From positions 50,921 through 114,920 of the forward strand of contig JAHLKU010000002.1 in assembly GCA_020444505.1 (NCBI GenBank): a DNA stretch of 64,000 bases, written 5' to 3'. This DNA is from Actinomycetota bacterium (GTDB taxonomy: Bacteria; Actinomycetota; Acidimicrobiia; Spongiisociales; UBA11373). Every line of letters starts with the position of its first letter. Within the stretch, counting starts at the first letter, position 1. The position numbers and the translations under genes are program-made. Shown here piece after piece: positions 1 to 64,000 of this stretch. Under the pieces are notes generated by a model. The model saw only the letters and a program-made list of their open reading frames with translations. It had not been told where the DNA came from and ran no database searches.

Positions 1-1
1 G

Positions 2-115
2 GTGCTGTACCTGCCCTACGGCATCGTCGGCACCTGGAGGGTGAAGAAGGCCGGCATCAAGGAGGGGAGAGCGCGATTGCGCCGCATGTTCGAGCGGGCG
101 CTGTCGAGATCGTGA
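2..115 (+). CDS. 3' end of a CDS that starts upstream of the window; the tail resembles a branched-chain amino-acid ABC permease (LivH/LivM-like)
   Basis: Open frame from the window edge to TGA at 113-115. The tail ...LYLPYGIVGTWRVKK is similar to Liv permease C-termini. A GAGGTGA RBS for the next gene follows. Confidence 0.3.
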   Translation: MLYLPYGIVGTWRVKKAGIKEGRARLRRMFERALSRS

Positions 116-124
116 GGTGACCCC

Positions 125-1645
125 GTGTCGTTGACGTTCGATTGGCTCGCCAAGCGGGCCGCCCTGTCGGCCGGCAAGACCGCCCTCGTGGATGCCGCCA
201 CCGGCAGGGAGTACACCTACCGGGAGTTCGACGACCGCGCCGGCCGCCTCGCCCGGGTGTGGCGGGAGGAGTGGGGCCTCGCCCCCGGCGACCGGGTCGC
301 CATCCTGGCGCACAACTCGTCGGAGTACTTCGAGGCGCTGTTCGCCGCCGCCAAGGCGGAGGTGATCCTGGTGCCGCTCAACTGGCGGCTGGCGGTGCCC
401 GAATTGGAGGGCATCGTCGCCGACGCTGCGCCGCGCGGCATCGTACACGACGCCGAGTTCGCCGACACCGCCGGCGCGCTGCTGGGAGGCATCGAGGGCG
501 GACGGCGGATCGCCTACGGCGGCGCCGTCCCCGACGGTGCGGCGGACTACGAGGCGGCGCTGGCCGCCTCGGCGCCCATGGAGATGGCGCCGCGCCCCGA
601 CGGCGACACCTGGTACATCCTCTACACGGCGGGCACCACCGGCCGCCCCAAGGGCGTCATCCAGACCTTCGAGATGGCGCTGGCCAACTACCTGAACATC
701 GGCATCCCGATCGGCCTCACCCAGGACGACACATCGCTGAACCTGCTGCCGACGTTCCACTCCGGCGGGCTCAACCTGTACGCCATCCCCACGTTCCTCG
801 CCGGAGGGACGGCGATCGTCCAGAAGGTGTTCGACCCGGCCGAGACGTTCGAGTTGATCAAGGACCGGACCACGCTGTTCTTCGGCGTGCCGGCCGTGTA
901 CCTGTTCCTGAGCCAGCACCCCGACTTCGACACCGCCGACCTGTCGGGCGTCCGGTCGTGGGCGTGCGGTGGGGCGCCGATGCCGGTGCCGCTGCTGGAG
1001 AGGTACGCGGCGCGGGGCATCGACATCCGCCAGGGGTTCGGCATGACCGAGACCGGGCCCACCGTGTTCCTGGTGGACGAGGCGCACGCGGTGTCCAAGG
1101 CGGGGTCGGTGGGGCTGCCGCAGATGTTCGTTGAGGTGCGCATCGTGGACCGGGACGGCAACGACGTCCCTCCGGGGCAGAACGGGGAGTTGCTGATTCG
1201 CGGCCCCGGCGTCACCCCCGGCTACTGGAAGCTGCCGGAGGTGACGGCGGAGTCCATCGAGGACGGGTGGCTCCACTCCGGCGACGTCGCGGTGTGCGAC
1301 GAGGACGGCTACTACGCCATCGTGGACCGGTGGAAGGACATGTACATCTCGGGCGGCGAGAACGTGTACCCGGCCGAGGTGGAGAACGTCCTCTACGGCC
1401 ACCCCGCTGTGGCCGAGGCGGCCGTCATCGGGGTGGCGAGCGAGCGGTGGGGCGAGGTCGGGCGGGCCGTCGTGGCGCTGGCCGAGGGCGCCGAGGCCAC
1501 CGCCGAGGACCTGATCGCCCACTGCGCCGAGCGCCTCGCCAAGTTCAAGGTGCCGGCGTCGGTGGTGTTCGTGGACGCGTTGCCCCGCAACGCAGCGGGC
1601 AAGGTGCTGAAGCAGGACCTGCGGGCCGACCATGGCGCTGCCTGA
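125..1645 (+). CDS. AMP-dependent acyl-CoA synthetase/ligase (long-chain fatty acid-CoA ligase family)
   Basis: 506-aa ORF with a GTG start after a GAGGTGA RBS. It carries the AMP-binding signature YTAGTTGRPKGV and a C-terminal KVLK motif. Confidence 0.9.
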   Translation: MSLTFDWLAKRAALSAGKTALVDAATGREYTYREFDDRAGRLARVWREEWGLAPGDRVAILAHNSSEYFEALFAAAKAEVILVPLNWRLAVPELEGIVADAAPRGIVHDAEFADTAGALLGGIEGGRRIAYGGAVPDGAADYEAALAASAPMEMAPRPDGDTWYILYTAGTTGRPKGVIQTFEMALANYLNIGIPIGLTQDDTSLNLLPTFHSGGLNLYAIPTFLAGGTAIVQKVFDPAETFELIKDRTTLFFGVPAVYLFLSQHPDFDTADLSGVRSWACGGAPMPVPLLERYAARGIDIRQGFGMTETGPTVFLVDEAHAVSKAGSVGLPQMFVEVRIVDRDGNDVPPGQNGELLIRGPGVTPGYWKLPEVTAESIEDGWLHSGDVAVCDEDGYYAIVDRWKDMYISGGENVYPAEVENVLYGHPAVAEAAVIGVASERWGEVGRAVVALAEGAEATAEDLIAHCAERLAKFKVPASVVFVDALPRNAAGKVLKQDLRADHGAA

Positions 1646-2021
1646 GCCCGGCGCCGCCTTCACCCGGCGGCGCACCTTCACCCAGGGCGACTTCGACCGG
1701 TTCGCCGGGCTGTCGGGCGACGACAACCCCATCCACGTCGATGCGGAGTACTCGGCGGCGGCGGCGTTCGGCAGGCCGGTGGCGCACGGCATGTTCCTGT
1801 ACTCCTGCCTGTGCGGGCTGCTGGCCGAGGCGTTCCCCGGCGCCGTGCAGCGACGCCAGGACCTGAAGTTCCCGGCGCCCACCTTCACCGGCGAGCAGAT
1901 GACGCTGCGGGCCGAGGTCTCCTCGTCGTCGCCCGGCGAAGTGGTGGTGGCCACCGAGGTGACACGCGCCGACGGCACCGTCACCGCCACCGGGTCGGCC
2001 GTGCTCCGGGTGGCGTCGTGA
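1632..2021 (+). CDS. MaoC-like (R)-specific enoyl-CoA hydratase, hotdog fold
   Basis: 129 aa; FTQGDFDRFAGLSGDDNPIHVD...HGM is the MaoC dehydratase signature. It overlaps the upstream stop. Confidence 0.8.
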   Translation: MALPEPGAAFTRRRTFTQGDFDRFAGLSGDDNPIHVDAEYSAAAAFGRPVAHGMFLYSCLCGLLAEAFPGAVQRRQDLKFPAPTFTGEQMTLRAEVSSSSPGEVVVATEVTRADGTVTATGSAVLRVAS

Positions 2022-2023
2022 GC

Positions 2024-2776
2024 ATGGTGGCCGCCTCCGTGCAGGGCCCGGTGGGGCTGATCGAACTGCAGCGGCCCGAACGCCACAACAGCCTGGTGCC
2101 CGAGTTGCTGGAGGACCTGCTCGCCGCCCACCGGGAGATGGCCGACGCCGGGGTGGGAGCGGCGGTGCTGGCGGCGGCCGGGCCCACGTTCTCCACCGGC
2201 GGCGACATCAAGGGCATCATGGGCGCCGACGACACGGTGGCCAACGCGGCGCGCCTGGTGGGCCTCCTCAACGAGGTGATCCTGGCCATGGTGGGCGGCC
2301 CGGTGCCGATGGTGGGCGCCGTCCACGGCGTGGTCACCGGCGGGTCGATCGGCCTGGTGCTGGCGTGCGACCACGTGGTGATGGGCTCACAGGTGACGAT
2401 GCGCCCCTGGTACGCCGCGGTCGGCTTCGCCCCCGACGGAGGCTGGACCGCCCTGCTGCCGGAGCGCATCGGCTCGCTGCGGGCCCGGAGCATCCTGCTC
2501 ACCGACGCCACCGTCTCCGCCGCCGAGGCGCTGCAGTGGGGCATCGCCGACGAGGTGGTGCCCGCACCGCGGGTGCGCGAGCGCGCCCTGGCCGCCGCCG
2601 CCCGCATCGCAGGCGGCAAGGCCGGCACCCGGGCGGTGATCCGCCGCCTCGCCGGGCCCGATCTGGAGGCGCTGGCCGCCCGGCTCGAGGCCGAGCGGCA
2701 GGCGTTCCTGGAACTGGTCGTTGGCGACGAGGCCCGGGACGGCATGGACCGATTCCTGCGGGGGGACCTGACGTGA
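2024..2776 (+). CDS. enoyl-CoA hydratase/isomerase (crotonase family)
   Basis: Start ATG at 2024, which is Met72 of track ORF 1811..2776. The crotonase fold shows IELQRPERHNSL...FSTGGDIKG. Confidence 0.85.
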   Translation: MVAASVQGPVGLIELQRPERHNSLVPELLEDLLAAHREMADAGVGAAVLAAAGPTFSTGGDIKGIMGADDTVANAARLVGLLNEVILAMVGGPVPMVGAVHGVVTGGSIGLVLACDHVVMGSQVTMRPWYAAVGFAPDGGWTALLPERIGSLRARSILLTDATVSAAEALQWGIADEVVPAPRVRERALAAAARIAGGKAGTRAVIRRLAGPDLEALAARLEAERQAFLELVVGDEARDGMDRFLRGDLT

Positions 2777-3177
2777 GGCACGCCGACACGTTCTCCCTGC
2801 GTTTGGGCGACTCGGCCACCCGGGTGCGTTCGTTCACCGCCGCCGACATCGAGGGCTATCGGGACCTCTCGGGCGACCCGGGCCTGGGCTTCGGGGACGG
2901 CGCCGGGGGCGTGCCGGGCCCGCTGCTGGCCGGCATGATCTCCGACCTGCTCGGCACCACGCTGCCGGGGCTGGGGACGATGTGGATGAAACAGTCCCTG
3001 GAGTACGGCGGCTCGGCGCCGGTGGGCGCCGAGGTGACCGCCGAGGTGACGATCACCCGCATGGTCCCCGAGAAGGGCCTCGTCTACCTCGACTCGGCAT
3101 GCCGGGTGGGCGGCGAGACGGTGGTGGCGGGCTCCACCCTGGTCATGGTCCCGAACCTGGGCGAGCGGGCGACATAG
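2773..3177 (+). CDS. MaoC/hotdog-fold dehydratase domain protein
   Basis: GTG start overlapping the upstream TGA (GTGA). VRHADTFSLRLGD...LVMVPN shows a hotdog-like C-terminal pattern. The upstream part of track ORF 2365..3177 is an Arg-rich artefact. Confidence 0.7.
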   Translation: MRHADTFSLRLGDSATRVRSFTAADIEGYRDLSGDPGLGFGDGAGGVPGPLLAGMISDLLGTTLPGLGTMWMKQSLEYGGSAPVGAEVTAEVTITRMVPEKGLVYLDSACRVGGETVVAGSTLVMVPNLGERAT

Positions 3178-3202
3178 CCCGTTTCCCTCCCTCAAGGGAC
3201 GG
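3178..3202. terminator. hairpin directly after the hotdog gene stop, in a convergent gap
   Basis: CCCGTTTCCCT-CCCTCA-AGGGACGG: imperfect stem of about 9 bp with no U-tract, as is common in high-GC genomes. Confidence 0.3.
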
Positions 3203-3211
3203 TGCACGTGC

Positions 3212-3234
3212 ATGACGCCTGAGAGGGGCGTCAT
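3212..3234. terminator. perfect 8-bp stem-loop between convergent genes; candidate bidirectional terminator
   Basis: ATGACGCC-tgagagg-GGCGTCAT, 16 nt downstream of the clp-like gene stop. Confidence 0.4.
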
Positions 3235-3249
3235 CAACGGCCGGGTGCG

Positions 3250-5574
3250 CTACGACAACGCGATCACCATCGCCGTGCCGTCGATGCGGCGGGTGGGCAG
3301 CGCGCCGACCTCCTCGCCCTCGGCCAGTTCGAGGCGGACCTCCTCGATGCCCTGCAACTCGCCCTGGACGTCGGCGATGGCCAGCTGCTCCAGGATGCGG
3401 TGGCGCAGGATCGAGGTGAGGTGGCGGACACCGAAGCGCGGCTGCCACTGGTCCACCAGGTGATCGACGATGGCCGGGTCCCAGGTGAGCGTGTAGCCCT
3501 GCAACTCGGCGGCGCCCTCCAGGCCGTCGAGTTGCCGCTCCAGGATGACCCGGATGTCGTCCTGGTCGAGCGCCTCGAACACCACGAAGTCGATGTTGCG
3601 GCCCAGGAACTCCTCACGGAACCCGCGGCGCCGCAGGTCGTCCATCACGCTGTCGCGGGTCACCCGCGGCGTCCCCGACCCCGCCGTGTTCGCCTCCTGC
3701 CCCGGCGGGGCGAAGCCGATCGGCCCTCCGCCGGCCTCGTAGGTGGTGCCGGCGTTGGTGGTGAACACGATGAACGCCCGCCGGAAGTCGAGCAGGTTGT
3801 CGTCGGTGTCGTTGACCCGGCCCTCGTCGAGGATCTGCAGCAGCAGGTCGGCGATGGCCGGGTTGGCCTTCTCGATCTCGTCGAACAGGACCACGCACTC
3901 GGGCATGTCGCGGATCTTGGACAGCAGGCCGCCCTCGCCGCGGGCGTAGCCCAGGTAGCCGCGGGGCACGCCGAGCAACTGGTTGGCGATGACGCCCTTG
4001 GCGTCGATGCCGCGGCCGGCGATGGTGTTGCAGTCGATGCGGAGCAGCGCCTCCCGCCCCCCGCCGAGCAGCTTGGCGAGTTGCTTGGCGGTCTCGGTCT
4101 TGCCGACGCCGGTGGGCCCCCCGAAGAAGAAGATGCCCTGCGGCTCGCCCTTCTTGCCCCAGCCGGCGCTGAGGCCGGCGACGAACGACTCGGCGATCTT
4201 CCGCAGCGCCCCGTCCTGGCCCACGATCTTCGCCTGGAGATGCTCCAGCACCTTCTCGATGGTCAGCGCCTCGGGCCGCACCAGGCCGTGGCCGACGGCG
4301 TCCTCGAGCGCCTCCTGGATGGCGGCCTCGGTGAGCACGGTGGCCTCCGGGTCGTCGATGCTGGTGAGGGCGCACGCCTCGTCGAGGATCTGGATGGCCT
4401 TGTCGGGCTGGTACCGGGTGGGGAGGTGCTCGTCGGTGAGGTCGACGGCCTTCTCCAGCATCTCGTCGGGCACCGTGAGCGGGGCGTAGTGGGCCTCCAG
4501 CCGGGGGCGCCGCGCCTCCAGGATGCGGATGGTGGCCTCGCGCGACGGCGGGTCCACCTTCAGCACCCCGAAGCGCCGCTCCAGGGCGCGGTCGGGGGCG
4601 ATGTGGTGGCGGTACTCGGCGATCGTGGTGGCGCCGATGATGGTGATCGTGCCGCGGCCCAGCGCCTGCTTGAACGCTTCGTTGGCGTCGGAGAAGGCGG
4701 TGCGCTGGTGCATGCCGCTCGACAGCAGCGAGTGCACCTCGTCCACGAACATCAGCACCTTGGGGCTGGCCTCCAGCACCTTGATGAGCGCCGACACCCG
4801 CTTGTCGTACTCGCCGACGACGCCCGCGCCGGCCCGCAGGAACGACGGCGACAACTCGAACACGTCGCAGTCGCGCAGGCGGGGGTCGATGGTCTCGTCG
4901 CCGATGAGCAGGCGGCGGGCGAACTCCAGCACCAGGGCGGTCTTGCCGGTGCCGGGGTGGCCGGTGACGATCACGTTGCGCCGCTTCATCTTCAGCAGCG
5001 TCTTCTGCAGGCGGCGCAACTCCACGTCCATCTCGACCACCGACCCGGCGGGCGGCTCGCCCTCGGTGAGCATGCGGCCGTACGACGAGAGCGCTTCCAG
5101 GGCCTCGGCGCGCGCCCCCGACGACCGCCACTCGCCCGTCTCGGCGCCCCCGGCCTCCGCCGACGATGCCTTCGCGGCCGGCGGCCTGGGCGGCGCCTCG
5201 TGGCCGCGCACGACCTTGGCGGCCCGCTCGACGTACTTGGCCGGCAGCCCGGCGCCGACCAGGAAGCCCTTCCCGGCGTCGCTCTCCAGCAGCGCCGTCA
5301 TCAGCTCGTCGATGGTGACGAAGTCGTCGGCGTCCAGCACCTCGAACACCGGCTCGAGCCCGGCGTCCACGTCCACCGAGTCGGGGACCTTCTTGCGGCG
5401 GGTCTTGAGGTCCTCCATGTAGGTCGCGAGCTCGGGGATCGACGAGGACATCTCGCCGACCGCGTACGCCGCCGCCATCAGGACGTCGGCGGTGAGCTTG
5501 CCGTCCTCGCCGACGAAGCGTTTGGCGAGGTCGACGGCCTCCCGGGCCTCCGGTGAGAAGTGGTCGAATGCCAT
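3250..5574 (-). CDS. ClpA/ClpC-like double AAA+ ATPase (Clp_N-like N-terminal domain, two nucleotide-binding domains, IGF loop)
   Basis: Start at MAFDHF, which is Met23 of the 796-aa ORF. D1 has Walker A GHPGTGKT and Walker B FVDEVH. D2 has GGPTGVGKTE and VVLFDEIEKA. A GPIGFAPPG loop resembles the ClpP-docking IGF/IGL loop. Confidence 0.85.
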   Translation of the reverse strand: MAFDHFSPEAREAVDLAKRFVGEDGKLTADVLMAAAYAVGEMSSSIPELATYMEDLKTRRKKVPDSVDVDAGLEPVFEVLDADDFVTIDELMTALLESDAGKGFLVGAGLPAKYVERAAKVVRGHEAPPRPPAAKASSAEAGGAETGEWRSSGARAEALEALSSYGRMLTEGEPPAGSVVEMDVELRRLQKTLLKMKRRNVIVTGHPGTGKTALVLEFARRLLIGDETIDPRLRDCDVFELSPSFLRAGAGVVGEYDKRVSALIKVLEASPKVLMFVDEVHSLLSSGMHQRTAFSDANEAFKQALGRGTITIIGATTIAEYRHHIAPDRALERRFGVLKVDPPSREATIRILEARRPRLEAHYAPLTVPDEMLEKAVDLTDEHLPTRYQPDKAIQILDEACALTSIDDPEATVLTEAAIQEALEDAVGHGLVRPEALTIEKVLEHLQAKIVGQDGALRKIAESFVAGLSAGWGKKGEPQGIFFFGGPTGVGKTETAKQLAKLLGGGREALLRIDCNTIAGRGIDAKGVIANQLLGVPRGYLGYARGEGGLLSKIRDMPECVVLFDEIEKANPAIADLLLQILDEGRVNDTDDNLLDFRRAFIVFTTNAGTTYEAGGGPIGFAPPGQEANTAGSGTPRVTRDSVMDDLRRRGFREEFLGRNIDFVVFEALDQDDIRVILERQLDGLEGAAELQGYTLTWDPAIVDHLVDQWQPRFGVRHLTSILRHRILEQLAIADVQGELQGIEEVRLELAEGEEVGALPTRRIDGTAMVIALS

Positions 5575-5682
5575 GTCTGCTCCCTTGCCCTCGGCGCCCG
5601 CCCGCGACCGGCCACCCGGCCGGGGCGGGACGTCTCCCATCGTCGGTCCACGGCTCTGCCCGCCACCAGGGGAGAACGTCCC

Positions 5683-7404
5683 CTACGGCCGGGAACCACC
5701 CGGTTCGCCGGTCCGGATCACCCGGTACCCGGCCCGTGCCAGCAGCTGGGGCACCGACCGGGCGGCGAGGCGGTCCAGGTCCTTGATCTCCTCGGCCTCC
5801 GGCCCGGTGAGCCGGTCCCACGGCACCAGGTAGGGGCTCGTCTTCTTTTCGGGGTCGCGGGGGCCGTCCTTCCACCCGTCGCTGCGCCGCTGCCGCACGA
5901 ACCGCTCGTGCTCGAAGCGGGCGAGCTCCTCGATCTCGTCGTCGGTGAGCGGCTCCGGCGGCGCGTCCCAATCGTCCAGCGGGGCCACCCCGCACCCGAT
6001 CCGGCGCAGCTTCTCGCCGAGATGGGCTGCCTGCGCCCGGTTGGAGCGCCGCAGGCTCTCGGGGAGGTGCTCCCACGCCATCAGGGACGGGTCGTCCGGT
6101 CGGGCACCGGTGGACAGGCGCAGGTCCACGTAGGCGGCGTGGATCTCCCTGGCGAGCCGCTCGCCGAGGCCGGCGAGGAGGATGTCGGCGTGCAGCAGCC
6201 GGTCGGGGATGAGGAAGGGGTGGATCGCCCTGGTGCCCGACGCGCCGGAGGTGAGCATCGCCGCCATCCCGGCCCAGTGGCCGAGTGCCACCACGATCGG
6301 CGTGCCCGGCAGTTGCTCGGCCAGCGACAGGGTGATGGCGATCGCCGTGGTGTCCTCGTCGAGGCACACGAACACCAGGCGGCACGACGCCAGCCGCTCG
6401 ACGTCGGCGGGCACGAGCGGGTCGGGGCCGCCGATGCGCTCCACCTCGGCGCCGGCGCGCAGTTGCGGGAACCGGGCGTGGAGGCGCTCGACGACGCCCT
6501 CCTCCTCGGCGATGACCACGCGCACCGGGTCGCGAGCGTGGCGGCGGCGCACCCGGGCGGCCTCCGACACCACGGCGGCGGCCACGTCGTTGCCCCCGAC
6601 CACGCCGATCGCGGCCGGGCCGTCCCCGGCCAGGAACCCGGCGTGCTCCTCCAGCATGATGGCCGCCGCCTCCTCGGCGACGTTGAAGAACTCGAGGCGG
6701 AATCCCTCCGCCTGTGGGCCGGCGAGCGTCTCGGTGCGCAGGATGCGGCACAACTGCGGGTCGCGGATGTGGGCCAGGCACACCACCGGGTTCTCGGCCG
6801 ACTCCAGGTAGACGGTGCGGGCGGCGAGCGCCACCTCGGCGCTGACCTCGTCGGCGCCGGCCAGCACCACGATGTGGTCCGCCGCCTCGGCGCGGGCCTC
6901 CCGCAGCACGTCGGGGTCCCTGGCGTCCCCGACCACCACCGACACCTTCGACCGCCCGATCGAGGCGACGGCCTCCTCGTCGAGGTCCAGGTCGACGGCC
7001 ACGACGTCGTGGCCCTGTTCCACCAGGCGCTCGACCAGTTCCAGGCCCAGCCAGCCGAGGCCGGCCACCACCACGTGGCCGCTGCGGCGCTTGAGGCGCC
7101 AGCGATCGATGCGCGACCGGAAGATCTCCACCAGGGCCCGCCCCAGGGCGTAGGCGGTGGCGGCGGGGGCGGCGAACCGGGCGATCTCGAGTGTGATCGG
7201 CGGCGACGGGCCGGCCGCGTTCCCGGATTCGACGGTGAACAACTGCAGCGACAGGTAGGCGATGTCCACGGCCGAGCGCTCGCTGCCGAGCCGTGTGTGG
7301 AAGCCCAGGTACCCGAGCACGAAGGCGGTGGCCGCCAGCAGGGCGACGAGGGGCCACCCCATCAGCCTCCGCATCCAGCGCACCCGATTCCCGGTCCCGG
7401 CCAT
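5683..7404 (-). CDS. 2TM cation-channel pore + tandem RCK/TrkA-N domains + C-terminal RyR domain protein
   Basis: 573 aa. TM1 is WPLVALLAATAFVLGYLGF. A pore-helix and filter-like segment AYLSLQLFTVESGNAAGPSP is NaK/CNG-like rather than GYG-containing. A TM2 follows, then Rossmann motifs VVVAGLGWLGLE and IGVVGGNDV. The C-terminal block is LRRSNRAQAAHLGEKL...EHERFVRQRRSDGWKDGPRDPEKKTSPYLVPWDRL, matching the RyR repeat (RyR domain, PF02026). Confidence 0.8.
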   Translation of the reverse strand: MAGTGNRVRWMRRLMGWPLVALLAATAFVLGYLGFHTRLGSERSAVDIAYLSLQLFTVESGNAAGPSPPITLEIARFAAPAATAYALGRALVEIFRSRIDRWRLKRRSGHVVVAGLGWLGLELVERLVEQGHDVVAVDLDLDEEAVASIGRSKVSVVVGDARDPDVLREARAEAADHIVVLAGADEVSAEVALAARTVYLESAENPVVCLAHIRDPQLCRILRTETLAGPQAEGFRLEFFNVAEEAAAIMLEEHAGFLAGDGPAAIGVVGGNDVAAAVVSEAARVRRRHARDPVRVVIAEEEGVVERLHARFPQLRAGAEVERIGGPDPLVPADVERLASCRLVFVCLDEDTTAIAITLSLAEQLPGTPIVVALGHWAGMAAMLTSGASGTRAIHPFLIPDRLLHADILLAGLGERLAREIHAAYVDLRLSTGARPDDPSLMAWEHLPESLRRSNRAQAAHLGEKLRRIGCGVAPLDDWDAPPEPLTDDEIEELARFEHERFVRQRRSDGWKDGPRDPEKKTSPYLVPWDRLTGPEAEEIKDLDRLAARSVPQLLARAGYRVIRTGEPGGSRP

Positions 7405-7517
7405 GCTCCCCGCGTCCCGTCGCGTTCTGTCAGGCTAGAGAAACGCGAGGGGCCGATGGCCTCTGGACGCCGATGGCTCCCGCCGGGGAGCATGGGCGGG
7501 CAGAGCGGGGAGGACCG
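7405..7517. promoter_or_regulatory. shared divergent promoter region between the two RyR-domain genes
   Basis: 113-bp gap between the divergent starts. A GGAGGA RBS sits 5 nt before ATG 7518. Confidence 0.4.
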
Positions 7518-10001
7518 ATGACGGAGCCGTGCAGCAGGCCGTGGCTCGAAGGCCAGGTGACGGAGTACGCCCGTCTGTACCCGATCTACGAGCGGTACGG
7601 GCGGGTGCTCGAAGACGTGCTGCGGGCGGCGGCACGGCGGCATGCGCCGCTCGCCATCGTCCAGACCAGGGCCAAGAAGGTGCCGTCGTTCGCCGAGAAG
7701 TGCCTCCGGAAATGCCACAAGTACCCGATGCCGGCCCATCAACTGACCGACCTGTGCGGCGCCCGCCTCATCGCCAGGACGGCGTCGGAGGTGAAGGCGG
7801 TCCGTGCGTTCCTGCACGAGCACCTGGAGATCGACTGGGAGAACAGCGACGACGTCTCGGAGCGGCTCTCGTGGTCGGAGTTCGGCTACCGCTCGATCCA
7901 CTACGTGGTGGCGCTGCGCCGGGGCGACGGCCTGGTGGACGTGGACGACGACCTGTACGGCTTCACCTGCGAGTCCCCGGAGTGCCCCGGCGTGGGGACG
8001 TTCCACCCCTTCAAGGCCGAGATCCAGGTGCGGACGCTGGCGGAGCACGCCTGGGCCGACTTCGCCCACGACATCACCTACAAGGGCGCGTTCACCCTGC
8101 CCGACACCTGGCTGCGGGAGATCGCCCTGATGGCCGCCGACCTCGAGGACGTCGACCGCACCGTGGAGCGGATCGAGGAGGGCCTGCGCACCTACGCGGC
8201 GTCGTACGGCGCCTACCTCTCGCCCGACGACCTCGCCGCCGAGATCGAGACGCTGTCCACCGTGCTCTCCTTCGACCCGGGTAACGCCGATCTCGCCTGG
8301 CGCATCGGCAAACTGGCGATGACGGCCGGCGATTGGGACCGGGCGGTCGAGGTGATGGGCCCGTTCGTGGACCCCGACGCCCCGGGCGATGCGATGCAAC
8401 CACTGCTGCGGGACCTGGGGGTGGCGTTGCGCAAGGCGGGCGACGTGGCCCTGGGCAGGAGGTACCTGGAGGCCGCGGTGGAGGCCGATCCCACCGACGC
8501 CGACGCCGTCGCCTCGCTGGCCGGCACCTGGCGGGGTGAGGACGACGACCGGGCCCACGACCTGTACCGCAGGGCGTTCGAGGTGGACCCCACCGACTAC
8601 TACCCGCTGCTCAACTACGTGGACGGCGAGATCGAGCGCTCGGGGACCACCGGGGTCCTCGACGTGCTGGCCCCGATGGCGTCGCAGGCCATGGCGCGGT
8701 GCCGCGCCCACGTGGACGTGGGCATCAACGTGCCGTGGTCGCTGTCGTCGCTCGCCAAGTTCCACCTGCTGCTCGGCGACCCGTTCGCCGCACTGGAGTG
8801 GTACGCGCTGGCGATCCGCTCCGCACCGGCGGCGTTCGCCATCCCCGGCCTGGATCGCATCCGCGGCGCCGGGATCGAGGGCCTGGAGTGGTCCGACCGG
8901 TTGCTGACGCTGGCCGCCGCGGCGCGCTTCGGCGACGAGGCGGCGCTGGAGCGCGTGCGGGCGCTGGCCACGCCGGGCGCCGACCCCCTGGAGGGCCCGG
9001 TGACGATCTTCGCCGGCGGCACCGACCCGGCGTTCGCCGAGCAGATGGAGGGCTACCGCTCGCTGGTGGAGGAGGCCGTCGCCGGCCTGTCGGGCACCGT
9101 CGTCTCGGGCGGCACCCGCCAGGGCGTGTGCGGGATGGTGGGCGCGGCCGGCGTGCCCCACCGGGGACGGGTCCGCACGGTGGGCTACCTGCCGTCCGGC
9201 GTCCCGGAGGACGCCGACCCGGACGACCGCTACGACGAGATCCGGGAGACCGCCGGGCAGGGGTTCACGCCGCTCGACCCGCTGCAGAACTGGATCGACG
9301 TGGTGGCCTCGGGCATCGACCCGGCGGAGGTGATCGTGGTGGGCCTCGGCGGCGGGCGGATCGCCGCCGCCGAGTACCGCATCGCGCTGGCGCTCGGGGC
9401 CACGGTCGGCATCGTGGAGGGGAGCGGGCGGGAGGCCTCGCGCCTGCTGGCCGACCCCCGTTGGAAGGACGCGCCCACGCTGGTGCCGCTGCCGGCCGAC
9501 CCCCACACGGTGCGGGCCTTCGTCACCCGGCCCACCGCGGCCCTGTCCGACGGCGACCGCGAAGCGGTGGCGCGGGGCATGCACGACGTGTACCGCCGGG
9601 ACATCGCCGCAGCGGCCGCCGACGACCCGGCCCGGCGCCCGTGGGAGGCCCTCTCGGACGACCTCCGGCAGAGCAACCTGCACCAGGCAGACCACATCGG
9701 CGCCAAGGTGGCCGAGGTCGGCTGCCGGGTGGTGGCGGCCGCCGACGCCGACCCCGGTTTCGAGTTCACCGCCGCCGAGGTGGAGCGGCTGTCCGAGATG
9801 GAGCACGGCCGGTGGACCGCCGACCGGCTTCGCTCCGGATGGCGGTGGGGCCCCGAGCGCGACCCGGGCGCCCGGCGGAGCCCCCACCTGGTGCCGTGGT
9901 CCCGCCTCCCCGACGACATCCGCGAGTACGACCGGGCGTTCGTGCGCCGCATCCCCGCACTGCTCGGCACGGTCGGCCTCGGCGTGGCCCGGGAGGGCTA
10001 G
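7518..10001 (+). CDS. multidomain protein: N-terminal RelA/SpoT-type nucleotidyltransferase (alarmone synthetase) - TPR-like repeats - SLOG/LOG-like Rossmann domain - C-terminal RyR domain
   Basis: Start is Met76 of track ORF 7293..10001, after a GGAGGA RBS. All RelA_SpoT synthetase motifs are intact: RAKKVPSFAEK, DLCGARLIAR, GYRSIHYVV and EIQVRTLAEHAWADFAHDITYK. The SLOG/LOG-like motifs are SGGTRQGVCGMVGAAG and VGLGGGRIAAAEY. The C-terminal block LRQSNLHQADHIGAKV...EHGRWTADRLRSGWRWGPERDPGARRSPHLVPWSRL is homologous to the C-terminus of the divergent neighbour. Confidence 0.85.
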   Translation: MTEPCSRPWLEGQVTEYARLYPIYERYGRVLEDVLRAAARRHAPLAIVQTRAKKVPSFAEKCLRKCHKYPMPAHQLTDLCGARLIARTASEVKAVRAFLHEHLEIDWENSDDVSERLSWSEFGYRSIHYVVALRRGDGLVDVDDDLYGFTCESPECPGVGTFHPFKAEIQVRTLAEHAWADFAHDITYKGAFTLPDTWLREIALMAADLEDVDRTVERIEEGLRTYAASYGAYLSPDDLAAEIETLSTVLSFDPGNADLAWRIGKLAMTAGDWDRAVEVMGPFVDPDAPGDAMQPLLRDLGVALRKAGDVALGRRYLEAAVEADPTDADAVASLAGTWRGEDDDRAHDLYRRAFEVDPTDYYPLLNYVDGEIERSGTTGVLDVLAPMASQAMARCRAHVDVGINVPWSLSSLAKFHLLLGDPFAALEWYALAIRSAPAAFAIPGLDRIRGAGIEGLEWSDRLLTLAAAARFGDEAALERVRALATPGADPLEGPVTIFAGGTDPAFAEQMEGYRSLVEEAVAGLSGTVVSGGTRQGVCGMVGAAGVPHRGRVRTVGYLPSGVPEDADPDDRYDEIRETAGQGFTPLDPLQNWIDVVASGIDPAEVIVVGLGGGRIAAAEYRIALALGATVGIVEGSGREASRLLADPRWKDAPTLVPLPADPHTVRAFVTRPTAALSDGDREAVARGMHDVYRRDIAAAAADDPARRPWEALSDDLRQSNLHQADHIGAKVAEVGCRVVAAADADPGFEFTAAEVERLSEMEHGRWTADRLRSGWRWGPERDPGARRSPHLVPWSRLPDDIREYDRAFVRRIPALLGTVGLGVAREG

Positions 10002-10003
10002 CG

Positions 10004-10360
10004 ATGGAAGACGAGACGACGATCATGTTCTTCTCCTACGACCTGGTGAGCAAGTTCGGGTTCGGGGACGGGGACATGCTGTGGGACCTCATCGAGGAGC
10101 GCGATCTCGGGGTCGACCACCACGACCTCTTGATCGCGGTGGTCGAGCGCCTGCTGGTGCCGAGGCTCGATGAGGAGGTGGAGACCTACACGATCGGGGC
10201 GACCCTCCACAACCCGATCCGGGCCAGGACGGTGGACGGCGAGGAGGCCGGCGCCTCCTCGGTGTTCACCCCGGAATCGGTGGGCATCGCCGTCGACGAC
10301 ATCCTCGCGATCGCCGCCGAGCTGCCCCGTGTGGAGCCGGACCCGGACGAGTGGGCATGA
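10004..10360 (+). CDS. small acidic hypothetical protein (118 aa)
   Basis: ATG 3 nt after the upstream stop. Strong GC3 bias. The product MEDETTIMFFSYDLVSKFGFGDGDMLWDLIEERD... is very acidic. Confidence 0.7.
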   Translation: MEDETTIMFFSYDLVSKFGFGDGDMLWDLIEERDLGVDHHDLLIAVVERLLVPRLDEEVETYTIGATLHNPIRARTVDGEEAGASSVFTPESVGIAVDDILAIAAELPRVEPDPDEWA

Positions 10361-10680
10361 CCGCCGACTGGGGCGCCTTCTACCGGGCGGTGTGCGCCTC
10401 GGCGGGGTCGCTGCTCACCGGCCTCGACGACGAGGCCCGGGAGGCGATCGCCGAGGCTGCGGGAGCCTTCGACGTCTTCTGGTCGGTTTCGATGCTCGAC
10501 ACGTTCACCGACTTCGCTCCGGAGAGCACTCGCACCGGCGTGGAGTTGGCCCTCGAGGTGTGGAGGGAGAACGTGCTGGAGGCGTTCGGCGACCTGCTCG
10601 ATCTGGACCCGGCGGCGGTGGGCATCGACCCGCGTGCGATCGGGCCGCTCGTGGCGGCTGCCGAGGGGGAGGACGGCTAG
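10357..10680 (+). CDS. small acidic hypothetical protein (107 aa)
   Basis: ATGA overlap with the upstream stop, implying translational coupling. Strong GC3 bias. Product is MTADWGAFYRAVCASAG... Confidence 0.7.
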   Translation: MTADWGAFYRAVCASAGSLLTGLDDEAREAIAEAAGAFDVFWSVSMLDTFTDFAPESTRTGVELALEVWRENVLEAFGDLLDLDPAAVGIDPRAIGPLVAAAEGEDG

Positions 10681-10690
10681 GGTCGCCGCC

Positions 10691-11179
10691 ATGCGCAGCC
10701 CGCTCGAACAGCGAGTGATCGGCCACCTCGATGCGCTCGGGGCCCGGTACGAGGTGCTGGACTGCGACCCCGCCCTGGCCGACACCGCCGCGTTCTGCGA
10801 GCACTACGGCTACGGCCTCGACGTGTCGGCCAACGCCATCGTCATCGCCTCCCGCCGCCCGCCGGGGGAGGTGTGCGTGTGCCTGGGCCTGGCGACCACG
10901 AGGCTGGACGTGAACCGCCGGGTGAAGGGCTTGATGGGCGTCTCCAAGCTGTCGTTCGCCCCGGCGGAGGCCACCGTGGAGGCCACCGGCATGGAGATCG
11001 GCGGGGTGACGCCGTTCGGCCTCCCCGACGGCCTGCCGGTGTACGTGGACGCCCGCATCCCGGCGCTGGAGCAGTGCATCGTTGGCGGCGGCAGCCGGGC
11101 GATCAAGCTGCTGGTGGACCCCGAGGTGTTCACCCGGATGCCGGGCGTCGAGGTGGTCGAGGGCCTGGCAACGGAGTAG
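10691..11179 (+). CDS. ybaK: YbaK/ProX-family aminoacyl-tRNA deacylase (Cys-tRNA(Pro) deacylase-like)
   Basis: Start at Met20 (MRSPLEQRV) of the track ORF. Carries the YbaK/EbsC-type motifs ...SANAIVIASRRP...GGVTPFGLP. Confidence 0.75.
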   Translation: MRSPLEQRVIGHLDALGARYEVLDCDPALADTAAFCEHYGYGLDVSANAIVIASRRPPGEVCVCLGLATTRLDVNRRVKGLMGVSKLSFAPAEATVEATGMEIGGVTPFGLPDGLPVYVDARIPALEQCIVGGGSRAIKLLVDPEVFTRMPGVEVVEGLATE

Positions 11180-11196
11180 CCGCCCGGGCGGGCCGA

Positions 11197-11877
11197 TCAG
11201 GGAGCGATGCCCTCGGCGCCGCTGGAGCCGATCCCCGACAGCAGCGCCCCCAGCCCCCATTCGAACTGGACGTCCGAGGCCACAGAGCCGACATGGGGCC
11301 GTGCGCTCCGGGTGACGGTGGGGTATGCGGCCGGGTCGAGCCGCCGGATGAGCTCGTCCCATTGGGCTGCGTACGCCTCCGGAGGCTGCAGGCGGCTCCT
11401 GGGGACCTCCCAGACCACGAAGCCGATCGTGTACGACAGGCAGGAGAAGAACGAGCGAACGCTCTCCTCGGGGCCCACTCCGTCGTGCTGCAGTTCTGTG
11501 AGCAGGTTCTCGAGGTGATCGAAGACGGCGGGGATCGTGACGCGCCCCCCCGCGAGGAGCCGGGTCAGCGCCGGATGAGCGAGTGCGATGCGCCTGAACG
11601 ACCGGAAGTACTCGGCGAGCCGTTCGAGGCCGCGGCCGGGAGGGACCTCGAGGTCCACGAACAGGGACGTCGCCATGCGGTCGAGCAGGTCCTCCTTGTC
11701 GCGGACGTAGCTGTAGAGGGTCATGGTCCCCACCCCGAGGCGGGCGCCGATCTTGGCCATGGACAGCCCGTCGAGCCCCACCTCGTCGACGATCGCGATG
11801 GCCGCATCGACCACCTGGTCGGCGCTGAGGCTCGGTGGACGGCCTGCCCGATGCGGTCCGGGGGCCCCGGCGTTCAT
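11197..11877 (-). CDS. TetR-family transcriptional regulator
   Basis: Start MNAGAPGP after a GGAGG RBS; MSTV at 11901 is an alternative start. The HTH is LSMAKIGARLGVGTMTLYSYVRDKEDLL. The long N-terminal extension in the track is an artefact. Confidence 0.8.
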   Translation of the reverse strand: MNAGAPGPHRAGRPPSLSADQVVDAAIAIVDEVGLDGLSMAKIGARLGVGTMTLYSYVRDKEDLLDRMATSLFVDLEVPPGRGLERLAEYFRSFRRIALAHPALTRLLAGGRVTIPAVFDHLENLLTELQHDGVGPEESVRSFFSCLSYTIGFVVWEVPRSRLQPPEAYAAQWDELIRRLDPAAYPTVTRSARPHVGSVASDVQFEWGLGALLSGIGSSGAEGIAP

Positions 11878-11907
11878 CACGGCCTCCTCGACAGTTGACA
11901 TGGTTGT

Positions 11908-11950
11908 CGTACCGACTACGATAATATGTCGTATGCAGTACGACAAGTCC
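11908..11950. promoter_or_regulatory. candidate TetR operator: 9-bp perfect inverted repeat in the divergent intergenic region
   Basis: TTGTCGTAC-N25-GTACGACAA, with an internal ACGATAATATGTCGT sub-palindrome, between tetR and the SRPBCC gene. This stretch is AT-richer than its surroundings. Confidence 0.35.
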
Positions 11951-11970
11951 ACGACCCCTGGAGAACGACG

Positions 11971-12417
11971 ATGATCACGTTTGCCAACACGCTCGAGATC
12001 GAGCGGCCCATCGACGACGTCTTCGCCTACCTCGGAGACCTCAGGCACGTCCCGGCGTGGAACTGGGCGGTGACCTCCACCCGCAAGGTGAGTGAGGGCC
12101 CGATCGGGGTGGGCACCGAGTTCCTGCAGACCCGGAGTACCCCCGCTCCCGCCACCGAGACGCTGAGGCTCACCGCCTTCGAACCACCGCACACGATCGC
12201 CATCGAAGGCGCGCTGGGCCCGTTCGCCGCACGGCTGCGCTACCGGCTCGAACAGGCCGGCGCCCTCACCAGGGTCGTCAACGACGTCGAGCTCACGTCT
12301 CCCGGAATGCTGAGGCTCGCGGCGCCGATCCTCGCCCGTCGCATCCAGGGGTCGGTCGCCGAGAACCTGCGGGTGCTCAAGGCACTCCTCGAGGGACCGC
12401 AGGCGGTCCGGAGGTGA
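11971..12417 (+). CDS. SRPBCC (Bet v1-like / polyketide cyclase-dehydrase) ligand-binding protein
   Basis: Start MITFANTLEIERPIDDVFAYLGDLRHVPAWN after a GGAGAA RBS. This is an SRPBCC signature. It sits divergent from tetR. Confidence 0.7.
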   Translation: MITFANTLEIERPIDDVFAYLGDLRHVPAWNWAVTSTRKVSEGPIGVGTEFLQTRSTPAPATETLRLTAFEPPHTIAIEGALGPFAARLRYRLEQAGALTRVVNDVELTSPGMLRLAAPILARRIQGSVAENLRVLKALLEGPQAVRR

Positions 12418-12476
12418 CGGCGACCGGCCCCGCAGACCGGCTCGACGGCAGGGCGACGCACGAAGGGGTGATCGGG

Positions 12477-13154
12477 ATGACGGCACGGCGCTCGACGGCA
12501 CGGTGGACCGGCGTCTCCTACCTGGTGATGGCCGTGGCGGGACTCATCGGGTTCCTGTTCGTGAGGAGCGAACTGTTCGTCGAATCCGACGCAGCCGCAA
12601 CACTGGCGAACCTGGTGCGGCGGCCGTCGCTCGCCAGGCTCGGGATCGTCGCCGACCTGACCGTGGTCGTCGCCCAGGCCATCACCGCCCTGTGGTTCCT
12701 CGAACTGTTCCGTGCGAGGAGCGGGCTCGCGGCGCGCTCGATCGCGGCATTCGGCCTGGTCAACGCCGGCGCGGTCCTGGTGGCCACCGCCTTCTCGGTT
12801 GCGGCCCTGGTCGTCGCCCACGACGCCTCGCTCGCACCCGGTGGGGATCAGGCCGCGACTGTGCAGGTGCTCTACCGGCTCGGGGGCGCGCTCTGGGACC
12901 TGGGAGGCGTGTTCTTCGGCCTGTGGCTCATCCCCATGGGGTATGCCGTGGCTGCGTCCAGGCGGATGCCGTCCGCTCTGGGCTGGGTGCTGGGGCTCGG
13001 CGGTGTCGGGTACGTGCTCAGCACCTACCTCACCCAGGCCTTCCCGGGCGCGCCGGCCGCGATCGAGGCGAGCCTGGTCGGACTGGCCACCGTGGGCGAG
13101 TTCTGGATGATCGGGCACCTGCTCTTCTCCAGGGCGGGCGAGCCGGAGCGATGA
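12477..13154 (+). CDS. membrane protein (DUF4386-like)
   Basis: Hydrophobic multi-TM ORF. A GTG at 12414 overlapping the upstream stop is an alternative start. Confidence 0.55.
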   Translation: MTARRSTARWTGVSYLVMAVAGLIGFLFVRSELFVESDAAATLANLVRRPSLARLGIVADLTVVVAQAITALWFLELFRARSGLAARSIAAFGLVNAGAVLVATAFSVAALVVAHDASLAPGGDQAATVQVLYRLGGALWDLGGVFFGLWLIPMGYAVAASRRMPSALGWVLGLGGVGYVLSTYLTQAFPGAPAAIEASLVGLATVGEFWMIGHLLFSRAGEPER

Positions 13155-13221
13155 GCAACGGAGTAGCCGCCCGGGCGGGAAAAGACACCGTCGCGGCCGC
13201 CCCCCTCCCTACGCTCGCCCC

Positions 13222-14373
13222 GTGAGCGACAGGACCGTCGAGACCCCGCCGCCGGCCAGGGAGCGCCGCTCCTGGCTGGGCGACGACGGCATGCCCGGCT
13301 GGATCCCCCGGCTGCTGGCGATGGTGTTCGGCACCATCGTGGCGCTGTGGGCTGCGTTCCACGTGCTGGGGCGGCTGCGGGGCCTGCTGATCATCATCCT
13401 GATCTCCTTCTTCCTGTCGATCGCCCTGGAGCCCGGCGTCAACTACCTGGCGAAGCGGGGGTGGAGACGGGGCCTGGCCACGGGCCTGCTCTTCTTCTCC
13501 ATGCTGCTGGTGATCGGCCTGTTCATCGGCCTGATGGTGCCGCTCGTCGTGAACCAGACGATCAAGCTCATCGACAAGATCCCCACCTACGTGGACTCGG
13601 CGTCGGAGTTCCTCACCCGGTTCGGCATCGACTTCTCCGGCGACCGGCTGGCCTCGGCGCTGTCGAACCTGGGCAACGACCTGCAGGGCGTGGCCGCAGA
13701 CGTGGCCGGCAGCGTGTTCGGCGTGGGGTCTGCGCTGCTGGGGACCGTGCTGCAGTTGCTGACCATCGGCCTGTTCACGTTCTACATGACGGCCGAGGGC
13801 CCCAGACTGCGGAGGACCGTGCTGTCGGCCCTGCCCCCCGCCCGCCAGCACGAGGTGCTGCGGGTGATCGACATCGCCATCGACAAGACCGGCGGGTACT
13901 TCTACAGCAGGGCGCTGCTGGCGCTGTTCGGGGCCGCGGTGGCGTGGGCGACGTTCGCCATCATCGGCCTGCCGTTCGCCCTGGCCCTGGCGCTGTGGCT
14001 GGGCGTGCTGTCGCAGTTCGTCCCCGTGGTCGGCACCTACATCGGCGGCATCCTGCCGTTGCTGATCGCCCTGCTGGAGAGCCCGTGGATGGCGCTGGCC
14101 GTGCTGATCTACGTGGTCGTGTACCAGCAGATCGAGAACTACCTGCTGGCCCCCAAGATCACCCACCGCACCATGTCGCTGCACCCGGCCGTGTCCTTCG
14201 GCTCGGCCATCGCAGGCGGCACGCTGATGGGGGCGCCGGGTGCGCTGATGGCGCTGCCGGTTGCGGCCACCATCCAGGCGTTCGTCAGCACCTACATCCG
14301 GCGGCACGAGGTGGTGGAGTCGCCGCTCACCGACGAGGACGAGGACGAGGACGACGCCCCCGGCGATGCCTGA
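13222..14373 (+). CDS. AI-2E family transporter (UPF0118/PerM-like)
   Basis: 383 aa, 8 TM, with the typical AI-2E pattern ...KTGGYFYSRALLALF...YQQIENYLLAPKI. It has an acidic C-tail. Confidence 0.85.
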   Translation: MSDRTVETPPPARERRSWLGDDGMPGWIPRLLAMVFGTIVALWAAFHVLGRLRGLLIIILISFFLSIALEPGVNYLAKRGWRRGLATGLLFFSMLLVIGLFIGLMVPLVVNQTIKLIDKIPTYVDSASEFLTRFGIDFSGDRLASALSNLGNDLQGVAADVAGSVFGVGSALLGTVLQLLTIGLFTFYMTAEGPRLRRTVLSALPPARQHEVLRVIDIAIDKTGGYFYSRALLALFGAAVAWATFAIIGLPFALALALWLGVLSQFVPVVGTYIGGILPLLIALLESPWMALAVLIYVVVYQQIENYLLAPKITHRTMSLHPAVSFGSAIAGGTLMGAPGALMALPVAATIQAFVSTYIRRHEVVESPLTDEDEDEDDAPGDA

Positions 14374-14788
14374 GCGCCGGGTCCTCTTCGTCTGCACCGG
14401 CAACATCTGCCGGTCCCCGATGGCGGCGGCCGTCGCCGCGGCGCGGGCGGGGGACCGCACCGCGTTCGAGAGCGCCGGCATCCGGGCGCTGGCGGGGGAA
14501 CCGGCCACGCCGGAGGCGGTGGAGGCCTGTGCGGAGGCCGGGGTGGCCCTCGCCGGCCACCGCGCCCGGGCGTTCGATCGCGGCGGGTCGTGGGACCGGG
14601 TGTACGTCATGACCGCCGACCACCTGCGGGCGGTGCTCGCCGCCGCCCCCCACCTGCGGGGACGGGTGGAGATGCTGCGCCCCGACGGCGGCGACGTCGA
14701 CGACCCCTACGGGTGGGGGATCGAGGCGTACCGCCGGGCGCGGGACGAGATCACCGCGGCGATCGATGCCAGGGGGAGCGGCCTCTAG
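14366..14788 (+). CDS. low-molecular-weight protein-tyrosine phosphatase / ArsC-like
   Basis: Start MPERRVLFVCTGNICRSPMA gives the CX5R P-loop. It overlaps the AI-2E gene stop. Confidence 0.85.
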   Translation: MPERRVLFVCTGNICRSPMAAAVAAARAGDRTAFESAGIRALAGEPATPEAVEACAEAGVALAGHRARAFDRGGSWDRVYVMTADHLRAVLAAAPHLRGRVEMLRPDGGDVDDPYGWGIEAYRRARDEITAAIDARGSGL

Positions 14789-14789
14789 G

Positions 14790-15569
14790 TCAGGCCGCGG
14801 CGGCCGGGCGGCACCGCAGGCAGGCCCGGTACCCGGCGCGTTCGGCGTCGGCGGCCGAGCGGAACTCCACCCGGTGGGCGTCGGTGATGCGGCGGGCGTG
14901 CCCGCAGGTGGGGTGGCAGTACACGTGCGTGGTGTCGCTGCCCACCAGGCGGACGCCCCGGGCGGCGAGGGCGGCGAGGCCATCCACGTCGAGGCCCTCC
15001 ATCTCCAGCAGGCGGCGCTTGTTGGCGTCCTCGCCCAGCGAGTAGCGGCCCAGCACCCCGTCGGAGCGGACCACCCGGTGGCAGGGGATCACCACCGGCA
15101 CCGGGTTGCGGGCCAGCGCCGAGCCGACCGCCCGGGTGGCGCCGGGCCTGCCGATCTCGCCGGCCACCCAGCCGTAGGGGCGCACTTCGCCGCGGGGGAT
15201 CTCGGCGGTCTTGGCCAGCACGGCGGCCTGGAACGGGGTGACGCTGCGCAGGTCCAGCGGCAGCGCCCCGGGCCTCCCCTCGGCGATGGCCCGGTCGATG
15301 CGGGCCGCCAGGGCCTCCGGCAGGGCTGCGGCCGGGACGGCCGGGCGGCCGAAGCGCTCGGCGAAGCGGGCCTCGAACCGGGCGGGGTCGGTGGCCACGT
15401 CGACGGCGGAGACGCCCTCGTCGTTGAACGCCACGTACACGTCGCCCAGCGGGCTGGGGCGGGTGACGTACCCGTCGGCGAGGCCGGTGGCGGTGAGCAC
15501 GGCCGGCAGCAGGGTGGAGGGGGCGGCCCGCCGCAGGGCGGCGAGGTCGCCGATGGGTCGGTCGCTCAT
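14790..15569 (-). CDS. ogt: methylated-DNA-protein-cysteine methyltransferase (Ogt/MGMT) fused to a C-terminal Ada-type zinc-binding domain
   Basis: Start Met53 (MSDRPIGD) after a GAGGAGG RBS. The active site is PCHRVV. The C-terminus HVYCHPTCGHAR...GYRACLRCRP has the Ada Zn Cys4 pattern. ATGA overlap with the sigma gene. Confidence 0.8.
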   Translation of the reverse strand: MSDRPIGDLAALRRAAPSTLLPAVLTATGLADGYVTRPSPLGDVYVAFNDEGVSAVDVATDPARFEARFAERFGRPAVPAAALPEALAARIDRAIAEGRPGALPLDLRSVTPFQAAVLAKTAEIPRGEVRPYGWVAGEIGRPGATRAVGSALARNPVPVVIPCHRVVRSDGVLGRYSLGEDANKRRLLEMEGLDVDGLAALAARGVRLVGSDTTHVYCHPTCGHARRITDAHRVEFRSAADAERAGYRACLRCRPAAAA

Positions 15570-16129
15570 GGTGCCTCCTCGGTGCCCACGGCGGCCCGCA
15601 AGCGGGCCAGGCCGCGGTGGACGTCGGCCTTCACGGTCCCGACGGGACGCTCGACCGCGGCGGCGATCTCCTCGTAGGAGAGGCCGACCACGTGGCGCAG
15701 CACCACTCCCCGGCGCTGCGCCCACGGCAGCCCGGCCACCAGCGCCCCGAGGCGCCCGGAGCCGTCCGCGTCGAGGGCGGCCTGCTCGGGCCCCACCCCG
15801 GTGTCGGGCGGCTCCACGCCCTCACCGAGGGCGGTCTCGGGTCGCCTGGCCCGGCTCCGGGCACGGTTGCGGCACAGGTTGAGGGCGATCGTCCACATCC
15901 ACCCCCGCAGCCGGAGCGCCCGGATGCGCTCGGGCGGGTAGCCCTGCAGCGCCCGGTACGCCCGGACGAACGCTTCCTGGGCCACGTCCTCGGCGTCGGC
16001 CCATCCGCCGGTGAGCCGCAGCGCACCGGAGAACAGGTCGTCCTGGAGCAGGCGGACCAGGTCGGGGAAGGCCCCGTCGAGGTCGGCCGCCAGGGCCGCG
16101 GTGAGGGTGTCGAGTGGTGGTGCGTCCAT
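15566..16129 (-). CDS. ECF (sigma-70 family, sigma-24) RNA polymerase sigma factor
   Basis: 187 aa, with region 2 (EDVAQEAFVRAYRAL) and region 4 (LSYEEIAAAVERPVGTVKADVHRG). Confidence 0.85.
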   Translation of the reverse strand: MDAPPLDTLTAALAADLDGAFPDLVRLLQDDLFSGALRLTGGWADAEDVAQEAFVRAYRALQGYPPERIRALRLRGWMWTIALNLCRNRARSRARRPETALGEGVEPPDTGVGPEQAALDADGSGRLGALVAGLPWAQRRGVVLRHVVGLSYEEIAAAVERPVGTVKADVHRGLARLRAAVGTEEAP

Positions 16130-16318
16130 GTGTGTCCCGTCTACCTACCAGAACCCCGGGCGGCGTGCACCGGTTGCACCCCTCCGGCGGCGCATCCGGC
16201 ATTCCCCCTCGCGGGGGAGGGGCAACCCCCTGGCGGCGTGATGACGGCGCCGGCCCCGCGCCGCATGCTGAGCCCATGCACGGGACCCCTACCCTTCCCC
16301 ACGAGACGAGGCACTGAC

Positions 16319-17614
16319 ATGGACGGATTCTTCACCCCCTTGGCCAGGGCGCGCACCTACCGGCGGCTCGCCTACCTGCTGCTGGGCCTGCCGCTCGGCA
16401 TCTTCTACTTCGTGTTCCTCACCGTCGCCGTGTCGGTGGGCGTCGGCCTGGTCATCGTGTGGGTGGGCGTGCTGATCCTGGTCGGCTCGGTGGCGGCGTG
16501 GCGGTCGATGGGCCACTTCGAGCGGGGCCTGGCCAACGCCATGCTCGGCGCGTCGATCGAAGCGCCCGACCCGGCGCTGCCGCCCGGGTCGCGGCCGCAG
16601 ACCATGTGGGGCCGCACCAAGGCGGTGCTGGCCGACTCGTACACCTACCGCTCGTTCTTCTGGCTGCTGCTGCGCTTCCCCTTCGGCATCGGCGGCTTCG
16701 TCGTCGGCGTCACCGGCCTGTCGCTGGCGGTCGGGCTGCTCATGGGGCCGCTGGTCCTGCTGATCCCCGACACGTTCGCCGTGGACGTCGCCGGCCTGCC
16801 GGAGGTGCTCGAGAGCCTGGAGTGGCTGGCAGTGCTGGCGCCCCTGGCCGGGGTGCTGGTGGCGGCGGTGACCGCCCACGTGGTGAACGCCTTCGCCGAG
16901 GTGCACGTGATGGTGGCCCGCTCCCTGCTGGGGCCGGGGGCGCGCCGCCAGGTGCAGCAGGAGCGGCGCCGGGCCCAGGCCGCCGAGGAGCGCACCCGCC
17001 TGGCCCACGAACTGCACGACTCGGTGGGCCACACCCTCACGATGATGGTGGTGCAGGCGGGGGCGGCCCGTCACGTGTACGAGCGGGACCCCGGTTTCGC
17101 GCTGCGGGCGCTGGAGAACATCGAGACCAGCGGCCGCCAGGCGCTCGGGGAACTCGACCGCATCCTCGGCATCCTGCACGAGGACGACGCCGCCGCCCGC
17201 GCCCCGCAGCCGGGCCTCGACGCCGTGGACGGCCTGGTCGGCGACCTGCGCGAGGCGGGCCTGCGGGTGGACCTGGCGGTGGAGGGATCGCTGGACGGCA
17301 TCCCGCTGGAGGTGTCCCGTTCGGGGTACCGGATCGTGCAGGAGGCGCTCACCAACGTGCTGAAGCACGCCGGCCCGGTCCCCACCCGGGTGTCGCTCCA
17401 CCGCAGCGCCGGGGCCGTCGAGATCGAGGTGCTCAACGACCCTCCGGGGCGCGATGCCCCCGACACCCCGTTCGGGGGCGAGGCCGGCGGCGGGCGCGGC
17501 CTGGTGGGCATCGAGGAGCGGGCCGTCATCCTGGGCGGTAGCGTCGAGGCCGGGCCCCGCCCGGACGGCGGCTTCCGGGTGTGGGCGAGGCTCCCGCTGG
17601 GGACGGAGACATGA
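16319..17614 (+). CDS. membrane sensor histidine kinase (HisKA_3, DesK/LiaS/NarX type)
   Basis: Start MDGFFTPL. Multiple TM segments, H-box ELHDSVGHTLT and HATPase motifs. The upstream 700 nt of the track ORF is an artefact. Confidence 0.85.
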   Translation: MDGFFTPLARARTYRRLAYLLLGLPLGIFYFVFLTVAVSVGVGLVIVWVGVLILVGSVAAWRSMGHFERGLANAMLGASIEAPDPALPPGSRPQTMWGRTKAVLADSYTYRSFFWLLLRFPFGIGGFVVGVTGLSLAVGLLMGPLVLLIPDTFAVDVAGLPEVLESLEWLAVLAPLAGVLVAAVTAHVVNAFAEVHVMVARSLLGPGARRQVQQERRRAQAAEERTRLAHELHDSVGHTLTMMVVQAGAARHVYERDPGFALRALENIETSGRQALGELDRILGILHEDDAAARAPQPGLDAVDGLVGDLREAGLRVDLAVEGSLDGIPLEVSRSGYRIVQEALTNVLKHAGPVPTRVSLHRSAGAVEIEVLNDPPGRDAPDTPFGGEAGGGRGLVGIEERAVILGGSVEAGPRPDGGFRVWARLPLGTET

Positions 17615-18267
17615 CCAGGATCCTGATCGCCGACGACGACTCGCTGGTCCGCATGGGCCTGCAGGTGGTGCTCGACGGCGAGGACGGCCTGGAGGTGGTC
17701 GGCGAGGCCGCAGACGGGCGCGCCGCACTGCAGCAGGTGCGCGACCTCGACCCCGACCTGGTGATCATGGACATCCGCATGCCCAACCTCGACGGCCTGG
17801 CAGCCACCCGGGAGCTCACCCGCACCGGCGACCGGCCCAGGGTGCTCATCCTGACCACCTTCGAACTCGACGAGTACGTCTACGAGGCGCTGCGGGCCGG
17901 CGCCAGCGGGTTCGTCCTCAAGCGGGTGCCGCCCGCAGAGTTGATCGAGGCGGTCCGGGTGGTGGCCGGCGGCGAGTCGATGGTGTACCCGGCGGCCACC
18001 CGGCGGCTGGTGGAGCGGTTCGCCGCCCCCTCCCCGAGCCCGGAGCAGGCGAGGGCCATCGGCATGCTCACCGACCGCGAGCGAGAGGTGCTGCGCCTGC
18101 TGGCGCAGGGGCAGAGCAACCGGGAGATGAGCGAGCAGTTGTTCGTCGGCATGGAGACCGTCAAGAGCCATGTCGGCTCGGTGCTCCTGAAACTCGGCGT
18201 GCGCGACCGCACCCAGGCCGTGATCGCCGCCTACGAGACCGGCTTCATCCGGCCCGGGGAGGCGTAG
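17611..18267 (+). CDS. NarL/LuxR-family response regulator
   Basis: ATGA overlap with the HK. Receiver domain (ILIADDD...IMDIRMP) plus a LuxR HTH (REREVLRLLAQGQSNREM). Confidence 0.9.
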   Translation: MTRILIADDDSLVRMGLQVVLDGEDGLEVVGEAADGRAALQQVRDLDPDLVIMDIRMPNLDGLAATRELTRTGDRPRVLILTTFELDEYVYEALRAGASGFVLKRVPPAELIEAVRVVAGGESMVYPAATRRLVERFAAPSPSPEQARAIGMLTDREREVLRLLAQGQSNREMSEQLFVGMETVKSHVGSVLLKLGVRDRTQAVIAAYETGFIRPGEA

Positions 18268-18273
18268 GGAGGT

Positions 18274-18295
18274 ACGGGGTCCCGAGGGACCTCTG
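18274..18295 (+). repeat. island repeat copy 1 (ACGGGGTCCCGAGGGACCTCTG), at the left edge of the lower-GC island
   Basis: 7 nt after the RR stop. Palindromic core GGTCCC-GA-GGGACC. Confidence 0.6.
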
Positions 18296-18435
18296 GAGAG
18301 ACCTTCCTGCGGATCTCCTGCGACTGGGTGAGCCCGGGTGGGGTGCTGCCGGTGATGCCGAGCGTGTGGTCGGCGGCGACTGTGATCCGGAGCCGCAGGA
18401 GCCGATTTCCTACTGCAGCACCCGTGTGGGCCGTG

Positions 18436-18600
18436 CTATTTGTCGATGATGAGCAGTGCAGCGGTTGCCAGGGCGCCGACCGCCAGGATCTTGTCCGCAC
18501 CACCGAAGGTAAAGACCTCGAACAACATCAGTGCCCAGAACACCAGGACCACGGCCAGGGCTTGTTGCCAGAACCTTGGTTTGCCCAGTTTGAACTTCAT
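18436..18600 (-). CDS. small hydrophobic protein (54 aa, about 2 TM); absent from the ORF track (<60 aa)
   Basis: ATG preceded by a GGGAG RBS. Product is MKFKLGKPRFWQQALAVVLVFWALMLFEVFTFGGADKILAVGALATAALLIIDK. It lies in the lower-GC segment. Confidence 0.45.
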   Translation of the reverse strand: MKFKLGKPRFWQQALAVVLVFWALMLFEVFTFGGADKILAVGALATAALLIIDK

Positions 18601-18618
18601 GGGATCTCCCGCCCGTGC

Positions 18619-18789
18619 CTAGTCGAATACGCCAAAGATGCTGAGTCCGCCGAGCAGGATCCCGATGATGATGAGCACCACTCCCAGCATCATCTTGCGC
18701 CGGTACAAATAGACGGCCCCGGCGATGAGGCACACCACGCCGATGGCAATGCTGACTGTCATGGCGACCGCTGCGAGGATCACAGGCAT
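18619..18789 (-). CDS. small hydrophobic protein (56 aa, 2 TM); absent from the ORF track
   Basis: ATG preceded by an AAGGAG RBS at 6-nt spacing. Product is MPVILAAVAMTVSIAIGVVCLIAGAVYLYRRKMMLGVVLIIIGILLGGLSIFGVFD. Confidence 0.5.
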   Translation of the reverse strand: MPVILAAVAMTVSIAIGVVCLIAGAVYLYRRKMMLGVVLIIIGILLGGLSIFGVFD

Positions 18790-19007
18790 TTCGCACTCCT
18801 TGCTCTACGAGTGACAGTAGCCGTCCGGTGGCCACAGCGTCGGGGCCGTGCCGCCTTTGCCCGCAGTCCGCCCGACAAGGGGGGATGGGAATCGCCGGCA
18901 GGATTCGGCCTTGGGATGTGGAGATGGTCGTCTCGTCGGATCGAAGGCCGGTGGACGGCCTCCGCCCTGTGGCCTACATTGCTCATGCGGATGCAAGGAG
19001 GGCTTTT

Positions 19008-19418
19008 ATGAGCGACCGCGAGTCCGACAACGGACACCTTGAGGAAACCGGCCCGGCCCCGGAGGCGCCGGCCCCAGATGTGACAGGGTCGGGTCAGCCG
19101 GGGCTGTCCCCCTCTCCCAGACCGGAGCCCGCCGAGGTGGAGGTCCGTCGGGTCTTCGTCGGCACCGGCGTCTTCTGGGGATTGGCGATCGCGGTACTCC
19201 TGACGGTTGCCGTGATCATCCTCGCCGCCCAGAACACCCAGCAGATCACACTCGAGTTTCTTTCCTTCGAGATCGACACCCCTCTGATCGTGGTGCTGCT
19301 CGTCGCGCTGCTGATCGGCGTCGTCCTGGACGAGATCTTCGGCTGGGTCTATCGGGCTCGGCGGCGCCGCACACTCACCGACAGGGAAGAATTGAAGCAG
19401 TTGCGAGCCGACCGCTAA
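19008..19418 (+). CDS. LapA-domain (DUF1049) membrane protein
   Basis: Start Met61 (MSDRESD) after a GGAGGG RBS. A TM is followed by QNTQQITLEFLSFEIDTPLIVVLLVALLIGVVLD, which is LapA-like. Confidence 0.6.
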   Translation: MSDRESDNGHLEETGPAPEAPAPDVTGSGQPGLSPSPRPEPAEVEVRRVFVGTGVFWGLAIAVLLTVAVIILAAQNTQQITLEFLSFEIDTPLIVVLLVALLIGVVLDEIFGWVYRARRRRTLTDREELKQLRADR

Positions 19419-19802
19419 CGGAACACCCAGCAGGGAACAACGATCCGCTCTGAGCCTTCCAATTGTGGCGGGACTCCGCAGGGCCTTCATCCCTATCGTC
19501 GTTAACCCTCACCTCCTGGCCGACGATGGCGAAGACAGCGGGCAATCCGGGGCGCACGTGGGAGGCTCGTCCCGCGCCGGTACCCCCGCCTCCCGTTCCA
19601 GAAGCCCAGGCGGCATCAAACGATCGCGAATCGGAATGGGACCGCAGACCCAGCCGACTCCTGACCGGAGTTCTGAAGAGACTCCTGAGGAACCTTCCCA
19701 GGGGCCTCGGGTTGTTTTGGTGAGTCCGTGTCCCGGAAGGTCTGGCCGCGGAACGGCACCAGTGAGTGGCGTCGCCGCTCCGGGCGGTGTGTGTTCGACG
19801 AC

Positions 19803-21140
19803 TCAATCGATCGATTGATTGCTCAGGTCAGACGTCGCTGACTCGAAACGATCGCGGTGAGCAGATCGAACTCGCTCGTGATCTAGCGCGGGTAGATCAG
19901 CCATCTCGCTGACCTCAAGGGCTAGATCGGCTTGACTCCGCAACGCAGCCGTCGCTTCGTCGCCATTCGCAGCCGAAGCGATCGACGTCGTGAGCAGGTG
20001 CAGGATCTCGAGGAGGTAGATCTGCACGGTAGGCATCCCTGCCGATGCCAAGCGGATCTCGTCGAACGCCAATCCCACGATCTCGGCATGCGTCCAGGCT
20101 CGTGGTATCAGAAGTTCACGGCCCTCCTCGCCAGAGAGATGACGAGTGGGAACGTTTCTGACGAGCAGTTCCCGAAGGACCGCTCCCAAGTGGAACATCG
20201 CGTCCTGGGCCGTTGTCGGGTCGTTGATGCCCGGCGAGAGTGCTTTCAGTGCCACGTCGGCAAGCTGACGCAAGCCGTAGGTGACATCGCCCTGAGCGGT
20301 CCGAGTCTGTCCGACTCCGATGGCATGACGGACTCGACGCTCGACCACGTCCGGATCAGATGGCGTCGGCACGATCCGGCACAACGGCGTCGCCACGATC
20401 GCGTACCGGCCGGCGACGGTATCGAGCCACATCGTCGCGCCGGGTTCGAGCGCCCTGAGAAGGGCACTGTGATCGACCTGTTGCACCCACCCGCTCCGTT
20501 CGAAGGTGACCACGAAGGCGTCGTCCGGCGCAGTCTCGCCGGTGGATTCCTCCCGTGCAGCATCAGTGTCGCTGCCCTCTCCCCACTGGGCCGACACCTC
20601 AGCGATCGCCGCCTCGGTGACGCCATGCAGGATCTTCGAGATGTCCATCGAGTGAGCGGCGTGGCTGATGAAGGCAACGATCGCGAGGATCGTGGTGATA
20701 CCGAGGAGCAACGCCACCGCAATCGAGAGACTGGGGATGACGGCCTCCCCACCGCCATCGAGAGGACTGCGCACAGCGCGCAGCACGACGAGGCAGTAGG
20801 TGAACGTCCCGATCACCACGCCCATGACGCGCTTGTTGAATGGGTCGCGGAAGAGTCCGTGGACGACACGGGGTGAGTACTGACTCGAGGACAGCGAGAT
20901 CAGCAAGAGGCTTACGGAGAACGCGATGCCGGCGAACGCGATCGTGGCGCCGGCGATCACCCCCAACACGGCTCGGGCGCTGTCCACCGTCGCCGTCAGG
21001 CCGGTCGGGATGTTCGTGACTTGCTGATCAGCCCACAGGAACAGTTGGCCTAGTCCCAAGCCGACCATCGTGAGGATCATCGGCGTGTAGAACAGACTGC
21101 TCTTCAACTTCTCCCGGATGGACCTCAGCCGAGTGATCAT
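19803..21140 (-). CDS. DUF2254-like integral membrane protein
   Basis: 445 aa with N-terminal TMs and a large C-terminal domain. A perfect palindrome CAATCGATCGATTG overlaps its stop codon. Confidence 0.75.
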   Translation of the reverse strand: MITRLRSIREKLKSSLFYTPMILTMVGLGLGQLFLWADQQVTNIPTGLTATVDSARAVLGVIAGATIAFAGIAFSVSLLLISLSSSQYSPRVVHGLFRDPFNKRVMGVVIGTFTYCLVVLRAVRSPLDGGGEAVIPSLSIAVALLLGITTILAIVAFISHAAHSMDISKILHGVTEAAIAEVSAQWGEGSDTDAAREESTGETAPDDAFVVTFERSGWVQQVDHSALLRALEPGATMWLDTVAGRYAIVATPLCRIVPTPSDPDVVERRVRHAIGVGQTRTAQGDVTYGLRQLADVALKALSPGINDPTTAQDAMFHLGAVLRELLVRNVPTRHLSGEEGRELLIPRAWTHAEIVGLAFDEIRLASAGMPTVQIYLLEILHLLTTSIASAANGDEATAALRSQADLALEVSEMADLPALDHERVRSAHRDRFESATSDLSNQSID

Positions 21141-21542
21141 GCGCCGGTCTGCTCTCTCTTGGTGTGGCGAGATCGCGCCGCTGTCTGACCCTACCTACCG
21201 GTCCTCGTATCCGCGGCCGTCCGGATACCCCGTTCACATGAACGGATTCTTTCATCGGCGCACCACACGGCAATCCGGACGAGCAGATCTGCCCCCACAA
21301 CCGTTGGCTGGGTGATGGCCGACTTCGGTGGCGCCGACCAGCTGGAGGGGACGCATAGGGGGTTCGAAAGAGAGCGACTGCGTTGGGTGGGAGCGGTGGC
21401 CCTGACCTGGCCTCTGACCTTCGGCAACGTTGCTGCACTCACAACGAGTGAGCCTGAAGGGACTCTGAGACCGCGTACGGCCACAAGGGCCGCGTTATCC
21501 AGAAGGCAACCTGAACGCGATGTCCGGAACGGCCAACTCTTG

Positions 21543-21565
21543 ACAGGGGCCCCGAAGCACCTCTG
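21543..21565 (+). repeat. island repeat copy 2 (ACAGGGGCCCCGAAGCACCTCTG, variant)
   Basis: Lies in the 547-bp non-coding stretch 21141..21687. Confidence 0.5.
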
Positions 21566-21687
21566 CGGAAGCTTCGCTGTCGATGGCGAGGGGTCTGTCG
21601 CCGGGGATGTTGCCGTGAATGTCGAGGGATCGGTCCGGGGCGACTCGTATGTCGGATCGGAGCGAACTGTGCTGCTCGTTCTCCCAG

Positions 21688-22632
21688 TCATCGGCTCCCT
21701 GATTGAAGCGGTGGGCTCGCACAACGGAATCCCAAGTTATTCAACTGAGTCTCGCGAGGATTCCTGAGGCGGAATGCACAACGCACGTTGCGGCGCGTGC
21801 CCATCCAGGAACCACCGCGCATCACCTTGAATCGCCGCCCGAAGTTCTCGTGTTCTGCCTGGCTGCCGGGGTACGCGTCATACCAGGAGTCACACCACTC
21901 CCACACATTGCCCGCCATGTCCAACAAGCCGTGAGGACTGGCGCCAGCGGGGAACTCGCCGACAGCCGTCGTACGGACTGATTGGAGCAGAGTGTCGTTC
22001 TCAGCCCACCATTCCTGCCACTGGCTCACCTTCAGCATTTCGCTCGTGGTGAGACGTTCGGCGCAATTGAGCCGTTCCTGATCCCACGCGTCACCCCATG
22101 GGTACCGGCGCCCATCCTCACCCCGGGCGCCCTTCTCCCACTGCTCCTCGCTGGGCAGCGCCTTGCCGACCCAACGGCTATAGGCGTGTGCGTCATCCCA
22201 GCTCACCAGCACCACCGGGTGATCCAGCAACGTCTCCGGAGGACGACGGCTCTGTTCGTCCCAGTTGTACGGTTCGGCCCCCGGTTCGTCCACTACCGGG
22301 ACTGGATGGTCCGGATTCGCAGCCAGGAACCGAACGTACTCATCGTGCGTCACCGGCACCACATCGAGGTAGAAGTCAGGCAACGTCTCTTGACGCTGGG
22401 GGGTTTCTGCCATCGCCCAAGGCAATGACCACTCGTACTCATCGACCATTTGCCTGGCGTCGGCCTCTGTCGTCCCCATGATGAATGCGCCGGCCGGGAT
22501 CAAGGCCATCTCTCTGCGGTCTTCTGCCCAGACGATGCGCGGTGGCAGCTCCGCGGCACCCTGCAACTGCTCCCATGATTCGATCAGTGGCAATCCCCGG
22601 TCACTCACCTGCCACTGCGCGCTCTCGCTCAT
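21688..22632 (-). CDS. formylglycine-generating enzyme (FGE-sulfatase/SUMF1) domain protein
   Basis: Start MSESAQWQ, which is Met307 of the 620-aa track ORF, after an AAGGCAGGA RBS. Motifs IPAGAFIMG, RGGSW and GFRC. The upstream 306 codons are non-coding-like. Confidence 0.8.
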   Translation of the reverse strand: MSESAQWQVSDRGLPLIESWEQLQGAAELPPRIVWAEDRREMALIPAGAFIMGTTEADARQMVDEYEWSLPWAMAETPQRQETLPDFYLDVVPVTHDEYVRFLAANPDHPVPVVDEPGAEPYNWDEQSRRPPETLLDHPVVLVSWDDAHAYSRWVGKALPSEEQWEKGARGEDGRRYPWGDAWDQERLNCAERLTTSEMLKVSQWQEWWAENDTLLQSVRTTAVGEFPAGASPHGLLDMAGNVWEWCDSWYDAYPGSQAEHENFGRRFKVMRGGSWMGTRRNVRCAFRLRNPRETQLNNLGFRCASPPLQSGSR

Positions 22633-22906
22633 TCCTGCCTTCTCTTTTCTCTGCCGGGCGGAGGCTGCAGCGAACTGATCGTGGTTGACCAACTGCCCGA
22701 TCCAGTTTCCGTGGGCGTCCTGTCGGAACTCCTCCGGATACGGTCGACGTATGCCAGGTTTCCTTCCGTTGGGTCGGCGTGACGAAATGTCCCCAGAGGA
22801 GATCCAATGGTAGGTGAGACGTCCTGGGATTCCCCGTGCCTGATCAGCGCCTACCCAACCGATCGGAGATTGGGTCGAGATGGAATGCAATGGCGGGAAG
22901 GTTTCT

Positions 22907-22927
22907 GTAGGGGTCCCGAGGGGCTGC
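22907..22927 (+). repeat. island repeat copy 3 (TGTAGGGGTCCCGAGGGGCTG)
   Basis: Lies in the divergent gap between the FGE and serine hydrolase genes. Confidence 0.55.
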
Positions 22928-22975
22928 CGACTCGTCTGCTCCAGTGGTCCCGGACTCGGACAGTAGGCTCGCCGG

Positions 22976-24139
22976 ATGCGATGGCTGCGCTGGATCCTGA
23001 TCACACTCGGGTCATTCCTCGCGCTCGGTGCGATCCTGATGGCGGCGTGGTCGATCGCAATCGGGCCTGCCGCAGTGTGGAGGGTCCTCACCCACGGTAC
23101 GACCACCGTCTGGGACCACCTCGAATATCCGGGCAGGGACCTCGAAGCTTCAGATTCCCCACGCCCGTGGACCGTCGACGAGGGTGCGGTGCCGGTGGTG
23201 TTGGTGGACGGCAGGGAGTTGCGGCTGCCCGAAGTCCTGGCCGAGCGCAATGCCCTCGCCTTTCTGGTCATTCGCGACGGCGTGATCGAGTACTCATGGG
23301 CAGCCCCGGGGCATTCGGTATCGACTCCATCGATGCTGTTCAGCATCACCAAGTCGGTGACATCTCTGATGATTGGGGCTGCGATCGAGGACGGTTTGAT
23401 CGGCTCCGTCGGCGACGCCGTCACCGTGTACCTCCCCGAATTGTCTACTCGTGGATTCGAGGATGTGACGATCGAGGATGCTCTGCAGATGGACACGGGT
23501 TCGATGTATGTCGAAGGCGACAACCCTTTCGGGATACACGTCGAGTTCAACTACACCGACCGTCTTGAGAGCCGGATCTTGGGCTTGGCGGCCGACGCCG
23601 AGCGTCGAGGTGAGTTCACGTACAAGTCCGGGGACAACGCGCTCCTGGGTCTGATCCTTCACCGGGCGGTGGAACCGGAGAGCATCTCGGAGTACTTGCA
23701 GCGGAGGCTGCTGAACCCGCTTGGGGTCGAAGACGGCGGCGTGTGGAGCACCGACCACGATGGGGGACTGGAGCGGACATGGTGCTGTCTGGCCTTGTCG
23801 GCTCGGGATCTGGCCCGGCTTGGCCAACTGATAGTCGACGGCGGCGTCAGTGGTGGTGCCCGCGTGATCTCACAGGGATGGCTCGATTCGTCCTTCGCCA
23901 CCCACTATGGACCCGAACGGTGGCCGTCAGAGTACGCCGAGACGTTGCTCGCCGACTACGGATACCAGTGGTGGTTGCTGAACGACGGTTCGGTGCTCGC
24001 GCTCGGCAAGGACGGCCAATACCTCTACGTCGACACTGCGCGTCGGCTTGTGCTTGTGCGCACAGGCACGTCGCAAGGCGGAATCGGGTGGCTCGACGTT
24101 CTCCGGCAGATCGCCGAGGCCTATCCAGTCATCGACTAG
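22976..24139 (+). CDS. beta-lactamase-related serine hydrolase (class C/PBP4-like esterase)
   Basis: 387 aa. An N-terminal TM is followed by the S-x-x-K motif FSITKSVTS and a C-terminal ...GWLDVL pattern. Confidence 0.85.
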   Translation: MRWLRWILITLGSFLALGAILMAAWSIAIGPAAVWRVLTHGTTTVWDHLEYPGRDLEASDSPRPWTVDEGAVPVVLVDGRELRLPEVLAERNALAFLVIRDGVIEYSWAAPGHSVSTPSMLFSITKSVTSLMIGAAIEDGLIGSVGDAVTVYLPELSTRGFEDVTIEDALQMDTGSMYVEGDNPFGIHVEFNYTDRLESRILGLAADAERRGEFTYKSGDNALLGLILHRAVEPESISEYLQRRLLNPLGVEDGGVWSTDHDGGLERTWCCLALSARDLARLGQLIVDGGVSGGARVISQGWLDSSFATHYGPERWPSEYAETLLADYGYQWWLLNDGSVLALGKDGQYLYVDTARRLVLVRTGTSQGGIGWLDVLRQIAEAYPVID

Positions 24140-24210
24140 GGATGCCCGCCCGGCGGGGGAGGAACGCTGTGGCCTTCGCAGGAGGGATCGAGGGAGAACG
24201 GGAGTCCTGT

Positions 24211-24242
24211 GAACTCCCGACAGGGGTCCCGAGGGGCCTCTG
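24211..24242 (+). repeat. island repeat copy 4 (GAACTCCCGACAGGGGTCCCGAGGGGCCTCTG)
   Basis: Lies between the convergent serine hydrolase and Fic genes. Confidence 0.6.
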
Positions 24243-24243
24243 A

Positions 24244-24271
24244 CCCCAGCCGACCTAGGTTGGGGCTGGGG
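24244..24271. terminator. hairpin CCCCAGCC-N12-GGCTGGGG spanning the Fic stop codon; candidate bidirectional terminator
   Basis: 8-bp perfect stem immediately 3' of repeat copy 4. Confidence 0.35.
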
Positions 24272-25418
24272 CGTCGTAGACGGCAGCCATGATCGATGCC
24301 GCTTGGTAGATGCGGTTCCGCGCTCGGCCGGTGATCTCTCTGAGATGGCCGAGTTCCTGGAGAGCCTCTATGGCCGCCTGCGCTGTGGGGAAGGTGACAT
24401 CCAGCATCCTGGCTACCTGCGGAGCTGTCACATACGGGCGATCGATCAGGCGTTCAGCAAGGCGAATCGTGGTCAATGTTGCACCGCCTTCCTGAAGGCC
24501 GACTCGCAAGTCCCGCTGGAGATCCACAAGGGCAACGGTCCGTTCCTCGGCGTCCCGGGCGTATGGCGCAACTCCCCTGAGGAAGTAGTCGAGCCACGCG
24601 AAGGGACTACCGCCGAAGCGTGTCTCATCCAGGCGCGCGTAGTACTCAGCGCGGTCTCGTTCGAAGTAGGCCGAGAGGTAGAGCACCGGAATCGAGAGGA
24701 CCCCCCTATCGATCAGCATCAGCGGGATCAGGAGTCGACCGATCCGCCCGTTCCCGTCAACGAAGGGGTGAATCGTCTCGAACTGGTAGTGAGCGAGTGC
24801 CACGGCGACGAGATTCGGAAGGTCTCGACCATGAATGAAGTGCTCCAGCGCACCAATCGCTCCCGGTACCTCGTCAGGCGGTGGTGGGACGAAGATTGCG
24901 TCGGCCAACAGGGTCCCGGGGGGTCCGATCCAGTTCTGCGTCGTCCTGAACTCACCAGGCAGGGCGTGCTCGCCGCGCACCCCTCGCATCAGGATGGCAT
25001 GGGTCTCCTTGATGAGGCGGCTGGAGAGAGGCAGGGTGGCTAGCCGGTCTTGGGCGTGTCGGAGCGCGTCCACATAGTTGAGGACTTCTTGCACGTCTTC
25101 GCGCCCCTCGACCTCCCCGCCCGCCTCGAGAAGGAGAAGGTCCCCGACCGTGGCCTGTGTGCCCTCGATTCGGCTACTCAGAACGGCTTCGAGTCGCACA
25201 TAGGGCCCAATCAGGATGTCAGCGGTTGGCAGCAGCCGACTGACCCCAGCTAGCCGATGTACGGCAGCGGTGGCTTCGGTCAGAAGGTTGACAGTGCTCT
25301 CTGGGTAGTCGAGCGTGACAGGCAGATCCGCAGGGTAGAAGGCGTCATAGCCGCCGGGGGCGCGTCGCAGCGTCCCGGGATTCCAGACACCGTCGTTGGC
25401 CGTCATGATCGCTGTCAA
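24255..25418 (-). CDS. Fic-family adenylyltransferase (class II, N-terminal auto-inhibitory helix)
   Basis: Fic motif HPFVDGNGRIGR. An inhibitory (S/T)xxxE(G/N) helix is present as SSRIEG. A wHTH-like C-terminus is also present. Confidence 0.9.
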   Translation of the reverse strand: MTAIMTANDGVWNPGTLRRAPGGYDAFYPADLPVTLDYPESTVNLLTEATAAVHRLAGVSRLLPTADILIGPYVRLEAVLSSRIEGTQATVGDLLLLEAGGEVEGREDVQEVLNYVDALRHAQDRLATLPLSSRLIKETHAILMRGVRGEHALPGEFRTTQNWIGPPGTLLADAIFVPPPPDEVPGAIGALEHFIHGRDLPNLVAVALAHYQFETIHPFVDGNGRIGRLLIPLMLIDRGVLSIPVLYLSAYFERDRAEYYARLDETRFGGSPFAWLDYFLRGVAPYARDAEERTVALVDLQRDLRVGLQEGGATLTTIRLAERLIDRPYVTAPQVARMLDVTFPTAQAAIEALQELGHLREITGRARNRIYQAASIMAAVYDAPAPT

Positions 25419-25562
25419 ACTCCGCGATAGTCGCCGTCTGGACTATTAAAGCACATCGGTGTTCGCTTTATTAACGAACCGGCGTGGTTGAGTCTGTCTT
25501 GATTGGACAGTTGGCTTCGACCGGGTCTCTGAGGGTTGGAGAGCCACCGCGAACTGAGCAGC

Positions 25563-25598
25563 GAACTCCCGACAGGGGTCCCGAGACACCCCGGTCTG
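25563..25598 (+). repeat. island repeat copy 5 (GAACTCCCGACAGGGGTCCCGAGACACCCCGGTCTG)
   Basis: Lies between the isochorismatase stop and the Fic start. A GCGAACT half-copy sits just upstream. Confidence 0.6.
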
Positions 25599-25618
25599 CC
25601 CGGGTGACAGGTGTCACA

Positions 25619-26152
25619 TCAGGCGGCCGGGAGTGTCCAGTCCGCCATCACATCTGCGGCGGAGCGGAGCTTCCCGAAGGACGCCAGCTGCAGGTTCACG
25701 GACTCGATCACCGACGCCGCCGGGTCGTCCCCATCGAACGTCGAGTGGCCGTCCTCCACGACAACGACCTCCAGGTCGCTTCGTGCTGCTCCCCTGGACG
25801 TCGCGCTCACGCAGTACTCGCTCTGGAGGCCGGCGATCACCACCGAGGTCACGCCGGCTCTCTCGATGAAGCCCATGAGCTCCTCGGTGGCGAAGGCGTC
25901 CGGCCCCCACTTGTCCACGATGAGGTCGCCCGGGTGGGGAGCCAGTCGCGGATGGATCTCCCATCCCGGCGTACCGGGGGCGTCCGGGTCCTCTTCGCCG
26001 CCGTTGTTGCGAACGAAGACGATGGGGATCTGTCGGCGTCGCGCTGCCGCCACGAGGTCCTCCAGACGCTGCAGCAGAGGCGCAGCGTCATGGGCCGGTG
26101 TGGGCTCGAACATGTTCACTTGAGCATCGATGACGATGAGTGCCTGGGACAT
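25619..26152 (-). CDS. isochorismatase-family cysteine hydrolase
   Basis: 177 aa with the isochorismatase fold pattern LIVIDAQ...VIAGLQSEYCV. Confidence 0.85.
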   Translation of the reverse strand: MSQALIVIDAQVNMFEPTPAHDAAPLLQRLEDLVAAARRRQIPIVFVRNNGGEEDPDAPGTPGWEIHPRLAPHPGDLIVDKWGPDAFATEELMGFIERAGVTSVVIAGLQSEYCVSATSRGAARSDLEVVVVEDGHSTFDGDDPAASVIESVNLQLASFGKLRSAADVMADWTLPAA

Positions 26153-26228
26153 GCGGCGAGACTACCCGAACACACGTTCGGCCTCAATCGGAGTCGTCGA
26201 TTGCCTCCTCGATGTGGTCCGACACAGC

Positions 26229-26256
26229 GAACTCATCACAGGGGTCCCGAGGGGCG
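26229..26256 (+). repeat. island repeat copy 6 (GAACTCATCACAGGGGTCCCGAGGGGCG)
   Basis: Lies in the divergent gap between the isochorismatase and LLM genes. Confidence 0.6.
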
Positions 26257-26451
26257 GGATTCCTCGAGCCTCGATCATCCGGCCGCAAACCCTGGAAGGG
26301 TGGCCGACTGGGTCGTGCTCCGCGCCCGCGTGCCGGCGCGTCCCTGTCGTTGGGGGCGATGCCGCCGGTGCCGTAGGGTGGCACTCGACCAGCGAGAGGG
26401 CCGCCGAAGCGTTCGGCTGCGGTTCGTTCGCTCGAGTGAGAGGGGTGCCAC

Positions 26452-27417
26452 GTGGCAGAGAGCGATCGTCCGGCGCTCAGATTCGGTGCCGACTGCTTCA
26501 GCCAGCACACAGACTGGCCGTCGTACCTGCACGCGATGCGGACGGCTGAGGATCTGGGCTACGACTCACTGTGGACGCCGGACCACCTGATCCCGACGCC
26601 GCCCGGTGCCGACCCCGAGGGCCCGATCCTGGAGCCGTACACGTGTCTGGCCGGAGTCGCTGCGATGACGTCGAGGGCCACGGTCGGATGCCTGGTCAGC
26701 CCGATCAGCCTTCGCCAACCGGCACTCCTGGTGAAGATGGTCACGGCTCTCGATCACGTGAGCGACGGACGTGCCGTGCTGGCGGTGGGCTCCGGATGGC
26801 ATCGAGAGGAGCATCGGCAGTACGGATTCGAGTTCGGAAGCGGATTCGGAGAGCGGCTCGATTGGCTTCGACAGGCCCTCCCGGTGATGCGCGGGATGCT
26901 CGATGGAATCCGGCCGTCGTCGTCCGGAGGTCGATACGACGTCCGGGAAGCCGTGAACTCTCCCGCACCCGTTCAGGCCCGCCTCCCGATCCTCATCGGG
27001 GGCTCCGGCCCCAAGGTGACACTTCGGCTGGTCGCCGAGTACGGGGACATGTGCAACCTGATCGGATCACCCGACCAGGTCGCGGTCGCCGAGGCCAGAC
27101 TGGTCGAGCACTGTGAGGCCGTGGACAGGGATCCATCCCAGATCGAACGAACGGTCGCAATCCGCCAACCGATCATCCGAGACTCCCACACAGAAGCCGA
27201 GCAGGTGCTGAACGAGGTCTTTGCCCACAACGACTCCGAGCCGTGGAGCCGGGACATGGTCGGGACCCCGCACGACCTTGTCGAGAGATGTGCTCCCTAC
27301 GTCGAGATGGGGTACCGGCATCTCATCTTCCAGTTCCTCGCCCCCTTCGACGGGGAGACGATGGAACGCCTCGCAACGGAGGTGAGGCCCCAGCTCGAGG
27401 CCATCGCCGCCGCCTGA
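26452..27417 (+). CDS. LLM-class F420-dependent oxidoreductase (luciferase-like monooxygenase family)
   Basis: GTG start. TIM-barrel LLM motifs LWTPDHL...LAVGSGW...LIGGSGPK. Confidence 0.85.
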   Translation: MAESDRPALRFGADCFSQHTDWPSYLHAMRTAEDLGYDSLWTPDHLIPTPPGADPEGPILEPYTCLAGVAAMTSRATVGCLVSPISLRQPALLVKMVTALDHVSDGRAVLAVGSGWHREEHRQYGFEFGSGFGERLDWLRQALPVMRGMLDGIRPSSSGGRYDVREAVNSPAPVQARLPILIGGSGPKVTLRLVAEYGDMCNLIGSPDQVAVAEARLVEHCEAVDRDPSQIERTVAIRQPIIRDSHTEAEQVLNEVFAHNDSEPWSRDMVGTPHDLVERCAPYVEMGYRHLIFQFLAPFDGETMERLATEVRPQLEAIAAA

Positions 27418-27493
27418 TCCGCCGAGATCTCCCGTGCAGCCTCCTGGTGTGTGCCACGTGATGTGCTCAGACGGAACCGAACGGGACCACAGC

Positions 27494-27530
27494 GGAGTCC
27501 CGACAGGCACCCCGCACCGGTGGTCCCGGG
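27494..27530 (+). repeat. island repeat copy 7 (degenerate: GGAGTCCCGACAGGCACCCCG...GGTCCCGGGG), at the right edge of the island
   Basis: 17 nt upstream of the lipoprotein gene stop, where GC returns to about 72%. Confidence 0.45.
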
Positions 27531-27546
27531 GCGCGGGATCGGTCGC

Positions 27547-28572
27547 CTAGGGCCGTGATCCGGCGGCGAACGCCAGCCAGGCGTCCCACGCGATGCGGGG
27601 CTCCCCGGACGAGTCGAACAGGCCCATCGTGGAGAACGGCTCGCCGATCGGCTGGTCGTACATGAACGCCCAGGTGACGAACCCGACGTCGAGGCCGGCG
27701 AGCATCTCCTCGAACCGCGTGATGAACTCGGCCTGGAGGCCCGGGTCCCCGGTGTAGGGGCCCAGGTCGCCGCCGGCCTGCCAGCCGACCTCGGTGAATG
27801 CGATCGGACGATCGACGTGGTCGAGGATCGAGGAGTAGTACTCGTCGGGGAGATCGGCCGGCGACTCGAACACCAGGCCCGGGTAGGTCGTGAAGGCGAT
27901 CAGGTCTGCGTCGGGGAAGTCGTCGATGAGGTGCCAGGTGGCCGCTTCCGGGTCGTTCTCACCTCCGAAGAGGCCCCCGTGCATGCCGCGCATCCGCTCC
28001 AGCTGGAACACGACGAAGACGCTGGTCTCGGGCGACGATGCTTCGACCGCGGCAGCGAACCGCGCGAACATCTCGGTCGCACGTCCCCACTCGTCGGGAT
28101 GCGCCCGCCAGTTGCTGTCGACCTCGACCCCGAAGCCCATGAAACGCGGACGGTGGCGCGCGGCGAACGAGGCCGCGGCCTCCACGTACCCGTCGGCCGC
28201 CTCGTCGGTCGGCGGCCGGAGGAACTCTCCGTCTTCGGTCCGGGACCACCCCCCGACGGTGACGGCCACGACGCCCGTCTGGGCTGCGATCCCGGCCGTC
28301 GCCTCCGGGCCGGCATCGGGCTCCCCCCACTCCATGGCATCACCCACCCACTCCAGGAGCGTGGCGCCTTCGGCGAGGTGGTCCAGGAACGCTGCGAAGT
28401 CCTCGGGCGACGTGCTCCGCGGCGACACGGAGAAGCCGCGCAACGGATCGCCGCCGGCCTCCCCCGATCCGCCGGCGGTGGCGGGAGACGGCGTCCCCGC
28501 GTCCTGGCCGCACGCCCCGGCGAGCAGGGCGGCCACCGTGACGACGAGCCAGATGCGACGCATGCGGGGCAT
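27547..28572 (-). CDS. secreted lipoprotein, glycoside-hydrolase-like (TIM-barrel) domain; function uncertain
   Basis: Signal peptide plus lipobox LLAGACG; 341 aa. Confidence 0.6.
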   Translation of the reverse strand: MPRMRRIWLVVTVAALLAGACGQDAGTPSPATAGGSGEAGGDPLRGFSVSPRSTSPEDFAAFLDHLAEGATLLEWVGDAMEWGEPDAGPEATAGIAAQTGVVAVTVGGWSRTEDGEFLRPPTDEAADGYVEAAASFAARHRPRFMGFGVEVDSNWRAHPDEWGRATEMFARFAAAVEASSPETSVFVVFQLERMRGMHGGLFGGENDPEAATWHLIDDFPDADLIAFTTYPGLVFESPADLPDEYYSSILDHVDRPIAFTEVGWQAGGDLGPYTGDPGLQAEFITRFEEMLAGLDVGFVTWAFMYDQPIGEPFSTMGLFDSSGEPRIAWDAWLAFAAGSRP

Positions 28573-28640
28573 CGTAGAGCCGCGTCCCCACCGCGCGGGA
28601 GGCCCTCAGGCCCGTTCACGGCGCGTCGCCGCCTCGCCCC

Positions 28641-30317
28641 CTACTTGACCCTCCGTCCCCCGATCTCGCCGGCGACCACCCAGGCGACCACCGAGCCGAT
28701 CTCGATCTCGTCGCGCAGGCTGGTCTCGCCGGCGAACCCGGCGGAGCCGCGTTGGGTGCGGCCGGGGCGGGTCTCCCGCATCTCGCGGAAGCGCTCCTGC
28801 CACTTCTCCCAGTTGCAGGGGCGCAGATCCACCCACCCCTTCGCCGCCCAGGCGTCTCGGTCGGCATCGGTCATGGGGACCACCGTCTGCCCCGGCACCT
28901 CCGGGATGCGGACGAACGGGCCCCGCAGCAGCGTGGCGCCGTCGGGCCCCAGGATCGGCAGGCCCAGCGACGTGATGGTGTCCCGCAGTCCGGTGCGCTC
29001 GGCGACCAGGTCGTCGGCGTCCTTGGCGATCGTGTCGGGACCGGTCTCCAGGACCCGGGTGGGCGTGCCGTACAGGGCCCGCAGCAACTCGGCCTCCCAC
29101 AGCAGTTTCGACAACTCCGGCGGGCCCAACTGGCCCAGCGCCACGCTGTGGGTGCCGGTGGCGTCCTCGATCGCCGAGAACTCCTCCATCGCCCTGGCGC
29201 GCAGCACCCCTGCCCGGTAGGTGGGGCCGAGGACGGCGCCGTCGAGGGCGGCGATCACGTCGTGGCCGGTGTTGCCGCCCTCGATCTCGCGGACCACCTG
29301 GCGGGCGATCTCCTCGGGGGTGATCATCTCCATCATCCCGAGGGCGGTGACCACCTCGAACTCGCCCTTGGTGAACACGCCGTTCTCGCCGGTGTCGATG
29401 ACCGGCAACTGCAACTCGGCCTCGTCCTCGAACCCCTCCGGGTCGAGGCGGAGCTCGAGATGGTCGCCGAGCGACTCCCTGCGGGCGGCGTAGCGGTGCA
29501 CCACCCGGCCCTTCTCCCGGATGGTCCGGTAGCCCAGGTCGGAGTAGCCGATCAGCGTGCTCGGCTTGATCTCCTTGACCAGGGGGCCGTCGGTGCGGGC
29601 CATCAGGAACAGCAGGCCGGTGTGGGCGAAGGCGCAGGCGTTCTTGGTCAGCAGGCGCGCCGAGGGGCGGTCCTCGCTGTGGGTGAAGGGGATGTCGAGG
29701 CCCATGCCGCCGGTGCCGCTGGTGCCGACCTTCAGGTACATGCGGGTGCCGGCCTCGCGCAGGGCCCGCAGCAGGATGAGGACGTGGCGGATCAACTGGG
29801 GGATGGTGAGCGACAGGATCAGGGTCTCGATGTCTTCGGCCACCACGTTGGGGGGGATCAGCGACCCGTTGAGCATCGCCTCGATGTCGCGCTCGGCGAT
29901 GATGGCCGAGGTGTACACGTCCTGGTACGAGATGGCCGTCGCGGTGTTGATGGCGTCCACCACCACGTCGGGCCGGTAGGCGGCCACCAGGCCGGCCAGG
30001 CGGGACCGCTCGTAGGCCTCGTCGATGGGGCCGAGCATGTCCTCGAACGCCTTCTCGCGGTTGCCGTGGTCCTCGATCATGGCCCGGCGCCCGATGCGGG
30101 TGAACTCCTCCCGCACGAACACGTCTCCCCACTCCCCGACGATCTCCACGCCGGGCGGGGCGAGGGCGCGGAGGTCGTCGACGGCGCGGGCGACCTCCTC
30201 CTCTCCCAGGGAGACGATGACGATTCGCTCGGGGCGCAGGTCCACGGCGATCCGGTGGGCCACCTGGTAGCCCACCATGCCTGCACCACCGAGCACCACA
30301 AACGTGCGGTCGGGCAC
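28641..30317 (-). CDS. NAD(P)-binding Rossmann-fold protein, saccharopine dehydrogenase-like; function uncertain
   Basis: GTG start (VPDRTFVVLGGAGMVGYQVAHRIA) after a GGAGG RBS. This is the real lower part of the 1112-aa track ORF; the upper 550 codons are an artefact. Confidence 0.6.
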   Translation of the reverse strand: MPDRTFVVLGGAGMVGYQVAHRIAVDLRPERIVIVSLGEEEVARAVDDLRALAPPGVEIVGEWGDVFVREEFTRIGRRAMIEDHGNREKAFEDMLGPIDEAYERSRLAGLVAAYRPDVVVDAINTATAISYQDVYTSAIIAERDIEAMLNGSLIPPNVVAEDIETLILSLTIPQLIRHVLILLRALREAGTRMYLKVGTSGTGGMGLDIPFTHSEDRPSARLLTKNACAFAHTGLLFLMARTDGPLVKEIKPSTLIGYSDLGYRTIREKGRVVHRYAARRESLGDHLELRLDPEGFEDEAELQLPVIDTGENGVFTKGEFEVVTALGMMEMITPEEIARQVVREIEGGNTGHDVIAALDGAVLGPTYRAGVLRARAMEEFSAIEDATGTHSVALGQLGPPELSKLLWEAELLRALYGTPTRVLETGPDTIAKDADDLVAERTGLRDTITSLGLPILGPDGATLLRGPFVRIPEVPGQTVVPMTDADRDAWAAKGWVDLRPCNWEKWQERFREMRETRPGRTQRGSAGFAGETSLRDEIEIGSVVAWVVAGEIGGRRVK

Positions 30318-30449
30318 GACCAGACCTCCTGCCACGGTGTCGCCCCAGGTGTACCGGAGGGCCGTTGCGCTGCCTAGAGGACTCCGTCCCTGCCGGGCGA
30401 CGGCCGTTCGCCTCTGTGCCGGCGGCGCCGGTGCGATAGCTTGGGGGCG

Positions 30450-32066
30450 ATGACCACTGCGGCCCTGCGCGCTCGCGTGCTGCTGGGCGACGAAGCGGTC
30501 GCCCTCGGTGCGCTCGACGCCGGGGTGAGCGCCGCCTACGCCTACCCCGGCACCCCGTCCACGGAGATCTTCGAGTACCTGCACGCCCACGCCGCCGACT
30601 ACGGGGTGCGTGCCGACTGGTGCGCCAACGAGAAGACCTCCTACGAGCAGGCGCTGGGCGTGTCGATGGCGGGACGGCGGGCCATGGTGTCGATGAAGCA
30701 CGTCGGCCTCAACGTGGCGGCCGACCCGTTCGTCAACTCGGCGCTGGTGGGCATCGAGGGCGGCCTGGTGGTGGTGGTGGCCGACGACCCCGGCATGCAC
30801 TCGTCGCAGAACGAGCAGGACAGCCGCCACCTGGCCGATTTCGCCCGCATCGTGTGCCTGGAACCCGCCGACCAGCAGCAGGCGTACGACATGACGCGCG
30901 AGGCGTTCGACCTGTCGGAGCGCTTCCGCATCCCGGTGATGATCCGCCTCGTCACCCGCCTGTGCCACAGCCGGGCGCTGGTGGACCCCGGCCCGGCCGC
31001 CGAGCAGCGGCCGGGGGCCAAGGCGCACGACCCCGGAGAGTGGACCCTGCTGCCGTCGATCAGCCGGAGGCTGTGGCGGGGCCTGCTCGACCTGCAACCC
31101 GGCCTGGCGGCCTGGTCGGAGGGCTCCGGCCACAGCGTCCTGGAGGCCGGGGAGGGCCGCACCGGCATCGTCACCACCGGCATCGCCCGCAACTACGTGG
31201 CGGAGAACCTCGATGGGACGGCCGCCCCGCCGCCCCGCCTGCACATCGGCGCCTACCCGGCCCCCGCCGGCATGCTGCGCGAGTTCGCCGCAGGGCTCGA
31301 CCGGATCCTGGTGGTGGAGGAGGGGTACCCCTTCGTGGAGGACCGCCTGCGGGGCGTGCTGCCGCACCGCTGGGAGATCGCAGGCAAGCGCGACGGCACC
31401 CTGCCCCTGGACGGGGAGCTGACCCCCGACACCGTCCGGGAGGCGATGGGCCTGCCACCGCGGCCGCGCCTGGTGGTGGGGGGCCTCGACCTGCCGGTCC
31501 GCCCGCCGCAACTGTGCAAGGGATGCCCCCACCGCGACTCGTACGACTCGCTGGCGATGGCGCTCGGCGGCGAGGAGGCGCCGGTGGTCACCTCCGACAT
31601 CGGGTGCTACACGCTGGGTGCGCTGCCGCCGTACCAGGCCATCGAGTCGTGCGTGTGCATGGGGGCGTCGGTCGGCATGGCGAAGGGCGCCTCCGACGCG
31701 GGCATCCGCCCGGCCGTGGCGGTCATCGGCGACAGCACCTTCCTCCACAGCGGGGTCACCGGCCTCATGGACGCGGTGGCGGCCGACACCGACATGACGC
31801 TGCTGATCCTCGACAACGAGATCGTGGCGATGACCGGCCTGCAGCCCACGGTGCTGGGCGGGCGGCTGGGCCCCATCGTCGAGGGGCTGGGCGTGGACCC
31901 GGCCCACGTGCGGGTGGTGGAGATCGACCACCGCGACCCGGGCGTGCTGGCCGCGGTGCTGCGGGAGGAGATCGCCCACACCGGGCTGTCGGTGGTGGTG
32001 GCCGTGCGCGAGTGCGTCGAGGCCGCCAAGGCGACCCGCCGGACCGGGCGGGAGGAGCGGGCGTGA
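30450..32066 (+). CDS. iorA: indolepyruvate ferredoxin oxidoreductase, alpha subunit
   Basis: TPP-binding and PFOR domains, with a CKGCPHRDSYDSL Cys cluster; IorA-like length. Confidence 0.85.
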   Translation: MTTAALRARVLLGDEAVALGALDAGVSAAYAYPGTPSTEIFEYLHAHAADYGVRADWCANEKTSYEQALGVSMAGRRAMVSMKHVGLNVAADPFVNSALVGIEGGLVVVVADDPGMHSSQNEQDSRHLADFARIVCLEPADQQQAYDMTREAFDLSERFRIPVMIRLVTRLCHSRALVDPGPAAEQRPGAKAHDPGEWTLLPSISRRLWRGLLDLQPGLAAWSEGSGHSVLEAGEGRTGIVTTGIARNYVAENLDGTAAPPPRLHIGAYPAPAGMLREFAAGLDRILVVEEGYPFVEDRLRGVLPHRWEIAGKRDGTLPLDGELTPDTVREAMGLPPRPRLVVGGLDLPVRPPQLCKGCPHRDSYDSLAMALGGEEAPVVTSDIGCYTLGALPPYQAIESCVCMGASVGMAKGASDAGIRPAVAVIGDSTFLHSGVTGLMDAVAADTDMTLLILDNEIVAMTGLQPTVLGGRLGPIVEGLGVDPAHVRVVEIDHRDPGVLAAVLREEIAHTGLSVVVAVRECVEAAKATRRTGREERA

Positions 32067-32647
32067 GGGCCGACGTGGTGCTCGCCGGGGTGGGCGGCCA
32101 GGGCGTGCTGACCGTGGCCGCCATCCTCGCCGAGGCCGCCCGGCGCGAGGGCCTCGAGGTGAAACAGGGCGAGATCCACGGCATGTCGCAGCGGGGCGGG
32201 GCCGTGTTCGCCGGCGTGCGCCTGGCCGACGGCCCCATCGCCAGCGACCTCATCCCCCGCGGCGCCGCGACCCTGCTGGTGGGCCTGGAGCCGGTCGAGG
32301 CCCTCCGCTACGTGGACTACCTGGCGCCGGAGGGGCGCCTGGTGGCGGCGGCCGACCCGATGGCAGACATCCCCGGCTACCCCGACCTCGCCGAGGTCCA
32401 CCGCATGGTGGGGTCGGTGCCCGGCGCCGTGCTGGTGGAGGCGGCCGCGCTCGCCAGGGAGGCCGGCTCGCCCCGGTCGGCGAACGTGGTGATGGTGGGC
32501 GCGGCCAGTGCCTTCCTGCCGCTGCGGCCCGCAACCGTGGCGGCCTGCATCGCCGACGGGTTCGCCCGCAAGGGGAAGCGGGTCGTGGAGGTGAACGGCC
32601 GGGCCTTCGAGGCGGGGCGGGACGCGGTCGCCGCCGCCGCCCGCTGA
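32063..32647 (+). CDS. iorB: indolepyruvate ferredoxin oxidoreductase, beta subunit
   Basis: GTG overlapping the iorA stop (GTGA). The POR gamma-like motif is ADVVLAGVGGQGVLT. Confidence 0.8.
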   Translation: MRADVVLAGVGGQGVLTVAAILAEAARREGLEVKQGEIHGMSQRGGAVFAGVRLADGPIASDLIPRGAATLLVGLEPVEALRYVDYLAPEGRLVAAADPMADIPGYPDLAEVHRMVGSVPGAVLVEAAALAREAGSPRSANVVMVGAASAFLPLRPATVAACIADGFARKGKRVVEVNGRAFEAGRDAVAAAAR

Positions 32648-32648
32648 C

Positions 32649-34844
32649 GTGAACGGCCCGCTCGCCCCGGTGATCGCCGCGGTCGAGGCGGCCCGCGCCG
32701 GAGGGCGCGATCTGCTGTACGAGACCGAGGCGCTGACGGTGGCCGCCTGCCTCGGGGTGGGCATCCCCTCCCACCTGGTGGTGCCCGGCCCCGGCGATGT
32801 GGCCCGGTTCGACCTCTCGGTGCTGCTCGGCGACCGCGTGGTCGTGAAGGCCATGGCCCCCGGCCTGGCCCACAAGACCGAGGCCGGGGCCGTGGTGGAA
32901 GCGGCGAAGGACGGGGCCGCCATCTCGTCGGCCATCGCCTCGATGGCCGAGCGGGTGCCGGAGGCGCAGGCGTTCCTGGTGGCCGAGCACGTCGCGCACG
33001 AGCCCGGTCCCGGCGGCGAGGTGCTGCTGGGGATGCGGTGGACCGACGCGTTCGGCCCGGTGGCGACGTTCGGCTTCGGCGGCACGTCGGCGGAGTTCCT
33101 GGCGGCTCTGGCGCCTGCGGCCGTGTTCAGCCCCGCCCTGCGGGCCGGCATCGGGCCGGCCCTCGACGCCTGCGCTGCGGCCGCCCCGGTCACCGGCGGC
33201 GTGCGGGGGCGCCCGCCGGCGATGGAGCGCCCGGCGCTGGAGCGCCTGGTCGGGGCCGCGCTCGACGCGGCGGCCCGCCTCATGCCGCACCACCTGGTGG
33301 AGTTCGAGATCAACCCGCTTGCCCTCACCCCGCGGGGGCCGATGGCGCTCGACGCGCTGGGCCGCATCGGGCCGCCGCCGGAGGCCGCGGCCCGCCCCGA
33401 CCTGCGACCCGGCGCGGTGGCCGGCATGCTCGCCCCGGAGACGATCGGGGTGATCGGTGTGTCGGAGCGGGTCAACCTGGGGCGGGTGATCCTCCGCAAC
33501 GTGCTCGCCGCCGGGTTCCCGCCGGAGCGGGTGGTGGTGGTGAAGCCGGGCGCGGACGAGATCGACGGGGTGCGCTGCGTGCCCGACCTGGAGGCGATGG
33601 GGCAGGTGGGCCTGCTCGTGGTCGCGGTGGGCGCCGACGCCGTGCCCGACATCGTGGAGGGGGTGGCCGCCGCCGGCCTGGCATCGGGCGTGATCCTGGT
33701 GCCGGGCGGCCTCGGCGAACGGGCCGGCACCGAGGGCCACGCCGGGCGGATCGCCGCCGCGCTGGCGGCGGCGCCGCATCCGCGGCCGGTGGTGAACGGC
33801 GGCAACTGCATGGGCATCCGGTCGGTGCCCGGCGGCTACGACACCACGTTCATCCCGGCCCACAAGACCGCGCCGCAGGGCAGGGAGGGGCGCCATCCGG
33901 TGGCCGTCGTCAGCCAGAGCGGGGCGTTCGCCATCGCCCGCCACGACCGCCTGCCGTGGCTCGACCCGGCCTACGTGATCACGGTCGGCAACCAGGTGGA
34001 CCTCACCGTCGGCGACTACCTCGACCACCTGGCCGACGACCCGGCCGTGCAGGTGGCCGCCTGCTACGTCGAGGGATTCCGGCCCGGCGACGGGCTGCGC
34101 TGGGCGGGCGCCGCCGCCCGGATGCGGGAGCGGGGCGGGCGGGTGATCCTGTACCTGGGCGGACGCACCGCCGCCGGCGCCGCCGCTGCCGCCTCCCACA
34201 CCGCCGCCGTGGCCGGCGACGCCGTGGTGGCGGCCGGCCTGGCCCGCGCCGCCGGGGCGCTGGTGGCAGGGTCGCTCGATGAGTTCGAGGACCTGCTGCG
34301 GGCGGCGGTGCTGCTGGCGGACCGGCCCTTCGGCGGACGGCGCCTCGGTGCGGTCACCAACGCCGGGTTCGAGGCGGTGGCGGTGGCCGATGCGCTCGGC
34401 ACCCTGCAGGCGGCCCGCCTGGCGCCCGCCACCCTGGAGCGCATCGACGCGATTCTCGCCGGGGAGCGGCTCGGCGGGGTGGTGGCGGCGGGCAATCCGC
34501 TGGACCTGACGCCCAACTGCCGGGCGGAGGCGTACGCGGCGGCGGCCGCCGCCGTGCTGGGCGACCCGGGCGTGGACGTGGGCTTGGTGGGCTGTGTGCC
34601 GCTGACGCCGTCGCTGGCCACGCTGGCGGCGGGCGAGGGGCACGACGAGGACACCGCGGCGGCGGATTCACTCGCCTCGTTGCTGGGCGGCCTGTGGGCG
34701 GAGACCACGCTGCCGTGGGCGGCGGTGGTGGACGGAGGGGCGCCCTACGACCCGATGGCCGGCGTCCTCGAGGCCGCCGGGATCCCGGTCTTCCGCGCCG
34801 CCGACCGGGCGCTGCGGGCGCTCGGCGCCCTCGCCGCCGGCTGA
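32649..34844 (+). CDS. acyl-CoA synthetase (NDP/ADP-forming), ATP-grasp + CoA-binding domains
   Basis: 731 aa; GTG 1 nt after the iorB stop. It has CoA-binding (Rossmann) and succinyl-CoA-synthetase-like domains, as in ADP-forming acetyl-CoA synthetases commonly found downstream of iorAB. Confidence 0.8.
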   Translation: MNGPLAPVIAAVEAARAGGRDLLYETEALTVAACLGVGIPSHLVVPGPGDVARFDLSVLLGDRVVVKAMAPGLAHKTEAGAVVEAAKDGAAISSAIASMAERVPEAQAFLVAEHVAHEPGPGGEVLLGMRWTDAFGPVATFGFGGTSAEFLAALAPAAVFSPALRAGIGPALDACAAAAPVTGGVRGRPPAMERPALERLVGAALDAAARLMPHHLVEFEINPLALTPRGPMALDALGRIGPPPEAAARPDLRPGAVAGMLAPETIGVIGVSERVNLGRVILRNVLAAGFPPERVVVVKPGADEIDGVRCVPDLEAMGQVGLLVVAVGADAVPDIVEGVAAAGLASGVILVPGGLGERAGTEGHAGRIAAALAAAPHPRPVVNGGNCMGIRSVPGGYDTTFIPAHKTAPQGREGRHPVAVVSQSGAFAIARHDRLPWLDPAYVITVGNQVDLTVGDYLDHLADDPAVQVAACYVEGFRPGDGLRWAGAAARMRERGGRVILYLGGRTAAGAAAAASHTAAVAGDAVVAAGLARAAGALVAGSLDEFEDLLRAAVLLADRPFGGRRLGAVTNAGFEAVAVADALGTLQAARLAPATLERIDAILAGERLGGVVAAGNPLDLTPNCRAEAYAAAAAAVLGDPGVDVGLVGCVPLTPSLATLAAGEGHDEDTAAADSLASLLGGLWAETTLPWAAVVDGGAPYDPMAGVLEAAGIPVFRAADRALRALGALAAG

Positions 34845-34956
34845 GTCGGTTCGGGCCCTCCAACTCCATGCGGCGCTCCCGGAGGAGCGCCGCATGAGGG
34901 GAGGGCGGTGGCGGCTTCGGGCGGGGATGAAGCCGCCACCGCGGGGGGATCGGTTG

Positions 34957-35160
34957 TCAGATCAGCGTGCGCCGGTGGTGGGCCATCTCGGCGCGGGCCC
35001 GGTGGAGGGCGCCGCGAGCCTGGACCACGGCCCCTGCAGGGGCGCCGGCGGACTTCAGCATCTCGTATCCGAGGCGGGCGTCGACGAGGCGCTCGTAGGC
35101 GCGGTCGAAGCCGTCGGCCTCGGTGCCGAGGGGGGTGGGGCGATGTGCGGTGATGGTCAT
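34957..35160 (-). CDS. small hypothetical protein (67 aa)
   Basis: ATG preceded by a GAAGGAGA RBS; this is the C-terminal real part of track ORF 34957..35736. Divergent from lrp. Confidence 0.4.
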   Translation of the reverse strand: MTITAHRPTPLGTEADGFDRAYERLVDARLGYEMLKSAGAPAGAVVQARGALHRARAEMAHHRRTLI

Positions 35161-35355
35161 GTTCTTCAGATCTCCTTCGCCACCATCCGACCACACCTTG
35201 ACGCGCATTTCAACCATCCGACCAGCCGACAGTGGTGGCCAAACGCCATAGATTGCGTGTTTCGTAATGTCTAGAGAGGGAATCGTGTTACGATCGCATG
35301 TAGGCGGGCTCGCACGACGTCGCTCGCCTTCGGAACGCGAATTCTGGGAGCCCCG

Positions 35356-35841
35356 ATGCGACTCGACGACATCGACTGGGAGATCCTCGACGCCCTGCAG
35401 GCCGACGGGAGGGCCGGCTACCGGGAACTGGGCCGCCGCATCGGCCTCAGCGCCCCGGCGGTGGCGGCCCGCGTGCACAAACTGGAGGCCGCCGGCATCG
35501 TGTCGGGCTACCGCGCGGTGGTGGACCCGGAGCGCCTCGGCCTGCGGGTGGAGGCGTTCGTGCAGTTGGCGGTGTCGGGCAGTCCCGACGCCGACGAGCG
35601 GGTCATCGAGGCCGCCCGGGGCATCCCCGAGATCCTCGACGTGTGGCGGGTCACCGGGCGGGAGACCTACCTGCTGCGGGTGGTGGTTCCCGTGGTGCAC
35701 GACCTCGAGCGGGTGCTCCGCCCGTTGTGGCAGCACGGCGAGACGATCACCTCGGCGGTGCTGTCGGCGCCGCTGGAGGACCGGCCGATCACCAGGGAGA
35801 TGGCCGAGGCGGCCGCGGCGGCCGTCGAACGGGCGCGGTGA
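35356..35841 (+). CDS. lrp: Lrp/AsnC-family transcriptional regulator
   Basis: HTH_AsnC (IDWEILDALQADGRAGYRELGRRIGLSAPAVAARVHKLE) plus a RAM domain. Confidence 0.85.
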   Translation: MRLDDIDWEILDALQADGRAGYRELGRRIGLSAPAVAARVHKLEAAGIVSGYRAVVDPERLGLRVEAFVQLAVSGSPDADERVIEAARGIPEILDVWRVTGRETYLLRVVVPVVHDLERVLRPLWQHGETITSAVLSAPLEDRPITREMAEAAAAAVERAR

Positions 35842-35889
35842 GCGGGCAGGTTGATCGGGGCCGGCGGCGAGGGCAGCCGCCGGTGGTGT

Positions 35890-36561
35890 TCACACGATCA
35901 ACCAGGCGGCGGTGAAGGCCGACGCGTTGGCGGCGGCGTGCACCAGCACCGGGACGGCGAGGCCGTCGAAGCGGTCCCGCAGCGCGGTCAGCACCGCCCC
36001 CGCCGCAGCCGTCGCGGCCACCGCCAGCGCCACCACCACGGCCACCGGGAGCCCGCCGGCGGTCTCGTTGGCGTGGGCGGCGTCCACCGCCGGGGCGATG
36101 TGCCACAGGCCGAACCCCAGGGCCGGCAGCCACGTGCCGGCACGCCGCCCCCACGCCTTCCTGCCGAGCCCCACCAGCACGCCCCGGAAGGCGGCCTCCT
36201 CGAAGAGGGCGGTGCCCACCGGGATGCGGAGCGCCACCTGGTACAGCAGCCCGCCCATGCCTACGCCGGCGGCCCGGTCGTCACGGAAGAGGTCCCGGAG
36301 GGCGGGGACCGCCGCGAGCGCGGCGACGGCAGCGGCGACCACGGCGGCGGCGGCGAGGCCGGCCCGCAGGCCCGGCCGCAGCCGGGAGGCCTCGAGGCCC
36401 AGGTCCCCCGCTCCGGCTCCGGACCGGCGGGCGATCGCCACCAGGGCGGCCAGGGCCGCCAGGTTCACCGGCAGGTAGGACCACCCGGGCAGGAGGACGC
36501 CGCCCAGGTTGACGGCGCCGAGGAGCCCCGCTGCGGCGGCGAAGCCCTTCCCGGCGCTCAT
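35890..36561 (-). CDS. CPBP-family intramembrane metalloprotease (CAAX protease-like)
   Basis: Start Met213 of track ORF 35890..37197. Motifs EEAAFRG, FGLWH and HAAAN. Confidence 0.75.
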   Translation of the reverse strand: MSAGKGFAAAAGLLGAVNLGGVLLPGWSYLPVNLAALAALVAIARRSGAGAGDLGLEASRLRPGLRAGLAAAAVVAAAVAALAAVPALRDLFRDDRAAGVGMGGLLYQVALRIPVGTALFEEAAFRGVLVGLGRKAWGRRAGTWLPALGFGLWHIAPAVDAAHANETAGGLPVAVVVALAVAATAAAGAVLTALRDRFDGLAVPVLVHAAANASAFTAAWLIV

Positions 36562-36682
36562 GCGGCGCAGGCTAGGGCGCCCGCGGCCCCGGTGGCGTTG
36601 GGCACCGCTGCCGGCCACTCCCGGCGGTCGGCCGGTATGCTCCGCCCCAACCGCCGGAACGACGGAGGCAGGCGTGCAAGCG

Positions 36683-38032
36683 ATGTCGCAGCGGAGACCG
36701 GCCGCCGCCCTCGGGCGGGCGGCCACGGTGTTCGCCACCACCGTGCTCCTGCTGGCCACGGTCCTCACTCCCGCTGCGAGTGCGGCGACGCGCACCTGCC
36801 GCGGCCTGGCGCCGACCATCACCGCCGATGCCGGGGGAGGCGCCATCCTGGGCACCCGCTTCGACGACGTGATCCTCGGCACGCCGGGCGACGACGTGAT
36901 CCTCGGCCGCGGCGGCAACGACACCATCTGCGGGCTCGGGGGGGACGACGAGATCTCCGGCGGAGCCGGGGACGATTGGATCGACGGCAACGCCGGCGCC
37001 GACGTCATCCACGGGAACAGCGGGGACGACATCATCTCCGGAGGCTCGGGGTCCGACGTGCTGGACGGGGGCACCGGGGCCAACGTGCTCCGCGGCAAGA
37101 GCGGCAACGACACCATCGACGGCGGGCCGGACCGCGACAGGATCGCAGGCGGGAACGGCGCCGACGTCCTGCGGGGGAACGGCGGCGACGACACCATCAG
37201 CGGCGGCGGAGGGCCCGATGCGCTGGAGGGCGGCGACGGCGCCGACCGGCTGCTGGGCCGCAGCGGCGGCGACGCGGCGTTCGGCGGCGACGGCCCGGAC
37301 GAGATCCTGGCGGGCAGCGGCGTCGACGAGTGCGACGGTGAGACGCTGCTGAGCTGCGAGAAGACCGCCGTGTCGCCCGGCGACGAGGGCCCGTCCGTCG
37401 CCTACCTCCAGAAGCGGCTGACGCGGGCCCGGCTGTACCGGGGCCCCATCGACGGGGTGTACCCGGACGACCCCGCCACCTTGCCGGGGGACTTCACGGC
37501 GGCGGTGTACGCCTTCCACAAGCTGCACCAGGCGCCGTCCGGCGACGTGTGGACCGCCGACGACCACGTGTCCGCGGAGTGGACGCTCGCCGACTGGCAC
37601 CTGCTGGAGGGGTTCGAACCGGCGCCGCCGGTGGCCCGTGACGGCGAGCCCGACCGGTTCGAGGTGGACGCCACGGCCGAGGTGATGTGGCTGATCCTCG
37701 ACGGAGAGGTCGCCGGCATCTTCCACGTCAGCGTCGGCGGCGAGTTCACCTACTGGTACAGCCCGAACCAGGCGTACGAAGTGGCCCACACGCCGCGCGG
37801 CGACCTGGACGTCGATCACTACAGCCTGGTGCGGTACCGGCAGACCTACTGGATGTACCGGGCCTGGTACTACAAGTACACCCACCGGTGGATGGCGCTG
37901 CACGGCTACTACACCGTGCCCCCGTACCCCGCCTCGCACGGGTGCGTGCGGGTCACCTACGACGACGCCGACTGGATCTACGCCCGCGTCGGCGCGGCGC
38001 CCGGCTGGCCGTTCCACATCTGGGACGGCTAG
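36683..38032 (+). CDS. secreted protein: RTX-type Ca-binding GG-x-G-x-D repeats fused to a C-terminal L,D-transpeptidase (YkuD) domain
   Basis: Signal peptide MSQRRPAAALGRAATVFATTVLLLATVLTPAASA. About 12 GGxGxD nonapeptide repeats. The Ldt catalytic motif is SHGCVR. Confidence 0.8.
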   Translation: MSQRRPAAALGRAATVFATTVLLLATVLTPAASAATRTCRGLAPTITADAGGGAILGTRFDDVILGTPGDDVILGRGGNDTICGLGGDDEISGGAGDDWIDGNAGADVIHGNSGDDIISGGSGSDVLDGGTGANVLRGKSGNDTIDGGPDRDRIAGGNGADVLRGNGGDDTISGGGGPDALEGGDGADRLLGRSGGDAAFGGDGPDEILAGSGVDECDGETLLSCEKTAVSPGDEGPSVAYLQKRLTRARLYRGPIDGVYPDDPATLPGDFTAAVYAFHKLHQAPSGDVWTADDHVSAEWTLADWHLLEGFEPAPPVARDGEPDRFEVDATAEVMWLILDGEVAGIFHVSVGGEFTYWYSPNQAYEVAHTPRGDLDVDHYSLVRYRQTYWMYRAWYYKYTHRWMALHGYYTVPPYPASHGCVRVTYDDADWIYARVGAAPGWPFHIWDG

Positions 38033-38095
38033 ACGCGACCGGGGGCCGCGCCGGCGGCACGGCCCCCGTCTCGTGGTGCGCTTCGCCCGCGGCGA

Positions 38096-40792
38096 CTACG
38101 CCGAGCGCAGCGCCGCCTGGGCGGCGGCGAGGCGGGCGATCGGCACCCGGAACGGCGAGCAGGACACGTAGTTGAGCCCCAGCTCGTGGCAGAGGGCGAT
38201 CGACTTCGGGTCGCCGCCGTGCTCCCCGCAGATGCCGATCTCCAGGTCGGGGCGGGTGCTGCGGCCGCCCTCCACCGCGATGCCCATCAGCTTGCCGATG
38301 CCGTTGCGGTCGATGGTGGCGAACGGGTTCTCCGTCAGGATCCCCTGCTCCAGGTAGGCCATCAGGAACCCGGACTCGGCGTCGTCGCGGCTGATGCCGT
38401 ACGTGGTCTGGGTCAGGTCGTTGGTGCCGAACGAGAAGAACTGGGCGTACTCGGCCACCTCGTCGGCGGTGAGCGCCGCCCGGGGGATCTCGATCATCGT
38501 GCCGAACTTGTAGTCGACCTCGATGCCCTGCTCCTCCATGACGGCCTTCGCCTCGGCTTCCAGCACCGAGCGCTGGCGCTTCAACTCGTTGACGTGGCTG
38601 GTGAGGGGGATCATCACCTCGGGGTGGACGTCCACCCCGTCCTTGGCCGCCTCACAGGCCGCCTCGAAGATGGCCCGCACCTGCATCCTGGTCAGCTCGG
38701 GGATCATGATCCCCAGGCGGACGCCGCGGGTGCCGAGCATCGGGTTGGCCTCGTGGAGGGCCTCCACCCGCTCGAGCATGGCCGTGTCGGCGGCGATCTT
38801 CGCCTCCAAGCCGGACGCGTCGCCTTCGCCTGCGGCCAGGGAGACCTGGGCGGCTGCGATGTCCCGCAGCAACTGGCCGTGCTCGGGCAGGAACTCGTGC
38901 AGCGGAGGGTCGATGAGCCGGATGATCACCGGCAGCCCGTCCATCGCCCGGAACAGCCCGGCGAAATCGCCGCGCTGGTAGGGGAGCAGGCCGTCGAGGG
39001 CCTCCTGGCGGGCGGCCGGGTCCTCGGTGGTGATCATCTTCTGGACCAGCGGCAGCCGCTCGGTCTCGAAGAACATGTGCTCGGTGCGCGCCAGGCCGAT
39101 GCCCTCGGCGCCGTAGCGGCGGGCCCGCTCGGCGTCCACCGGGTAGTCGGCGTTGGCCCACACCCCGAGGGTGCGGAACTCGTCGGCCCACGACAGCAGC
39201 TTCATGAGCCACGGGTCGGAGATGTCGGGCACCAGCGTCTCGAGCTGCCCGGTGAACACCTCGCCGGTGGTGCCGTCGATGCTGATCCAGTCGCCTTCGG
39301 AGACCGTCGCCCCGCCGACGCTCATGGTGTGGGCCTTGAGGTCGATCTCCATCTCGGCGACGCCGACCACGGCCGGCTTGCCGAACTGGCGAGCCACCAG
39401 GGCGGCGTGGCTGGTGCGCCCGCCCTTGCTGGTGAGGATGCCCTCGGCGGCCAGCATGCCGTGGACGTCGTCCGGCTTGGTCTCGGGCCGCACCATGATG
39501 ACCTTGCGGCCCTCGTCCTTGGCCCACGACTCGGCGAGGTCGGCGGTGAACGCCACCTGGCCCACCGCAGCGCCCGGCGACACGTTCAGGCCCTCGGCCA
39601 GTTTGCCGGCGGCGGCCTTCGACTCGGCCGAGAACTGCGGATGGAGGAAGAAGTCCACCTGGTCGGGGCTGACCCGCGAGACGGCGGTCTTGCGGTCGAT
39701 GAGCCCCTCCTCGGCCTGGTCGACGGCGATCCGCACCGCCGCCTGGGCGGTCCGCTTGCCGTCGCGGGTCTGCAGCAGCCACAGCGTGCCGCGCTCGATG
39801 GTGAACTCCATGTCCTGCATCTCGTGGTAGTGCTGCTCGAGACGCCCGGCGATGTCGATGAACTCGGCGTAGGAGTCGGGCATGATCTCGGCCATGTCCT
39901 CCACGTGGAGGGTGGGCCGGGTGCCGGCCACCACGTCCTCGCCCTGGGCGTTGACCAGGAAGTCGCCCTCCACCTTGTTCTCGCCGGTGGTGGCGTTGCG
40001 GCTCATCGCCACGCCGGTGGCCGACGTGTCGCCCATGTTGCCGAACACCATCGTCTGGATGTTGACGGCGGTGCCCAGGTCGTGGGCGATGCCGGCGGCG
40101 TTGCGGTAGTCGATGGCCCGCTTGCCGTTCCAGGAGCGGAACACGGCCTCGGCGGCCAGCTTGAGCTGCTCGCGGGGGTCGGAGGGGAACGCCGGCGCCA
40201 GTTGCTTGAACTCGGCGATCACACCGAGCAGCGCCTCCGGGGGCAGTTCGCTGTCGCTGGCCACTCCGGCCGCCTTGCGGGCCCCGGTGAGCACCTCCTC
40301 GAACGGCTCGTCGTCGAGGCCCAGCACCACCGAGCCGAACATCTGGATGAGGCGGCGGTAGGAGTCGTAGACGAAGCGGGCGTCGCCGGTGAGGGCGATC
40401 ATGCCCTCGGCGACGTCGTCGTTGAGGCCGATGTTGAGGACGGTGTCCATCATCCCCGGCATCGAGAACTTGGCGCCGCTGCGGCACGACACCAGCAGCG
40501 GGTTGTCCTTGTCGCCGAAGGTCTTGCCGGTGGCCTCCTCGACCCTGGCGAGGGCGGCCTCGGCCTGCGCCCACGAGTCGCCGGGGAACTGCTCGCCCGC
40601 GTCGAGGTAGGCGAGGCACGCCTCGGTGGTGATCGTGAAGCCGGGGGGCACGGGGACGCCGAGGCGGGTCATCTCGCCGAGGTTGGCGCCCTTGCCGCCG
40701 AGGAGGCCCCGGACCTCGTCCCAATCGCCGCCGACGGCCGCCTGGGCGTCGGCGACCTCATCGAATCCATACACCCACTTGGTGTCAGACAT
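38096..40792 (-). CDS. ppdK: pyruvate, phosphate dikinase
   Basis: 898 aa with end-to-end PPDK architecture: ATP-grasp, phosphohistidine domain GGRTSHAA, and a PEP-utilising TIM barrel. Confidence 0.95.
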   Translation of the reverse strand: MSDTKWVYGFDEVADAQAAVGGDWDEVRGLLGGKGANLGEMTRLGVPVPPGFTITTEACLAYLDAGEQFPGDSWAQAEAALARVEEATGKTFGDKDNPLLVSCRSGAKFSMPGMMDTVLNIGLNDDVAEGMIALTGDARFVYDSYRRLIQMFGSVVLGLDDEPFEEVLTGARKAAGVASDSELPPEALLGVIAEFKQLAPAFPSDPREQLKLAAEAVFRSWNGKRAIDYRNAAGIAHDLGTAVNIQTMVFGNMGDTSATGVAMSRNATTGENKVEGDFLVNAQGEDVVAGTRPTLHVEDMAEIMPDSYAEFIDIAGRLEQHYHEMQDMEFTIERGTLWLLQTRDGKRTAQAAVRIAVDQAEEGLIDRKTAVSRVSPDQVDFFLHPQFSAESKAAAGKLAEGLNVSPGAAVGQVAFTADLAESWAKDEGRKVIMVRPETKPDDVHGMLAAEGILTSKGGRTSHAALVARQFGKPAVVGVAEMEIDLKAHTMSVGGATVSEGDWISIDGTTGEVFTGQLETLVPDISDPWLMKLLSWADEFRTLGVWANADYPVDAERARRYGAEGIGLARTEHMFFETERLPLVQKMITTEDPAARQEALDGLLPYQRGDFAGLFRAMDGLPVIIRLIDPPLHEFLPEHGQLLRDIAAAQVSLAAGEGDASGLEAKIAADTAMLERVEALHEANPMLGTRGVRLGIMIPELTRMQVRAIFEAACEAAKDGVDVHPEVMIPLTSHVNELKRQRSVLEAEAKAVMEEQGIEVDYKFGTMIEIPRAALTADEVAEYAQFFSFGTNDLTQTTYGISRDDAESGFLMAYLEQGILTENPFATIDRNGIGKLMGIAVEGGRSTRPDLEIGICGEHGGDPKSIALCHELGLNYVSCSPFRVPIARLAAAQAALRSA

Positions 40793-40912
40793 GGGTCAGC
40801 CTTCTGTTCGTGGAACCGGTTCCCGTGCATGGTAGGGCGAATGCGTGCGGCGCATTCCGGTCGCGGCCCGGCCGGGGTTCAGCGGCGCGGCCCCGATGCC
40901 GATGTCTCGTGC

Positions 40913-41602
40913 ATGCGTTCCGGTCTCCTGCAGCGTCCGGTGGCGGCCGCCGTCGTGGCCGCCGTCCTGGCCGCCGCGTCCCCGGCCGCCGCGTCCCCTG
41001 CCGCCGCCGCCCCGGCGCTGGTCGTGAGCGGCGGGGCGTCGCCCGCCGAGGCCGCCGAGATCCGGGCGCAGTGGGCCCGCTTCAGCGGCGCCTTCGACGG
41101 CCTCGCCGGCTGCCTTGGGCCGATCGAGGTGATGGTGGTGGCGAGAGCCGAGGACTGGTACGGCGGCCGCGACGTGGGCCCGATCGCCGCCTTCTACGAC
41201 CCCCTGCCCATCGCCATGGTGGTGATCGAGCACGGCAAGGTGACGCCGAGGACGCTGCTGCACGAGTTCGCCCACCACCTCGACCTGTCGTGCGGCATCG
41301 GCGAGGGTCCCGCCGCCGACCGCCTGCGGGCCGCCCACGGCATCCCCGCCGGCCGCGGCTGGCACCGCGGCGACTCGTGGGCGGACGTGCCGGCGGAGGT
41401 GTTCGCCGAGGCGGTGGTGGCGTACCTGGGCGAGCGGCCGGCGTTCGAGGTGGGCGACGGCGCGCTCGAGGTGATCGCCGGCCTCGCGGGGAAGCCGGCG
41501 TCGGCCGATCCGGCGCCGGTGCCGGCCCATGGGGACGGCACCCCGGTGCCGGCGCCCCGCCGCGGGCCCTCCGGTGCCGGGCGCATGCTCTACCCCCGCT
41601 GA
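40913..41602 (+). CDS. secreted protein with an HExxH zinc-metallopeptidase-like motif
   Basis: Signal peptide MRSGLLQRPVAAAVVAAVLAAASPAAA; HEFAHHLD motif. It is the 3' part of the 1138-aa artefact ORF. Confidence 0.55.
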   Translation: MRSGLLQRPVAAAVVAAVLAAASPAAASPAAAAPALVVSGGASPAEAAEIRAQWARFSGAFDGLAGCLGPIEVMVVARAEDWYGGRDVGPIAAFYDPLPIAMVVIEHGKVTPRTLLHEFAHHLDLSCGIGEGPAADRLRAAHGIPAGRGWHRGDSWADVPAEVFAEAVVAYLGERPAFEVGDGALEVIAGLAGKPASADPAPVPAHGDGTPVPAPRRGPSGAGRMLYPR

Positions 41603-41660
41603 CCGGCGCGGGCGAGGCTCCCGGGCGTAGGCTCGGCGGTGCCGGCCGAGGAGGGCGCTC

Positions 41661-43550
41661 GTGGCGGTGTTCGAGACCAGGGGGGCGTGCCACGCGGCGC
41701 TCTCCACCGTGCTCGCCGCGGCCGTATCCCTCTGTGCTGCGTGCGGCGGCGCCGACGTGGGCGCCGGGACGTCGTCCACCGCAACCGCCGCGACCTCTCC
41801 CCCGGCAGGCGCCGGGTCGATCCCGGTGCCGCCCGGCGAGGCCGGCGGCCTCCCGCCGCTGGTCGAGGGCGCCGCGCCCGGGGCGGTGATCGACCTCGAG
41901 GCCGGCGAGTACCTGCTGGACGGCACACTGCGGCTCGGGAAGGCGATCACGCTGCGGGGTGCCGGGTCGGGGGACACCGTGCTGGTCGGCGGGGGGAGCG
42001 GGCCGGTGGTGACCGTCGAGGGCGGCGGGCCGGTGGTGCTCTCGGGCATGACGATCCGCAACGACACCGGGATCCGCCTGCCGGTGGTCTCGGTCATCGG
42101 CGCCACCTTCTCCCTCAGCGACGTGGTCGTCACCGGCGGCCGGTCGGCGGAGGACGGCGCCGGGGGGCGCGGCATCGAGGTGAGCGGGTCGTCGGACGGC
42201 CGGTTGGACGACACCGTGGTCACCGGGAACGACGGCGCCGCGATGATCGCGATCGACGGGGCCGCGCTGCTGCTCACCGGATGCGAACTGTCGGGCAACG
42301 GCGGCGGCGGACTGGCGCTGTTCGACACCTCGACGGCCGGCGTGTCGGCTTCCGAGATCTCCGGCAACGGCTCCATCGGGCTGCGGGTGCGGGGCTCCGC
42401 CCGCGTCGAGGTGGAGGACGCTGCCATCGAACTCGGCACGGAGACCGGGGTGGAGGTGGCCGAGGAGGCGGAGGCGACGGTGACCGCCTCGCGGGTGAGC
42501 GGGAACGGGGCGCACGGCTTCTACCTGGGCGGGGACGCCGTGCTCACCCTCGACCGCTCGGTCGTGGAGGGCAACGCCAAGCGGGGCATCCAGGCGATCG
42601 ATCGCTCGTCGGTCTCCGGCAGCGGGTCGGTGGTCCGGGAGAACGGGGGCATGGGCCTGATCCTCTTCGACTCCACTTCGGCGCGCATCGAGAACTGGGC
42701 CTTCACCGCCAACGGCTCGAACGCGATCGAGGTCAAGGACGACGCGATGCTCTCGGTGTCGGGCTCCGAGTTCACCGGCCACCGCGCCCCCGAGGAGACC
42801 GATCTGGACCACTCCGGCGTCGCCGTGGTCGCGACGGCGGGGACGTCGATCACCGGGTGCCGGTTCATCGACAACGACGACGGCATCGCGCTCGCCGTGG
42901 GCGTGTCGGCGGACGTCGAGATGGAGGGCAACACGTTCTCCGGGAACGACGAGGACGTCGACGACGACGTCGAGTTCGTGCTCCCCGAGGGCACGGAGGC
43001 CCCGCCGTCCACGACCACGACCACCACGATGGCGGCTGCGGAGGCCACCTGGTCGGACGTCGAGTTGCCGGAAGGGACCCCCTACGACGGGTACGAGATC
43101 GTGGAGGACGAGACCGGCCGCATCCTCATCGGGCTGCCCACCGCGTGGTCGGAGCACCGCAGCGGGCCGTTCTCCCAGGATGGAGGCGTGTACGGGTTCT
43201 CGCTCACGGCATCGGCGGACGTGGATGCGTTCATCAGCGGCCACGACACGCCGGGGCTGTTCATCGGCGCGGCCACCGACCTCGACATCGGCGTGGAGGA
43301 GTGGCTCGACCAGTACGACCTGTCGGACGCCTGCACCTTCGACACCCGGTCCTCCTACGACACGCAGTCGTACTCGGGCCTCATGGACCGCTGGATCGAC
43401 TGCGGCGGGACCGGGGCGGTGCTGGAGATCCTGATCGCAGAGCCCGGGGACGCCGACGGCATCGTGATCCTCCAGATGCGGTCGCTGACCCAGGCCGATC
43501 GCGTGGCACTCAGCCGGGCGCTCGTCAGCTTCGTGATCGACTACGTCTGA
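41661..43550 (+). CDS. lipoprotein with right-handed parallel beta-helix repeats (pectin-lyase fold / NosD-like)
   Basis: Lipobox LCAACGG. Repeated GNxGxG and GxxxxxxxN beta-helix turns. An acidic and Thr-rich linker precedes a C-terminal domain. Confidence 0.7.
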   Translation: MAVFETRGACHAALSTVLAAAVSLCAACGGADVGAGTSSTATAATSPPAGAGSIPVPPGEAGGLPPLVEGAAPGAVIDLEAGEYLLDGTLRLGKAITLRGAGSGDTVLVGGGSGPVVTVEGGGPVVLSGMTIRNDTGIRLPVVSVIGATFSLSDVVVTGGRSAEDGAGGRGIEVSGSSDGRLDDTVVTGNDGAAMIAIDGAALLLTGCELSGNGGGGLALFDTSTAGVSASEISGNGSIGLRVRGSARVEVEDAAIELGTETGVEVAEEAEATVTASRVSGNGAHGFYLGGDAVLTLDRSVVEGNAKRGIQAIDRSSVSGSGSVVRENGGMGLILFDSTSARIENWAFTANGSNAIEVKDDAMLSVSGSEFTGHRAPEETDLDHSGVAVVATAGTSITGCRFIDNDDGIALAVGVSADVEMEGNTFSGNDEDVDDDVEFVLPEGTEAPPSTTTTTTMAAAEATWSDVELPEGTPYDGYEIVEDETGRILIGLPTAWSEHRSGPFSQDGGVYGFSLTASADVDAFISGHDTPGLFIGAATDLDIGVEEWLDQYDLSDACTFDTRSSYDTQSYSGLMDRWIDCGGTGAVLEILIAEPGDADGIVILQMRSLTQADRVALSRALVSFVIDYV

Positions 43551-43619
43551 GCGCGCCCGGGCTGCCGGGCGGCGCTGCTGCGAGTAGCGTGCCCGTAGGT
43601 ACCGATGCAAGGGGAGGGC

Positions 43620-44522
43620 ATGGATCGCATCTACCTTCGATGGCTGATCGGCATCGGCACGGCCATCGTCGTGCTGCTGGTGGCGCTCGTGGTGGTGGTG
43701 GCCACGGGCGACGGGACGGACGAGGCCGCGGGGACCACCGAGACGACGGCGACGACCCTGCTGCCCACCACCGTGACCACCGCGCCGGGCACCACCGTGA
43801 CCACGGCGCCGCCGACGACGGTGACCACCGCGCCGCCGACGACGGTGACCACGGCGCCGCCGACCACCACCACGACGCTGCCTCCACCCCCGACCCCGTC
43901 GTGCACCGATGCGGGGCCCATCCCCGGCGGCGCGACGGACGTCAGCACGATGGCGGGCGACTACGACGGGGACGGCTCGGCCGACGAGTTCTCCGCCTAC
44001 CGGCTGGCCGGCTCCTGGTTCCTGTGGGCCCACCTGTCGGACGGCGACTACCGCCTGGTCTCCCCGCTCGATGCGGCGTGGTCGGGCACGTACTGGGACG
44101 GCACCACCCCGACCAACGTGGCGGTCCTCGACGCCAGCCTCCTCGGCGACCCCCGTGAGGTGGCGACGGTGCGCCTGTACGCCGGCCTCGGGCAGCTCTA
44201 CGGCCTGTTCGCGGTGGAGTCGTGCGGCATCGTGCCGATGACCGACGCGGCCGGGGCCATCCCGGGCCTGTACTCGGCGATGGGCCCCAGCCACTCGGAG
44301 TTCCCCGCGTGCATGGAGCCCGACTCCATCGTCCAGCAGATCGAGCTCTCCTGCCCCGGCGGCAGCGACATGGCGTCCTGCGCGGCGATCGATGCCGTCG
44401 TGACCCCCTACGTCGCCACCCGGGACCCGGCGCACCTCTACCTCGACGGCGGCGGGTCGTGGACGGTCACGATCGACCAGGCCCAGTACCAGGTGTTCCT
44501 CGGCTTCAGCTGCCTGGGGTAG
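43620..44522 (+). CDS. membrane-anchored protein with a Thr/Pro-rich tandem-repeat linker
   Basis: Start MDRIYLRWLIG after a GGGGAGGG RBS. One TM, then a TTVTTAPP x4 linker and a Cys-containing C-terminal domain. Confidence 0.65.
   Translation: MDRIYLRWLIGIGTAIVVLLVALVVVVATGDGTDEAAGTTETTATTLLPTTVTTAPGTTVTTAPPTTVTTAPPTTVTTAPPTTTTTLPPPPTPSCTDAGPIPGGATDVSTMAGDYDGDGSADEFSAYRLAGSWFLWAHLSDGDYRLVSPLDAAWSGTYWDGTTPTNVAVLDASLLGDPREVATVRLYAGLGQLYGLFAVESCGIVPMTDAAGAIPGLYSAMGPSHSEFPACMEPDSIVQQIELSCPGGSDMASCAAIDAVVTPYVATRDPAHLYLDGGGSWTVTIDQAQYQVFLGFSCLG
43767..43862 (+). repeat. 4 x 24-bp near-perfect tandem repeat inside the CDS (ACC ACC GTG ACC ACS GCG CCG SSS)
   Basis: Encodes the TTVTTAPP repeats; potential slippage-prone copy-number variation. 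Confidence 0.8.
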
Positions 44523-44569
44523 GCCGCAGGCGATTCGGCGCGGTGTGCGGCCGGGCCTAGCGTGATCCC

Positions 44570-45769
44570 GTGGATCGCGCCGACGCCGACGTCTTCAACC
44601 CTGCCCCCGCCGCGGCGCTGTCGGTGACGATCGCCCTCACCGTCATGAACATGACGCTGATCGTGCCGGTGTTGCCGGACTTCGCAGACCACTTCGGCGT
44701 CAGCCTGGCGGCGGCCGCCGCGATGGTGTCGGTGTTCGCCGGCGGGCGCCTGGTGTTCCGCTTCTGGGGGGGCATCGGCGCCGACCGCTTCGGGGCGCGC
44801 CGCGTGTCGGTCATCGCCACGGTGGTGGTCGGCGCCTGTGCCGCCTGGGCGGCGCTGCTCGACTCGTTCTGGCCGGTGCTGGGGGTGCGGCTGGTGCAGG
44901 GCATGGCGGTGGGGATGATCGGCGTCGCCACCAACCAGTACCTGCTGCGGACCACGCCCCGGCAGCACCTGGGGAGGGCGACGGCGGTGTTCCAGACCGG
45001 GATCGTGGCCGGGGCGTCGGTGGGGCCCCTGGCGGGGGGCGTCCTCGCCGACCTGGGCGGCCTGTGGGCGCCGTTCTGGGCCCAGGCCGTGCTCAGCCTC
45101 GCCCTGGTGCCGGTGATCCTGCTGGTGATGTCGGCGGGGGAGACCGAGGTGCGCACCGTGCGGTCGTCACTCCACATGGCAGGCGCCCTGCTGCGCAGGC
45201 CCGTGTTCCTGGGCGTCATGCTGCTCGGCTTCACGCTGTTCTTCCTGCGGGCCGGCGCCGCCAACGCGTTGCTGCCGGCCTACGGCGACGAGGTGGCCGG
45301 CCTGTCGCCGACGGCGATCGGCTTCGTGGTCAGCGCCGCGACGTTCACGTCGGTGCTGGCGATGATCCCGGCGGGGCGCCTGGTGGATCGCGTGGGCCGC
45401 AAGCCGGTGATGCTGACGGGGGTGGTGGCGGTCACCGCCACGGTGGCGCTGTACGGCACGGTGTCGTCGTTCTGGGGCCTGATCGGTGTCTCCTGCCTGA
45501 CCGGGCTCACGGTGGGTCTGGCGTCCGTGCCGCCGCCGACGATGATCGGCGACCTGGCTCCCCCCGGCAGCGAGGGCATCGCCGCCGGGGTGTTCCGCAT
45601 GTCGTCCGACCTGGGGTGGATCGTCGGGCCGCTCGCGCTGGGAGCGATGGCCGACGCCGGGCGGTGGGGCCTCGGCTTCGTCGTCGCCGGCGTGCCGCTG
45701 CTGGCGGCCGGCGCCCTGTTCCTGGCCGCCCCCGAGACCGGGGAGCGGGCCTCGGCCCGCGGCGGCTAG
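44570..45769 (+). CDS. MFS transporter
   Basis: 12 TM; GTG start; has the MFS loop motif GADRFGARR. Confidence 0.85.
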   Translation: MDRADADVFNPAPAAALSVTIALTVMNMTLIVPVLPDFADHFGVSLAAAAAMVSVFAGGRLVFRFWGGIGADRFGARRVSVIATVVVGACAAWAALLDSFWPVLGVRLVQGMAVGMIGVATNQYLLRTTPRQHLGRATAVFQTGIVAGASVGPLAGGVLADLGGLWAPFWAQAVLSLALVPVILLVMSAGETEVRTVRSSLHMAGALLRRPVFLGVMLLGFTLFFLRAGAANALLPAYGDEVAGLSPTAIGFVVSAATFTSVLAMIPAGRLVDRVGRKPVMLTGVVAVTATVALYGTVSSFWGLIGVSCLTGLTVGLASVPPPTMIGDLAPPGSEGIAAGVFRMSSDLGWIVGPLALGAMADAGRWGLGFVVAGVPLLAAGALFLAAPETGERASARGG

Positions 45770-46317
45770 CGCCCGAGCGCCGCCGCCACCTGTGCGGCGA
45801 TCTCGGCGGGAGTCACGTACATCGACCCGCCGTTCTCGGGAGCGCCGTAGTCACGAATCCAGGCGATCTCGCCGCCGTCCACCAGGACGAAGGTGTGCCC
45901 CGGCTCGCCGGTGGCGACCGCCCACTGCAGGACGTCGTAGGACTCGGACACGGCGTGGTCGGCGTCGGAGAGCATCGGGGTGGACTCCACCCCGTACTGC
46001 CCGGCGGCGGCGTCCTGGACCGCTACCGGGTCGAAGGCGATGCTCACGATGGGGACGCCGAGTGAGGTGTAGGTGCTGTCGTTCTCCAGATCCACGATCT
46101 GTTGGATGCAGGGCGGTCACCCGTCCGCCATGTGGAAGAAGAGCAGCACGGGCCCGTCGCCGTAGTCGGCGAGGGACACGGTGCCGCCGCCGGCGGCCGG
46201 CAGCGCGAAGCCGGGCGCCGGGTTCCCCACGGCGATCTCCGTCCCGCCGCTGCACCCGGCGAGCGAGACCCCGAGCAGCGCCGTGCCCAGCACGGCTGCG
46301 ATCCATCGTCGGCCCAT
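45766..46317 (-). CDS. thioredoxin-fold (TlpA/redoxin-like) lipoprotein with an in-frame TGA at the first Cys of the CxxC motif: candidate selenoprotein (U-P-P-C), or alternatively a nonsense pseudogene
   Basis: Track ORFs 46117..46317 (signal peptide + lipobox, ...PVLLFFHMADG) and 45766..46095 (...GHTFVLVDGGEIAWI..., redoxin-like) are in the same frame. Only TGA 46117..46119 separates them, followed directly by CCG CCC TGC. Start ATG 46317 has an AGGAGG RBS. Confidence 0.5.
46087..46101 (-). promoter_or_regulatory. SECIS-like hairpin 19-33 nt downstream of the in-frame UGA
   Basis: mRNA CAGAUC-GUG-GAUCUG: 6-bp stem with a G/U-containing apical loop about 25 nt from the UGA. This is within the bacterial SECIS spacing range. 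Confidence 0.4.
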
Positions 46318-46374
46318 GGCACCCCTCCTGCACGTCGAACCGGGATCTTGGCAGCGGCGGATCCGGACGGCGTG

Positions 46375-46743
46375 TCAGATCCCCGCGGCCTCCTGCAGCG
46401 CGCGGACGAAGGCCACCAGGTCGGCGACCTGGGCGTCGCTCACGCCGCCGATCGCAGGCATCGGGCCGAAGTCCCAGTGATGAGCGCGTACCCCGTTGCG
46501 GACCGCCAGCCAGAACGACAGGTCGGCGTGATGGCCCGGCGCGTAGATCGCGTCCACCAGCGGCGGCCCGTGGTCGGCGCCCTCGCCCGAAGCACCATGA
46601 CACCCCGCACACCTGGCTTCCCACACGACGGCACCGGCCGCCGGGTCACCTCCGGAGAGGTCGGGCGGCGCGGCGTCGGCGCCCCCGCAGGCGGCAGCCC
46701 CCAGCGCGATCACGATGGCAAGCGCGGCGCGGCGTCGGTCCAC
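46375..46743 (-). CDS. class I c-type cytochrome (lipoprotein)
   Basis: Signal peptide plus lipobox LGAAACGG; haem-binding CAGCH; a distal Met is present. Confidence 0.8.
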   Translation of the reverse strand: MDRRRAALAIVIALGAAACGGADAAPPDLSGGDPAAGAVVWEARCAGCHGASGEGADHGPPLVDAIYAPGHHADLSFWLAVRNGVRAHHWDFGPMPAIGGVSDAQVADLVAFVRALQEAAGI

Positions 46744-46813
46744 GGCACTCCCTCCTGTGCTGGCGCCACCCTAGAGGGCCGCCGCCGACGGATGGGCCCG
46801 CGCCTGCCTAGCC

Positions 46814-47530
46814 TTGGGTGCAGGAACCCGACGCCCGAGGTGTGCGGTGTGCTTCTCACCCGAAGCCGATCTGGTGGGCGGCCTGGTCGTGACCGGGGCC
46901 GGGGTCGACGCCGTCCGCCACCTCCGCCACAAGCGCGAGATCGGCATGGCGCTCCTCCCCCTCGCCTTCGGTGCCCACCAGGTGATCGAGGCCCTGGCGT
47001 GGTGGGGCCTCGGCGGGGTGGTCCCGGAGGAGGTGGGCGAGGCGGCCGCGTGGCTGTACCTGCTGATCGCCTTCCTCCTGCCGCTCGCCGTGCCGCTGGT
47101 GGTGCGCGCCGTGGAGGACGACCCGGTGCGGCGGGGGATCATGGCCGGGTTCGCTGCGCTCGGCGGCGCCGTCGCCGCCGCGCTGATCGTCCAACTCGCC
47201 GACGGGCCGCTGGTGGTGCGCGACGCCGGCCGGTACCTCGACTACGACGCCGGCCTCACCTACGGCGGAGTGATCGCCGCCCTGTACATCGCCGCGGTGT
47301 GCGTGCCGCTGCTGGCGTCCAGCATCGGCCGCATCCGCCTGTTCGGCGCCGCCAACCTGGCGGCGGTCCTGGCGCTGGCATGGCTGCTGTCGTCGGGGCT
47401 CATCTCGCTGTGGTGCGCCTGGGCGGCGGTGACGAGCATCGTGATCGCGTTGCATCTGCGGACCGCCCCGGGCGACGGGACGCCGACGGGGGTGCACGGC
47501 ACCGGCACGGAGGCAGCGGCAGGGCGGTGA
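46814..47530 (+). CDS. hypothetical integral membrane protein
   Basis: Multi-TM ORF with good GC3 bias. The start is uncertain: GTG near 46850 or ATG 46946. Confidence 0.45.
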   Translation: MGAGTRRPRCAVCFSPEADLVGGLVVTGAGVDAVRHLRHKREIGMALLPLAFGAHQVIEALAWWGLGGVVPEEVGEAAAWLYLLIAFLLPLAVPLVVRAVEDDPVRRGIMAGFAALGGAVAAALIVQLADGPLVVRDAGRYLDYDAGLTYGGVIAALYIAAVCVPLLASSIGRIRLFGAANLAAVLALAWLLSSGLISLWCAWAAVTSIVIALHLRTAPGDGTPTGVHGTGTEAAAGR

Positions 47531-47589
47531 GCGCCGCGGTCGCGATCCCCGGGGGAGGGGGCGGTCGGGGCGACTGCTAGCTTCTCAGC

Positions 47590-48354
47590 ATGGATGCAGC
47601 CCGTCCCCGGGCCGTCGACCTTCCGCCGACGGAGCACCAGTCGCAGGAGACGGCTCCGGCACCGAGGGTCGGCTTCGTGCGCCACGTCGCCGTGGTCGAA
47701 CCCGACGCCGCCGTCCGCCAGGTGATCATCGGCGCCCTCAAGAGCGACGGGTGCGAGGTCACCGGGGTCTGCGACGGCGAGTCCCTGCTGGCCCTGGTGG
47801 CCCACCACCGGCCGGACCTGGTGGTGACCAACCTCGACCTGCCGTCCATCAGCGGCCTGGAACTGGTCCGGCGGCTGTTCTCTCGGGGCCGCCTGCCCAC
47901 CATCGTCGTCACCGACCGGGACTCGGAGACCGACCTGGTGGTGACGCTCGAGATGGGCGCCGACGACTACATCACCAAGCCGTTCTCGGAGCGCGAGTTG
48001 CTGGCGCGGGTGCACGCCGTCCTCCGGCGCAGCGAGCACTGCGTGGAGTGCGAGTCGCTCCGCTTCGACGGGTTGACCGTCGAGTTGGGGAGCCGGGAGG
48101 TGATGGTCGGCGACGAGCACGTGGACCTGACCGCGCTGGAGTTCGACCTGCTGGCCTTCCTGGCGTCGTCGCCGCGGCAGGTGTTCTCCCGGGAGACGCT
48201 GCTGGACCGGGTGTGGGGGTCGTCGAGCGAGTGGCAGACGACCAGCACGGTCAGCGAGCACATCCACCGCCTGCGCCGCAAGATCGAAGAGGACCCGTCC
48301 CATCCCCGCTGGATCCAGACGTTGCGCGGCGTGGGGTACCGCTTCGTCCCCTGA
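47590..48354 (+). CDS. OmpR-family response regulator (orphan)
   Basis: Receiver domain plus winged helix (LTALEFDLLAFLASSPRQVFSRETLLDRVWG...RLRRKIE). There is no adjacent kinase gene. Confidence 0.85.
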   Translation: MDAARPRAVDLPPTEHQSQETAPAPRVGFVRHVAVVEPDAAVRQVIIGALKSDGCEVTGVCDGESLLALVAHHRPDLVVTNLDLPSISGLELVRRLFSRGRLPTIVVTDRDSETDLVVTLEMGADDYITKPFSERELLARVHAVLRRSEHCVECESLRFDGLTVELGSREVMVGDEHVDLTALEFDLLAFLASSPRQVFSRETLLDRVWGSSSEWQTTSTVSEHIHRLRRKIEEDPSHPRWIQTLRGVGYRFVP

Positions 48355-48415
48355 TCCGGAGGCGCCCCGTCCCCGGAGCCAGTTGATGGACTGTTGATGG
48401 GCGCCCAATGGGGGC

Positions 48416-48736
48416 GTGATGGCGCTCCGGTACAACTTCCCCATGAGCAACACCAACGGATCGTCAACCCGGACGACGGCCGGGGCCCCGGAGGAGACCC
48501 GGGATCGGGTGTCGAACGGCATCTGCGATGCAGGGGTCGGCGTGCTCGCGCTCGGCGTGTGCCTGCATGCCCTGGCCGCGGCTGCAGCTCTCGCCGTCGC
48601 CGTCGGCATGGCCGTCCTCGGCGTCACCGGCGGCTCCGTGGTTTGGGCCGCGGGGGTCGGCGCCGTGCTCGCGGCGGGGATCTGCGGATGGATCGCGGGC
48701 TGCCGCCGGCGGGCGCAGGGAGCCGGGCAGTCGTGA
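48416..48736 (+). CDS. small hypothetical membrane protein
   Basis: ORF with 2 predicted TM segments; start ambiguous. Confidence 0.3.
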   Translation: MMALRYNFPMSNTNGSSTRTTAGAPEETRDRVSNGICDAGVGVLALGVCLHALAAAAALAVAVGMAVLGVTGGSVVWAAGVGAVLAAGICGWIAGCRRRAQGAGQS

Positions 48737-48773
48737 CCCGGGCCGCCCCCGGGCAGGCCGGAGGGAGGCGGCC

Positions 48774-49250
48774 GTGACGCCTCGCGGATCGGCTCCGTTC
48801 CGGGCGTTCACCACGCTCGAGCAGGAGATCCACGAGCTGATCGACCGCATGGGCGGCAGGGCGTGGTCGGAGGGCCTGGGGTGGCGGCCCGACACCGACA
48901 TCTACCGGGACGGGGCGACGCTGGTGGTCGAGGCCGAACTGCCCGGCATCGATGCGGACCGCGACCTGCGCGTGACGGTGGACGGCTGCGTGCTGTCGAT
49001 CACCGGCATCTCCAGGCAGCGGCCGGACGGGTCCGAGTCGGACCGCCTGATCACGGAGCGCAGGTTCGGCCCCTTCCACCGCGAGGTGATGCTCCCCGAC
49101 GGATGCTGCCCGGCGGGCATCGACGCCGCCTTCGGCAACGGCCTCCTCACCGTGCGGGTGGCCTGCCCCGAGGAACCGGCGGCCGACGCCGCGCCCAGCC
49201 CGATCCGGGTGATGGTCCGCGGCCGCTCCGCCGGCAACGGCGACGGGTAG
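48774..49250 (+). CDS. Hsp20/alpha-crystallin family small heat-shock protein
   Basis: GTG start after a GGAGGGAGG RBS. The ACD pattern is WRPDTDIYRDGATLVVEAELPGI...GLLTVRV. Confidence 0.8.
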   Translation: MTPRGSAPFRAFTTLEQEIHELIDRMGGRAWSEGLGWRPDTDIYRDGATLVVEAELPGIDADRDLRVTVDGCVLSITGISRQRPDGSESDRLITERRFGPFHREVMLPDGCCPAGIDAAFGNGLLTVRVACPEEPAADAAPSPIRVMVRGRSAGNGDG

Positions 49251-49327
49251 CGCGGCCGGTCACGCCCGCCGGCACCCCGGGGGCACGGCGCATCGCCGGC
49301 GGGACGGGGCCCGGGGCGGCGTCCCGC

Positions 49328-50562
49328 TCAGTCCCGGCACTCGGTGGCCATCTCCCTGATCGCCGAGGCGTCGGTGGGGGCGGAGGCGCCGAAGTAGAAG
49401 CACAACTCGCCGTTCGAGTCCGTGAAGCGGTAGTAGTGCTCGTCGTCGTTGCTGCCCGACTTCACCTTGCTGCCGTAGGCCGCCTTCAACTCGGAGAGCG
49501 TGTCGCCCACCGTGATGCCTTCGGCGGTCGTCACGTAGTGGTCGGGCCGCGCCTCGCCGGAGGCGTCGTCGGACGGGCCTTCGAAGCGGATGCGCGCCAG
49601 GCGCTCCGGCTGGGCGGGGTAGTCGGTGCTCGGCCCGTAGAACAGGAAGGCCATGCCTTCGATGAACACGCCGCGCAAGCCGATGGCGCCGGGCTGCTCG
49701 GTCCAACCGGTGTCGAACTCGGCGTAGGCGCCCCGCACGCCGTGGCCGAGGATGTCGACCACCTCGTCGATGACGGTCTGGGCGTCGTCGCCGATCTCCA
49801 GCGTCGTGCTCCCGTACGTGAGGCGGTCGGTTCCCATGATCCAGGCACCGGTGGGCAGGATCGTGTCGGAGATCGTCACCTCCAGTTCGAAGAGGGTCTC
49901 CTCCTCCGCCTCCACCTGCAGCAGGTGCGTGCCGCCCACCTCGATCACCCACAGGGTCGGCGTCAGCTCGTCGGGAGGCTCCACCTCGAAGCCTTCGGCG
50001 GTCCGCAGGGTCACGGTGATCCCCTCGGCGGGTGTGGCGTCGACGGCCACGCTGGTGCCGGCCTGGAGCGAGATCTCGTACACCTCGGGGTCGTCGGGGG
50101 CGGCGCTGCCCACCACGGTCGTCTCGTCGGCGACGTCGAGTGCCCGGCGGAGGGAGCAGGCGCGAGACAGGACCGAGAACATGATGTCGCCGACCACGCC
50201 GTCCTGCACGAATCCGAGCGCCTCCTGGGCGGCCTCCACGGCCGCCAGCGTCGCCGGGCCGAACGACCCGTCCACGGTGAGGTCGCCGAACCCGCCGCAG
50301 TTCAGCAGGTGCTGGACCGCCGCCACCGTCTCGCCCTTGTCACCGTCCTCGGCGAGGGCGTCGCCGCCGGGGATGGTGGTGGTGGTCGTCGAGGTGGTCG
50401 TCGTGCCGGGGACGGTGGTGGTCGTGGTGGAGGCCGCGGTGGTGGTCACGGCGGGCTGGGTGGAGGTGGTGGTGGACTCGAGCGTGCCGCCGCCGCCGCA
50501 GGCCGCCAGCGCGAGTGCCAACGCCACGAGCATCGGGCCGGTCCGGACGGGGGTCGGTCGCA
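49328..50562 (-). CDS. lipoprotein with a peptidoglycan-binding (PG_binding_1) domain and a Thr-rich linker
   Basis: Start MRPTPVRTGPMLVALALALAACGG after an AGGTGGATC RBS. The PGBD is VAAVQHLLNCGGFGDLTVDGSFGPATLAAVEAAQ. Confidence 0.75.
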
Positions 50563-50634
50563 TGATCCACCTGCCTTGGCGTCGTGTCCGCGCAGACACC
50601 AGCCTACGGATCGCTGATCCCGGCGGCCCGGGCG

Positions 50635-51225
50635 TCACCAGTTGGCGCTGGCGATCATCCAGAACAGGTTGCCGAGGAACCCGACCACCTGGAGCAGGAC
50701 GATGAAGCCCGACAGCGGGGCGTGCTCCTGGACGGCCTTGCGGTCGGCCCGGCCCCGCTTCCACCGGCCGGCCCCCTCCTCGTGCACCGCGGCCCGGCGG
50801 GCGAGGCCCCGGGCGTGGCTGTCGAGCACGGCCGACAGCACCACCGCGGCGATGCCCCCGACGGCGGCGCCGACGTTCTGCCAGTGGGCGGCCACCCACC
50901 ACAGCGCCAGCGACCCGCCGGCGAACAGCGCTGCGAAGATCTCCCAGACCACGATGGAGCCGAGCGCCCTGTCGTCGATCGGCCGGCGCCCGGCGGGGGT
51001 GGTGTGCGGCGCTGCAGCGTGCGGCGGGCGGGCCCCGGCCGGGGGAGGCGGGATCGCCCCGGTGGGGGGCTGGGCGGCCCCGGTCGGCGGCGGCACCGAT
51101 CCCGGTGGAGGGCCTGCGGCCGGCGGCGCACCCCCGGCGGAGGCGATCGGGTAGGCGCAATCCGGGCACGCCGGGGCGCGGTCGGACACGTTGCGCCCGC
51201 ATTCGGGGCAGTTGATGATGGCCAC
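50635..51225 (-). CDS. zinc-ribbon (CPxCG) membrane protein with a Pro/Ala-rich linker
   Basis: MAIINCPECGRNVSDRAPACPDC, followed by a PA-rich linker and then 3 TM. Confidence 0.6.
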   Translation of the reverse strand: MAIINCPECGRNVSDRAPACPDCAYPIASAGGAPPAAGPPPGSVPPPTGAAQPPTGAIPPPPAGARPPHAAAPHTTPAGRRPIDDRALGSIVVWEIFAALFAGGSLALWWVAAHWQNVGAAVGGIAAVVLSAVLDSHARGLARRAAVHEEGAGRWKRGRADRKAVQEHAPLSGFIVLLQVVGFLGNLFWMIASANW

Positions 51226-51291
51226 GGTGGGTCCCCCTCCCTCTCTGCGAGCGACCCTAGTGGAAGGGCCCGGCCGGCCGCAGGCCCCCGG

Positions 51292-53064
51292 TCACATCAC
51301 CGCCGTGCCGGTCTCCCAATCGGCGTACAGGGCCGCGTAGACCCCGCCCCCGGCGACGAGGCCGGCGTGGGTGCCGGCCTCCACCAGGCGGCCGGCGTCG
51401 AACACCAGCACGGTGTCGGCGGCCTCGGCGGTGGCGAGGCGGTGGGCGACGGTCACCGAGGTCCGCCCGGCGATGAGGCGGTCCATGGCGGCCCGCAACT
51501 GCACGTCGAGCGCCGGGTCCACGGCCGAGGTCGCCTCGTCCAGCAGCAGCAGGTCGGGGTCGGAGATCCACGCCCGGGCGAGGGCCACCAACTGCCGCTC
51601 GCCGGCCGACAGCGACGAGCCCCGCTCGCCCACCTGGGTGCCGATGCCCTGCGGCATGGTGCGCAGCCATCGGTCCAACCCCAGTTCCTCGCAGGCGAAC
51701 CGCACCTGCTCGTCGGTGGCCGCCGGCTTCCCGTAGCGGATGTTGTCGGCGATGGTGCCGCTGAACAGGAACCCCTCCTGCGGGACGAACGCCACGCGCG
51801 ACCGCAGGCTCGCCCAGGAGACGTCCCGCACGTCCAGGCCGCCCACCCGCACGACGCCCCGGTCGGGATCCAGCAGTCGCACCAGCAGCTTGGCGAACGT
51901 GGTCTTGCCCGACCCGGTGGCCCCGACCACGGCGACCCGCGACCCGGCCGGAACCTCCACGGTGACGTCCGAGAGCACCTCGGGCCCCTCGACGTAGCGG
52001 AACCCGACGTCCTCGAACCGCACCTCGAGCGGGCCGGGCGGCAGCGTCGCCGGGTCGTCGGCCTCGGGCAGTTCCACCGGGGCGTCGAGCGTGGCGACGA
52101 TCCGCCGCAGCCCGGAGGCGGCGCTCTGGGCGAAGTCGAGGATCTCCACCAGCGTCTGCACCGGGGCGATCAACAGGTTGACCAGGAACAGGAACGCCAG
52201 CAGGACGCCCGCGGTGATCCCCTGGGCCGGGCCCAGCAGCAGCCCGGCGACCACCACCGCCGCCGTCACCGCGGCGGCGAACAACTCGGAGGTGGCGAAC
52301 AGCACGTTGCCGAGATGGGCGGCCTTGAACTGCGCCCAGAAGCGATCCTCGAGCACCTCCTCGACCCGGTCCATGGTGATCTGCTCCGCGGCGTGCGCCC
52401 GGATGGCGGGCAGGGCGTTGATGGCCTCGCCCATCACGGCGAGGCTGTCGGCCACCTTCTCCCGCACCCGGTCGTACCGCTTCCGCAGCAGCCGCTGGAA
52501 CCACAGCATCGTGCCGGCGTACACCACCACCCCGACGGTGACGATGAGGGCGAGGCGCCAGTCGTACGCCGCCATCACCCCGAGCGCCACGAGCACCTGG
52601 GTGCCGTTGACGAGGAACATCACCCCGCCCCACTCCATGAACTCCTGCACCGTCTGCACGTCGGAGGTGACCCGCGACACCAGCGCCCCGCGCCGCTCCG
52701 ACTGCACGTGCAGCACCGACCGCCGGAAGAGGTGGCGGAACGTGAGCACCCGCAACTGCGACATGCCGGTGGACGCCTGGGTGACCAGGCGCACCAGCCC
52801 GGCCCGGGTCATGACGCCGCCCACCACCGCGATCCCGAGGCCGACCGCCACGGTGGCGGCCACCCCGGCGATGTCCACCCCGGAGTCGCCGATCCGCTTG
52901 TCGAGGGTCTGCTGGACGATCACCGGGATCAGCACCTGCACGGCGGTGCCGCCGAGGTTGAGGATCAGGATCAGCCACAGCCGCCGGCCGATGACCGGCA
53001 CCTCGGTGATGGCGCGGCGGATGGAGGAGAACGTGGAGGCCCTGGCCGGAGGTGGGGCCGTCAT
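51292..53064 (-). CDS. ABC transporter, fused permease/ATP-binding subunit (type I exporter)
   Basis: 6 TM plus NBD: Walker A GATGSGKTT, signature LSAGERQ, Walker B LLLLDEATSA. ATGA overlap with the upstream partner. Confidence 0.9.
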   Translation of the reverse strand: MTAPPPARASTFSSIRRAITEVPVIGRRLWLILILNLGGTAVQVLIPVIVQQTLDKRIGDSGVDIAGVAATVAVGLGIAVVGGVMTRAGLVRLVTQASTGMSQLRVLTFRHLFRRSVLHVQSERRGALVSRVTSDVQTVQEFMEWGGVMFLVNGTQVLVALGVMAAYDWRLALIVTVGVVVYAGTMLWFQRLLRKRYDRVREKVADSLAVMGEAINALPAIRAHAAEQITMDRVEEVLEDRFWAQFKAAHLGNVLFATSELFAAAVTAAVVVAGLLLGPAQGITAGVLLAFLFLVNLLIAPVQTLVEILDFAQSAASGLRRIVATLDAPVELPEADDPATLPPGPLEVRFEDVGFRYVEGPEVLSDVTVEVPAGSRVAVVGATGSGKTTFAKLLVRLLDPDRGVVRVGGLDVRDVSWASLRSRVAFVPQEGFLFSGTIADNIRYGKPAATDEQVRFACEELGLDRWLRTMPQGIGTQVGERGSSLSAGERQLVALARAWISDPDLLLLDEATSAVDPALDVQLRAAMDRLIAGRTSVTVAHRLATAEAADTVLVFDAGRLVEAGTHAGLVAGGGVYAALYADWETGTAVM

Positions 53065-54866
53065 GCGCCACCTTCCCGGCGGGCGGCCGCCTCCCGTTCG
53101 TACGCCTGCACCAGGTCGGCGTACCCGGGGTGGGCGGCCAGCAGGTCGGAGTGCGAGCCCTGGGCGACGACGCGCCCCTCGTCGATGAACACCACCTCGT
53201 CGGCGAGGCGGATCGACGACGGCCGGTAGGCCACGATGACGATGGTGGACGGCAGGGCCGACGCCCGCAACCTGCGGAGGATCTCGGCCTCCACCGACGG
53301 GTCCACGGCCGAGGTGGCGTCGTCCATGATCAGCAGCCGGGGCCGCCGCACCAGCGCCCTGGCGAGGGCGATCCGCTGGCGCTGGCCGCCCGACAGGGAC
53401 GCCCCCCGCTCCCCGATGCGGGTGCCGTACCCCTCGGGGAGGCCCTCGATGAACTCGTGGGCCCCGGCGAGACGGGCCGCCTCCTCCACCCGCTCGGGGG
53501 GCAGGTCGATGCCCATGGTGATGTTGCCGAGCACCGTGTCGTCGAACAGGTAGGCGGTCTGGGCGACGTAGGCGATCTCGCGGGGCAGTTCGTAGCGGGC
53601 GAACGCCCGCAGGTCGCGCCCGTCGATGGCGATGGCGCCGCTGCCGGGGTCCCACAGCCGTGCCATCAGCAGCGTGAGGGTGGTCTTGCCCGACCCGGTC
53701 GGGCCGACCACGGCGACCGTCCTCCCGGCGGTGATGTCCACCCTGACGTCGGTGAGGACGGCCTCGTCCTCCTCGTAGCGGAAGTCGACGCGGTCGGTGT
53801 CCACCCCGGCGGCGCCTGCGGCCGGGTCGGCGCGCTCCTCTCCGTAGGCGACCAGTTCGTCGGCCTCGAGCACGGCCGCCACCCGGTCCCACGACGGGAT
53901 GGCGATGGCCAGGTCGAACAGGACGAAGGCGATCAACTGGATGGGGAAGGTCAGCAGCGACAGCAGGTAGAGGGCGGTCACCACGTCGCCTGCGGTGATG
54001 GCTCCGGCGTCCACCCGCATCGCCCCCACCAGCAGCGCGACGAGGCCGATCGCCGGCAGCATCGTCACGATGATGGTGCGGTACGTCTCCCACCGGACGC
54101 CCACGTAGACGATCTTGTCCCGCAGGTCGTCCGACTCCACCCGGAGGCGCTCGGTCTCGTAGTCCTCCCGGCCGAGTGCCTTCACGGTCAGCGCCCCGTC
54201 GAAGCTCTCGTGGGCGGCGCCGGTGACCACGCCGGTCTGCGTCTGGATCTGCTCCCAGTGGGGATACAGCCGGATCGCCGAGCGCACCTCCACCCACACC
54301 ACCAGCGACAACCCCACCACCGCCACCAGGCCGAGCCAGGGGTCGAGCAGGGTCAGCAGCACCATCGACCCGATCACCAGCAGCGACACCCCGGTGGCAT
54401 AGGGGAGCGGGGCCAGCACGTTGGTGCCGCGGCTGGTGTCGTTGTCGGCGACGGCAAGCAGGTCGCCGATCGACTGCCGCTCGAACCAGGACATCTCCAG
54501 GCGCAACTGGTGCTCCACCAGCATGCGGCGCAGGTCCTGCTGGTTGCGCAACTGGAGCCACCCCGCCGAGGTGCGGCGCATGACGATGGAGAGGCCCTTC
54601 CAGGTGGCGACCAGGAGCACGGCCGCCAGCACCCCGAGCACCTTCGGGGACGCCTCCTCGCCGTCGGTGAGCACCGGGATGACGGCCGAGTCGGTGATCC
54701 ACCCGATGACGGCCGACGAGGCGATGATCGACCCGGCGAACATGGCCGCGCCGGTGACCGCCGACGCAAAGCTCCAGGGATGGGCCTTCACGAACCGCCA
54801 GACGATCCGCAGCCCGTCCCGGAGCACGCCGAGCGCGCTCACGGATCGGTCGGGGGGAGCACTCAC
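53061..54866 (-). CDS. ABC transporter, fused permease/ATP-binding subunit (heterodimeric partner)
   Basis: 6 TM plus NBD: GPTGSGKTT, LSGGQRQ, LLIMDDATSA. There is no ATG start; GTG at 54866 (alternative 54842) is inferred. Different frame from the 1223-aa track ORF. Confidence 0.8.
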   Translation of the reverse strand: MSAPPDRSVSALGVLRDGLRIVWRFVKAHPWSFASAVTGAAMFAGSIIASSAVIGWITDSAVIPVLTDGEEASPKVLGVLAAVLLVATWKGLSIVMRRTSAGWLQLRNQQDLRRMLVEHQLRLEMSWFERQSIGDLLAVADNDTSRGTNVLAPLPYATGVSLLVIGSMVLLTLLDPWLGLVAVVGLSLVVWVEVRSAIRLYPHWEQIQTQTGVVTGAAHESFDGALTVKALGREDYETERLRVESDDLRDKIVYVGVRWETYRTIIVTMLPAIGLVALLVGAMRVDAGAITAGDVVTALYLLSLLTFPIQLIAFVLFDLAIAIPSWDRVAAVLEADELVAYGEERADPAAGAAGVDTDRVDFRYEEDEAVLTDVRVDITAGRTVAVVGPTGSGKTTLTLLMARLWDPGSGAIAIDGRDLRAFARYELPREIAYVAQTAYLFDDTVLGNITMGIDLPPERVEEAARLAGAHEFIEGLPEGYGTRIGERGASLSGGQRQRIALARALVRRPRLLIMDDATSAVDPSVEAEILRRLRASALPSTIVIVAYRPSSIRLADEVVFIDEGRVVAQGSHSDLLAAHPGYADLVQAYEREAAARREGGA

Positions 54867-55021
54867 GAGTGCTGAGCCTAGGCCCGCGGGAGTGGTCCGT
54901 ACCCGGTAACCCGGGGCACATCCGCGTAAGGTAGCCCGGGAGACACTCCGGGGAGCCGACCATCGACGATCACGCCGACGCCGCGCCGGCCGAGCAGCAG
55001 CGTCCACCCGTCTGGAAACGG

Positions 55022-56044
55022 GTGGCGCAGGCCGTGGTGTCGCTCGCCATCGTCCTCGGCATCTTCCTGGGGGTGATGCCCCGCATCGCCGACTACGGCG
55101 AGGTGTGGGCGACGATCCGCGACATGACCGGCCTGGAGCTGGGGACGCTGCTGGCGATCGGCCTGTGGAACCTGGTCACCTACTGGCTGGTGCTGACCGC
55201 CGTGCTCCCGGGGCTCACCTACCTGCAGGCGGCGGTGAGCAACCAGGCGTCGACGGCCATCTCCAACACCCTTCCGGCCGGCGGCGCGCTGGGGGTGGGG
55301 GTCACCTACGCCATGTACTCGTCGTGGGGGTTCTCCGGCGCCGACGTGACCCGTTCGGTGATCGTGTCGGGCATCTGGAACACCTTCGCCAAGCTGGGCC
55401 TGCCGGTGGTGGCGCTGGCGCTGCTGGCGGCCACCTCCGACGTGAGCGCCTCGCTGGTGGTGGCGTCGCTGGTGGGGGTCGCCATCCTGCTGGCCGCCGT
55501 CGTGGTGTTCGGCCTGATCCTGAAGAGCGACTGGCTCGCCGAACGCCTCGGCAACGGCCTCGGGCGGGCGGTGTCGTGGTTCAAGGGCCTGGTCCGGAAG
55601 CCCCCGGTGACCACGTGGGGCGAGGCGGCGGTCCGCTTCCGGTCCAACACCTCCGGGCTCCTCTCCCAGCGGTGGAAGCGGCTCACCATCGCCACCGTCG
55701 TCAGCCACCTCTCGCTGTACGTCGTGCTGCTGGTGGCGCTCCGCCACGTGGGGGTCTCGGAGATCGAGGTGTCGTGGATCAAGGTGCTGGCGGCGTTCGC
55801 CTTCGTCCGGCTGATCTCGGCGCTGCCGGTGACGCCGGGCGGCCTGGGCGTGGTCGAGCTCGGCTACACCGCCGCGCTCGGCATCGGCATGGACGACACG
55901 ACCAAGGCGCAGATCGTCGCCGCCGTCCTGGTGTTCCGCTTCATCACCTACTTCCTCCCCATCCCCTTCGGCGCCGCCTCCTACGTGTACTGGCGCAGCA
56001 CCACCGGGGGCCGGGCGGGGAGGAAGGCGGCTGCGCATGGCTGA
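55022..56044 (+). CDS. UPF0104 / lysyl-phosphatidylglycerol-synthase-TM-like (flippase-like) membrane protein
   Basis: 8 TM with the characteristic ...RLISALPVTPGGLGVVE... motif. Confidence 0.75.
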   Translation: MAQAVVSLAIVLGIFLGVMPRIADYGEVWATIRDMTGLELGTLLAIGLWNLVTYWLVLTAVLPGLTYLQAAVSNQASTAISNTLPAGGALGVGVTYAMYSSWGFSGADVTRSVIVSGIWNTFAKLGLPVVALALLAATSDVSASLVVASLVGVAILLAAVVVFGLILKSDWLAERLGNGLGRAVSWFKGLVRKPPVTTWGEAAVRFRSNTSGLLSQRWKRLTIATVVSHLSLYVVLLVALRHVGVSEIEVSWIKVLAAFAFVRLISALPVTPGGLGVVELGYTAALGIGMDDTTKAQIVAAVLVFRFITYFLPIPFGAASYVYWRSTTGGRAGRKAAAHG

Positions 56045-57779
56045 CGACCGGGGCCCCGGCGGCCCCGACCCCGGGGATCGGGCAGTCCCGGGCCTGGAGT
56101 CCGTGGCCCAGCGCCGTCATGTCCAGATCGCCGGCCTCCGGCTGAGCGGGCGCCGCCGCCGCCCATCCGGGGAGCGGCCCCCGCTGCCGCGTGAACTGCA
56201 GGCGAGCGGGTGGTTCTGGCTGGTCACCGGCATCGTCGCCGTCGGCATCTGGGTGTCGCTGTTCGCGTGGCCGGCCTCCTCCGACTGGTGGACCCGCCAG
56301 GACACGGCGGTGTTGCGGTGGCTCAGCGATCTCCGCAACGACACGCTCACGGCCATCGCCAAGGCGTGCCACGCCCTCGGGTCGGCGTGGCTGATCCGCC
56401 CGCTGCGGTGGGCGATCGTGCTGGTGCTGCTGCTGTTCAAGCGGTGGCGGTCCCTGCTGGCGGCGCTCGCCTCGATCCTGCTGGTCGGCGAGGTGGTGCG
56501 CGCCATCAGCCTGGCCGTCGGCCGCCCCCGGCCGCTGGTGGAGATGATCGGCGAATGGAGCGGGTACTCGCACCCGTCGATCCCGGTGGCGGCGCTGGCG
56601 GTGACCCTCTCGGTGGCGGGCCTGGCGCTGATCCCCAAGGGGCGGTGGCGCCGCCTGTGGTTCATCGACTCGGCCATGGTGATCGCCCTGCTCGGCATCG
56701 CCCGGATGTACCTGGGTGTGGACCACCCCACCGACGTGTGGACCGCGGCCATGATCGGCCCGGCCATCCCGTTCGTGGTGTTCCGGCTGTTCGTGCCCGA
56801 GACCGTGTTCCCGGTGACCTACCGCCGCGGCGTCACCGCCCACCTCGACGTCACCGGTGCCAGGGGGGAGGCCATCCGCGCCGCCCTCGAGGAGCAACTG
56901 GGGCTGACGGTGCGCTCGATCGAGCCGTTCGGCCTCGAGGGCTCGGGCGGGTCCACCCCGCTGCGGGTGAAGGTGGCGGGCGACCCCGACCGCCACGTGT
57001 TCGCCAAGCTGTACGCCCGCAGCCACCTGCGGGCCGACCGCTGGTACAAGGCGGGCCGGACGATCCTGTACGGGTCGCTGGAGGACGAGGTCCGCTTCCA
57101 ATCGGTGCGGCGGCTGGTGGAGTACGAGGACTACATGCTGCTGCTGCTCGACCGCGCCGGGCTCCCGTCGCCGCGCACCTTCGGGTTCGTGGAGATCACC
57201 CCCGAGCGCGAGTACATGATCGTCACCGAGTTCATCGAAGGGGCCAGGGAGATGGGCGACGCCGAGGTGACCGACGCGGTCGTCGACGACGCGCTGCTGG
57301 TGGTGCGGCGCATGTGGGACGCCGGACTGGCCCACCGCGACATCAAGCCGGCCAACGTGCTCGTCAAGGACGATCACGTGGTGCTGATCGACCCTGCGTT
57401 CGCCACCGTCCGTCCCAGCCCGTGGCGCCAGGCCGTGGACCTGGCGAACATGATGATCATCCTGGGGATGCGCTGCGACCCGGAGCGGGTCTACCAGCGG
57501 GCCCTGCAGTTCTTCACGCCCGACGACCTGGCCGAGGCGTTCGCCGCAGGCAGGGGCGTCACCATCCCGACCCAGTCCCGCAGCATGCTGGCCGACATGA
57601 GGCGCGAGAAGGGCGTGGACCTGCTCGAGCAGTTCCGTGCGATGGCGCCCCGCCGCGAGATGATCTCCATCCAGCGGTGGAGCGCCCGCCGCCTCGGCCT
57701 GGCGGCAGGGGCGCTGCTGGTGGGCCTGATCCTGCTGGGGATGATCATCGACAACATCAGGGGAGCGGGGTTCCTGTGA
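56037..57779 (+). CDS. PAP2 phosphatase domain fused to a C-terminal kinase-like domain
   Basis: ATG overlapping the upstream stop. PAP2 motifs RP..., PSIP and RMYLGVDHPTDV. The C-terminal motifs HRDIKPANVLV and DPAF are kinase-like. Confidence 0.8.
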   Translation: MADDRGPGGPDPGDRAVPGLESVAQRRHVQIAGLRLSGRRRRPSGERPPLPRELQASGWFWLVTGIVAVGIWVSLFAWPASSDWWTRQDTAVLRWLSDLRNDTLTAIAKACHALGSAWLIRPLRWAIVLVLLLFKRWRSLLAALASILLVGEVVRAISLAVGRPRPLVEMIGEWSGYSHPSIPVAALAVTLSVAGLALIPKGRWRRLWFIDSAMVIALLGIARMYLGVDHPTDVWTAAMIGPAIPFVVFRLFVPETVFPVTYRRGVTAHLDVTGARGEAIRAALEEQLGLTVRSIEPFGLEGSGGSTPLRVKVAGDPDRHVFAKLYARSHLRADRWYKAGRTILYGSLEDEVRFQSVRRLVEYEDYMLLLLDRAGLPSPRTFGFVEITPEREYMIVTEFIEGAREMGDAEVTDAVVDDALLVVRRMWDAGLAHRDIKPANVLVKDDHVVLIDPAFATVRPSPWRQAVDLANMMIILGMRCDPERVYQRALQFFTPDDLAEAFAAGRGVTIPTQSRSMLADMRREKGVDLLEQFRAMAPRREMISIQRWSARRLGLAAGALLVGLILLGMIIDNIRGAGFL

Positions 57780-58633
57780 TCGCGCGCCGTCTGGTCCCAC
57801 TCCTCGCCGCCGCGTTGGTGGCATCCGGCTGCAGCGGGACCCTGGGCCGCGTGATGCCGGCGTGCGACAACGACCGGATCAACTCGGCGGTGCTGATCAC
57901 CGGGCAGTCGGTGGCCGGGGCCGAGTACATCCCCTGCATCGAGGACCTCAAGCCGGGATGGACCTACGAGCACCTGCAGGCGGAGCGGGGCCGGACCCGG
58001 TTCTGGCTCGGCAGCGATCGCGTCGGGCTGCGGTTCCTGGAGGTGGCGTTCGAGGGCTCGTGCGACCTGAGCGGCGCCGTGCGGGCACCCAGCGACGAGC
58101 CGGACATCGAACGGTGGGTCGAGGACGTGGAGGAGGACCTGTTCGTCGAGGTGGTCCTGATCCCCGAGGGGGACGACCCGGGCCTGCGGGATCATGCCGC
58201 CGACCTGGTGTCCGAGGTGGGCGGCGGCCGGGTGGAGACCCGCCTGGTCCGGGTGACGCTGGACGCCACCGACCGCCCCACCGCGGAGCGCATCGACGAC
58301 GCGCTGCGCTCCGGCGCCGCAGCCTTCGTCATCGGGCCCCGCGAACTCGAAGAGGGCACCGTGGAGGTGCACGTGATGCGGGGCGGTGGCGAGGAGGTGT
58401 GGCCGGGGATGGAACCGGAGCACGCCGTCGAGGAGATCGCCGAGTACCTCGGCGACCCCGTGTACCGGGCCGTCTGGTACTACCCGTTCGGGCACGGGTG
58501 CGTCACCTACCGCTTCGATGCCAAAGGCATCGGAGCCGAGGACGTCGCCTACGACGTGATGGACTCGCTGGGGTTCCTCGACCTGGGGCCGCTGCGCGAT
58601 CTGGGCGAGGACCTGGGCTACGTGCTCCCCTGA
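57776..58633 (+). CDS. hypothetical lipoprotein
   Basis: GTG overlapping the upstream TGA; lipobox LVASGCSG. This is the real 3' part of the artefact ORF 56210..58633. Confidence 0.6.
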   Translation: MIARRLVPLLAAALVASGCSGTLGRVMPACDNDRINSAVLITGQSVAGAEYIPCIEDLKPGWTYEHLQAERGRTRFWLGSDRVGLRFLEVAFEGSCDLSGAVRAPSDEPDIERWVEDVEEDLFVEVVLIPEGDDPGLRDHAADLVSEVGGGRVETRLVRVTLDATDRPTAERIDDALRSGAAAFVIGPRELEEGTVEVHVMRGGGEEVWPGMEPEHAVEEIAEYLGDPVYRAVWYYPFGHGCVTYRFDAKGIGAEDVAYDVMDSLGFLDLGPLRDLGEDLGYVLP

Positions 58634-59289
58634 GCCCGCCGGGCCCGGATCGAATCCACCGCCCCCGCCAGCAGCAGCGCCGTCGCCGCTCCCAGCAGGA
58701 GGCCGGCCAGCACATCGGTGAGCCAGTGGGCGCGGAGGTAGGCGCGGCTCAACCCCATCACGAGCGCGAACGCCGCCGCCCGCACTTCCCAGACCCGCCG
58801 CTCCACCCCCGGCGCGAGCAGCACGATCACCAGGGCCACCGAGGTGGCTGCCACGGCGACCGCATGCCCGGAGGGGAACGAGGCCCCGCTCGTCGCGACC
58901 AGCGGCAGCGGCGGCCGGGGGCGCCCGTACGCCACCTTGAGGGAGCCGATGGCGGCCTCCGACACGACGGCGGCCGCCACCCAGTAGCCGAGCAGGATCC
59001 AGAACCTGCGCACCCCCAACAGCACCGCGACGCCGATGCGCAGCGGCCAGGTGACCCAGACCGACCCGACCACGTCCAGGACCCTGGCGAGGACGGTGAC
59101 CCAGCCCGCTTCGACGCCGACCATGCGGGCGTGCCACCAGTCGTCGAGGGGTTGCACGATCCCGGGGTCGACGGCCATCGCCACGAACAGGGCAGCCGCG
59201 GCCAGGTACATCGCGGCCGCGCCGGCCACCGCCCAGCGGTGGTCGTCGAACAGACCCAGATGGTGGTGGTCGACCGGGTGGCGGATCAT
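58618..59289 (-). CDS. PAP2-family phosphatase (membrane)
   Basis: KVAYGRPRP, PSGH and SRAYLRAHWLTD motifs. Confidence 0.75.
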   Translation of the reverse strand: MIRHPVDHHHLGLFDDHRWAVAGAAAMYLAAAALFVAMAVDPGIVQPLDDWWHARMVGVEAGWVTVLARVLDVVGSVWVTWPLRIGVAVLLGVRRFWILLGYWVAAAVVSEAAIGSLKVAYGRPRPPLPLVATSGASFPSGHAVAVAATSVALVIVLLAPGVERRVWEVRAAAFALVMGLSRAYLRAHWLTDVLAGLLLGAATALLLAGAVDSIRARRAQGST

Positions 59290-59368
59290 GCCGGAGGCCT
59301 CGCGCGCTTCTTGAGCAGCCCAGACTACGGCGAAGCCGGGCAGCGCCTGCCTTCCCGGCCGGGTGCGC

Positions 59369-60556
59369 TCACCCGACGGCGGCGAGCGCCGAACGGAAGA
59401 GCCCGGCCGCCTCGTCGATCTCGGCGTCGGTGACGATCAGGGGCGGGGTGAAGCGGACCACGCCGGGCCCGGCCGGGCAGACCAGCAGTCCCCGCTCGGC
59501 GGCGGCCGCGGTGACGTCGGCGGCCAGCGGCCCGGTGAGCGCCACGCCCTGCATCAGGCCCCGGCCCCGCACGGCCCCGGCGAGGGGGTGGCCTGTCACG
59601 GCGGCGGCCAGCGACCCGGAGAGTGCCTCGCCGGCCTGCCGCACCCGCGGGAGGAACCCGTCCGACAGGATCACCTGCAGGACGGCGTCGGCGACGGCGG
59701 CCACCAGCGGCCCGCCACCGAAGGTGGAGGCGTGGTCGCCCGGCTGCAGTGCCCCGGCGGCCTCGCCGCGTGCCAGCAGCGCGCCCATCGGCAGCCCCCC
59801 GGCCAGTGCCTTGGCCGAGGTGACGGCGTCGGGCACCACGCCCTCGGCCTGGAAGGCGAACAGGGTCCCGGTGCGGCCCATGCCGCTCTGCACCTCGTCG
59901 AACACCAGCAGGGCACCGGCGGCGTCGCACGCCTCTCGCAGGGCGGCCAGCCACCCGGGGGGCGCGGGCCGGACCCCGCCCTCGCCCTGGACGGGCTCCA
60001 CCAGCACCATCGCCACGGTGCCGTCGATCGCGCCGAGGGCGGCAGGGTCGCCGAAGGGCAGGATGGTGGTGCCGGGGACCAGCGGGCGGAACGGCTCCTG
60101 GTAGGCGGGCCGGGCGGTCAGCGACAGCGCGCCCAGCGTCCTGCCGTGGAACGCCCCGTCGAAGGCGACGAGCCGGGTGCGGCCGGGCCGTGCCCTGCGG
60201 GCCATCTTGATCGCCGCCTCCACCGACTCGGCGCCGGAGTTGCAGAAGAACGCCCGCTCCATGCCCGCGGCGGCGGTGAGCCGCTCGGCGAGCCGGACCA
60301 TGGGCTCGGTCCAGTACAGGTTGCTGGTGTGGACGAGGCCGTCGGCGGCCCGGTGGAGCGCCTCCACCACGGCGGGGTGGCCGTGGCCGAGCGCGGTGAC
60401 GGCGATGCCGGCCACCATGTCGAGGTACTCCCGCCCGTCGGCGTCGGCCACCCGGCAGCCCCGTCCCGACACCAGTTCGATGGGGTAGCGGCCGTAGGTG
60501 TGCATCAGGGCGCCGCCGCGTTCGGCGAGCGTGCCGGCCCACTCGGGTGTGGTCAC
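59369..60556 (-). CDS. argD: acetylornithine aminotransferase
   Basis: GTG start after a GGAGGAGG RBS. Class III PLP aminotransferase with the lysine motif in ...DEVQSGMGRTG. Confidence 0.9.
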   Translation of the reverse strand: MTTPEWAGTLAERGGALMHTYGRYPIELVSGRGCRVADADGREYLDMVAGIAVTALGHGHPAVVEALHRAADGLVHTSNLYWTEPMVRLAERLTAAAGMERAFFCNSGAESVEAAIKMARRARPGRTRLVAFDGAFHGRTLGALSLTARPAYQEPFRPLVPGTTILPFGDPAALGAIDGTVAMVLVEPVQGEGGVRPAPPGWLAALREACDAAGALLVFDEVQSGMGRTGTLFAFQAEGVVPDAVTSAKALAGGLPMGALLARGEAAGALQPGDHASTFGGGPLVAAVADAVLQVILSDGFLPRVRQAGEALSGSLAAAVTGHPLAGAVRGRGLMQGVALTGPLAADVTAAAAERGLLVCPAGPGVVRFTPPLIVTDAEIDEAAGLFRSALAAVG

Positions 60557-61401
60557 GGTGCCTCCTCCCCGGGGTCGGGCACGAGCCGGGTGCCCGGCCC
60601 CTGCGCGGTCACCAGCCGGCGGATGGTGGCGCCGGGGTCCCGCCCATCGATGAGGCAGACCCGGCCCACCCCTCCGGCCAGGGCGGCCATCCCGGCCTCC
60701 AGTTTGGGGCGCATGCCGCCGCTGGCTTCGCCGGAGGCCACCAGCGCGGCGGCCTCGGATGCGGTCAGCCGGGCGCGGACCTCCCCGCCCACGATCACCC
60801 CGGGCACGTCGGTCAGGAACAGCGCCGCGTCGGCGCCGAGGGCGGCGGCGAGCGCGCCGGCCACCAGGTCGGCGTTGATGTTGTGGGGCCGCCCGTCCTC
60901 GCCGGCGGCGGTGGACGACACCACGGGGACGAAGCCGCCGTCCGTCAGCACGTCGAGAAGCGCCGTGTCCACCCCGGTCACCCGCCCCACGAAGCCGATG
61001 TCGGCGCCGCCGGGCCGGTGCGGCTCGTGGGAGAGCATCCCACCGTCGGTGCCGGAGAGGCCGACGGCCCGGCACCCGGCGCGCTGCAGGTGGGAGACCA
61101 CCCACTTGTTGACCCGACCGGACAGCACCATCTCGGCGATCTCGGCGGTGTCGGCGTCGGTGACCCGGTGCCCGTCGTGGAAGGCGGTCGGCACCCCCAT
61201 CCGCTCCAGGACGCGGGTCAGGGCGGGCCCGCCCCCGTGGGTGACGACCACCCGGACGTCGGCGGCGGCCAGGTGTGCGATCTCCTCCGCCCAATGCGAT
61301 GCCGCGGCGTCGTCGCGCATCGCTGCGCCCCCGTACTTGACGACGACGGTGGCGCCCCGCAGGCCGGCGAGGGCCCCGGGCTCAGGTGCGGTAGCCGGCA
61401 T
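60553..61401 (-). CDS. argB: acetylglutamate kinase
   Basis: TVVVKYGG and GGGP motifs; GTGA overlap with argD. Confidence 0.85.
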   Translation of the reverse strand: MPATAPEPGALAGLRGATVVVKYGGAAMRDDAAASHWAEEIAHLAAADVRVVVTHGGGPALTRVLERMGVPTAFHDGHRVTDADTAEIAEMVLSGRVNKWVVSHLQRAGCRAVGLSGTDGGMLSHEPHRPGGADIGFVGRVTGVDTALLDVLTDGGFVPVVSSTAAGEDGRPHNINADLVAGALAAALGADAALFLTDVPGVIVGGEVRARLTASEAAALVASGEASGGMRPKLEAGMAALAGGVGRVCLIDGRDPGATIRRLVTAQGPGTRLVPDPGEEAP

Positions 61402-62578
61402 TGATGTCCACGTACCGCTGGTTCAGGTCGCAGGTCCAGGTGGTGGCCTCGGCGTGGCCGAGGCCGAGGTCGAGCCGGATCTCCACCTCCGGCTGCGACA
61501 GCAGGTGGGTGGCCTCGGCCTCCGAGAATTCCGAGTGGTAGCCGGGGCCGAGCACCTCGAGGCCGCCGATGGCGAGGGTCATCGCCGCGCCGTCGACGGC
61601 CACGCCCGATCTGCCGGCGGCGGCCAGGATCCGCCCCCAGTTGGCGTCGGAGCCGAAGACGGCGGTCTTGACCAGCGGCGACGTCGAGATGGTGCGCGAC
61701 ACCGCCAGGGCGTCGGCCTCGGTGGCCGCCCCGGTGACGCGCACGGTGATGAGGCGGGTGGCGCCCTCCCCGTCCCGGGCGATCTCCTTGGCCAGGTGGA
61801 CGAGGACGTGGGTGAGTGCCTGCTCGAAGCCGGGGTCGCCCTCGGGGACGGTGACGCCGGATGCCCCGTTGGCCAGGATCACGATCATGTCGTTGGTGGA
61901 CGTGTCGCCGTCCACGCTGACCCGGTTGTACGAGCGGTCGGTGGCCGCCCGCAGCGCCCGCAGCAGCGTCTCCGGCGCGGCGGCGGCGTCGGTGGTGACG
62001 AACCCGAGGGTGGTGGCCATGTCGGGGTGGATCATCCCCGAGCCCTTGGTCATCCCCCCGATGGTGTACCCCCCGCAGGGGCCCTCCACCTGCTCGACGG
62101 TCTCCTTGATGTGCGTGTCGGTGGTGAGGATCGCCCGTGCCGCCGACGGGCCGCCGTCGATCGACAGCAGGTCGACCGCCAGGGGCAGGCCCTCGGCGAT
62201 CCTGTCGAGCGGCAACTGCCGGCCGATCACGCCGGTGGAGGCGACCAGCACCTCGTCGGAGGGGATTCCGAGCAGGCGGCCGGCGTGCTCGGCGGTCCAC
62301 CGGGCGGCGTGGTCGCCCTGCTCTCCGGTGCAGGCGTTGGCGTTGCCGGAGTTGACGACCAGGGCGCGGGCGGCTCCGCCGGTGCGGGCGAGCGCCTCGC
62401 GGTTGCGGGTCAGGGGCGCGGCCTTGACGGCGTTGGAGGTGTAGACGGCGGCGGCCGACGCCGGGCGGTCCGACACGACGAGGGCGAGATCGGGCTTGTG
62501 GTTGCGGATGCCGCAGTGGATGCCGGAGGCCCGGAAGCCCTCGGGTGCGGTCACACCGACGGAGCTGCGCCTGGTCAC
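61382..62578 (-). CDS. argJ: bifunctional glutamate N-acetyltransferase / amino-acid acetyltransferase
   Basis: GTG start (VTRRSSVGVTAPEGF) after a GGGAGG RBS. ArgJ motif ATTLGFV (autoproteolytic Thr). The upstream 300 codons of the track ORF are an artefact. Confidence 0.9.
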   Translation of the reverse strand: MTRRSSVGVTAPEGFRASGIHCGIRNHKPDLALVVSDRPASAAAVYTSNAVKAAPLTRNREALARTGGAARALVVNSGNANACTGEQGDHAARWTAEHAGRLLGIPSDEVLVASTGVIGRQLPLDRIAEGLPLAVDLLSIDGGPSAARAILTTDTHIKETVEQVEGPCGGYTIGGMTKGSGMIHPDMATTLGFVTTDAAAAPETLLRALRAATDRSYNRVSVDGDTSTNDMIVILANGASGVTVPEGDPGFEQALTHVLVHLAKEIARDGEGATRLITVRVTGAATEADALAVSRTISTSPLVKTAVFGSDANWGRILAAAGRSGVAVDGAAMTLAIGGLEVLGPGYHSEFSEAEATHLLSQPEVEIRLDLGLGHAEATTWTCDLNQRYVDINAGYRT

Positions 62579-63612
62579 GGGGCCTCCCGTCGCGGCAGGA
62601 GCCCCGCCTCGTCGGGGAGGCCGAAGCGCCGGTTCATCACCTGGACGGCCTGGCCGGCGGCGCCCTTCACCAGGTTGTCGATGGCCGCCACCACCACGAT
62701 GGCGCCGGTGCCGCGGTCCACCGAGGGTGCGACCTCGCAGAAGTTGGTGCCGGCCACGGCCCGCACCGAGGGGAGCCGGTCGGACGGGTCGAGCACCCGG
62801 ACGAACGGCGCACCGGCGTAGAACGACCGGTAGGTGTCCAGCAGCGCCCCGGGGTCGACGGGACGATGCGCCTCGACGATCACCGTGGCGTGGATGCCGC
62901 GCTCGATGGGGACGAGGTGGGGCACGAAGGTGACGCCGACGGGGCGCCCCGCCGCGCGGCTCAGGCCCATGGCCATCTCGGGGGCGTGCTGGTGCCGTCC
63001 CACCCGGTAGGCGCGGGTGTCGCCGAACATCTCGGAGAACGAGAGCGCCGGGTCGCTGCTGCGGCCGGCGCCGGAGGTGCCCGACACCGCAGTGGCCGCC
63101 ACGGTGGAGGCCGCCCCGTCCACGGTCAGCGCCGGTGCGGCGGCCAACTGGACGGCGGTGGGATAGCAGCCGGGGTTGGCGATCAGGTCGGCGCCGGCCA
63201 GGCCGCCGCCGAACAGCTCGGGCAGCCCGTACGCGGCGCGGCCGACGAGTCCCGGGGCGGGGTGGGGCCTGCCGTACCAGGCCTCGTACGTCCCGACGTC
63301 GGGGAGGCGCAGGTCGCCGGACAGGTCGATGACCGCGCCCACGGTCCCCACCAGGGCGGCGGCGGCCGCCGCCGAGGCGCCGTGGGGGAGGGCCAGGAAG
63401 ACGGCGTCCAGGCCGGACAGCGCCGCCGGGTCGTACGCCTCGATGATCCCCCGGTGCAGGTGGCTGCGCGCCGGGTGGAGGTCCTCCCACCGCCTGCCGG
63501 CGGTGGAGGAGCCGGCCAGGGCCTCGAGGCGCACCCCGGGATGGACGGCGAGGAGCCCGACCAGTTCGGCGCCGGTGGTGCCGGCGGCCCCGACGACGGC
63601 GGTGCGGATCAC
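62575..63612 (-). CDS. argC: N-acetyl-gamma-glutamyl-phosphate reductase
   Basis: GTG start (VIRTAVVGAAGTTG) after a GAGAGGG RBS. The catalytic Cys is in GCYPT. Confidence 0.9.
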   Translation of the reverse strand: MIRTAVVGAAGTTGAELVGLLAVHPGVRLEALAGSSTAGRRWEDLHPARSHLHRGIIEAYDPAALSGLDAVFLALPHGASAAAAAALVGTVGAVIDLSGDLRLPDVGTYEAWYGRPHPAPGLVGRAAYGLPELFGGGLAGADLIANPGCYPTAVQLAAAPALTVDGAASTVAATAVSGTSGAGRSSDPALSFSEMFGDTRAYRVGRHQHAPEMAMGLSRAAGRPVGVTFVPHLVPIERGIHATVIVEAHRPVDPGALLDTYRSFYAGAPFVRVLDPSDRLPSVRAVAGTNFCEVAPSVDRGTGAIVVVAAIDNLVKGAAGQAVQVMNRRFGLPDEAGLLPRREAP

Positions 63613-63679
63613 GGTGCCCTCTCGATGTGAAGGGAGGAACTTAGGCGCGCAGGGCGCACGCGCCAAAGCGGCCCGGCGC

Positions 63680-63982
63680 TCAGCCGTCGTCGCGGGTCGC
63701 GTCGGCGCGCGCCATGCGGCGCATCACCCACCACGACAGCGGGAGCCCGGCGACGGCGCCGAGGATCAGGAAGCCGCCGCGGAGGCGGGAGCGGGGCGCC
63801 ATGTCGATGAACGGGCCGTCGCCGAAGCCCTCGAACCCGAAGAACGCTCCGGCCAGCGCTTCACCGGCGGCGAACAGGAGGAACCCGGCGATGGCGCCCA
63901 CGACGAGCCCCGCCAGTGACCCGGCGAGCAGCGCCATGGCCTGGCCCCCGAGCCGTCCCAGCGTGGTGCGCACCCGTCCCAT
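63680..63982 (-). CDS. small hypothetical membrane protein (100 aa, 2 TM)
   Basis: ORF with TM segments; weak. Confidence 0.35.
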   Translation of the reverse strand: MGRVRTTLGRLGGQAMALLAGSLAGLVVGAIAGFLLFAAGEALAGAFFGFEGFGDGPFIDMAPRSRLRGGFLILGAVAGLPLSWWVMRRMARADATRDDG

Positions 63983-64000
63983 GAGGGCACTGTAGATGGC

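Follow-up and report, generated by a model that had tools for sequence, protein, structure and literature searches.

Introduction

What joins two divergently transcribed bacterial genes when the same RyR domain ends both of their products, one a RelA/SpoT-type synthetase and the other a channel-like membrane protein? The question is raised by positions 3250-10680 of a 64,000-nt stretch from an uncultured Actinomycetota bacterium (GCA_020444505.1 JAHLKU010000002.1:50921-114920), hereafter the window, from whose first letter all positions are counted. The original prediction, made from the sequence alone, had taken this region for a candidate nucleotide-signal conflict or stress system. After a computational follow-up, we lean slightly toward the view that the region represents a pared-down version of a widespread nucleotide-signaling module, composed of a regulated synthetase and an RyR-gated channel.

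Results

Every gene was found where the original prediction had placed it, and the third-position GC content of 0.93-0.97 marks the genes of the locus as real coding regions. RyR gene 1 (5683-7404, minus strand), encoding a channel-like membrane protein of 573 aa, and RyR gene 2 (7518-10001, plus strand), encoding a RelA_SpoT-TPR-SLOG-RyR protein of 827 aa, indeed form a divergent pair around a 113-bp spacer (7405-7517). Upon aligning this spacer with those of three related loci (L001, L003, and L004), we found the motif CAGGCTAGA (7430-7438) to be invariant and the palindrome GGGnCGATCGGCCC to be kept. A GC-rich palindrome-like element, GGGGCCGATGGCCTCTGG, lies at 7447-7464 and a 17-nt inverted repeat at 7396-7412 and 7484-7500, and no sigma-70 consensus promoter was found in 7405-7517. 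Housekeeping genes surround the locus, whose chromosomal context is ordinary. Neither a NUDIX or TIR gene nor any other evident producer or degrader of a signal occurred in the 64-kb window, and PADLOC matched no complete catalogued defense system (e.g., ThsA plus ThsB) in it; its matches, to PDC-S33 and PDC-M37B, were at the domain level only, and both of these are candidate families.

The two RyR domains proved to be related, as had been claimed from their aligned C-terminal blocks. These blocks share 42% identity over 124 aa (E = 2e-22), which establishes true homology and rules out the objection of low complexity. Both domains exceed the Pfam PF02026 gathering score of 27.4, with 42.8 bits for the synthetase protein (aa ~709-827, nt 9642-9998, plus strand) and 32.0 bits for the channel protein (aa 444-566, nt 5707-6075, minus strand; Pfam RyR 1.5e-7), and their PDB matches were Repeat12 of RyR1/2/3 (E from 4.6e-17 to 1e-11) and the Bacteroides thetaiotaomicron structure 3NRT. 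Ligands of this domain family are nucleotides of the adenine, ADPR, or cADPR type, and phage proteins with this domain bind 2'/3'cADPR or cleave it via H75, W78, H100, and D117; the RyDEP residues include a His/Asp dyad, an adenine-stacking aromatic residue, and the phosphate-binding His100 (PMC13232231). In the synthetase protein, we predict a ligand pocket at 9801-9941 (plus strand) with EHGRW (His763 and Trp766), SPHLVPW, and Asp805 in EYDRAF, where H763, W766, and D805 align with H75, W78, and D117 of RyDEP, and Ser788 with H100. H75 and D117 have counterparts in both proteins, and at W78 the synthetase protein has Trp and the channel protein Phe. Judged by sequence, the window domains thus resemble RyDEP and the animal Repeat12 (PF02026) in family, His, Asp, and stacking aromatic residue, and they differ in that the phosphate-binding His100 has become Ser in both, and in that RyDEP is a free-standing viral sponge or glycosidase whereas the window domains form the C-terminal ends of a host enzyme and a host channel-like protein, both multidomain. 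With most ligand residues kept in both proteins of a family that binds adenine and ADPR nucleotides (PMC13232231), the nucleotide-signal reading of the original prediction appears well placed. The common RyR domain points to joint control of the two proteins by a single small nucleotide signal, and our best reading is that synthetase and channel would sense a common adenine nucleotide as parts of a nucleotide-signal module.

The proposed association of the two RyR genes recurred in other genomes, and the original prediction thereby withstood its own refuting condition that their homologues would never adjoin elsewhere. We counted neighbors within a distance of ≤10 kb in the 80 best of 291 genome loci, all 80 from metagenome-assembled genomes, and found the RyR channel gene adjoining the RelA-type gene in 26 loci from many bacterial phyla, including Actinomycetota, Gemmatimonadota, Chloroflexota, Bacteroidales, Planctomycetota, Pseudomonadota, and Syntrophomonadaceae. 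The Clp-type ATPase was present in 19/80, and a NUDIX hydrolase, the commonest partner, which the original prediction had overlooked and which is absent from the window, in 50/80. In the 34 of these loci with full flanks, the counts were 25 for NUDIX, 12 for the RyR channel, and 11 for the ATPase, all three being missing in 4. By type, these NUDIX hydrolases are like MutT/NudG/NudI rather than like ADPR pyrophosphatases. Often, the channel gene stands immediately 5' of the RelA-type gene on the same strand, with a gap of 20-45 bp, and the orientation of the two differs among loci. As about two-thirds of the RelA-SLOG-RyR loci lack the channel, and some channel homologues stand alone, the pairing is facultative. 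Such looseness would suit chance neighbors with unrelated functions and only a domain in common, an explanation that we nevertheless find scarcely credible given that the 26/80 loci observed compare with ~0.4/80 expected (our estimate) even if every genome carried exactly one randomly placed copy in 4 Mb and that the adjacency recurs from Actinomycetota to Planctomycetota, Pseudomonadota, and Syntrophomonadaceae.

A closer form of coupling would have the synthetase dock onto the channel through an RyR-RyR heterodimer, such that alarmone synthesis takes place at the channel. This arrangement comes to mind because each window protein carries a single RyR repeat, whereas the functional unit is a two-fold pair, i.e., a homodimer in RyDEP and a tandem pair in the animal Repeat12 (PMC13232231). 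In addition, several distinct RyR-bearing proteins cluster near the RelA-type gene: at least two RyR sites were present in 23/80 loci, and a third protein type of 879 aa, with a P-loop NTPase motif and tandem RyR domains, formed a cluster in 5 loci and in one of them (L068) is encoded just 5' of the RelA-type gene. Yet the RyR domains of synthetase and channel were 39.5% identical within a locus versus 38.9% between loci, and a protein's own-locus partner was rarely its closest RyR match, and hence there is no sign of partner-specific co-evolution. Moreover, for about two-thirds of the synthetase genes there is no second RyR gene in the neighborhood, and homodimers must suffice there. We therefore regard docking by heterodimer as unlikely.

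From its sequence, the 827-aa protein is a RelA/SpoT homologue of the small-alarmone-synthetase (SAS) type. Its RelA_SpoT domain (aa 50-190, nt 7665-8087, plus strand; Pfam PF04607, 55.5 bits, cut-off 27) is followed on the same strand by a TPR/TPR-S block (Pfam; aa 231-367, nt 8208-8618) and by a SLOG domain of the LSDAT_prok type (PF18171; aa 494-647, nt 8997-9458), which at 23.2 bits fell short of the cut-off of 25.4. Across 28 family members, RelA_SpoT and RyR were found in all and LSDAT_prok in 24, with a best E value of 4.4e-9. In the alignment of these 28 diverse homologues, the synthetase motifs DLCGAR, GYRSIHY, and EIQVRT showed no variation, and the SLOG motifs SGGTxxGxxGxVG and GGGxxxxxE were kept. 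All synthetase motifs are hence present and the catalytic domain is closest to RelQ/RelP, its PDB matches being RelQ/RelP-type SAS structures only, and neither Pfam nor NCBIfam matched an HD, TGS, or ACT domain in the protein. Its predicted product is a pyrophosphorylated purine nucleotide, either of the (p)ppGpp class or of the (pp)pApp class. RelA/SpoT homologues are rare in archaea; this family, with 586 clusters of full-length homologues, extends patchily over many bacterial phyla and into archaea, and it is essentially absent from viral contigs. Its identity of 44-55% across phyla is unusually high for a conflict gene. The SAS+TPR arrangement is shared with Tde-SAS (DsRel) of Treponema denticola, in which the TPR brakes synthesis (PMC10434055), and by analogy the TPR block probably holds the synthetase domain in check here as well. 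Compared with RelQ/RelP, Tde-SAS, FaRel, and CapRel, the protein differs in its length and its added SLOG and RyR sensors, in the downstream small ORFs, which are not conserved, and in the presence of its family in archaea.

These small ORFs had been likened to the antitoxins of toxSAS systems, with the RelA_SpoT protein as the toxin and the small acidic proteins, especially small2, as its antidotes. The genes are certainly close: small1 (10004-10360, plus strand; 118 aa, GC3 0.94) starts 2 bp after the synthetase stop (TAG-CG-ATG), not 4 bp as had been stated, and joins small2 (10357-10680, plus strand; 107 aa, GC3 0.93) in the predicted ATGA overlap, in keeping with toxSAS operons being typically overlapping bicistrons (PMC7229694). 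Both proteins are acidic as claimed (pI 4.05 each), and in the NUDIX-less clade the gene most often seen immediately 3' of the RelA-type gene is a small2 homologue, as in L004 and L089. We nonetheless consider a toxin-antitoxin pair quite improbable. Homologues of the two small genes occur in only 1-2 of the 80 best loci, among the closest actinobacterial relatives, whereas the synthetase family extends over both bacteria and archaea. The homologues of small1, in which the motifs KFGFxDGD and HNPIRA are invariant, make up 37 clusters and come exclusively from actinobacterial or acidimicrobial MAGs; some also adjoin nSTAND1/NACHT + TPR + WD40 genes with no RelA gene present, and in L089 the small1 homologue lies 4.5 kb from the RelA-type gene. 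For small2, 22 matches at E ≤ 1e-3 were obtained among 1.84 billion representatives, with no match in Pfam, and no antitoxin match for either protein appeared in PADLOC or Pfam. Furthermore, the enzyme is a multidomain protein bearing its own regulatory domains, and its RelQ/RelP-like RelA_SpoT domain found no sequence match among solved toxSAS structures. Hence, small1 and small2 are lineage-specific accessories of one actinobacterial clade and not conserved components. The ybaK-like tRNA-editing domain gene that follows (10691-11179, plus strand; Pfam tRNA_edit 1.3e-15) does exist, although beyond the previously assigned end of the region at 10680, and it is possibly co-transcribed; its membership in the conserved module is not supported, with homologues in 0 of the 80 best related loci, and it would be a bystander.

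Modeling of the 573-aa protein lent support to its channel label. The AlphaFold2 model was confident (pLDDT 84.3, pTM 0.77), and a Foldseek search against the PDB returned the GsuK channel as the top match (E 2e-10, up to 517 aligned columns), including NAD-bound and ADP-bound entries, with the TrkA ring and MthK also among the best matches, and the C terminus matched RyR3 Repeat12. As modeled, the protein has the GsuK/MthK-type layout of two TM helices, a pore helix, and tandem RCK domains: TM1, the pore-loop region, and TM2 span aa 4-94 (nt 7123-7395, minus strand, as for all features of this protein), a TrkA_N/RCK1 domain with GxGxxG spans aa 111-223 (nt 6736-7074; Pfam TrkA_N 1.4e-19), and a second Rossmann/RCK-like domain spans aa 265-400 (nt 6205-6612). 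It differs from GsuK, MthK, and TrkA in its extra C-terminal RyR domain and in the selectivity filter, where the K+ type TVGYG is absent and the position reads LFTVESG (7222-7242). In the wider family, this position is variable with the consensus LFxLxSG and a Glu in 14/37. Given the missing TVGYG and the variable filter, the channel is a putative one and its ion conduction a prediction.

The next gene along the minus strand encodes the double-AAA+ ATPase that had been predicted, of the Clp/Hsp100 type, with D1 at 4339-4974 and D2 at 3334-4143 (Pfam AAA, AAA_lid_9, AAA_2, and ClpB_D2-small). Read from its first ATG, 42 bp from the upstream stop, the gene spans 3250-5640; because the N termini of orthologues align from M23 (MAFDHF, ATG 5572-5574), the likely extent is 3250-5574, which yields the ~109-bp gap originally described. 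The anticipated IGF-like ClpP loop (aa 641-643, nt 3712-3720) sits after the D2 sensor-1 at the ClpP-docking position and reads (I/L/V/T/G)-G-F in 20/20 orthologues, in all of which the Walker A and B motifs are kept. By sequence, two AAA+ rings, intact Walker motifs, D2-small, and the xGF loop thus liken the protein to the class I Hsp100 unfoldases ClpA/ClpC. It departs from them in that a Clp_N domain was undetectable even at E ≤ 5 and in that its NCBIfam scores for ClpA (324.6 versus an equivalog cut-off of 993), ClpB (342 versus 1232), and ClpV were all far under the cut-offs. As D1 and D2 are only about 65 aa apart, there is no ClpB-length M-domain. In related loci, the usual companion of this ATPase is a YbjN-type chaperone, which was not found in the window and which the original prediction, while correctly naming the ATPase, had missed.

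Discussion

Several known systems share parts with this locus. Defense by Thoeris and other systems with nucleotide second messengers, in which a TIR generator, a SLOG/Macro sensor, and an effector act together, resembles it in coupling a SLOG sensor to an effector, in membrane-pore effectors and signal-degrading hydrolases, and in the TIR genes of some related loci (in L001, a TIR_2 gene lies immediately 3' of the RelA-type gene). It differs in that the window lacks TIR, ThsA, and ThsB and in that the SLOG domain, an LSDAT-type one, forms part of the same protein as the RelA_SpoT synthetase. TRPM2, which consists of SLOG/MHR1-2 and a NUDT9-homology Nudix domain and is gated by ADPR, offers a second comparison: the LSDAT-type SLOG, a Nudix partner (in the relatives), and a tetrameric cation-channel-like protein recur, and the RyR repeat, known from a different animal Ca2+ channel, is added to them. 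Here, the parts are carried on separate genes, and an RCK-type pore takes the place of the TRP-type one. There may be an evolutionary link between TRPM2 and the module.

The same parts could also serve a housekeeping circuit for stress or energy state instead of an antiphage or conflict system, with SLOG, RyR, and RCK domains reading the everyday metabolites NAD+/NADH, ATP/ADP, and ADPR, and with alarmone synthesis and cation flux tuned for dormancy and for osmotic and energy homeostasis. The strong conservation of the 827-aa protein across phyla, its RelQ/RelP-like catalytic domain, and its near absence from viral contigs fit such a role, as do the NAD-bound and ADP-bound GsuK-type structures and the ordinary context of the locus, and Tde-SAS, a SAS+TPR protein, is nontoxic (PMC10434055). 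Against it stand the patchy distribution, archaea included, and the variable neighborhoods, where conflict-type genes are frequent (DUF4062-STAND NTPases in 15/80 loci, WD40 in 17/80, TIR and patatin occasionally); one channel homologue (L084) is flanked by a TIR plus ubiquitin-like conjugation operon on one side and by a SLATT pore gene on the other. We hold this alternative to be possible but somewhat doubtful.

On the preferred reading, that of a nucleotide-signaling module, SLOG/LSDAT and RyR would be two nucleotide-sensor domains that control the synthetase. The partner would be a GsuK-like tetrameric pore equipped with an RCK gating ring and an RyR domain of its own, and whichever adenine-based ligand is bound by the synthetase's RyR domain would also gate this pore. 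Weighing against this reading are the Ser at the His100 position, the atypical filter, the facultative pairing, a window free of NUDIX and TIR, the high conservation of the synthetase protein and its housekeeping surroundings, and the PADLOC matches at domain level only. The common ligand may be a NAD-derived, ADPR-type signal or the product of the synthetase itself. In most relatives, the MutT/NudG-like NUDIX hydrolase, which resembles the SAH brake of FaRel (PMC7229694), is likely to act as a signal-degrading brake that would have been lost in the window. The ClpC/ClpA-like ATPase, judging from its motifs, may be an accessory unfoldase that probably delivers some component to ClpP, with small1 and small2 as additional accessories of the clade. 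Once a signal is perceived, the module would respond with a burst of alarmone together with an ion flux or membrane depolarization.

Two divergent genes end in related RyR domains

At a regional GC content of 70-75%, six genes stand out as coding by a third-position GC of 0.93-0.97. The minus-strand arm comprises a 573-aa membrane protein (5683-7404, -; Pfam TrkA_N and RyR) and a double-AAA+ ATPase (3250-5640, -, with a probable start at M23 at 5574; Pfam AAA, AAA_lid_9, AAA_2 and ClpB_D2-small). On the plus strand, an 827-aa multidomain protein (7518-10001, +; Pfam RelA_SpoT, TPR/TPR-S, LSDAT_prok of the SLOG family, and RyR) is followed by the acidic proteins small1 (10004-10360, +) and small2 (10357-10680, +), each with a pI of 4.05, and by a YbaK-like protein (10691-11179, +). 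The RyR-containing C-termini of the 827-aa and 573-aa proteins share 42% identity over 124 residues (E=2e-22), and this alignment, together with the Pfam content and the gene spacings, confirmed the original prediction of two genes ending in RyR domains; its spacings held overall, except that the gap before small1 is 2 bp and not 4. The 573-aa protein is also recorded, with identical sequence, from an Actinobacteria MAG.

The flanks carry ordinary metabolism and regulation genes, with acyl-CoA ligase, MaoC and crotonase upstream and TetR, an AI-2E transporter and a two-component system downstream. A plus-strand metabolic cluster (116-3177, +) of acyl-CoA ligase-like, MaoC-like dehydratase, crotonase-like (assigned by eye from the translation) and second MaoC-like genes lies just before the ATPase 3' end, and a TetR-family gene (about 11197-11850, -) comes after ybaK. 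Neither a mobile-element nor a defence-island signature was found in the window, where PADLOC returned domain-level matches only and no system.

The divergent spacer showed several conserved features when positions 7396-7500 of the window were compared with related loci (denoted by L numbers; L001:9442-9455, L003:1897-1912, L004:9927-9950). The sequence CAGGCTAGA at 7430-7438 is invariant, and its reverse complement, TAGCCT, fits a putative TANNNT -10 element of the minus-strand gene. The palindrome GGGnCGATCGGCCC, conserved in four related loci, has the window form GGGGCCGATGGCC at 7447-7459, with a second copy, GCCGATGGC, in the window spacer at 7469-7477, and is a candidate operator of some regulator. 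A 17-nt inverted repeat (7396-7412 / 7484-7500) is 94% complementary. Scanning for consensus promoters and terminators gave no match, such a scan being uninformative for a 72% GC actinobacterium. Finally, a 9-codon upstream ORF (7492-7521, MGGQSGEDR) overlaps the start codon of the RelA-type gene through its TGA stop (ATGA); the upstream ATG is conserved in four loci with a differing frame relation, and in L001 it forms an in-frame extension of the RelA-type gene.

The genes recur together across bacterial phyla

By sequence comparison, the 827-aa architecture is a large, well-conserved family: it comprises 586 homologue clusters, the best 120 of which are almost all full-length at 44-75% identity, and a 28-sequence alignment has a mean column identity of 57% with invariant synthetase motifs. 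Searching one genome per species, we obtained 291 loci of the RelA-SLOG-RyR gene and analysed the best 80, all of them from MAGs. These 80 extend over Actinomycetota, Gemmatimonadota, Chloroflexota, Bacteroidota, Planctomycetota, Pseudomonadota, Verrucomicrobiota, Nitrospirota, Acidobacteriota and the firmicute family Syntrophomonadaceae, as well as, among archaea, Bathyarchaeia, Methanomicrobia, Halobacteriota, Thermoplasmatota and Methanobacterium.

Upon clustering every ORF within 10 kb of the RelA-type gene, we found a recurrent set of neighbours, counted here in the 80 loci and, in brackets, in the 34 that have at least 5 kb on each side. A NUDIX hydrolase (~140 aa), mostly directly adjacent and on the same strand, was present in 50 (25), the TM-TrkA_N-RyR protein in 26 (12), the Clp-like ATPase in 19 (11), and a YbjN/TY-Chap1 chaperone-like protein adjoining the ATPase in 13 (6), while WD40 proteins occurred in 17 (10) and DUF4062-NACHT STAND NTPases in 15 (11). 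Of the 34 loci with full flanks, all but 4 had at least one of NUDIX, channel and ATPase. The two RyR genes are thus neighbours in other genomes as well, and as we estimate that a channel gene present once per genome and placed at random in 4 Mb would lie this near in only ~0.4 of the 80 loci, the linkage is real. The pairing of synthetase and channel is facultative, and the genes very probably form one functionally linked module.

Examined from the channel side, three diverged channel homologues had three different contexts. The one in L084 (L084:8997-12201) is divergent from an operon of TIR_2, E2, FHA, YukD-Ubl, E1, JAB and Prok-RING genes, with a SLATT_1 gene overlapping its 3' end, which gives the RyR channel a separate setting that includes a nucleotide-signal generator; the second lies directly after ClpS, and the neighbours of the third were uninformative. 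The core has further variable effector-type neighbours: at L001:12092-12976(-) the RelA-type gene is immediately followed by one for a TIR_2 protein (E 2e-24), and at L089:3687-4844(-) the ATPase by one for a patatin phospholipase.

The window carries a reduced version with lineage-specific accessories

In close relatives, whose synthetase protein is 66-74% identical, the minus arm runs from the channel through a 75-aa ORF and YbjN to the ATPase; L089:7278-8109 and L090:24-835 hold the YbjN/TY-Chap1 gene and the conserved 73-75-aa ORF between the RyR channel and ATPase genes. The window has neither, the channel being directly followed by the ATPase 42-109 bp away, and its copy of the module is a reduced version. 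NUDIX is missing from the entire actinobacterial clade (window, L001-L004, L089, L090), and no homologue of the NUDIX, YbjN, WD40 or STAND partners was detected in the 64-kb window, even at E<=10.

The small proteins had been likened to the antitoxins of toxSAS systems, a reading that was not borne out. Neither small1 nor small2 matched Pfam, NCBIfam or PADLOC, nor did they resemble one another. A small2 homologue often lies directly after the synthetase in the NUDIX-less actinobacterial clade (L004, L089), whereas the position of small1 varies: it is adjacent in L003, in L089 it comes behind a STAND NTPase at a distance of 4.5 kb, and the L004 genome has it on a different contig, beside an nSTAND1/NACHT-TPR-WD40 set. 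The 37 homologue clusters of small1 stem without exception from actinobacterial or acidimicrobial MAGs; the KFGFxDGD and HNPIRA motifs are invariant in this family, and its fold, predicted with confidence, has no neighbour among solved or viral structures. For small2, 22 relatives turned up among 1.84 billion representatives. This narrow and shifting occurrence marks both as lineage-specific accessories, so that the module lacks the conserved antitoxin of toxSAS. The small1 family (window 10004-10360; L087:7035-7433; L086:8001-8474) recurs beside STAND NTPase, TPR and WD40 genes, in the manner of a small, so far unrecognised domain belonging to conflict-type neighbourhoods in actinobacteria. 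Small2 (10357-10680) aligns to 21 separate stretches of a 5280-aa protein and to 5 of a 1149-aa protein (matches P0211 and P0212), reflecting either a small2-like unit repeated in giant proteins or a composition effect. As ybaK was found in 0 of the 80 related loci, it is a bystander and not a part of the system.

A putative alarmone synthetase, a predicted channel and a Clp-type ATPase

The synthetase domain found, by sequence, only RelQ/RelP-type SAS relatives in the PDB (2be3, 3l9d, 5ded, 6fgk) and no toxSAS structure. Its order of SAS followed by TPR is also that of T. denticola Tde-SAS, in which the TPR block brakes synthesis (PMC10434055). The SLOG domain (LSDAT_prok) of the window protein scored 23.2 bits, just below the Pfam cut-off of 25.4; 24 of 28 family members do match the profile, and the glycine-rich loops are invariant. 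In the archaeal loci L069, L071 and L074 (Thermoplasmatota, Bathyarchaeia), the synthetase protein ends at about residue 670 without a RyR domain, and since the contigs of L069 and L071 run well beyond the gene, the RyR module is an optional addition. The NUDIX gene (L005-L080, e.g., L010:9529-9996 and L035:12489-12908) is the commonest neighbour, mostly 0-60 bp away on the same strand. These partners resemble the MutT/NudG/NudI class and not ADPR pyrophosphatases. The Nudix enzymes MutT and NudG of E. coli have reported activity on (p)ppGpp as hydrolases; this would fit a brake on the synthetase product, an idea that is no more than a lead.

The model of the 573-aa protein (pLDDT 84.3, pTM 0.77) consists of TM1, short pore-loop helices, TM2, two Rossmann domains and the RyR domain. 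Its best Foldseek match in the PDB was the GsuK channel (E 2e-10 to 8e-10, up to 517 aligned columns, pore included), followed by the TrkA ring, MthK and Slo, with RyR3 Repeat12 at the C-terminus. The filter position reads LFTVESG and varies across the family, which sets the protein apart from the K+ channel family proper with its TVGYG filter and points to a pore-loop channel. Bacterial sodium channels bear the filter motif TLESW, and a sodium-channel-like reading of LESG was dropped as Glu occurs in only 14 of 37 members of the wider family.

In the ATPase, the Walker A/B motifs are intact in both rings. The predicted IGF-like ClpP loop was recovered as an xGF tripeptide after the D2 TTNAG motif in 20 of 20 orthologues, at the position where ClpA and ClpC bear their ClpP-docking loop. 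Its N-terminus had no Clp_N match, and it scored far below all cut-offs of the NCBIfam Clp equivalogs.

RyR domains as putative receptors for a shared ligand

The window RyR domains match Repeat12 of animal RyR1/2/3 (E 1e-16 to 1e-11) and the B. thetaiotaomicron RyR-like protein 3NRT. In phages, proteins with a RyR domain bind cADPR immune signals or destroy them: RyDEP proteins bind 2'cADPR and 3'cADPR, and one cleaves both (2026 preprint, PMC13232231). RyDEP is a homodimer whose fold and ligand residues are common to Repeat12; H75 and D117 form its catalytic dyad, W78 stacks on the adenine and H100 touches the phosphates (PMC13232231). Aligned to the RyDEP of DyoEdafos (gene 78), both the synthetase protein and the channel retain H75 and D117, while at W78 the former has Trp and the latter Phe, and at H100 both have Ser; the predicted pocket is therefore largely, not fully, conserved. 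At least two RyR sites occur in 23 of 80 loci, with three each in L030 and L037, and a third type of RyR protein (879 aa, P-loop NTPase motif GTPGSGKS, tandem RyR) forms a cluster in 5 loci, lying directly upstream of the RelA-SLOG-RyR gene in L068 (7838-10477). The RyR domain thus seems to mark the components of one circuit.

Coupling through direct RyR-RyR contact or a common ligand had been proposed, and the data lean to the latter. A RyR-RyR heterodimer of synthetase and channel is the less likely alternative, in favour of which each protein has one RyR repeat whereas the family's functional unit is a two-fold pair. Cross-type RyR identity, however, was 39.5% within a locus and 38.9% between loci, a test that gave no signal of co-evolution, and a RyR partner is lacking near most synthetase genes, which together favour a shared ligand.

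Domain content, fold, recurrent linkage and the conservation of catalytic and ligand residues are directly observed; beyond them, we lean slightly towards a specific mechanism in which shared-ligand RyR sensors drive synthetase and channel. The 827-aa protein would be a sensor-controlled alarmone synthetase and the channel an effector gated via its own RyR domain, possibly with the RCK domains too, both RyR domains reporting one and the same adenine-based nucleotide. NUDIX, where found, would remove the signal, and the ATPase with YbjN may remodel or degrade some component via ClpP. The ligand could come from TIR neighbours, seen in a few loci (L001, L084) and not in the window, or alternatively be the synthetase's own product. 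That the RyR domain is a host receptor through which an ADPR-derived or (pp)pApp/(p)ppGpp-class messenger directly gates the RCK channel and simultaneously switches on the synthetase strikes us as unlikely; if true, it would constitute a prokaryotic nucleotide-gated 'RyR channel' circuit acting on a tetrameric RCK cation channel, in which LSDAT-SLOG, Nudix, RyR repeat and cation pore prefigure the ADPR/cADPR-linked animal channels TRPM2 and RyR.

Conflict or physiology

A role in conflict is favoured by neighbourhoods that vary and abound in STAND NTPases and WD40 proteins, single loci also having TIR, patatin or SLATT genes, by a patchy distribution that includes archaea, and by domain-level PADLOC matches to candidate families. 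We consider a physiological role somewhat unlikely, even though strong sequence conservation, the RelQ-like catalytic domain, the ordinary chromosomal context in the window and the absence from viral contigs speak for it. On this last point, a viral-contig scan gave two weak partial matches only, so the module is not phage-borne.

The module would work like nucleotide second-messenger sensor-effector systems and regulated small alarmone synthetases, yet is a catalogued member of neither. No paper dealing with RelA-RyR or TrkA-RyR proteins of cellular organisms came up in full-text literature searches, although the papers defining LSDAT and TPR-S may depict the architecture; the comparative genomics of SLOG/LSDAT is reportedly treated by Burroughs et al. 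(2015, NAR) and that of TPR-S by Burroughs and Aravind (2020, J Bacteriol). The module is real and conserved, and the RyDEP finding makes it timely; as a biological system it is predicted from the comparative genomics of uncultured organisms. Here the RyR domain belongs to two proteins of the host whose outputs can be read, namely an alarmone synthetase and a channel-like pore; their gene set is found repeatedly in different bacterial phyla, and its synthetase-NUDIX core extends to archaea. Overall, the module shows domains of the animal channels TRPM2 and RyR in a prokaryotic setting, and it yields the concrete, testable hypothesis that RyR domains are receptors in host nucleotide signalling, which would connect alarmone chemistry with NAD/ADPR-type signalling.

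Follow-up and report, generated by a model that had tools for sequence, protein, structure and literature searches.

The locus

The DNA analysed here, hereafter the window, is a 64 kb stretch in which positions 7518–10001 hold a real, intact gene whose product joins a RelA/SpoT-type pyrophosphokinase, a TPR region, a SLOG domain and an RyR module (the RSH fusion). The gene and its surroundings comprise the following features:

3250–5574, minus strand: ClpA/ClpB-like double AAA+ ATPase, 774 aa (Pfam AAA, AAA_lid_9, AAA_2 and ClpB_D2-small)
5683–7404, minus strand: channel-like partner, 573 aa, with a 2TM pore-like N-terminus, tandem RCK/TrkA_N and an RyR module (Pfam, AlphaFold, Foldseek)
7405–7517, no strand: divergent intergenic region of 113 bp between the channel-like and RSH genes
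7518–10001, plus strand: gene for the RSH-TPR-SLOG-RyR protein, 827 aa (Pfam, family alignment, predicted structure)
7518–8192, plus strand: RelA/SpoT (RelQ/RelP-like) pyrophosphokinase domain, aa 1–225
8193–8969, plus strand: TPR solenoid, aa 226–484, with sub-threshold similarity to the TPR-S family
8970–9533, plus strand: LSDAT-type SLOG (Rossmannoid) domain, aa 485–672
9540–9998, plus strand: RyR (R12-like) module, the C-terminal 153 aa, aa 675–827
10004–10360, plus strand: small ORF 1, 118 aa, acidic, preceded by GGGAGGG at 9991–9997
10351–10680, plus strand: small ORF 2, 107–109 aa, whose ATG at 10357 overlaps the stop of ORF 1 as ATGA

The frame of the RSH gene, which ends in TAG at 9999–10001, is already open from GTG 7293. 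We placed the start at ATG 7518 since the N-termini of homologues align there, gene prediction made independently on a Logan contig gave the same 827-aa product, and GGAGG lies 5′ of it at 7509–7513; the ORF length given in the earlier note is thus borne out. A database protein (P0001) is 100% identical to the product. The ClpA/B-like ATPase starts at ATG 5574 in an ORF open to 5640, an independent gene call likewise yielding 774 aa, and its NCBIfam matches to ClpB, ClpA and ClpV are sub-threshold.

The channel-like partner matched TrkA_N (E=1e-19) and RyR (32 bits) in Pfam, with no match to Ion_trans_2. Its AlphaFold model (pLDDT 83, pTM 0.75) has helices at residues 6–42, 45–54 and 70–94, the N-terminus being modelled as helix, short helix and helix with pLDDT 60–79; the stretch at the filter position, TVESGN, departs from the canonical sequence, and conserved Glu and Arg residues occur in the second helix. 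The top Foldseek match was full-length GsuK (E=5e-11 over ~580 aligned columns), with TrkA, MthK and RyR3 R12 among the further top matches, and the matched GsuK structures (4gx1, 4gx2) were solved with NAD+/ADP, the gating ligands of GsuK-type RCK channels. The RyR modules of the partner and the RSH fusion are 41% identical (E=2e-30).

Small ORF 1 had been thought to start inside the RSH gene, which is not the case: its ATG at 10004 lies 2 nt past the stop codon. Its 62 homologues, mostly from Actinobacteria MAGs, recur near RSH, DUF4062-NACHT or RyR genes (loci L003, L083, L086 and L087). Small ORF 2 has a GC3 of 0.93 and homologues directly 3′ of the RSH gene in L004 and L083, with only 23 cluster representatives in 1.8 billion proteins, some of them repeat artefacts. 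Neither ORF has a domain in Pfam, NCBIfam, PADLOC or PHROGs. A role for them as family-wide antitoxins was considered and rejected because their conservation is limited to the closest actinobacterial relatives.

A scan for sigma-70 promoter and terminator consensus gave no match and is uninformative since the genome is ~72% GC. Ordinary metabolic and regulatory genes flank the locus, and no TIR, DUF4062, Nudix, YbjN or Patatin gene was found anywhere in the 64 kb by HMM search and tblastn. As no TIR-type gene is present, the source of any such signal would here have to be encoded elsewhere.

Domains of the RSH fusion

All four domain assignments of the earlier note were verified by HMMs, family conservation across an alignment of 29 homologues spanning bacteria and archaea, and predicted structure. 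Pfam RelA_SpoT (PF04607) covers aa 50–190 (E=8e-15; 55.5 bits against a GA of 27) and matched 29/29 homologues. The synthetase motifs, which the same note had called intact, are each present and invariant in the 29-sequence alignment, namely the ATP-binding motif R51-x-K53-x3-S57-x3-K61, the Mg-binding motif D78-x2-G81-x-R83, the G-loop G123-Y-R-S-x-H128 and the catalytic E168-I-Q-V-R-T173...H177...H184...Y188-K189. The predicted structure of the N-terminal domain has the RSH synthetase fold. Its best sequence and structure matches are RelQ/RelP, and the fold fits CapRel equally well, the sequence favouring RelQ/RelP. A further match of the domain is PDC-S33, a candidate defence protein in PADLOC (E=7e-13), and the RSH fusion has no HD hydrolase domain. 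Sequence and fold are compatible alike with (p)ppGpp, (pp)pApp or a modified tRNA as the product of the predicted synthetase, and do not discriminate between the acceptors.

TPR_2 and TPR_19 matched aa 243–335 of the window protein, both above GA, and TPR-S matched aa 272–367 just below it (25.0 bits, GA 27.6). The SLOG profile LSDAT_prok (PF18171) was likewise sub-threshold in the window protein (aa 494–647; 23.2 bits, GA 25.4) and matched 26/29 homologues at E<1e-3, the best at E=4e-9. The predicted fold is a Rossmannoid SLOG with Gly-rich nucleotide loops resembling LOG, DprA, MoCo-carrier and TRPM MHR1/2, and its motifs GGT533..G536..G539..G542 and G609..GG613..E619.R621 are invariant in the family alignment. 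A LOG-like Glu/Arg pair is retained. The LSDAT region of TRPM2 binds ADPR (PMC13143021).

In the RyR module a divergent, repeat-like hairpin comes before a canonical RyR repeat. Pfam RyR (PF02026) matched aa 755–818 (42.8 bits, GA 27.4) and was found in 29/29 homologues, and the family profile matched repeats 1 and 2 of animal RyR1/2/3 at E=6e-29 to 1e-19 and bacterial 3NRT at E=4e-14. Each 150-aa module, in the RSH fusion as in the channel-like partner, is apparently a self-contained tandem, superposing on the whole R12 domain over ~190 aligned columns (TMt 0.52–0.55). RyR/R12 domains of PF02026 bind or cleave 2′/3′cADPR via H, W and D residues (PMC13232231) and bind ADP/ATP, with ADP/AMP-PCP stacked on the tryptophan of the H-x-x-W motif (PMC12627627), with which E-H763-x-x-W766 of the RSH fusion aligns. 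H763 is invariant, W766 is aromatic throughout and D805-R806 is invariant, H763, W766 and D805 of the window protein corresponding to the pocket residues H75, W78 and D117 of RyDEP; the counterpart of RyDEP H100 is apparently replaced (S788/H790 region), as judged by spacing only. The catalytic His/Asp pair of RyDEP is kept, and most RyDEP homologues bind without cleaving (PMC13232231). In the RSH-fusion and channel-like families alike, the pocket shows little or no variation at its H-x-x-W and Asp positions.

The family and its gene neighbourhoods

The RSH fusion belongs to a widespread, uncharacterised protein family with more than 100 full-length homologues. Relatives were found in 192 of 185,579 species-level genomes (~0.1%), spanning at least 8 bacterial phyla and 4 archaeal lineages; 10 of the 80 family loci fetched are archaeal, all homologous loci derive from MAGs, and bacterial and archaeal copies are 40–50% identical. 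Every module is under similar purifying selection (mean pairwise identity 0.48–0.59), and comparison of conservation across the family revealed no hypervariable domain among them. The TPR region was considered as a fast-evolving sensor of invaders and rejected in that role because it is conserved as much as the enzyme domain.

The architecture had been described as one that could not be mapped to a known family. This holds to the extent that the full-text literature searched, which did not include Burroughs et al. 2015, describes neither it nor an N-terminal RelA/SpoT or C-terminal RyR domain in LSDAT/TPR-S systems, and two Aravind-lab reviews do not mention RyR. The protein is, however, no isolated oddity. 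Correct on the domains and the intactness of the motifs, the earlier note had missed the RyR module as a nucleotide pocket, the channel-like and ClpA/B-like partners, the breadth of the family and its Nudix, TIR and DUF4062-STAND neighbours.

Neighbourhood statistics were obtained for 78 loci of the family, of which 45 have a MutT/NudG-like Nudix gene directly adjoining the RSH gene, mostly within 100 bp and on the same strand; the Nudix enzymes MutT and NudG both degrade (p)ppGpp (PMC5845004, PMC7593582). The family is compact, most lineages having one gene plus the Nudix gene, and its conservation is high. In 37/78 loci TIR or TIR-like DUF4062-NACHT-WD40 genes are found near the RSH gene, with a peak within 1 kb (21 of the 36 loci having ≥5 kb on both flanks); at distances up to 1 kb from the gene their density reaches 13.9 per 100 kb, against 0.6–4.2 farther out. 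Since the WD40 ORF cluster was partly repeat-driven, it was re-scored with N-terminal TIR and DUF4062 HMMs, and Pfam identified TIR_2 (E=6e-25) with WD40 and DUF4062 with NACHT/nSTAND1 in the neighbours. In the subclade of the window protein (62–74% identity) TIR, DUF4062-STAND and Patatin genes occur in the same cluster, and close relatives at L001, L083 and L085 have an adjacent TIR generator. An operon of TIR and TPR genes, of which there are variants with LSDAT, Patatin and YpsA, protects against phage (bioRxiv 10.1101/2023.05.26.542521).

A second RyR-module protein is present in 28/78 loci and absent from 50. The TrkA_N-RyR channel-like protein is found beside the RSH gene in 22 loci, an 879-aa protein in 6, and L085 encodes a stand-alone RyR protein of 168 aa, with RyR HMM scores of 120–174 bits across the neighbour proteins. 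The ClpA/B-like ATPase occurs in 20/78 loci, usually with a YbjN-like gene.

Proposed role and comparison with known systems

The suggestion that the synthetase is controlled by nucleotide-binding domains fits all of these findings, and we infer such control here. As the family commonly adjoins TIR-type immune genes, the RSH fusion is probably the enzyme that delivers the output of a novel type of bacterial defence signalled by nucleotides; to the more specific reading, in which it is an RSH effector gated by an ADPR signal within a conflict (anti-phage) system resembling Thoeris, we give an even chance. An ADP-ribose-derived ligand would be made by TIR or TIR-like (DUF4062)-NACHT-WD40 sensors, which are adjacent in about half of the family loci, and would bind the SLOG and/or RyR pocket, relieving autoinhibition or driving TPR-mediated assembly. 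The RSH domain would then move pyrophosphate from ATP to the 3′-OH of GDP/GTP, ADP/ATP or the tRNA CCA end, and so arrest growth. In the window, the channel-like RyR partner may be a second output (ion flux) of the same ligand, with the ClpA/B-like ATPase and the two small translationally coupled proteins as putative accessory parts; in most other lineages, removal of the product or of the signal, as reset or antidote, is probably the task of the abutting MutT/NudG-like Nudix enzyme.

Several observations run against parts of this reading. The window has no TIR gene and housekeeping flanks, and the family no hypervariable domain; the adjacent Nudix enzymes are not ADPR-pyrophosphatase-like; and the LOG-like Glu/Arg and RyDEP-like His/Asp pairs mean that SLOG or RyR could be enzymes rather than sensors.

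The missing TIR gene and the housekeeping flanks suit a physiological regulator, a small alarmone synthetase whose (p)ppGpp output would be tuned by ADPR, NAD(H) or ATP/ADP via SLOG and RyR and which would share its regulation with a cation channel gated by nucleotides, serving stress responses or ion homeostasis. The gating of GsuK-type RCK channels by NAD+/ADP, the slow and even evolution of all domains, and the closeness of the sequence to RelQ/RelP also point that way. We nevertheless consider it unlikely, as occurrence in only ~0.1% of species genomes combined with 40–50% cross-domain identity indicates horizontal spread rather than a core function, and the neighbourhoods show strong enrichment of TIR, DUF4062-NACHT-WD40 and Patatin genes. 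The family moreover occurs in archaeal lineages, for which we know of no (p)ppGpp stringent response.

The direction of signalling could also be reversed, with the RSH domain making a diffusible 3′-pyrophosphorylated nucleotide such as (pp)pApp, RyR modules acting as its receptors, the channel as effector, the Nudix enzyme degrading the messenger and TPR/SLOG sensing the trigger. The window does offer RSH as a possible generator and the channel as a possible effector, with no TIR, the RyR module sits on differing putative effectors beside the RSH gene, RyR pockets take adenine nucleotides with phosphates (PMC12627627), and the neighbouring Nudix resembles enzymes that degrade (p)ppGpp. Against this, the RSH fusion has two ligand pockets of its own, superfluous in a pure generator; in the 50/78 loci where no second RyR protein exists RSH must be the output; and the enriched neighbours are TIR-type generators, which together make the reversed scheme rather improbable. 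RyR domains are not known to bind pyrophosphorylated nucleotides.

The specific relatedness of RyR modules in co-located genes (41% in the window; the high scores across neighbours) would equally follow if they were protein–protein docking domains coupling RSH to the channel-like and other partners, by a logic like that of effector-associated-domain coupling (PMC7159879), and phage RyDEP is indeed a homodimer (PMC13232231). We regard such an adaptor role as quite improbable, given that the ligand-contacting H-x-x-W and Asp are so conserved in both families, that the module apparently forms a complete R12-like tandem by itself, and that most family members have no RyR-bearing neighbour. An adaptor would be compatible with ligand binding. 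Least credible is a multi-enzyme converter in which SLOG, as a LOG-like N-glycosidase, and/or RyR, as a RyDEP-like cADPR glycosidase, process nucleotides in series: the residue pairs noted above would allow it, but the same RyR residues are conserved in non-catalytic R12, the majority of RyDEP homologues bind without cleavage, the LSDAT-type SLOGs of TRPM channels are ligand binders, and no pathway logic ties glycosidase activities to an RSH domain.

If the RSH fusion is an ADPR-gated effector, it would add to TIR/cADPR-type bacterial immunity a new effector class, the RelA/SpoT pyrophosphokinase, and a new sensor class, the host RyR/R12 module; it would be the first SAS under the control of dedicated small-molecule pockets. 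It would also explain why phages carry sponges and glycosidases with RyR domains, which were not reported until 2026, and offer a prokaryotic precedent for channel regulation by nucleotides via RyR-repeat and TRPM-type SLOG modules. More tentatively, host RyR (R12) and LSDAT-SLOG pockets may together receive TIR-made ADPR-type signals that drive both RSH (alarmone or tRNA poisoning) and an R12-gated GsuK-like cation channel, making this a new defence family in which immune signals derived from NAD+ connect with alarmone chemistry, a prokaryotic antecedent of ADPR/cADPR-regulated RyR/TRPM2 and the likely source of phage RyDEP sponges.

With RelQ/RelP (SAS1/SAS2; 5DEC, 6FGK, 6EWZ) the RSH fusion has in common the synthetase fold, all catalytic motifs and the absence of an HD hydrolase. 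These are, however, ~200-aa single-domain homotetramers, 20–26% identical to the RSH fusion, which has 600 extra residues (TPR, SLOG, RyR) and a family in TIR/STAND/Nudix neighbourhoods. Phmmer detected no sequence relationship to the fused toxin-sensor CapRel (7ZTB), FaRel2 or Tas1, and the regulatory region of CapRel is a capsid-sensing pseudo-zinc-finger in place of TPR-SLOG-RyR with its predicted small-molecule pockets. A toxSAS module pairs a small single-domain toxin (toxSAS include FaRel and PhRel) with an adjacent cognate antitoxin, and an alarmone hydrolase can serve these toxins as a type IV antitoxin (PMC7229694), whereas the RSH fusion has 827 aa and four modules.

LSDAT/TPR-S systems (PF18171, PF20308) and BcTir/BcTpr share with the family the TPR-S-like repeats, the LSDAT-type SLOG and the association with TIR and Patatin. 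Burroughs et al. 2015 (NAR) reportedly defined LSDAT and TPR-S in nucleotide-centric conflict systems. The likeness to Thoeris (ThsB TIR and ThsA SLOG effector) lies in a TIR-type enzyme beside a SLOG-bearing effector, found in 37/78 family loci and without an adjacent TIR in the 64-kb window; unlike Thoeris, whose effector is SIR2 or TM/Macro, the fusion has an RSH domain and no SIR2 or Macro match in Pfam, its SLOG is of the LSDAT type and accompanied by an RyR pocket, and the TIR-like proteins of the family are fused to NACHT-WD40. TRPM2 unites LSDAT/MHR1-2, a channel and the NUDT9-H Nudix in one protein where the family has separate genes, and the channel-like partner differs from TRPM2 and GsuK/MthK in its T-V-E-S-G-N filter stretch, added RyR module and lack of a TRP pore. 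Phage RyDEP and animal RyR Repeat12 belong to the same family (PF02026) as the module described here, with H-x-x-W and Asp conserved. RyDEP proteins are small anti-defence enzymes or sponges encoded by phages; the present module, by contrast, is encoded by the host as part of an enzyme and of a channel-like protein, and this implies that it works as a sensor for the defence side.

The RSH gene and the modules of its product

In the window, whose G+C content is ~72%, a + strand ORF is open from 7293 to 10001, and the RSH coding frame within it was identified by codon-position G+C (GC3 0.93). The earlier note had placed the start at ATG 7518, and this start holds: the N-termini of homologues begin there, an independent gene call (public Logan contig) gave the same 827-aa product and a GGAGG lies at 7509-7513. 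The product was searched against Pfam with the following results:

aa 50-190: RelA_SpoT, E=8e-15
TPR_2 and TPR_19: matches
TPR-S: sub-threshold, 25.0 bits (GA 27.6)
LSDAT_prok (SLOG): sub-threshold, 23.2 bits (GA 25.4)
aa 755-818: RyR, 42.8 bits

Scanning 29 homologues one by one removed the doubt over the two weak calls, all of them matching RelA_SpoT and RyR, and 26 of them LSDAT_prok (best E=4e-9). The RelA/SpoT, TPR and RyR domains that had been read from the sequence by eye are thus recovered in the window protein itself, whilst the SLOG domain read in the same way is borne out by most homologues, the window protein staying below the cut-off. The pairing of LSDAT with TPR-S is known from work of the Aravind laboratory and is mirrored in the Pfam family names.

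Across an alignment of 29 full-length homologues (44-75% identity) all the synthetase motifs previously named as intact proved invariant, namely R51/K53/S57/K61, D78/G81/R83, G123-Y-R-(S)-x-H128, E168/Q170/R172/T173 and H177...H184...Y188-K189, as did the SLOG glycine loops (G531-G-T533, G536, G539, G542; G609, G612-G613, E619, R621) and the RyR residues E762-H763, R765, G774-W775 and D805-R806. All four modules evolve at a similar rate (mean pairwise identity 0.48-0.59), and the pairwise-identity comparison revealed no hypervariable part among them. When compared with PDB sequences the N-terminal 230 aa matched SAS-type enzymes only, with no long RSH, CapRel, FaRel2 or Tas1 match. The family profile matched animal RyR repeat-1/2 with E=6e-29 to 1e-23, and it also reached a bacterial protein, 3NRT, labelled a ‘putative ryanodine receptor’ (4e-14). 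In RyR Repeat12, bound AMP-PCP/ADP stacks against the tryptophans from two H-x-x-W motifs (PMC12627627), and this RyR motif aligns with E-H763-G-R-W766 of the window protein. From H763 to the invariant D805 there are 42 residues, equal to the H75-D117 spacing of RyDEP, an RyR-domain protein of a kind that binds or cleaves cADPR signals, described in a preprint that covers phage proteins only (PMC13232231).

Neighbouring genes and the channel-like partner in the window

Apart from the RSH gene, the following genes of the window are considered here:

3250-5574 (-): ClpA/ClpB-like double AAA+ ATPase, further upstream of the RSH gene
5683-7404 (-): channel-like protein, 573 aa, TrkA_N (E=1e-19) plus C-terminal RyR, upstream of and divergent from the RSH gene
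10004-10360: small ORF 1, beginning 2 nt past the RSH stop, with GGGAGGG just upstream
10351/10357-10680: small ORF 2, with an ATGA overlap with small ORF 1
10634-11179 (+): YbaK/aminoacyl-tRNA-editing-domain gene, after the small ORFs, its predicted start overlapping small ORF 2 by 47 nt
19803-21140 (-): DUF2254 membrane protein
21688-23550 (-): FGE-sulfatase-domain protein, 620 aa
22976-24139 (+): beta-lactamase-like protein
24255-25418 (-): Fic_N+Fic+HTH_13 protein

The last 153 residues of the channel-like protein are 41% identical to the C-terminal module of the RSH protein (E=2e-30). Its AlphaFold model (pLDDT 83, pTM 0.75) runs from an N-terminal long/short/long helix arrangement through two Rossmann domains to the RyR module, and the top Foldseek match was the full-length multi-ligand-gated K+ channel GsuK (E=5e-11, ~580 aligned columns), in entries solved with ADP or NAD; further best matches were TrkA, MthK and human RyR3 Repeat12, including its ATP complex. 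Between the two long helices a D-x-x-Y-x-S-L-Q-L-F-x-(V/L)-(E/Q)-S-G stretch is conserved, which we take to resemble a pore-helix/filter signature (cf. MthK, NaK) with one residue fewer than T-V-G-Y-G. Since the Ion_trans_2 HMM found no match in this protein and its second helix carries conserved charges, the protein is termed ‘channel-like’, short of a proven channel.

Both small ORFs are acidic and contain no known domain; they recur, in an order that varies, only in the window's close relatives. Small ORF 1 has a homologue in L087:180-5634, a locus from another genome, where its neighbours are a DUF4062-NACHT-TPR protein and a Castor/Pollux-like RCK channel protein of 647 aa, a grouping that suggests a wider actinobacterial theme in which TIR-like STAND proteins are paired with RCK channels. 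Another homologue (L088:6001-6369, 40% identity) belongs to a lengthy series of small genes, all on one strand (DUF2637, DUF6221), with the appearance of a prophage or integrative element.

The genes beyond the RSH cluster are ordinary (acyl-CoA synthetase, enoyl-CoA hydratase, YbaK, TetR, SRPBCC, AI-2E transporter, Ada/Ogt and a two-component system), and no TIR, DUF4062, Nudix, YbjN or Patatin gene was found within the 64 kb. The YbaK-domain gene is probably unrelated to the cluster, as no homologue of it occurs across the 80 family loci; its position near a possible tRNA-modifying enzyme, the RSH protein, is worth a glance. The DUF2254, FGE-sulfatase, beta-lactamase-like and Fic genes fall in a lower-GC island at 18300-26200 (63-65% vs 72-75% elsewhere) that may have been horizontally acquired.

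Distribution and gene neighbourhoods of the family

The protein database yielded 586 relatives at E<=1e-5, named at source only as ‘RyR domain-containing protein’ or ‘ppGpp synthetase/RelA/SpoT-type nucleotidyltransferase’; the best 120 of the 586 are nearly all full length with the same architecture. Relatives occur in 192/185,579 species (scan of one genome per species). All 80 fetched loci are MAGs, the bacterial ones from Actinomycetota, Gemmatimonadota, Chloroflexota, Planctomycetota, Bacteroidales, Verrucomicrobiota, Pseudomonadota and others, and ten (L033, L039, L040, L042, L045, L052, L054, L060, L062, L065) from archaea (Bathyarchaeia, Halobacteriota, Methanobacterium, Methanomicrobia, Thermoplasmatota), some on 200-340 kb contigs. 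To our knowledge an RSH synthetase is unusual in archaea. Bacterial and archaeal copies share 40-50% identity, which, at a species frequency of 0.1%, indicates horizontal spread under strong constraint.

ORFs were called in the 80 loci, those <=7 kb from the RSH gene were clustered and neighbours were counted over 78 loci. The commonest neighbour (45/78) is a NUDIX gene of ~140 aa (Pfam E=2e-23). In nearly every case it shares the strand of the RSH gene and is no more than 100 bp away; the pair is present in 9/10 archaeal loci, and the encoded protein looks like MutT/NudG and not like an ADPR pyrophosphatase. The Nudix enzymes MutT, NudG and Bacillus NahA degrade (p)ppGpp (PMC5845004, PMC7593582, PMC7584652). 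Of the 78 loci, 22 have the channel-like TrkA_N-RyR protein, 20 the Clp-like ATPase (accompanied in 14 by a YbjN-like protein) and six an 879-aa protein that ends in an RyR module; overall, 28 have a second RyR-module protein.

Large adjoining proteins are TIR_2+WD40 (E=6e-25) or DUF4062+NACHT/nSTAND1(+WD40). Using HMMs built on their N-termini, TIR genes were counted in 21 loci and DUF4062 in 20 (union 37/78, or 21/36 when each flank had to be 5 kb or longer); in 13 loci such a gene lies within 300 bp of the RSH gene, and their density is 13.9 per 100 kb within 1 kb of it vs 0.6-4.2 further out. The subclade of the window includes these loci:

L083 (71% identity): Patatin, Clp-like, YbjN, 75-aa gene and TrkA_N on one side of RSH; 112-aa gene and, beyond, DUF4062-nSTAND1/NACHT on the other
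L085 (62% identity): TIR, Clp-like and two YbjN on one side of RSH; stand-alone 168-aa RyR protein on the other
L001 (72% identity): TIR ORF 87 bp downstream

Set against this fuller subclade cluster, the one in the window is thus reduced. The 168-aa RyR-module protein (L085:9515-10021, -), convergent with and adjoining the RSH gene, gives the phage RyDEP sponge/glycosidase format a host-encoded equivalent, and it could buffer the signal. The 879-aa RyR genes (L059:7838-10477, L063:7787-10429, L070:7859-10498) stand directly upstream of RSH-TPR-SLOG genes without an RyR tail, as if the module had moved to a separate partner; the N-terminal 700 aa of these three proteins have no Pfam match. A ~350-aa protein recurs near the RSH gene in Gemmatimonadota (L007:8117-9172, with homologues in L006, L013, L015 and L016), accompanied by a BtpA-like protein; it has no Pfam match, and its N-terminus (VFVIMPF...ADISG.NPNVFYELG) looks like a TIR/nucleoside-deoxyribosyltransferase-like fold.

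A proposed mechanism, its rivals and known systems

The analysis established the domains, the residues conserved in them, their folds and the genes that accompany them; the ligand, the direction of signalling, the product and an immune role are inferred. The most economical reading, in which our confidence is evenly divided, is that the RSH-TPR-SLOG-RyR protein is a ligand-gated effector. TIR or TIR-like STAND sensors would detect an invader and give rise to an ADPR-derived signal, to be bound by the SLOG and/or RyR pockets; this would free the RSH domain to attach pyrophosphate to a purine nucleotide or tRNA and so stop growth, with a parallel membrane output via the RyR module that the channel-like protein shares and a reset by the Nudix enzyme. 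Precedents exist for the parts: toxSAS enzymes stop growth via ppGpp/ppApp and are neutralised by an alarmone hydrolase acting as type IV antitoxin (PMC7229694), and others reportedly pyrophosphorylate tRNA; ADPR is bound by the LSDAT region of TRPM2 (PMC13143021); Thoeris ThsA reportedly has a SLOG domain (PMC7272460); and anti-phage activity has been shown for operons that pair TIR with TPR, LSDAT and Patatin variants included (bioRxiv 10.1101/2023.05.26.542521).

The effector reading has three main weaknesses. The window lacks a TIR gene and lies among housekeeping genes; by sequence, the nearest enzymes to the RSH domain are the housekeeping RelQ/RelP; and the SLOG and RyR modules keep residues with catalytic roles in LOG and RyDEP. 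Among the rival readings, an unlikely one, yet the one to be taken most seriously, is a physiological alarmone synthetase that is tuned by metabolites and coupled to ion homeostasis. It is decidedly improbable that RSH is instead the signal generator, with the RyR modules as receptors of its product. Very little probability attaches to the RyR modules being docking domains, an idea compatible with the effector reading. A multi-enzyme nucleotide converter is hardly credible.

In the literature searched, the 2015 LSDAT/TPR-S source paper aside, nothing turned up that puts an RSH head or RyR tail on LSDAT/TPR-S proteins, nor that describes an RyR-tagged RCK channel. In its proposed working the RSH protein resembles both toxSAS/CapRel and Thoeris, yet it is a member of neither, since it lacks defining features of both; it belongs to the RSH superfamily (as a SAS-type synthetase), to the RyR/R12 family and, judging LSDAT by the matches of its homologues, to the SLOG/LSDAT family.

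Follow-up and report, generated by a model that had tools for sequence, protein, structure and literature searches.

The window, the whole 64-kb stretch of DNA that was analysed, carries an inserted block whose features are listed in Table 1. GC content is 64.0% across positions 18268–27546, compared with 72.6% to the left and 73.5% to the right. The drop described in the initial annotation is therefore real, while its range of 55–63% was somewhat too low, as the one-kb windows of this stretch lie at 62–67%. The contrast is sharper in GC3, which is 0.71–0.83 in the island genes and 0.90–0.98 in the neighbouring core genes. Seven copies of a repeat (c1–c7), every one intergenic and on the + strand as had been claimed, divide the 9.3-kb island into gene-sized segments. 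Their GGGG cores start at 18276, 21546, 22910, 24223, 25575, 26241, and 27506. Pfam agrees with the gene content originally given for each segment, namely LapA_dom and DUF2254 in the first and FGE, beta-lactamase-fold, Fic, isochorismatase, and LLM proteins in the following ones.

Table 1 Features of the inserted block. Positions are those of the window.
Feature	Position	Strand	Evidence or remark
Whole block absent from three relatives	18266..28640		Island plus 'lipoprotein' gene
c1, array-start site, type B1	18268..18297	+	GGGAGG-TAC-GGGGTCCCGAGGGACCTCTGG, palindrome only, right after NarL TAG
Segment 1: two small ORFs, LapA_dom, DUF2254	18298..21506		Pfam; L003 gene calls; GC3 0.75–0.76
LapA_dom protein	18828–19418	+	Pfam
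DUF2254	19803–21140	-	Pfam
c2, full site, arm type A1 and core ACAGGGGCCCCGAAGCACCTCTG	21507..21569	+	nhmmer E=3.4e-12
FGE-sulfatase family gene, cassette 2	21688..22632	-	PF03781 E=6e-57; start MSESAQ inferred
c3, arm type A2, ...ATGGCGGGAAGGTTTCTG-TAGGGGTCCCGAGGGGCTGCCG	22857..22930	+	Arm also in L052, L053, L039, L038, L051
Beta-lactamase-fold serine hydrolase, cassette 3	22976..24139	+	PF00144
c4, full site, best match to family consensus	24176..24253	+	nhmmer E=3.4e-15; zero mismatches to 32-mer
Fic/DOC protein with HTH domain, cassette 4	24255..25418	-	Pfam Fic_N, Fic, HTH_13
c5, full site	25555..25604	+	nhmmer E=2.7e-9
Isochorismatase-family hydrolase, cassette 5	25619..26152	-	PF00857
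c6, full site	26196..26274	+	nhmmer E=2.2e-10
Luciferase-like monooxygenase (LLM), cassette 6	26452..27417	+	PF00296
c7, terminal site, arm conserved, core interrupted/degenerate, GACAGG-CACCCCGCACCGGT-GGTCCCGGGGCGC	27470..27540	+	Weak profile match E=4.5
'Lipoprotein' gene, GC3 0.91	27547..28572	-	No Pfam family; inside inserted block
Tentative c8, inverted degenerate start-type site	28598..28640	-	- strand TAG-GGGGCGAGG...GGGCCTGAGGGCCTCC, directly after reductase stop

The copies had been described as one repeat type, which holds for the full sites c2, c4, c5, and c6. The remaining three deviate: c1 consists of the palindrome only, c3 carries a second, divergent arm type, and c7 has the arm with a degenerate core. 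Copy c1 does lie at the island edge, right after the NarL stop codon. The inserted block is larger than the island and takes in the 'lipoprotein' gene. A profile from related copies found no convincing further copy in the 64-kb window, and the 54 kb outside the island contained none; the alternative outcome of a motif scattered everywhere did not materialise in this stretch. The full 32-mer is expected 0.00 times in shuffled sequence. With one mismatch allowed, the 14-mer palindrome by itself was found 10 times and expected 7.2 times, which is not above chance. The significance resides in the longer asymmetric site and not in the bare palindrome. The window has no tRNA gene, and an Rfam 15 scan of the region from 17 to 29 kb gave only a chance match below threshold, to Acido-1 (E=0.8), located elsewhere in the region.

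The wider family was gathered by pattern scans and comprises approximately 50 loci in MAGs of Acidimicrobiia and other Actinomycetota and in metagenomes. The genome scan yielded 21 loci (~14 of them from Acidimicrobiia/Actinomycetota) and the metagenome scan 39, together containing 75 distinct full sites as well as 29 copies with the right half only. Approximately 17 of the latter are true arm-less starts (type B1); the remainder consists of sites with the A2 arm, full sites that are weak or degenerate, and three chance matches at non-actinobacterial loci. These data stem mostly from MAGs and metagenome contigs, in which mis-assembly can arise at repeats. A pattern scan of viral contigs gave 0 matches and thus no sign of a phage-borne attP. 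In the literature searched, the motif appears in no paper and such arrays are not described in Acidimicrobiia.

A full site consists of a conserved arm of ~50 nt followed by the imperfect palindrome (G)ACAGGGGTCCC-GA-GGGGCCTCTG(AC), ~75 nt overall, and its right flank is variable beyond +15 in the 75 aligned full sites. The copies are co-oriented in 27/27 loci with two or more of them, at a median spacing of 1.2 kb, and the genes between them have low GC3 and mixed orientation. The cassettes carry PIN, DinB_2, methyltransferase, hydrolase, and DUF4386 genes, a cargo typical of accessory genes. The arm-less start copies, GGGGAGG-TCAGGGGYCCCGAG and of the same type as c1, directly follow the stop codons of rplL, prfB, CBS, and exonuclease genes, and the core genes preceding start copies have a GC3 of 0.86–0.95. 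Overall, start-type copies have rplL, prfB, CBS/sigma factor, exonuclease, amidohydrolase, and NarL genes next to them.

Pairs of related loci were compared for the positions at which their identity begins and ends. L050 and L060 have a common cassette at 99.7% identity, with different neighbours on both sides; the identity starts after GGGGT[C/G] and stops after CCCGAGGGGC. L048 and L051 have both chromosomal flanks in common at 97–99% identity and contain different cassettes (3.0 kb vs 1.75 kb); here, the identity ends after CCCGAGGG and picks up again at CCCGAGGGACC. Within L014, the sequence from 2211 onward matches that from 7854 onward at 98% identity, the match beginning in the core, and a cassette common to L014 and L019 (different MAGs, 93% identity) ends 3 nt from the core. 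Since the same cassette occurs in different contexts and the same flanks enclose different cassettes, the exchange point is placed within the 6–8-nt centre CCCGAGGG.

Three relatives (L069, L070, and L072) have an empty site, without the insertion and without the repeat. Their homology to the window skips from ~18265 to ~28641, and the stop codons of the NarL gene and the convergent reductase gene are separated by 3–21 nt. No repeat copy was found in 12–20 kb of these relatives. The segments are not syntenic, and the conserved synteny named in the initial annotation as the contrary case did not materialise.

Read on the strand that is complementary to the repeat, the arm behaves like a coding tail, ...PRDPC[QR]EF[AT]xIxFxLxPIR*. 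The lengths of the arms differ mostly by multiples of 3, their information content is 3-nt periodic, the stop codon is conserved, and the two arm families diverge mainly at third codon positions. Judged from these sequence features, the arm looks peptide-coding on this strand. An intact gene reads into the site at 0 of the 75 sites, and a search of 5.8 billion sequences with the tail profile brought up no protein family, only a single match at E=1.6. Three placements of the frame were rejected. The arm is not the C-terminal end of the neighbouring gene: the frames mismatch, and GC by codon position shows the open frames upstream to be off-frame junk. Read as a separate small ORF where it stands, it lacks an in-frame start codon in 27/75 copies. 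A short + strand ORF ending at the TGA in CCTGACAGG has a worse frame score, and this stop is absent from many copies, c4–c6 among them. The coding-like arm poses a separate question, that is, why a recombination site would conserve a peptide reading frame.

At the seven loop-proximal pairs of the palindrome, 148 G.T and 16 A.C combinations were counted (Wilcoxon p=6e-4). This bias suggests that the + strand folded as a hairpin may be the form that is used. Covariation between the left and right palindrome halves was not significant (p=0.23); its lack is expected under re-assortment and gives the hairpin no positive support. RNAalifold on the 75 sites and both strands produced only a weak short core stem, and pairing of the arm with the flank was absent.

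Pfam and PHROGs scans of ~200 ORFs found no recombinase in the window or beside any array among the best 25 families listed, which is weak evidence of absence, as a single weak match could be missed in such batch scans. This result is consistent with the initial statement that the window contains no recombinase gene. No transposase was present in the scanned ORFs and integrase remnants were not found. Array starts, array ends, and large cassettes have neither a conserved neighbour gene nor a recombinase beside them; a DUF222-HNH gene adjoins one start copy (L006) and is not recurrent.

The block is a foreign, lower-GC string of mostly single-gene cassettes with a conserved site that is unrelated to integron sites. 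We consider that the island is probably a mobile gene cassette array assembled by conservative site-specific recombination at this dedicated site. The anatomy of the site, the strict co-orientation, the foreign composition of the cassettes, their re-assortment with breakpoints in the core, and the empty site directly support this reading, and the breakpoints and re-assortment bear out the earlier preference for a recombination-built array over promoter or regulon elements. In the proposed mechanism, strands would be exchanged at the centre of the palindrome, inside CCCGAGGG, with GAGGG as the tightest interval. A linear cassette would accordingly begin with the right half-palindrome and end with the arm and the left half-palindrome. 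A circle with one complete site would be excised when two direct copies recombine, and its re-insertion at any other site would rebuild an array. Neither circles nor products of excision were observed. The arrays are polar, with an arm-less GGGGAGG-TCAGGGG... copy at a core gene's stop codon and then full sites on one strand. From the G.T-over-A.C bias, the + strand may act as a folded hairpin. The recombinase is presumably unlinked to the arrays, and a serine or tyrosine type would suit the single asymmetric central GA and the short inverted half-sites. The empty site of the three relatives has no recognisable target palindrome, which counts against this model. Comparison with the empty site also indicates that the GGGGAGG of the arm-less start is not chromosomal, a hint of a different insertion step.

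Among the machineries that collect and shuffle single genes, only the integron is well understood. A broader proposal, which we put forward tentatively and with slightly less than even confidence, is that Acidimicrobiia and related Actinomycetota have their own integron-like, independently evolved cassette-capture system. It would combine a ~75-nt site with a peptide-constrained arm, exchange in a + strand hairpin, at its loop or centre, seeding at core-gene stop codons, and a recombinase encoded elsewhere, possibly of a type new to cassette arrays. If true, such a second, unrelated cassette system would explain the flexible islands of streamlined genomes in a widespread environmental class of actinobacteria, and it would point to an as yet undiscovered recombinase whose site is short and well mapped. 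The 75-nt site would serve as a sequence tag by which accessory-gene cassettes are harvested from metagenomes.

A rival explanation is the tandem accretion of integrative elements, where the repeat would be the 3' end of a target gene with its terminator hairpin, one copy would be left per incoming element, and the elements would have decayed to cargo and lost their integrases. The frame-preserving lengths, periodicity, stop codon, and third-position divergence of the arm all favour this scenario. So does another small insertion within the window, which has on either side a 25-nt repeat that combines a gene end with a palindrome, and islands at gene 3' ends (at tRNA genes, Prochlorococcus tycheposons, and SSV-type 'gene capture') likewise have gene-end-like direct repeats and cargo piling up at a hotspot. 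We nevertheless regard accretion as unlikely, because no array end has an intact target gene whose 3' end is the repeat (no coding-type ORF enters the site), the genes that border the array ends show no relation to each other, the tail is unlike known proteins, no integrase or fragment of one was found, and single-gene cassettes of 0.5–1.5 kb are too small for autonomous elements. In another reading, the cores could be REP-like terminator palindromes, abundant in acquired DNA and rearranged by homologous or replication-slippage recombination with no dedicated recombinase. As in REP/BIME elements, the core is a GC-rich, imperfect, intergenic palindrome near gene 3' ends; its hairpin often lies 3–120 nt after the stop codon of a convergent gene (68% of right-hand genes), start copies come after stop codons, and the failure to find a recombinase would be natural. 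This explanation appears rather improbable, since dispersal of the sites in core DNA is seen neither in the 54 kb of the window outside the island nor in the relatives with the empty site, and they are strictly co-oriented whatever the direction of the genes. Furthermore, a terminator needs no conserved asymmetric arm, the arrays have a defined start-type copy, and exchange at the cassette breakpoints is confined to 6–8 nt even though 60–75 nt of homology is offered.

A canonical integron array without integrase (CALIN) with merely unusual attC sites would share much with these arrays: mostly single-gene, compositionally foreign cassettes that re-assort between genomes, a direct site at each cassette boundary in all the multi-copy loci, a distinct first site and array polarity with the topology of attI/attC arrays, an accessory cargo of toxin-like PIN and small-enzyme genes, and a possible role of a folded single strand. 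The site itself makes this very unlikely, and the attC-like option of the initial annotation is not supported. In contrast to attC, it is sequence-conserved, with the arm joined to a 28-nt palindrome, and has no R''/L''/L'/R' architecture. The RYYYAAC/GTTRRRY boxes are missing from the 75 aligned sites, in which GCGAAC-type left sequences do not fit RYYYAAC and no right GTT is conserved. The long attC hairpin (55–141 nt), an extended imperfect pairing of both site ends, is absent according to RNAalifold, and the crossover is inside the palindrome centre and not between G and TT (G|TT). The cassette genes face both ways, several arrays occupy different chromosomal loci, each just past a core-gene stop codon, and no IntI gene is next to the start-type copies among the best 25 families listed. 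Complete integrons are absent from Actinobacteria and integrons essentially missing there, according to surveys (PMC9024848). The least credible explanation is that a transcription factor binds the sites as operators or promoters of a single regulon. The palindromic core and a TTGACA in some copies (c2, L005, and L012) fit this idea. The strand of the sites is constant despite the orientation of the genes, with c4 and c7 between convergent genes, the cargo is functionally unrelated, and cassette presence and absence break inside the site. Neither a conserved regulator beside the arrays nor a constant distance to start codons was seen.

Among other mobile systems, Xer modules (Acinetobacter pdif, IMEX at dif) resemble the putative cassette array in having small modules, short sites with inverted half-sites, and a recombinase not encoded by the module. 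Sites of the dif type, 28 bp long and recognised by XerC/XerD, are AT-rich with an 11-6-11 layout, and the orientation of pdif sites alternates. The present sites are rich in GC, bear a long arm on one side, and are direct throughout each array without inverted flanking pairs; on comparison with the dif consensus, no resemblance was seen. GC skew climbs steadily through the window, which indicates that the arrays are not at the replication terminus. IS200/IS605 elements and PATEs have distinct left-end and right-end hairpins and a Y1 transposase, whereas a single site marks each boundary here and the scanned ORFs contain no transposase.

At the right end of the block, c8 was read by eye from the sequence, without a profile match, and is tentatively regarded as a lead only. 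Homology between L025 and the window begins at 28607. In a relative with 85% identity, the adjacent 'lipoprotein' gene occupies a different locus.

The repeat-partitioned island described in the initial annotation is real. The GC content in 1-kb windows is generally 70–78% and falls to 62–67% at 18–28 kb, and the block from 18268 to 27546 has a GC content of 64.0%, compared with 72.6% and 73.5% on either side; the drop is therefore genuine, but the level is higher than the approximately 55–63% first reported. Codon usage sets the block apart more sharply than overall GC, with GC3 values of 0.71–0.83 inside it and 0.90–0.98 in NarL, the histidine kinase gene, and all other neighbors. The gene content assigned to the segments was corroborated by Pfam, while no tRNA genes were detected in the window and an Rfam scan of 17–29 kb matched no family. 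The seven copies of the repeat (c1–c7), described as intergenic and same-strand, were all recovered as such (+ strand) by a repeat finder, a mismatch scan, and an nhmmer profile, and none of these methods gave a convincing copy in the rest of the 64-kb window. The 32-nt asymmetric consensus occurs above chance in the window, whereas the count of the bare 14-nt palindrome does not exceed chance.

When 185,579 species genomes were scanned once for the pattern, 21 loci were obtained, roughly 14 of which belong to Acidimicrobiia or Actinomycetota MAGs, and one scan of JGI metagenomes added a further 39; a pattern scan of viral contigs yielded zero. Duplicate removal left 75 distinct full sites plus a further 29 copies that match only the right part of the profile. 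Every copy is kept on one strand in 27 of the 27 loci with at least two copies, and the spacing between copies is mostly 0.5–3 kb (median 1.2 kb). The segments between consecutive copies (cassettes) carry genes in both orientations with GC3 below that of the flanking core genes. These genes encode accessory functions, with PIN, DUF4386, zinc alcohol dehydrogenases, guanylate cyclases, beta-lactamase fold, DinB_2, and methyltransferases as the recurrent families. At one locus (L040, 1–4619), homology to the array of another (L014) ends exactly at a left-half-only site, beyond which the GC is much lower (g1 0.5–0.59); this breakpoint is either a true array end or an assembly chimera at the repeat. 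In short-read Logan contigs of the same strain (L001–L003, SRR14069905/12), the island is fragmented into ~4-kb contigs, consistent with disruption of the assembly by repeats or population heterogeneity.

A full site consists of an arm of ~50 nt followed by an imperfect palindrome, (G)ACAGGGGTCCC-GA-GGGGCCTCTG(AC). The arm, left half, and loop are strongly conserved, whereas the right half is variable and tends to stay complementary to the left. Three types of left side were distinguished (A1, A2, and the arm-less B1). In the repeat orientation, an array begins with a B1 copy and continues with full sites. B1 typically follows directly on the stop codon that ends a co-oriented core gene, for example NarL in the window and rplL, prfB, a CBS-domain gene, a 5'-3' exonuclease gene, or an amidohydrolase gene at other loci. 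A DUF222-HNH endonuclease gene abuts one array-start copy as a single occurrence; DUF222-HNH is the family of the mycobacterial REP13E12 repeats.

Table. Features of the repeat array and of variable regions. Positions are those of the window unless a locus or contig from another genome, MAG, or metagenome (L number) is named.
Feature	Location	Strand	Remark
Left-side type A1	c2, c4, c5, c6, c7	+	...GCGAACTCCTG-ACAGGGG
Left-side type A2	c3	+	...ATGGCGGGAAGGTTTCTG-TAGGGG
Left-side type B1, arm-less	c1	+	GGGGAGG-TCAGGGG
Arms	21507-21545, 22857-22906, 24176-24222, 25555-25574, 26196-26240, 27470-27507		likewise in L004-L068
Tentative meeting point of two facing arrays, at degenerate c7	27518-27540	+	
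"Lipoprotein" unit	27547-28607; L025 531-1600; L026 1440-2509		
Possible inverted, degenerate start-type site	28598-28640	-	directly past the reductase stop codon, like c1 past the NarL stop
DUF222-HNH gene	L006 319-1497; L045 5231-6409		
Sigma-factor/histidine kinase gap	16179-16314; L069 4790-9135; L070 6783-7848		
Second small insertion	11163-13178		relative to L069/L070
ORF in second insertion	11200-12543	-	GC3 0.77
DUF4386 gene in second insertion	12414-13154	+	

The comparison with related genomes proposed in the initial annotation returned three syntenic genomes (L069, L070, and L072) that contain neither the segments nor the repeat. Their NarL shares 80–84% amino-acid identity with that of the window, synteny extends on both sides, and 3–21 nt separate the NarL stop from that of a convergent PF27054 reductase gene. 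No recognizable target palindrome is present at this empty site. Homology between the window and the three relatives skips from ~18265 to ~28641, which indicates a 10.4-kb insertion in the window comprising the island and the adjacent "lipoprotein" gene. By comparison with these relatives, the start sequence of B1, GGGGAGG, is not chromosomal. The NarL stop codon (18265–18267) is TAG in the window and TGA in all three relatives, and several B1 copies in other loci read T(A/G)(A/G)-GGGGAGG-TCAGGGG; the upstream gene may owe its stop codon to the insertion, either newly supplied or as a replacement.

The "lipoprotein" gene matches no Pfam family and has a native-like GC3 of 0.91. It occurs, accompanied by just 35 nt of upstream sequence, at a different locus in another relative (85% identity, adjoining a cation-efflux gene), where a full site follows as in the window but the cargo differs. 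Its absence from the syntenic site in the three relatives and its presence at another locus indicate mobile behavior, even though its composition is native-like. Read by eye on the - strand, the right edge of the insertion is TAG-GGGGCGAGG...GGGCCTGAGGGCCTCC, mirroring c1. Tentatively, another array, a short one, would face the first and meet it at the degenerate c7.

Breakpoints between related arrays were located at the palindrome. Two loci (L050 and L060) have one cassette in common at 99.7% identity with different neighbors on both sides, and the identity starts right after the C/G difference in GGGGT[C/G]CCGAG and stops right after CCCGAGGGGC. In another pair (L048 and L051), both chromosomal flanks are alike (97–99% identity) and the cassettes differ, with identity lost after CCCGAGGG and regained at CCCGAGGGACC. 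L014 contains the same right-hand cassette twice behind different left halves, with identity starting after the C/T position in the loop, and shares a cassette at 93% identity with a different MAG (L019), ending 3 nt from the core. The combined breakpoints confine the exchange to the 6–8-nt palindrome center, whose sole asymmetry is the dinucleotide GA. General homologous recombination would scatter breakpoints over the repeat, whereas such precision despite 60–75 nt of repeat homology is predicted by conservative site-specific recombination.

The best-supported explanation is an integron-like capture system with its own site. These breakpoints and the empty site support the general form of the cassette-array reading first put forward, but its attC-like option is not supported: attC boxes and the long hairpin are absent from the site, and the crossover falls elsewhere than at G|TT. 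By these site criteria, the system functions like an integron yet lies outside the integron family. Unlike those of integrons, the cassette genes here are not co-oriented. A survey with IntegronFinder 2.0 reported no complete integrons in Actinobacteria (PMC9024848), and our literature search found no paper describing the motif or such arrays. A REP-like element is argued against by the site not being dispersed in core DNA, and an operator or promoter by the strand being kept between convergent genes.

In the proposed capture mechanism, a predicted recombinase acting in trans would recombine neighboring direct sites, excising the cassette as a circle that could re-insert at any site. A serine recombinase would suit the short inverted half-sites around one asymmetric dinucleotide, and a tyrosine recombinase with a 6–8-bp overlap fits equally well. 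No integrase, resolvase, or transposase was found in the ORFs that adjoin the starts or ends of arrays or lie within large cassettes, nor among the best 25 families listed in batch scans of 46, 127, and 34 ORFs; the batch scans are weak evidence of absence and, to that extent, consistent with the earlier remark that the window holds no recombinase gene. The system would count as categorically new were the recombinase to prove novel. The seven inner pairs of the palindrome contain 148 G.T versus 16 A.C oppositions, and the + strand folds better than the - strand (p=6e-4). On this basis the recombinase may act on a folded single strand, as happens at attC sites or with nick-in-loop HUH enzymes. 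No covariation was found between the left and right halves, consistent with their re-assortment.

The arm, on the strand opposite that of the repeat, can be read as a conserved peptide tail, ...PRDPC[QR]EF[AT]xIxFxLxPIR, that terminates in a stop codon. Arms differ in length mostly by multiples of 3, the information content drops at each third base, and of the six frames the peptide frame contains the fewest stops and scores best for substitutions. The A1 and A2 arms differ greatly in DNA, with many differences at third codon positions, and are similar in peptide (PRDP[YC]RNLPA[IM]xFHL...). Three results weigh against a coding role: there is no real gene whose reading frame enters a site, an in-frame start codon is missing in 27 of 75 copies, and a profile of the arm tail matched no protein among 5.8 billion sequences. 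The arm is either a fossil of a gene end once targeted by the system or translated only in another configuration.

Two further spots in the window vary among the relatives. The gap between the sigma-factor and histidine kinase genes holds ~4 kb including a TIR-domain and a TrkA_N/RyR gene in L069 and a luciferase-like monooxygenase gene in L070, is empty in the window, and contains no repeat copy. A 25-nt direct repeat, GCAACGGAGTAGCCGCCCGGGCGGG, borders the second small insertion on both sides and combines the end of a gene with a stop codon and a GC palindrome. The DUF4386 gene of this insertion belongs to a family that also recurs in cassettes, and in L025 a full site adjoins a 3' fragment of the gene.
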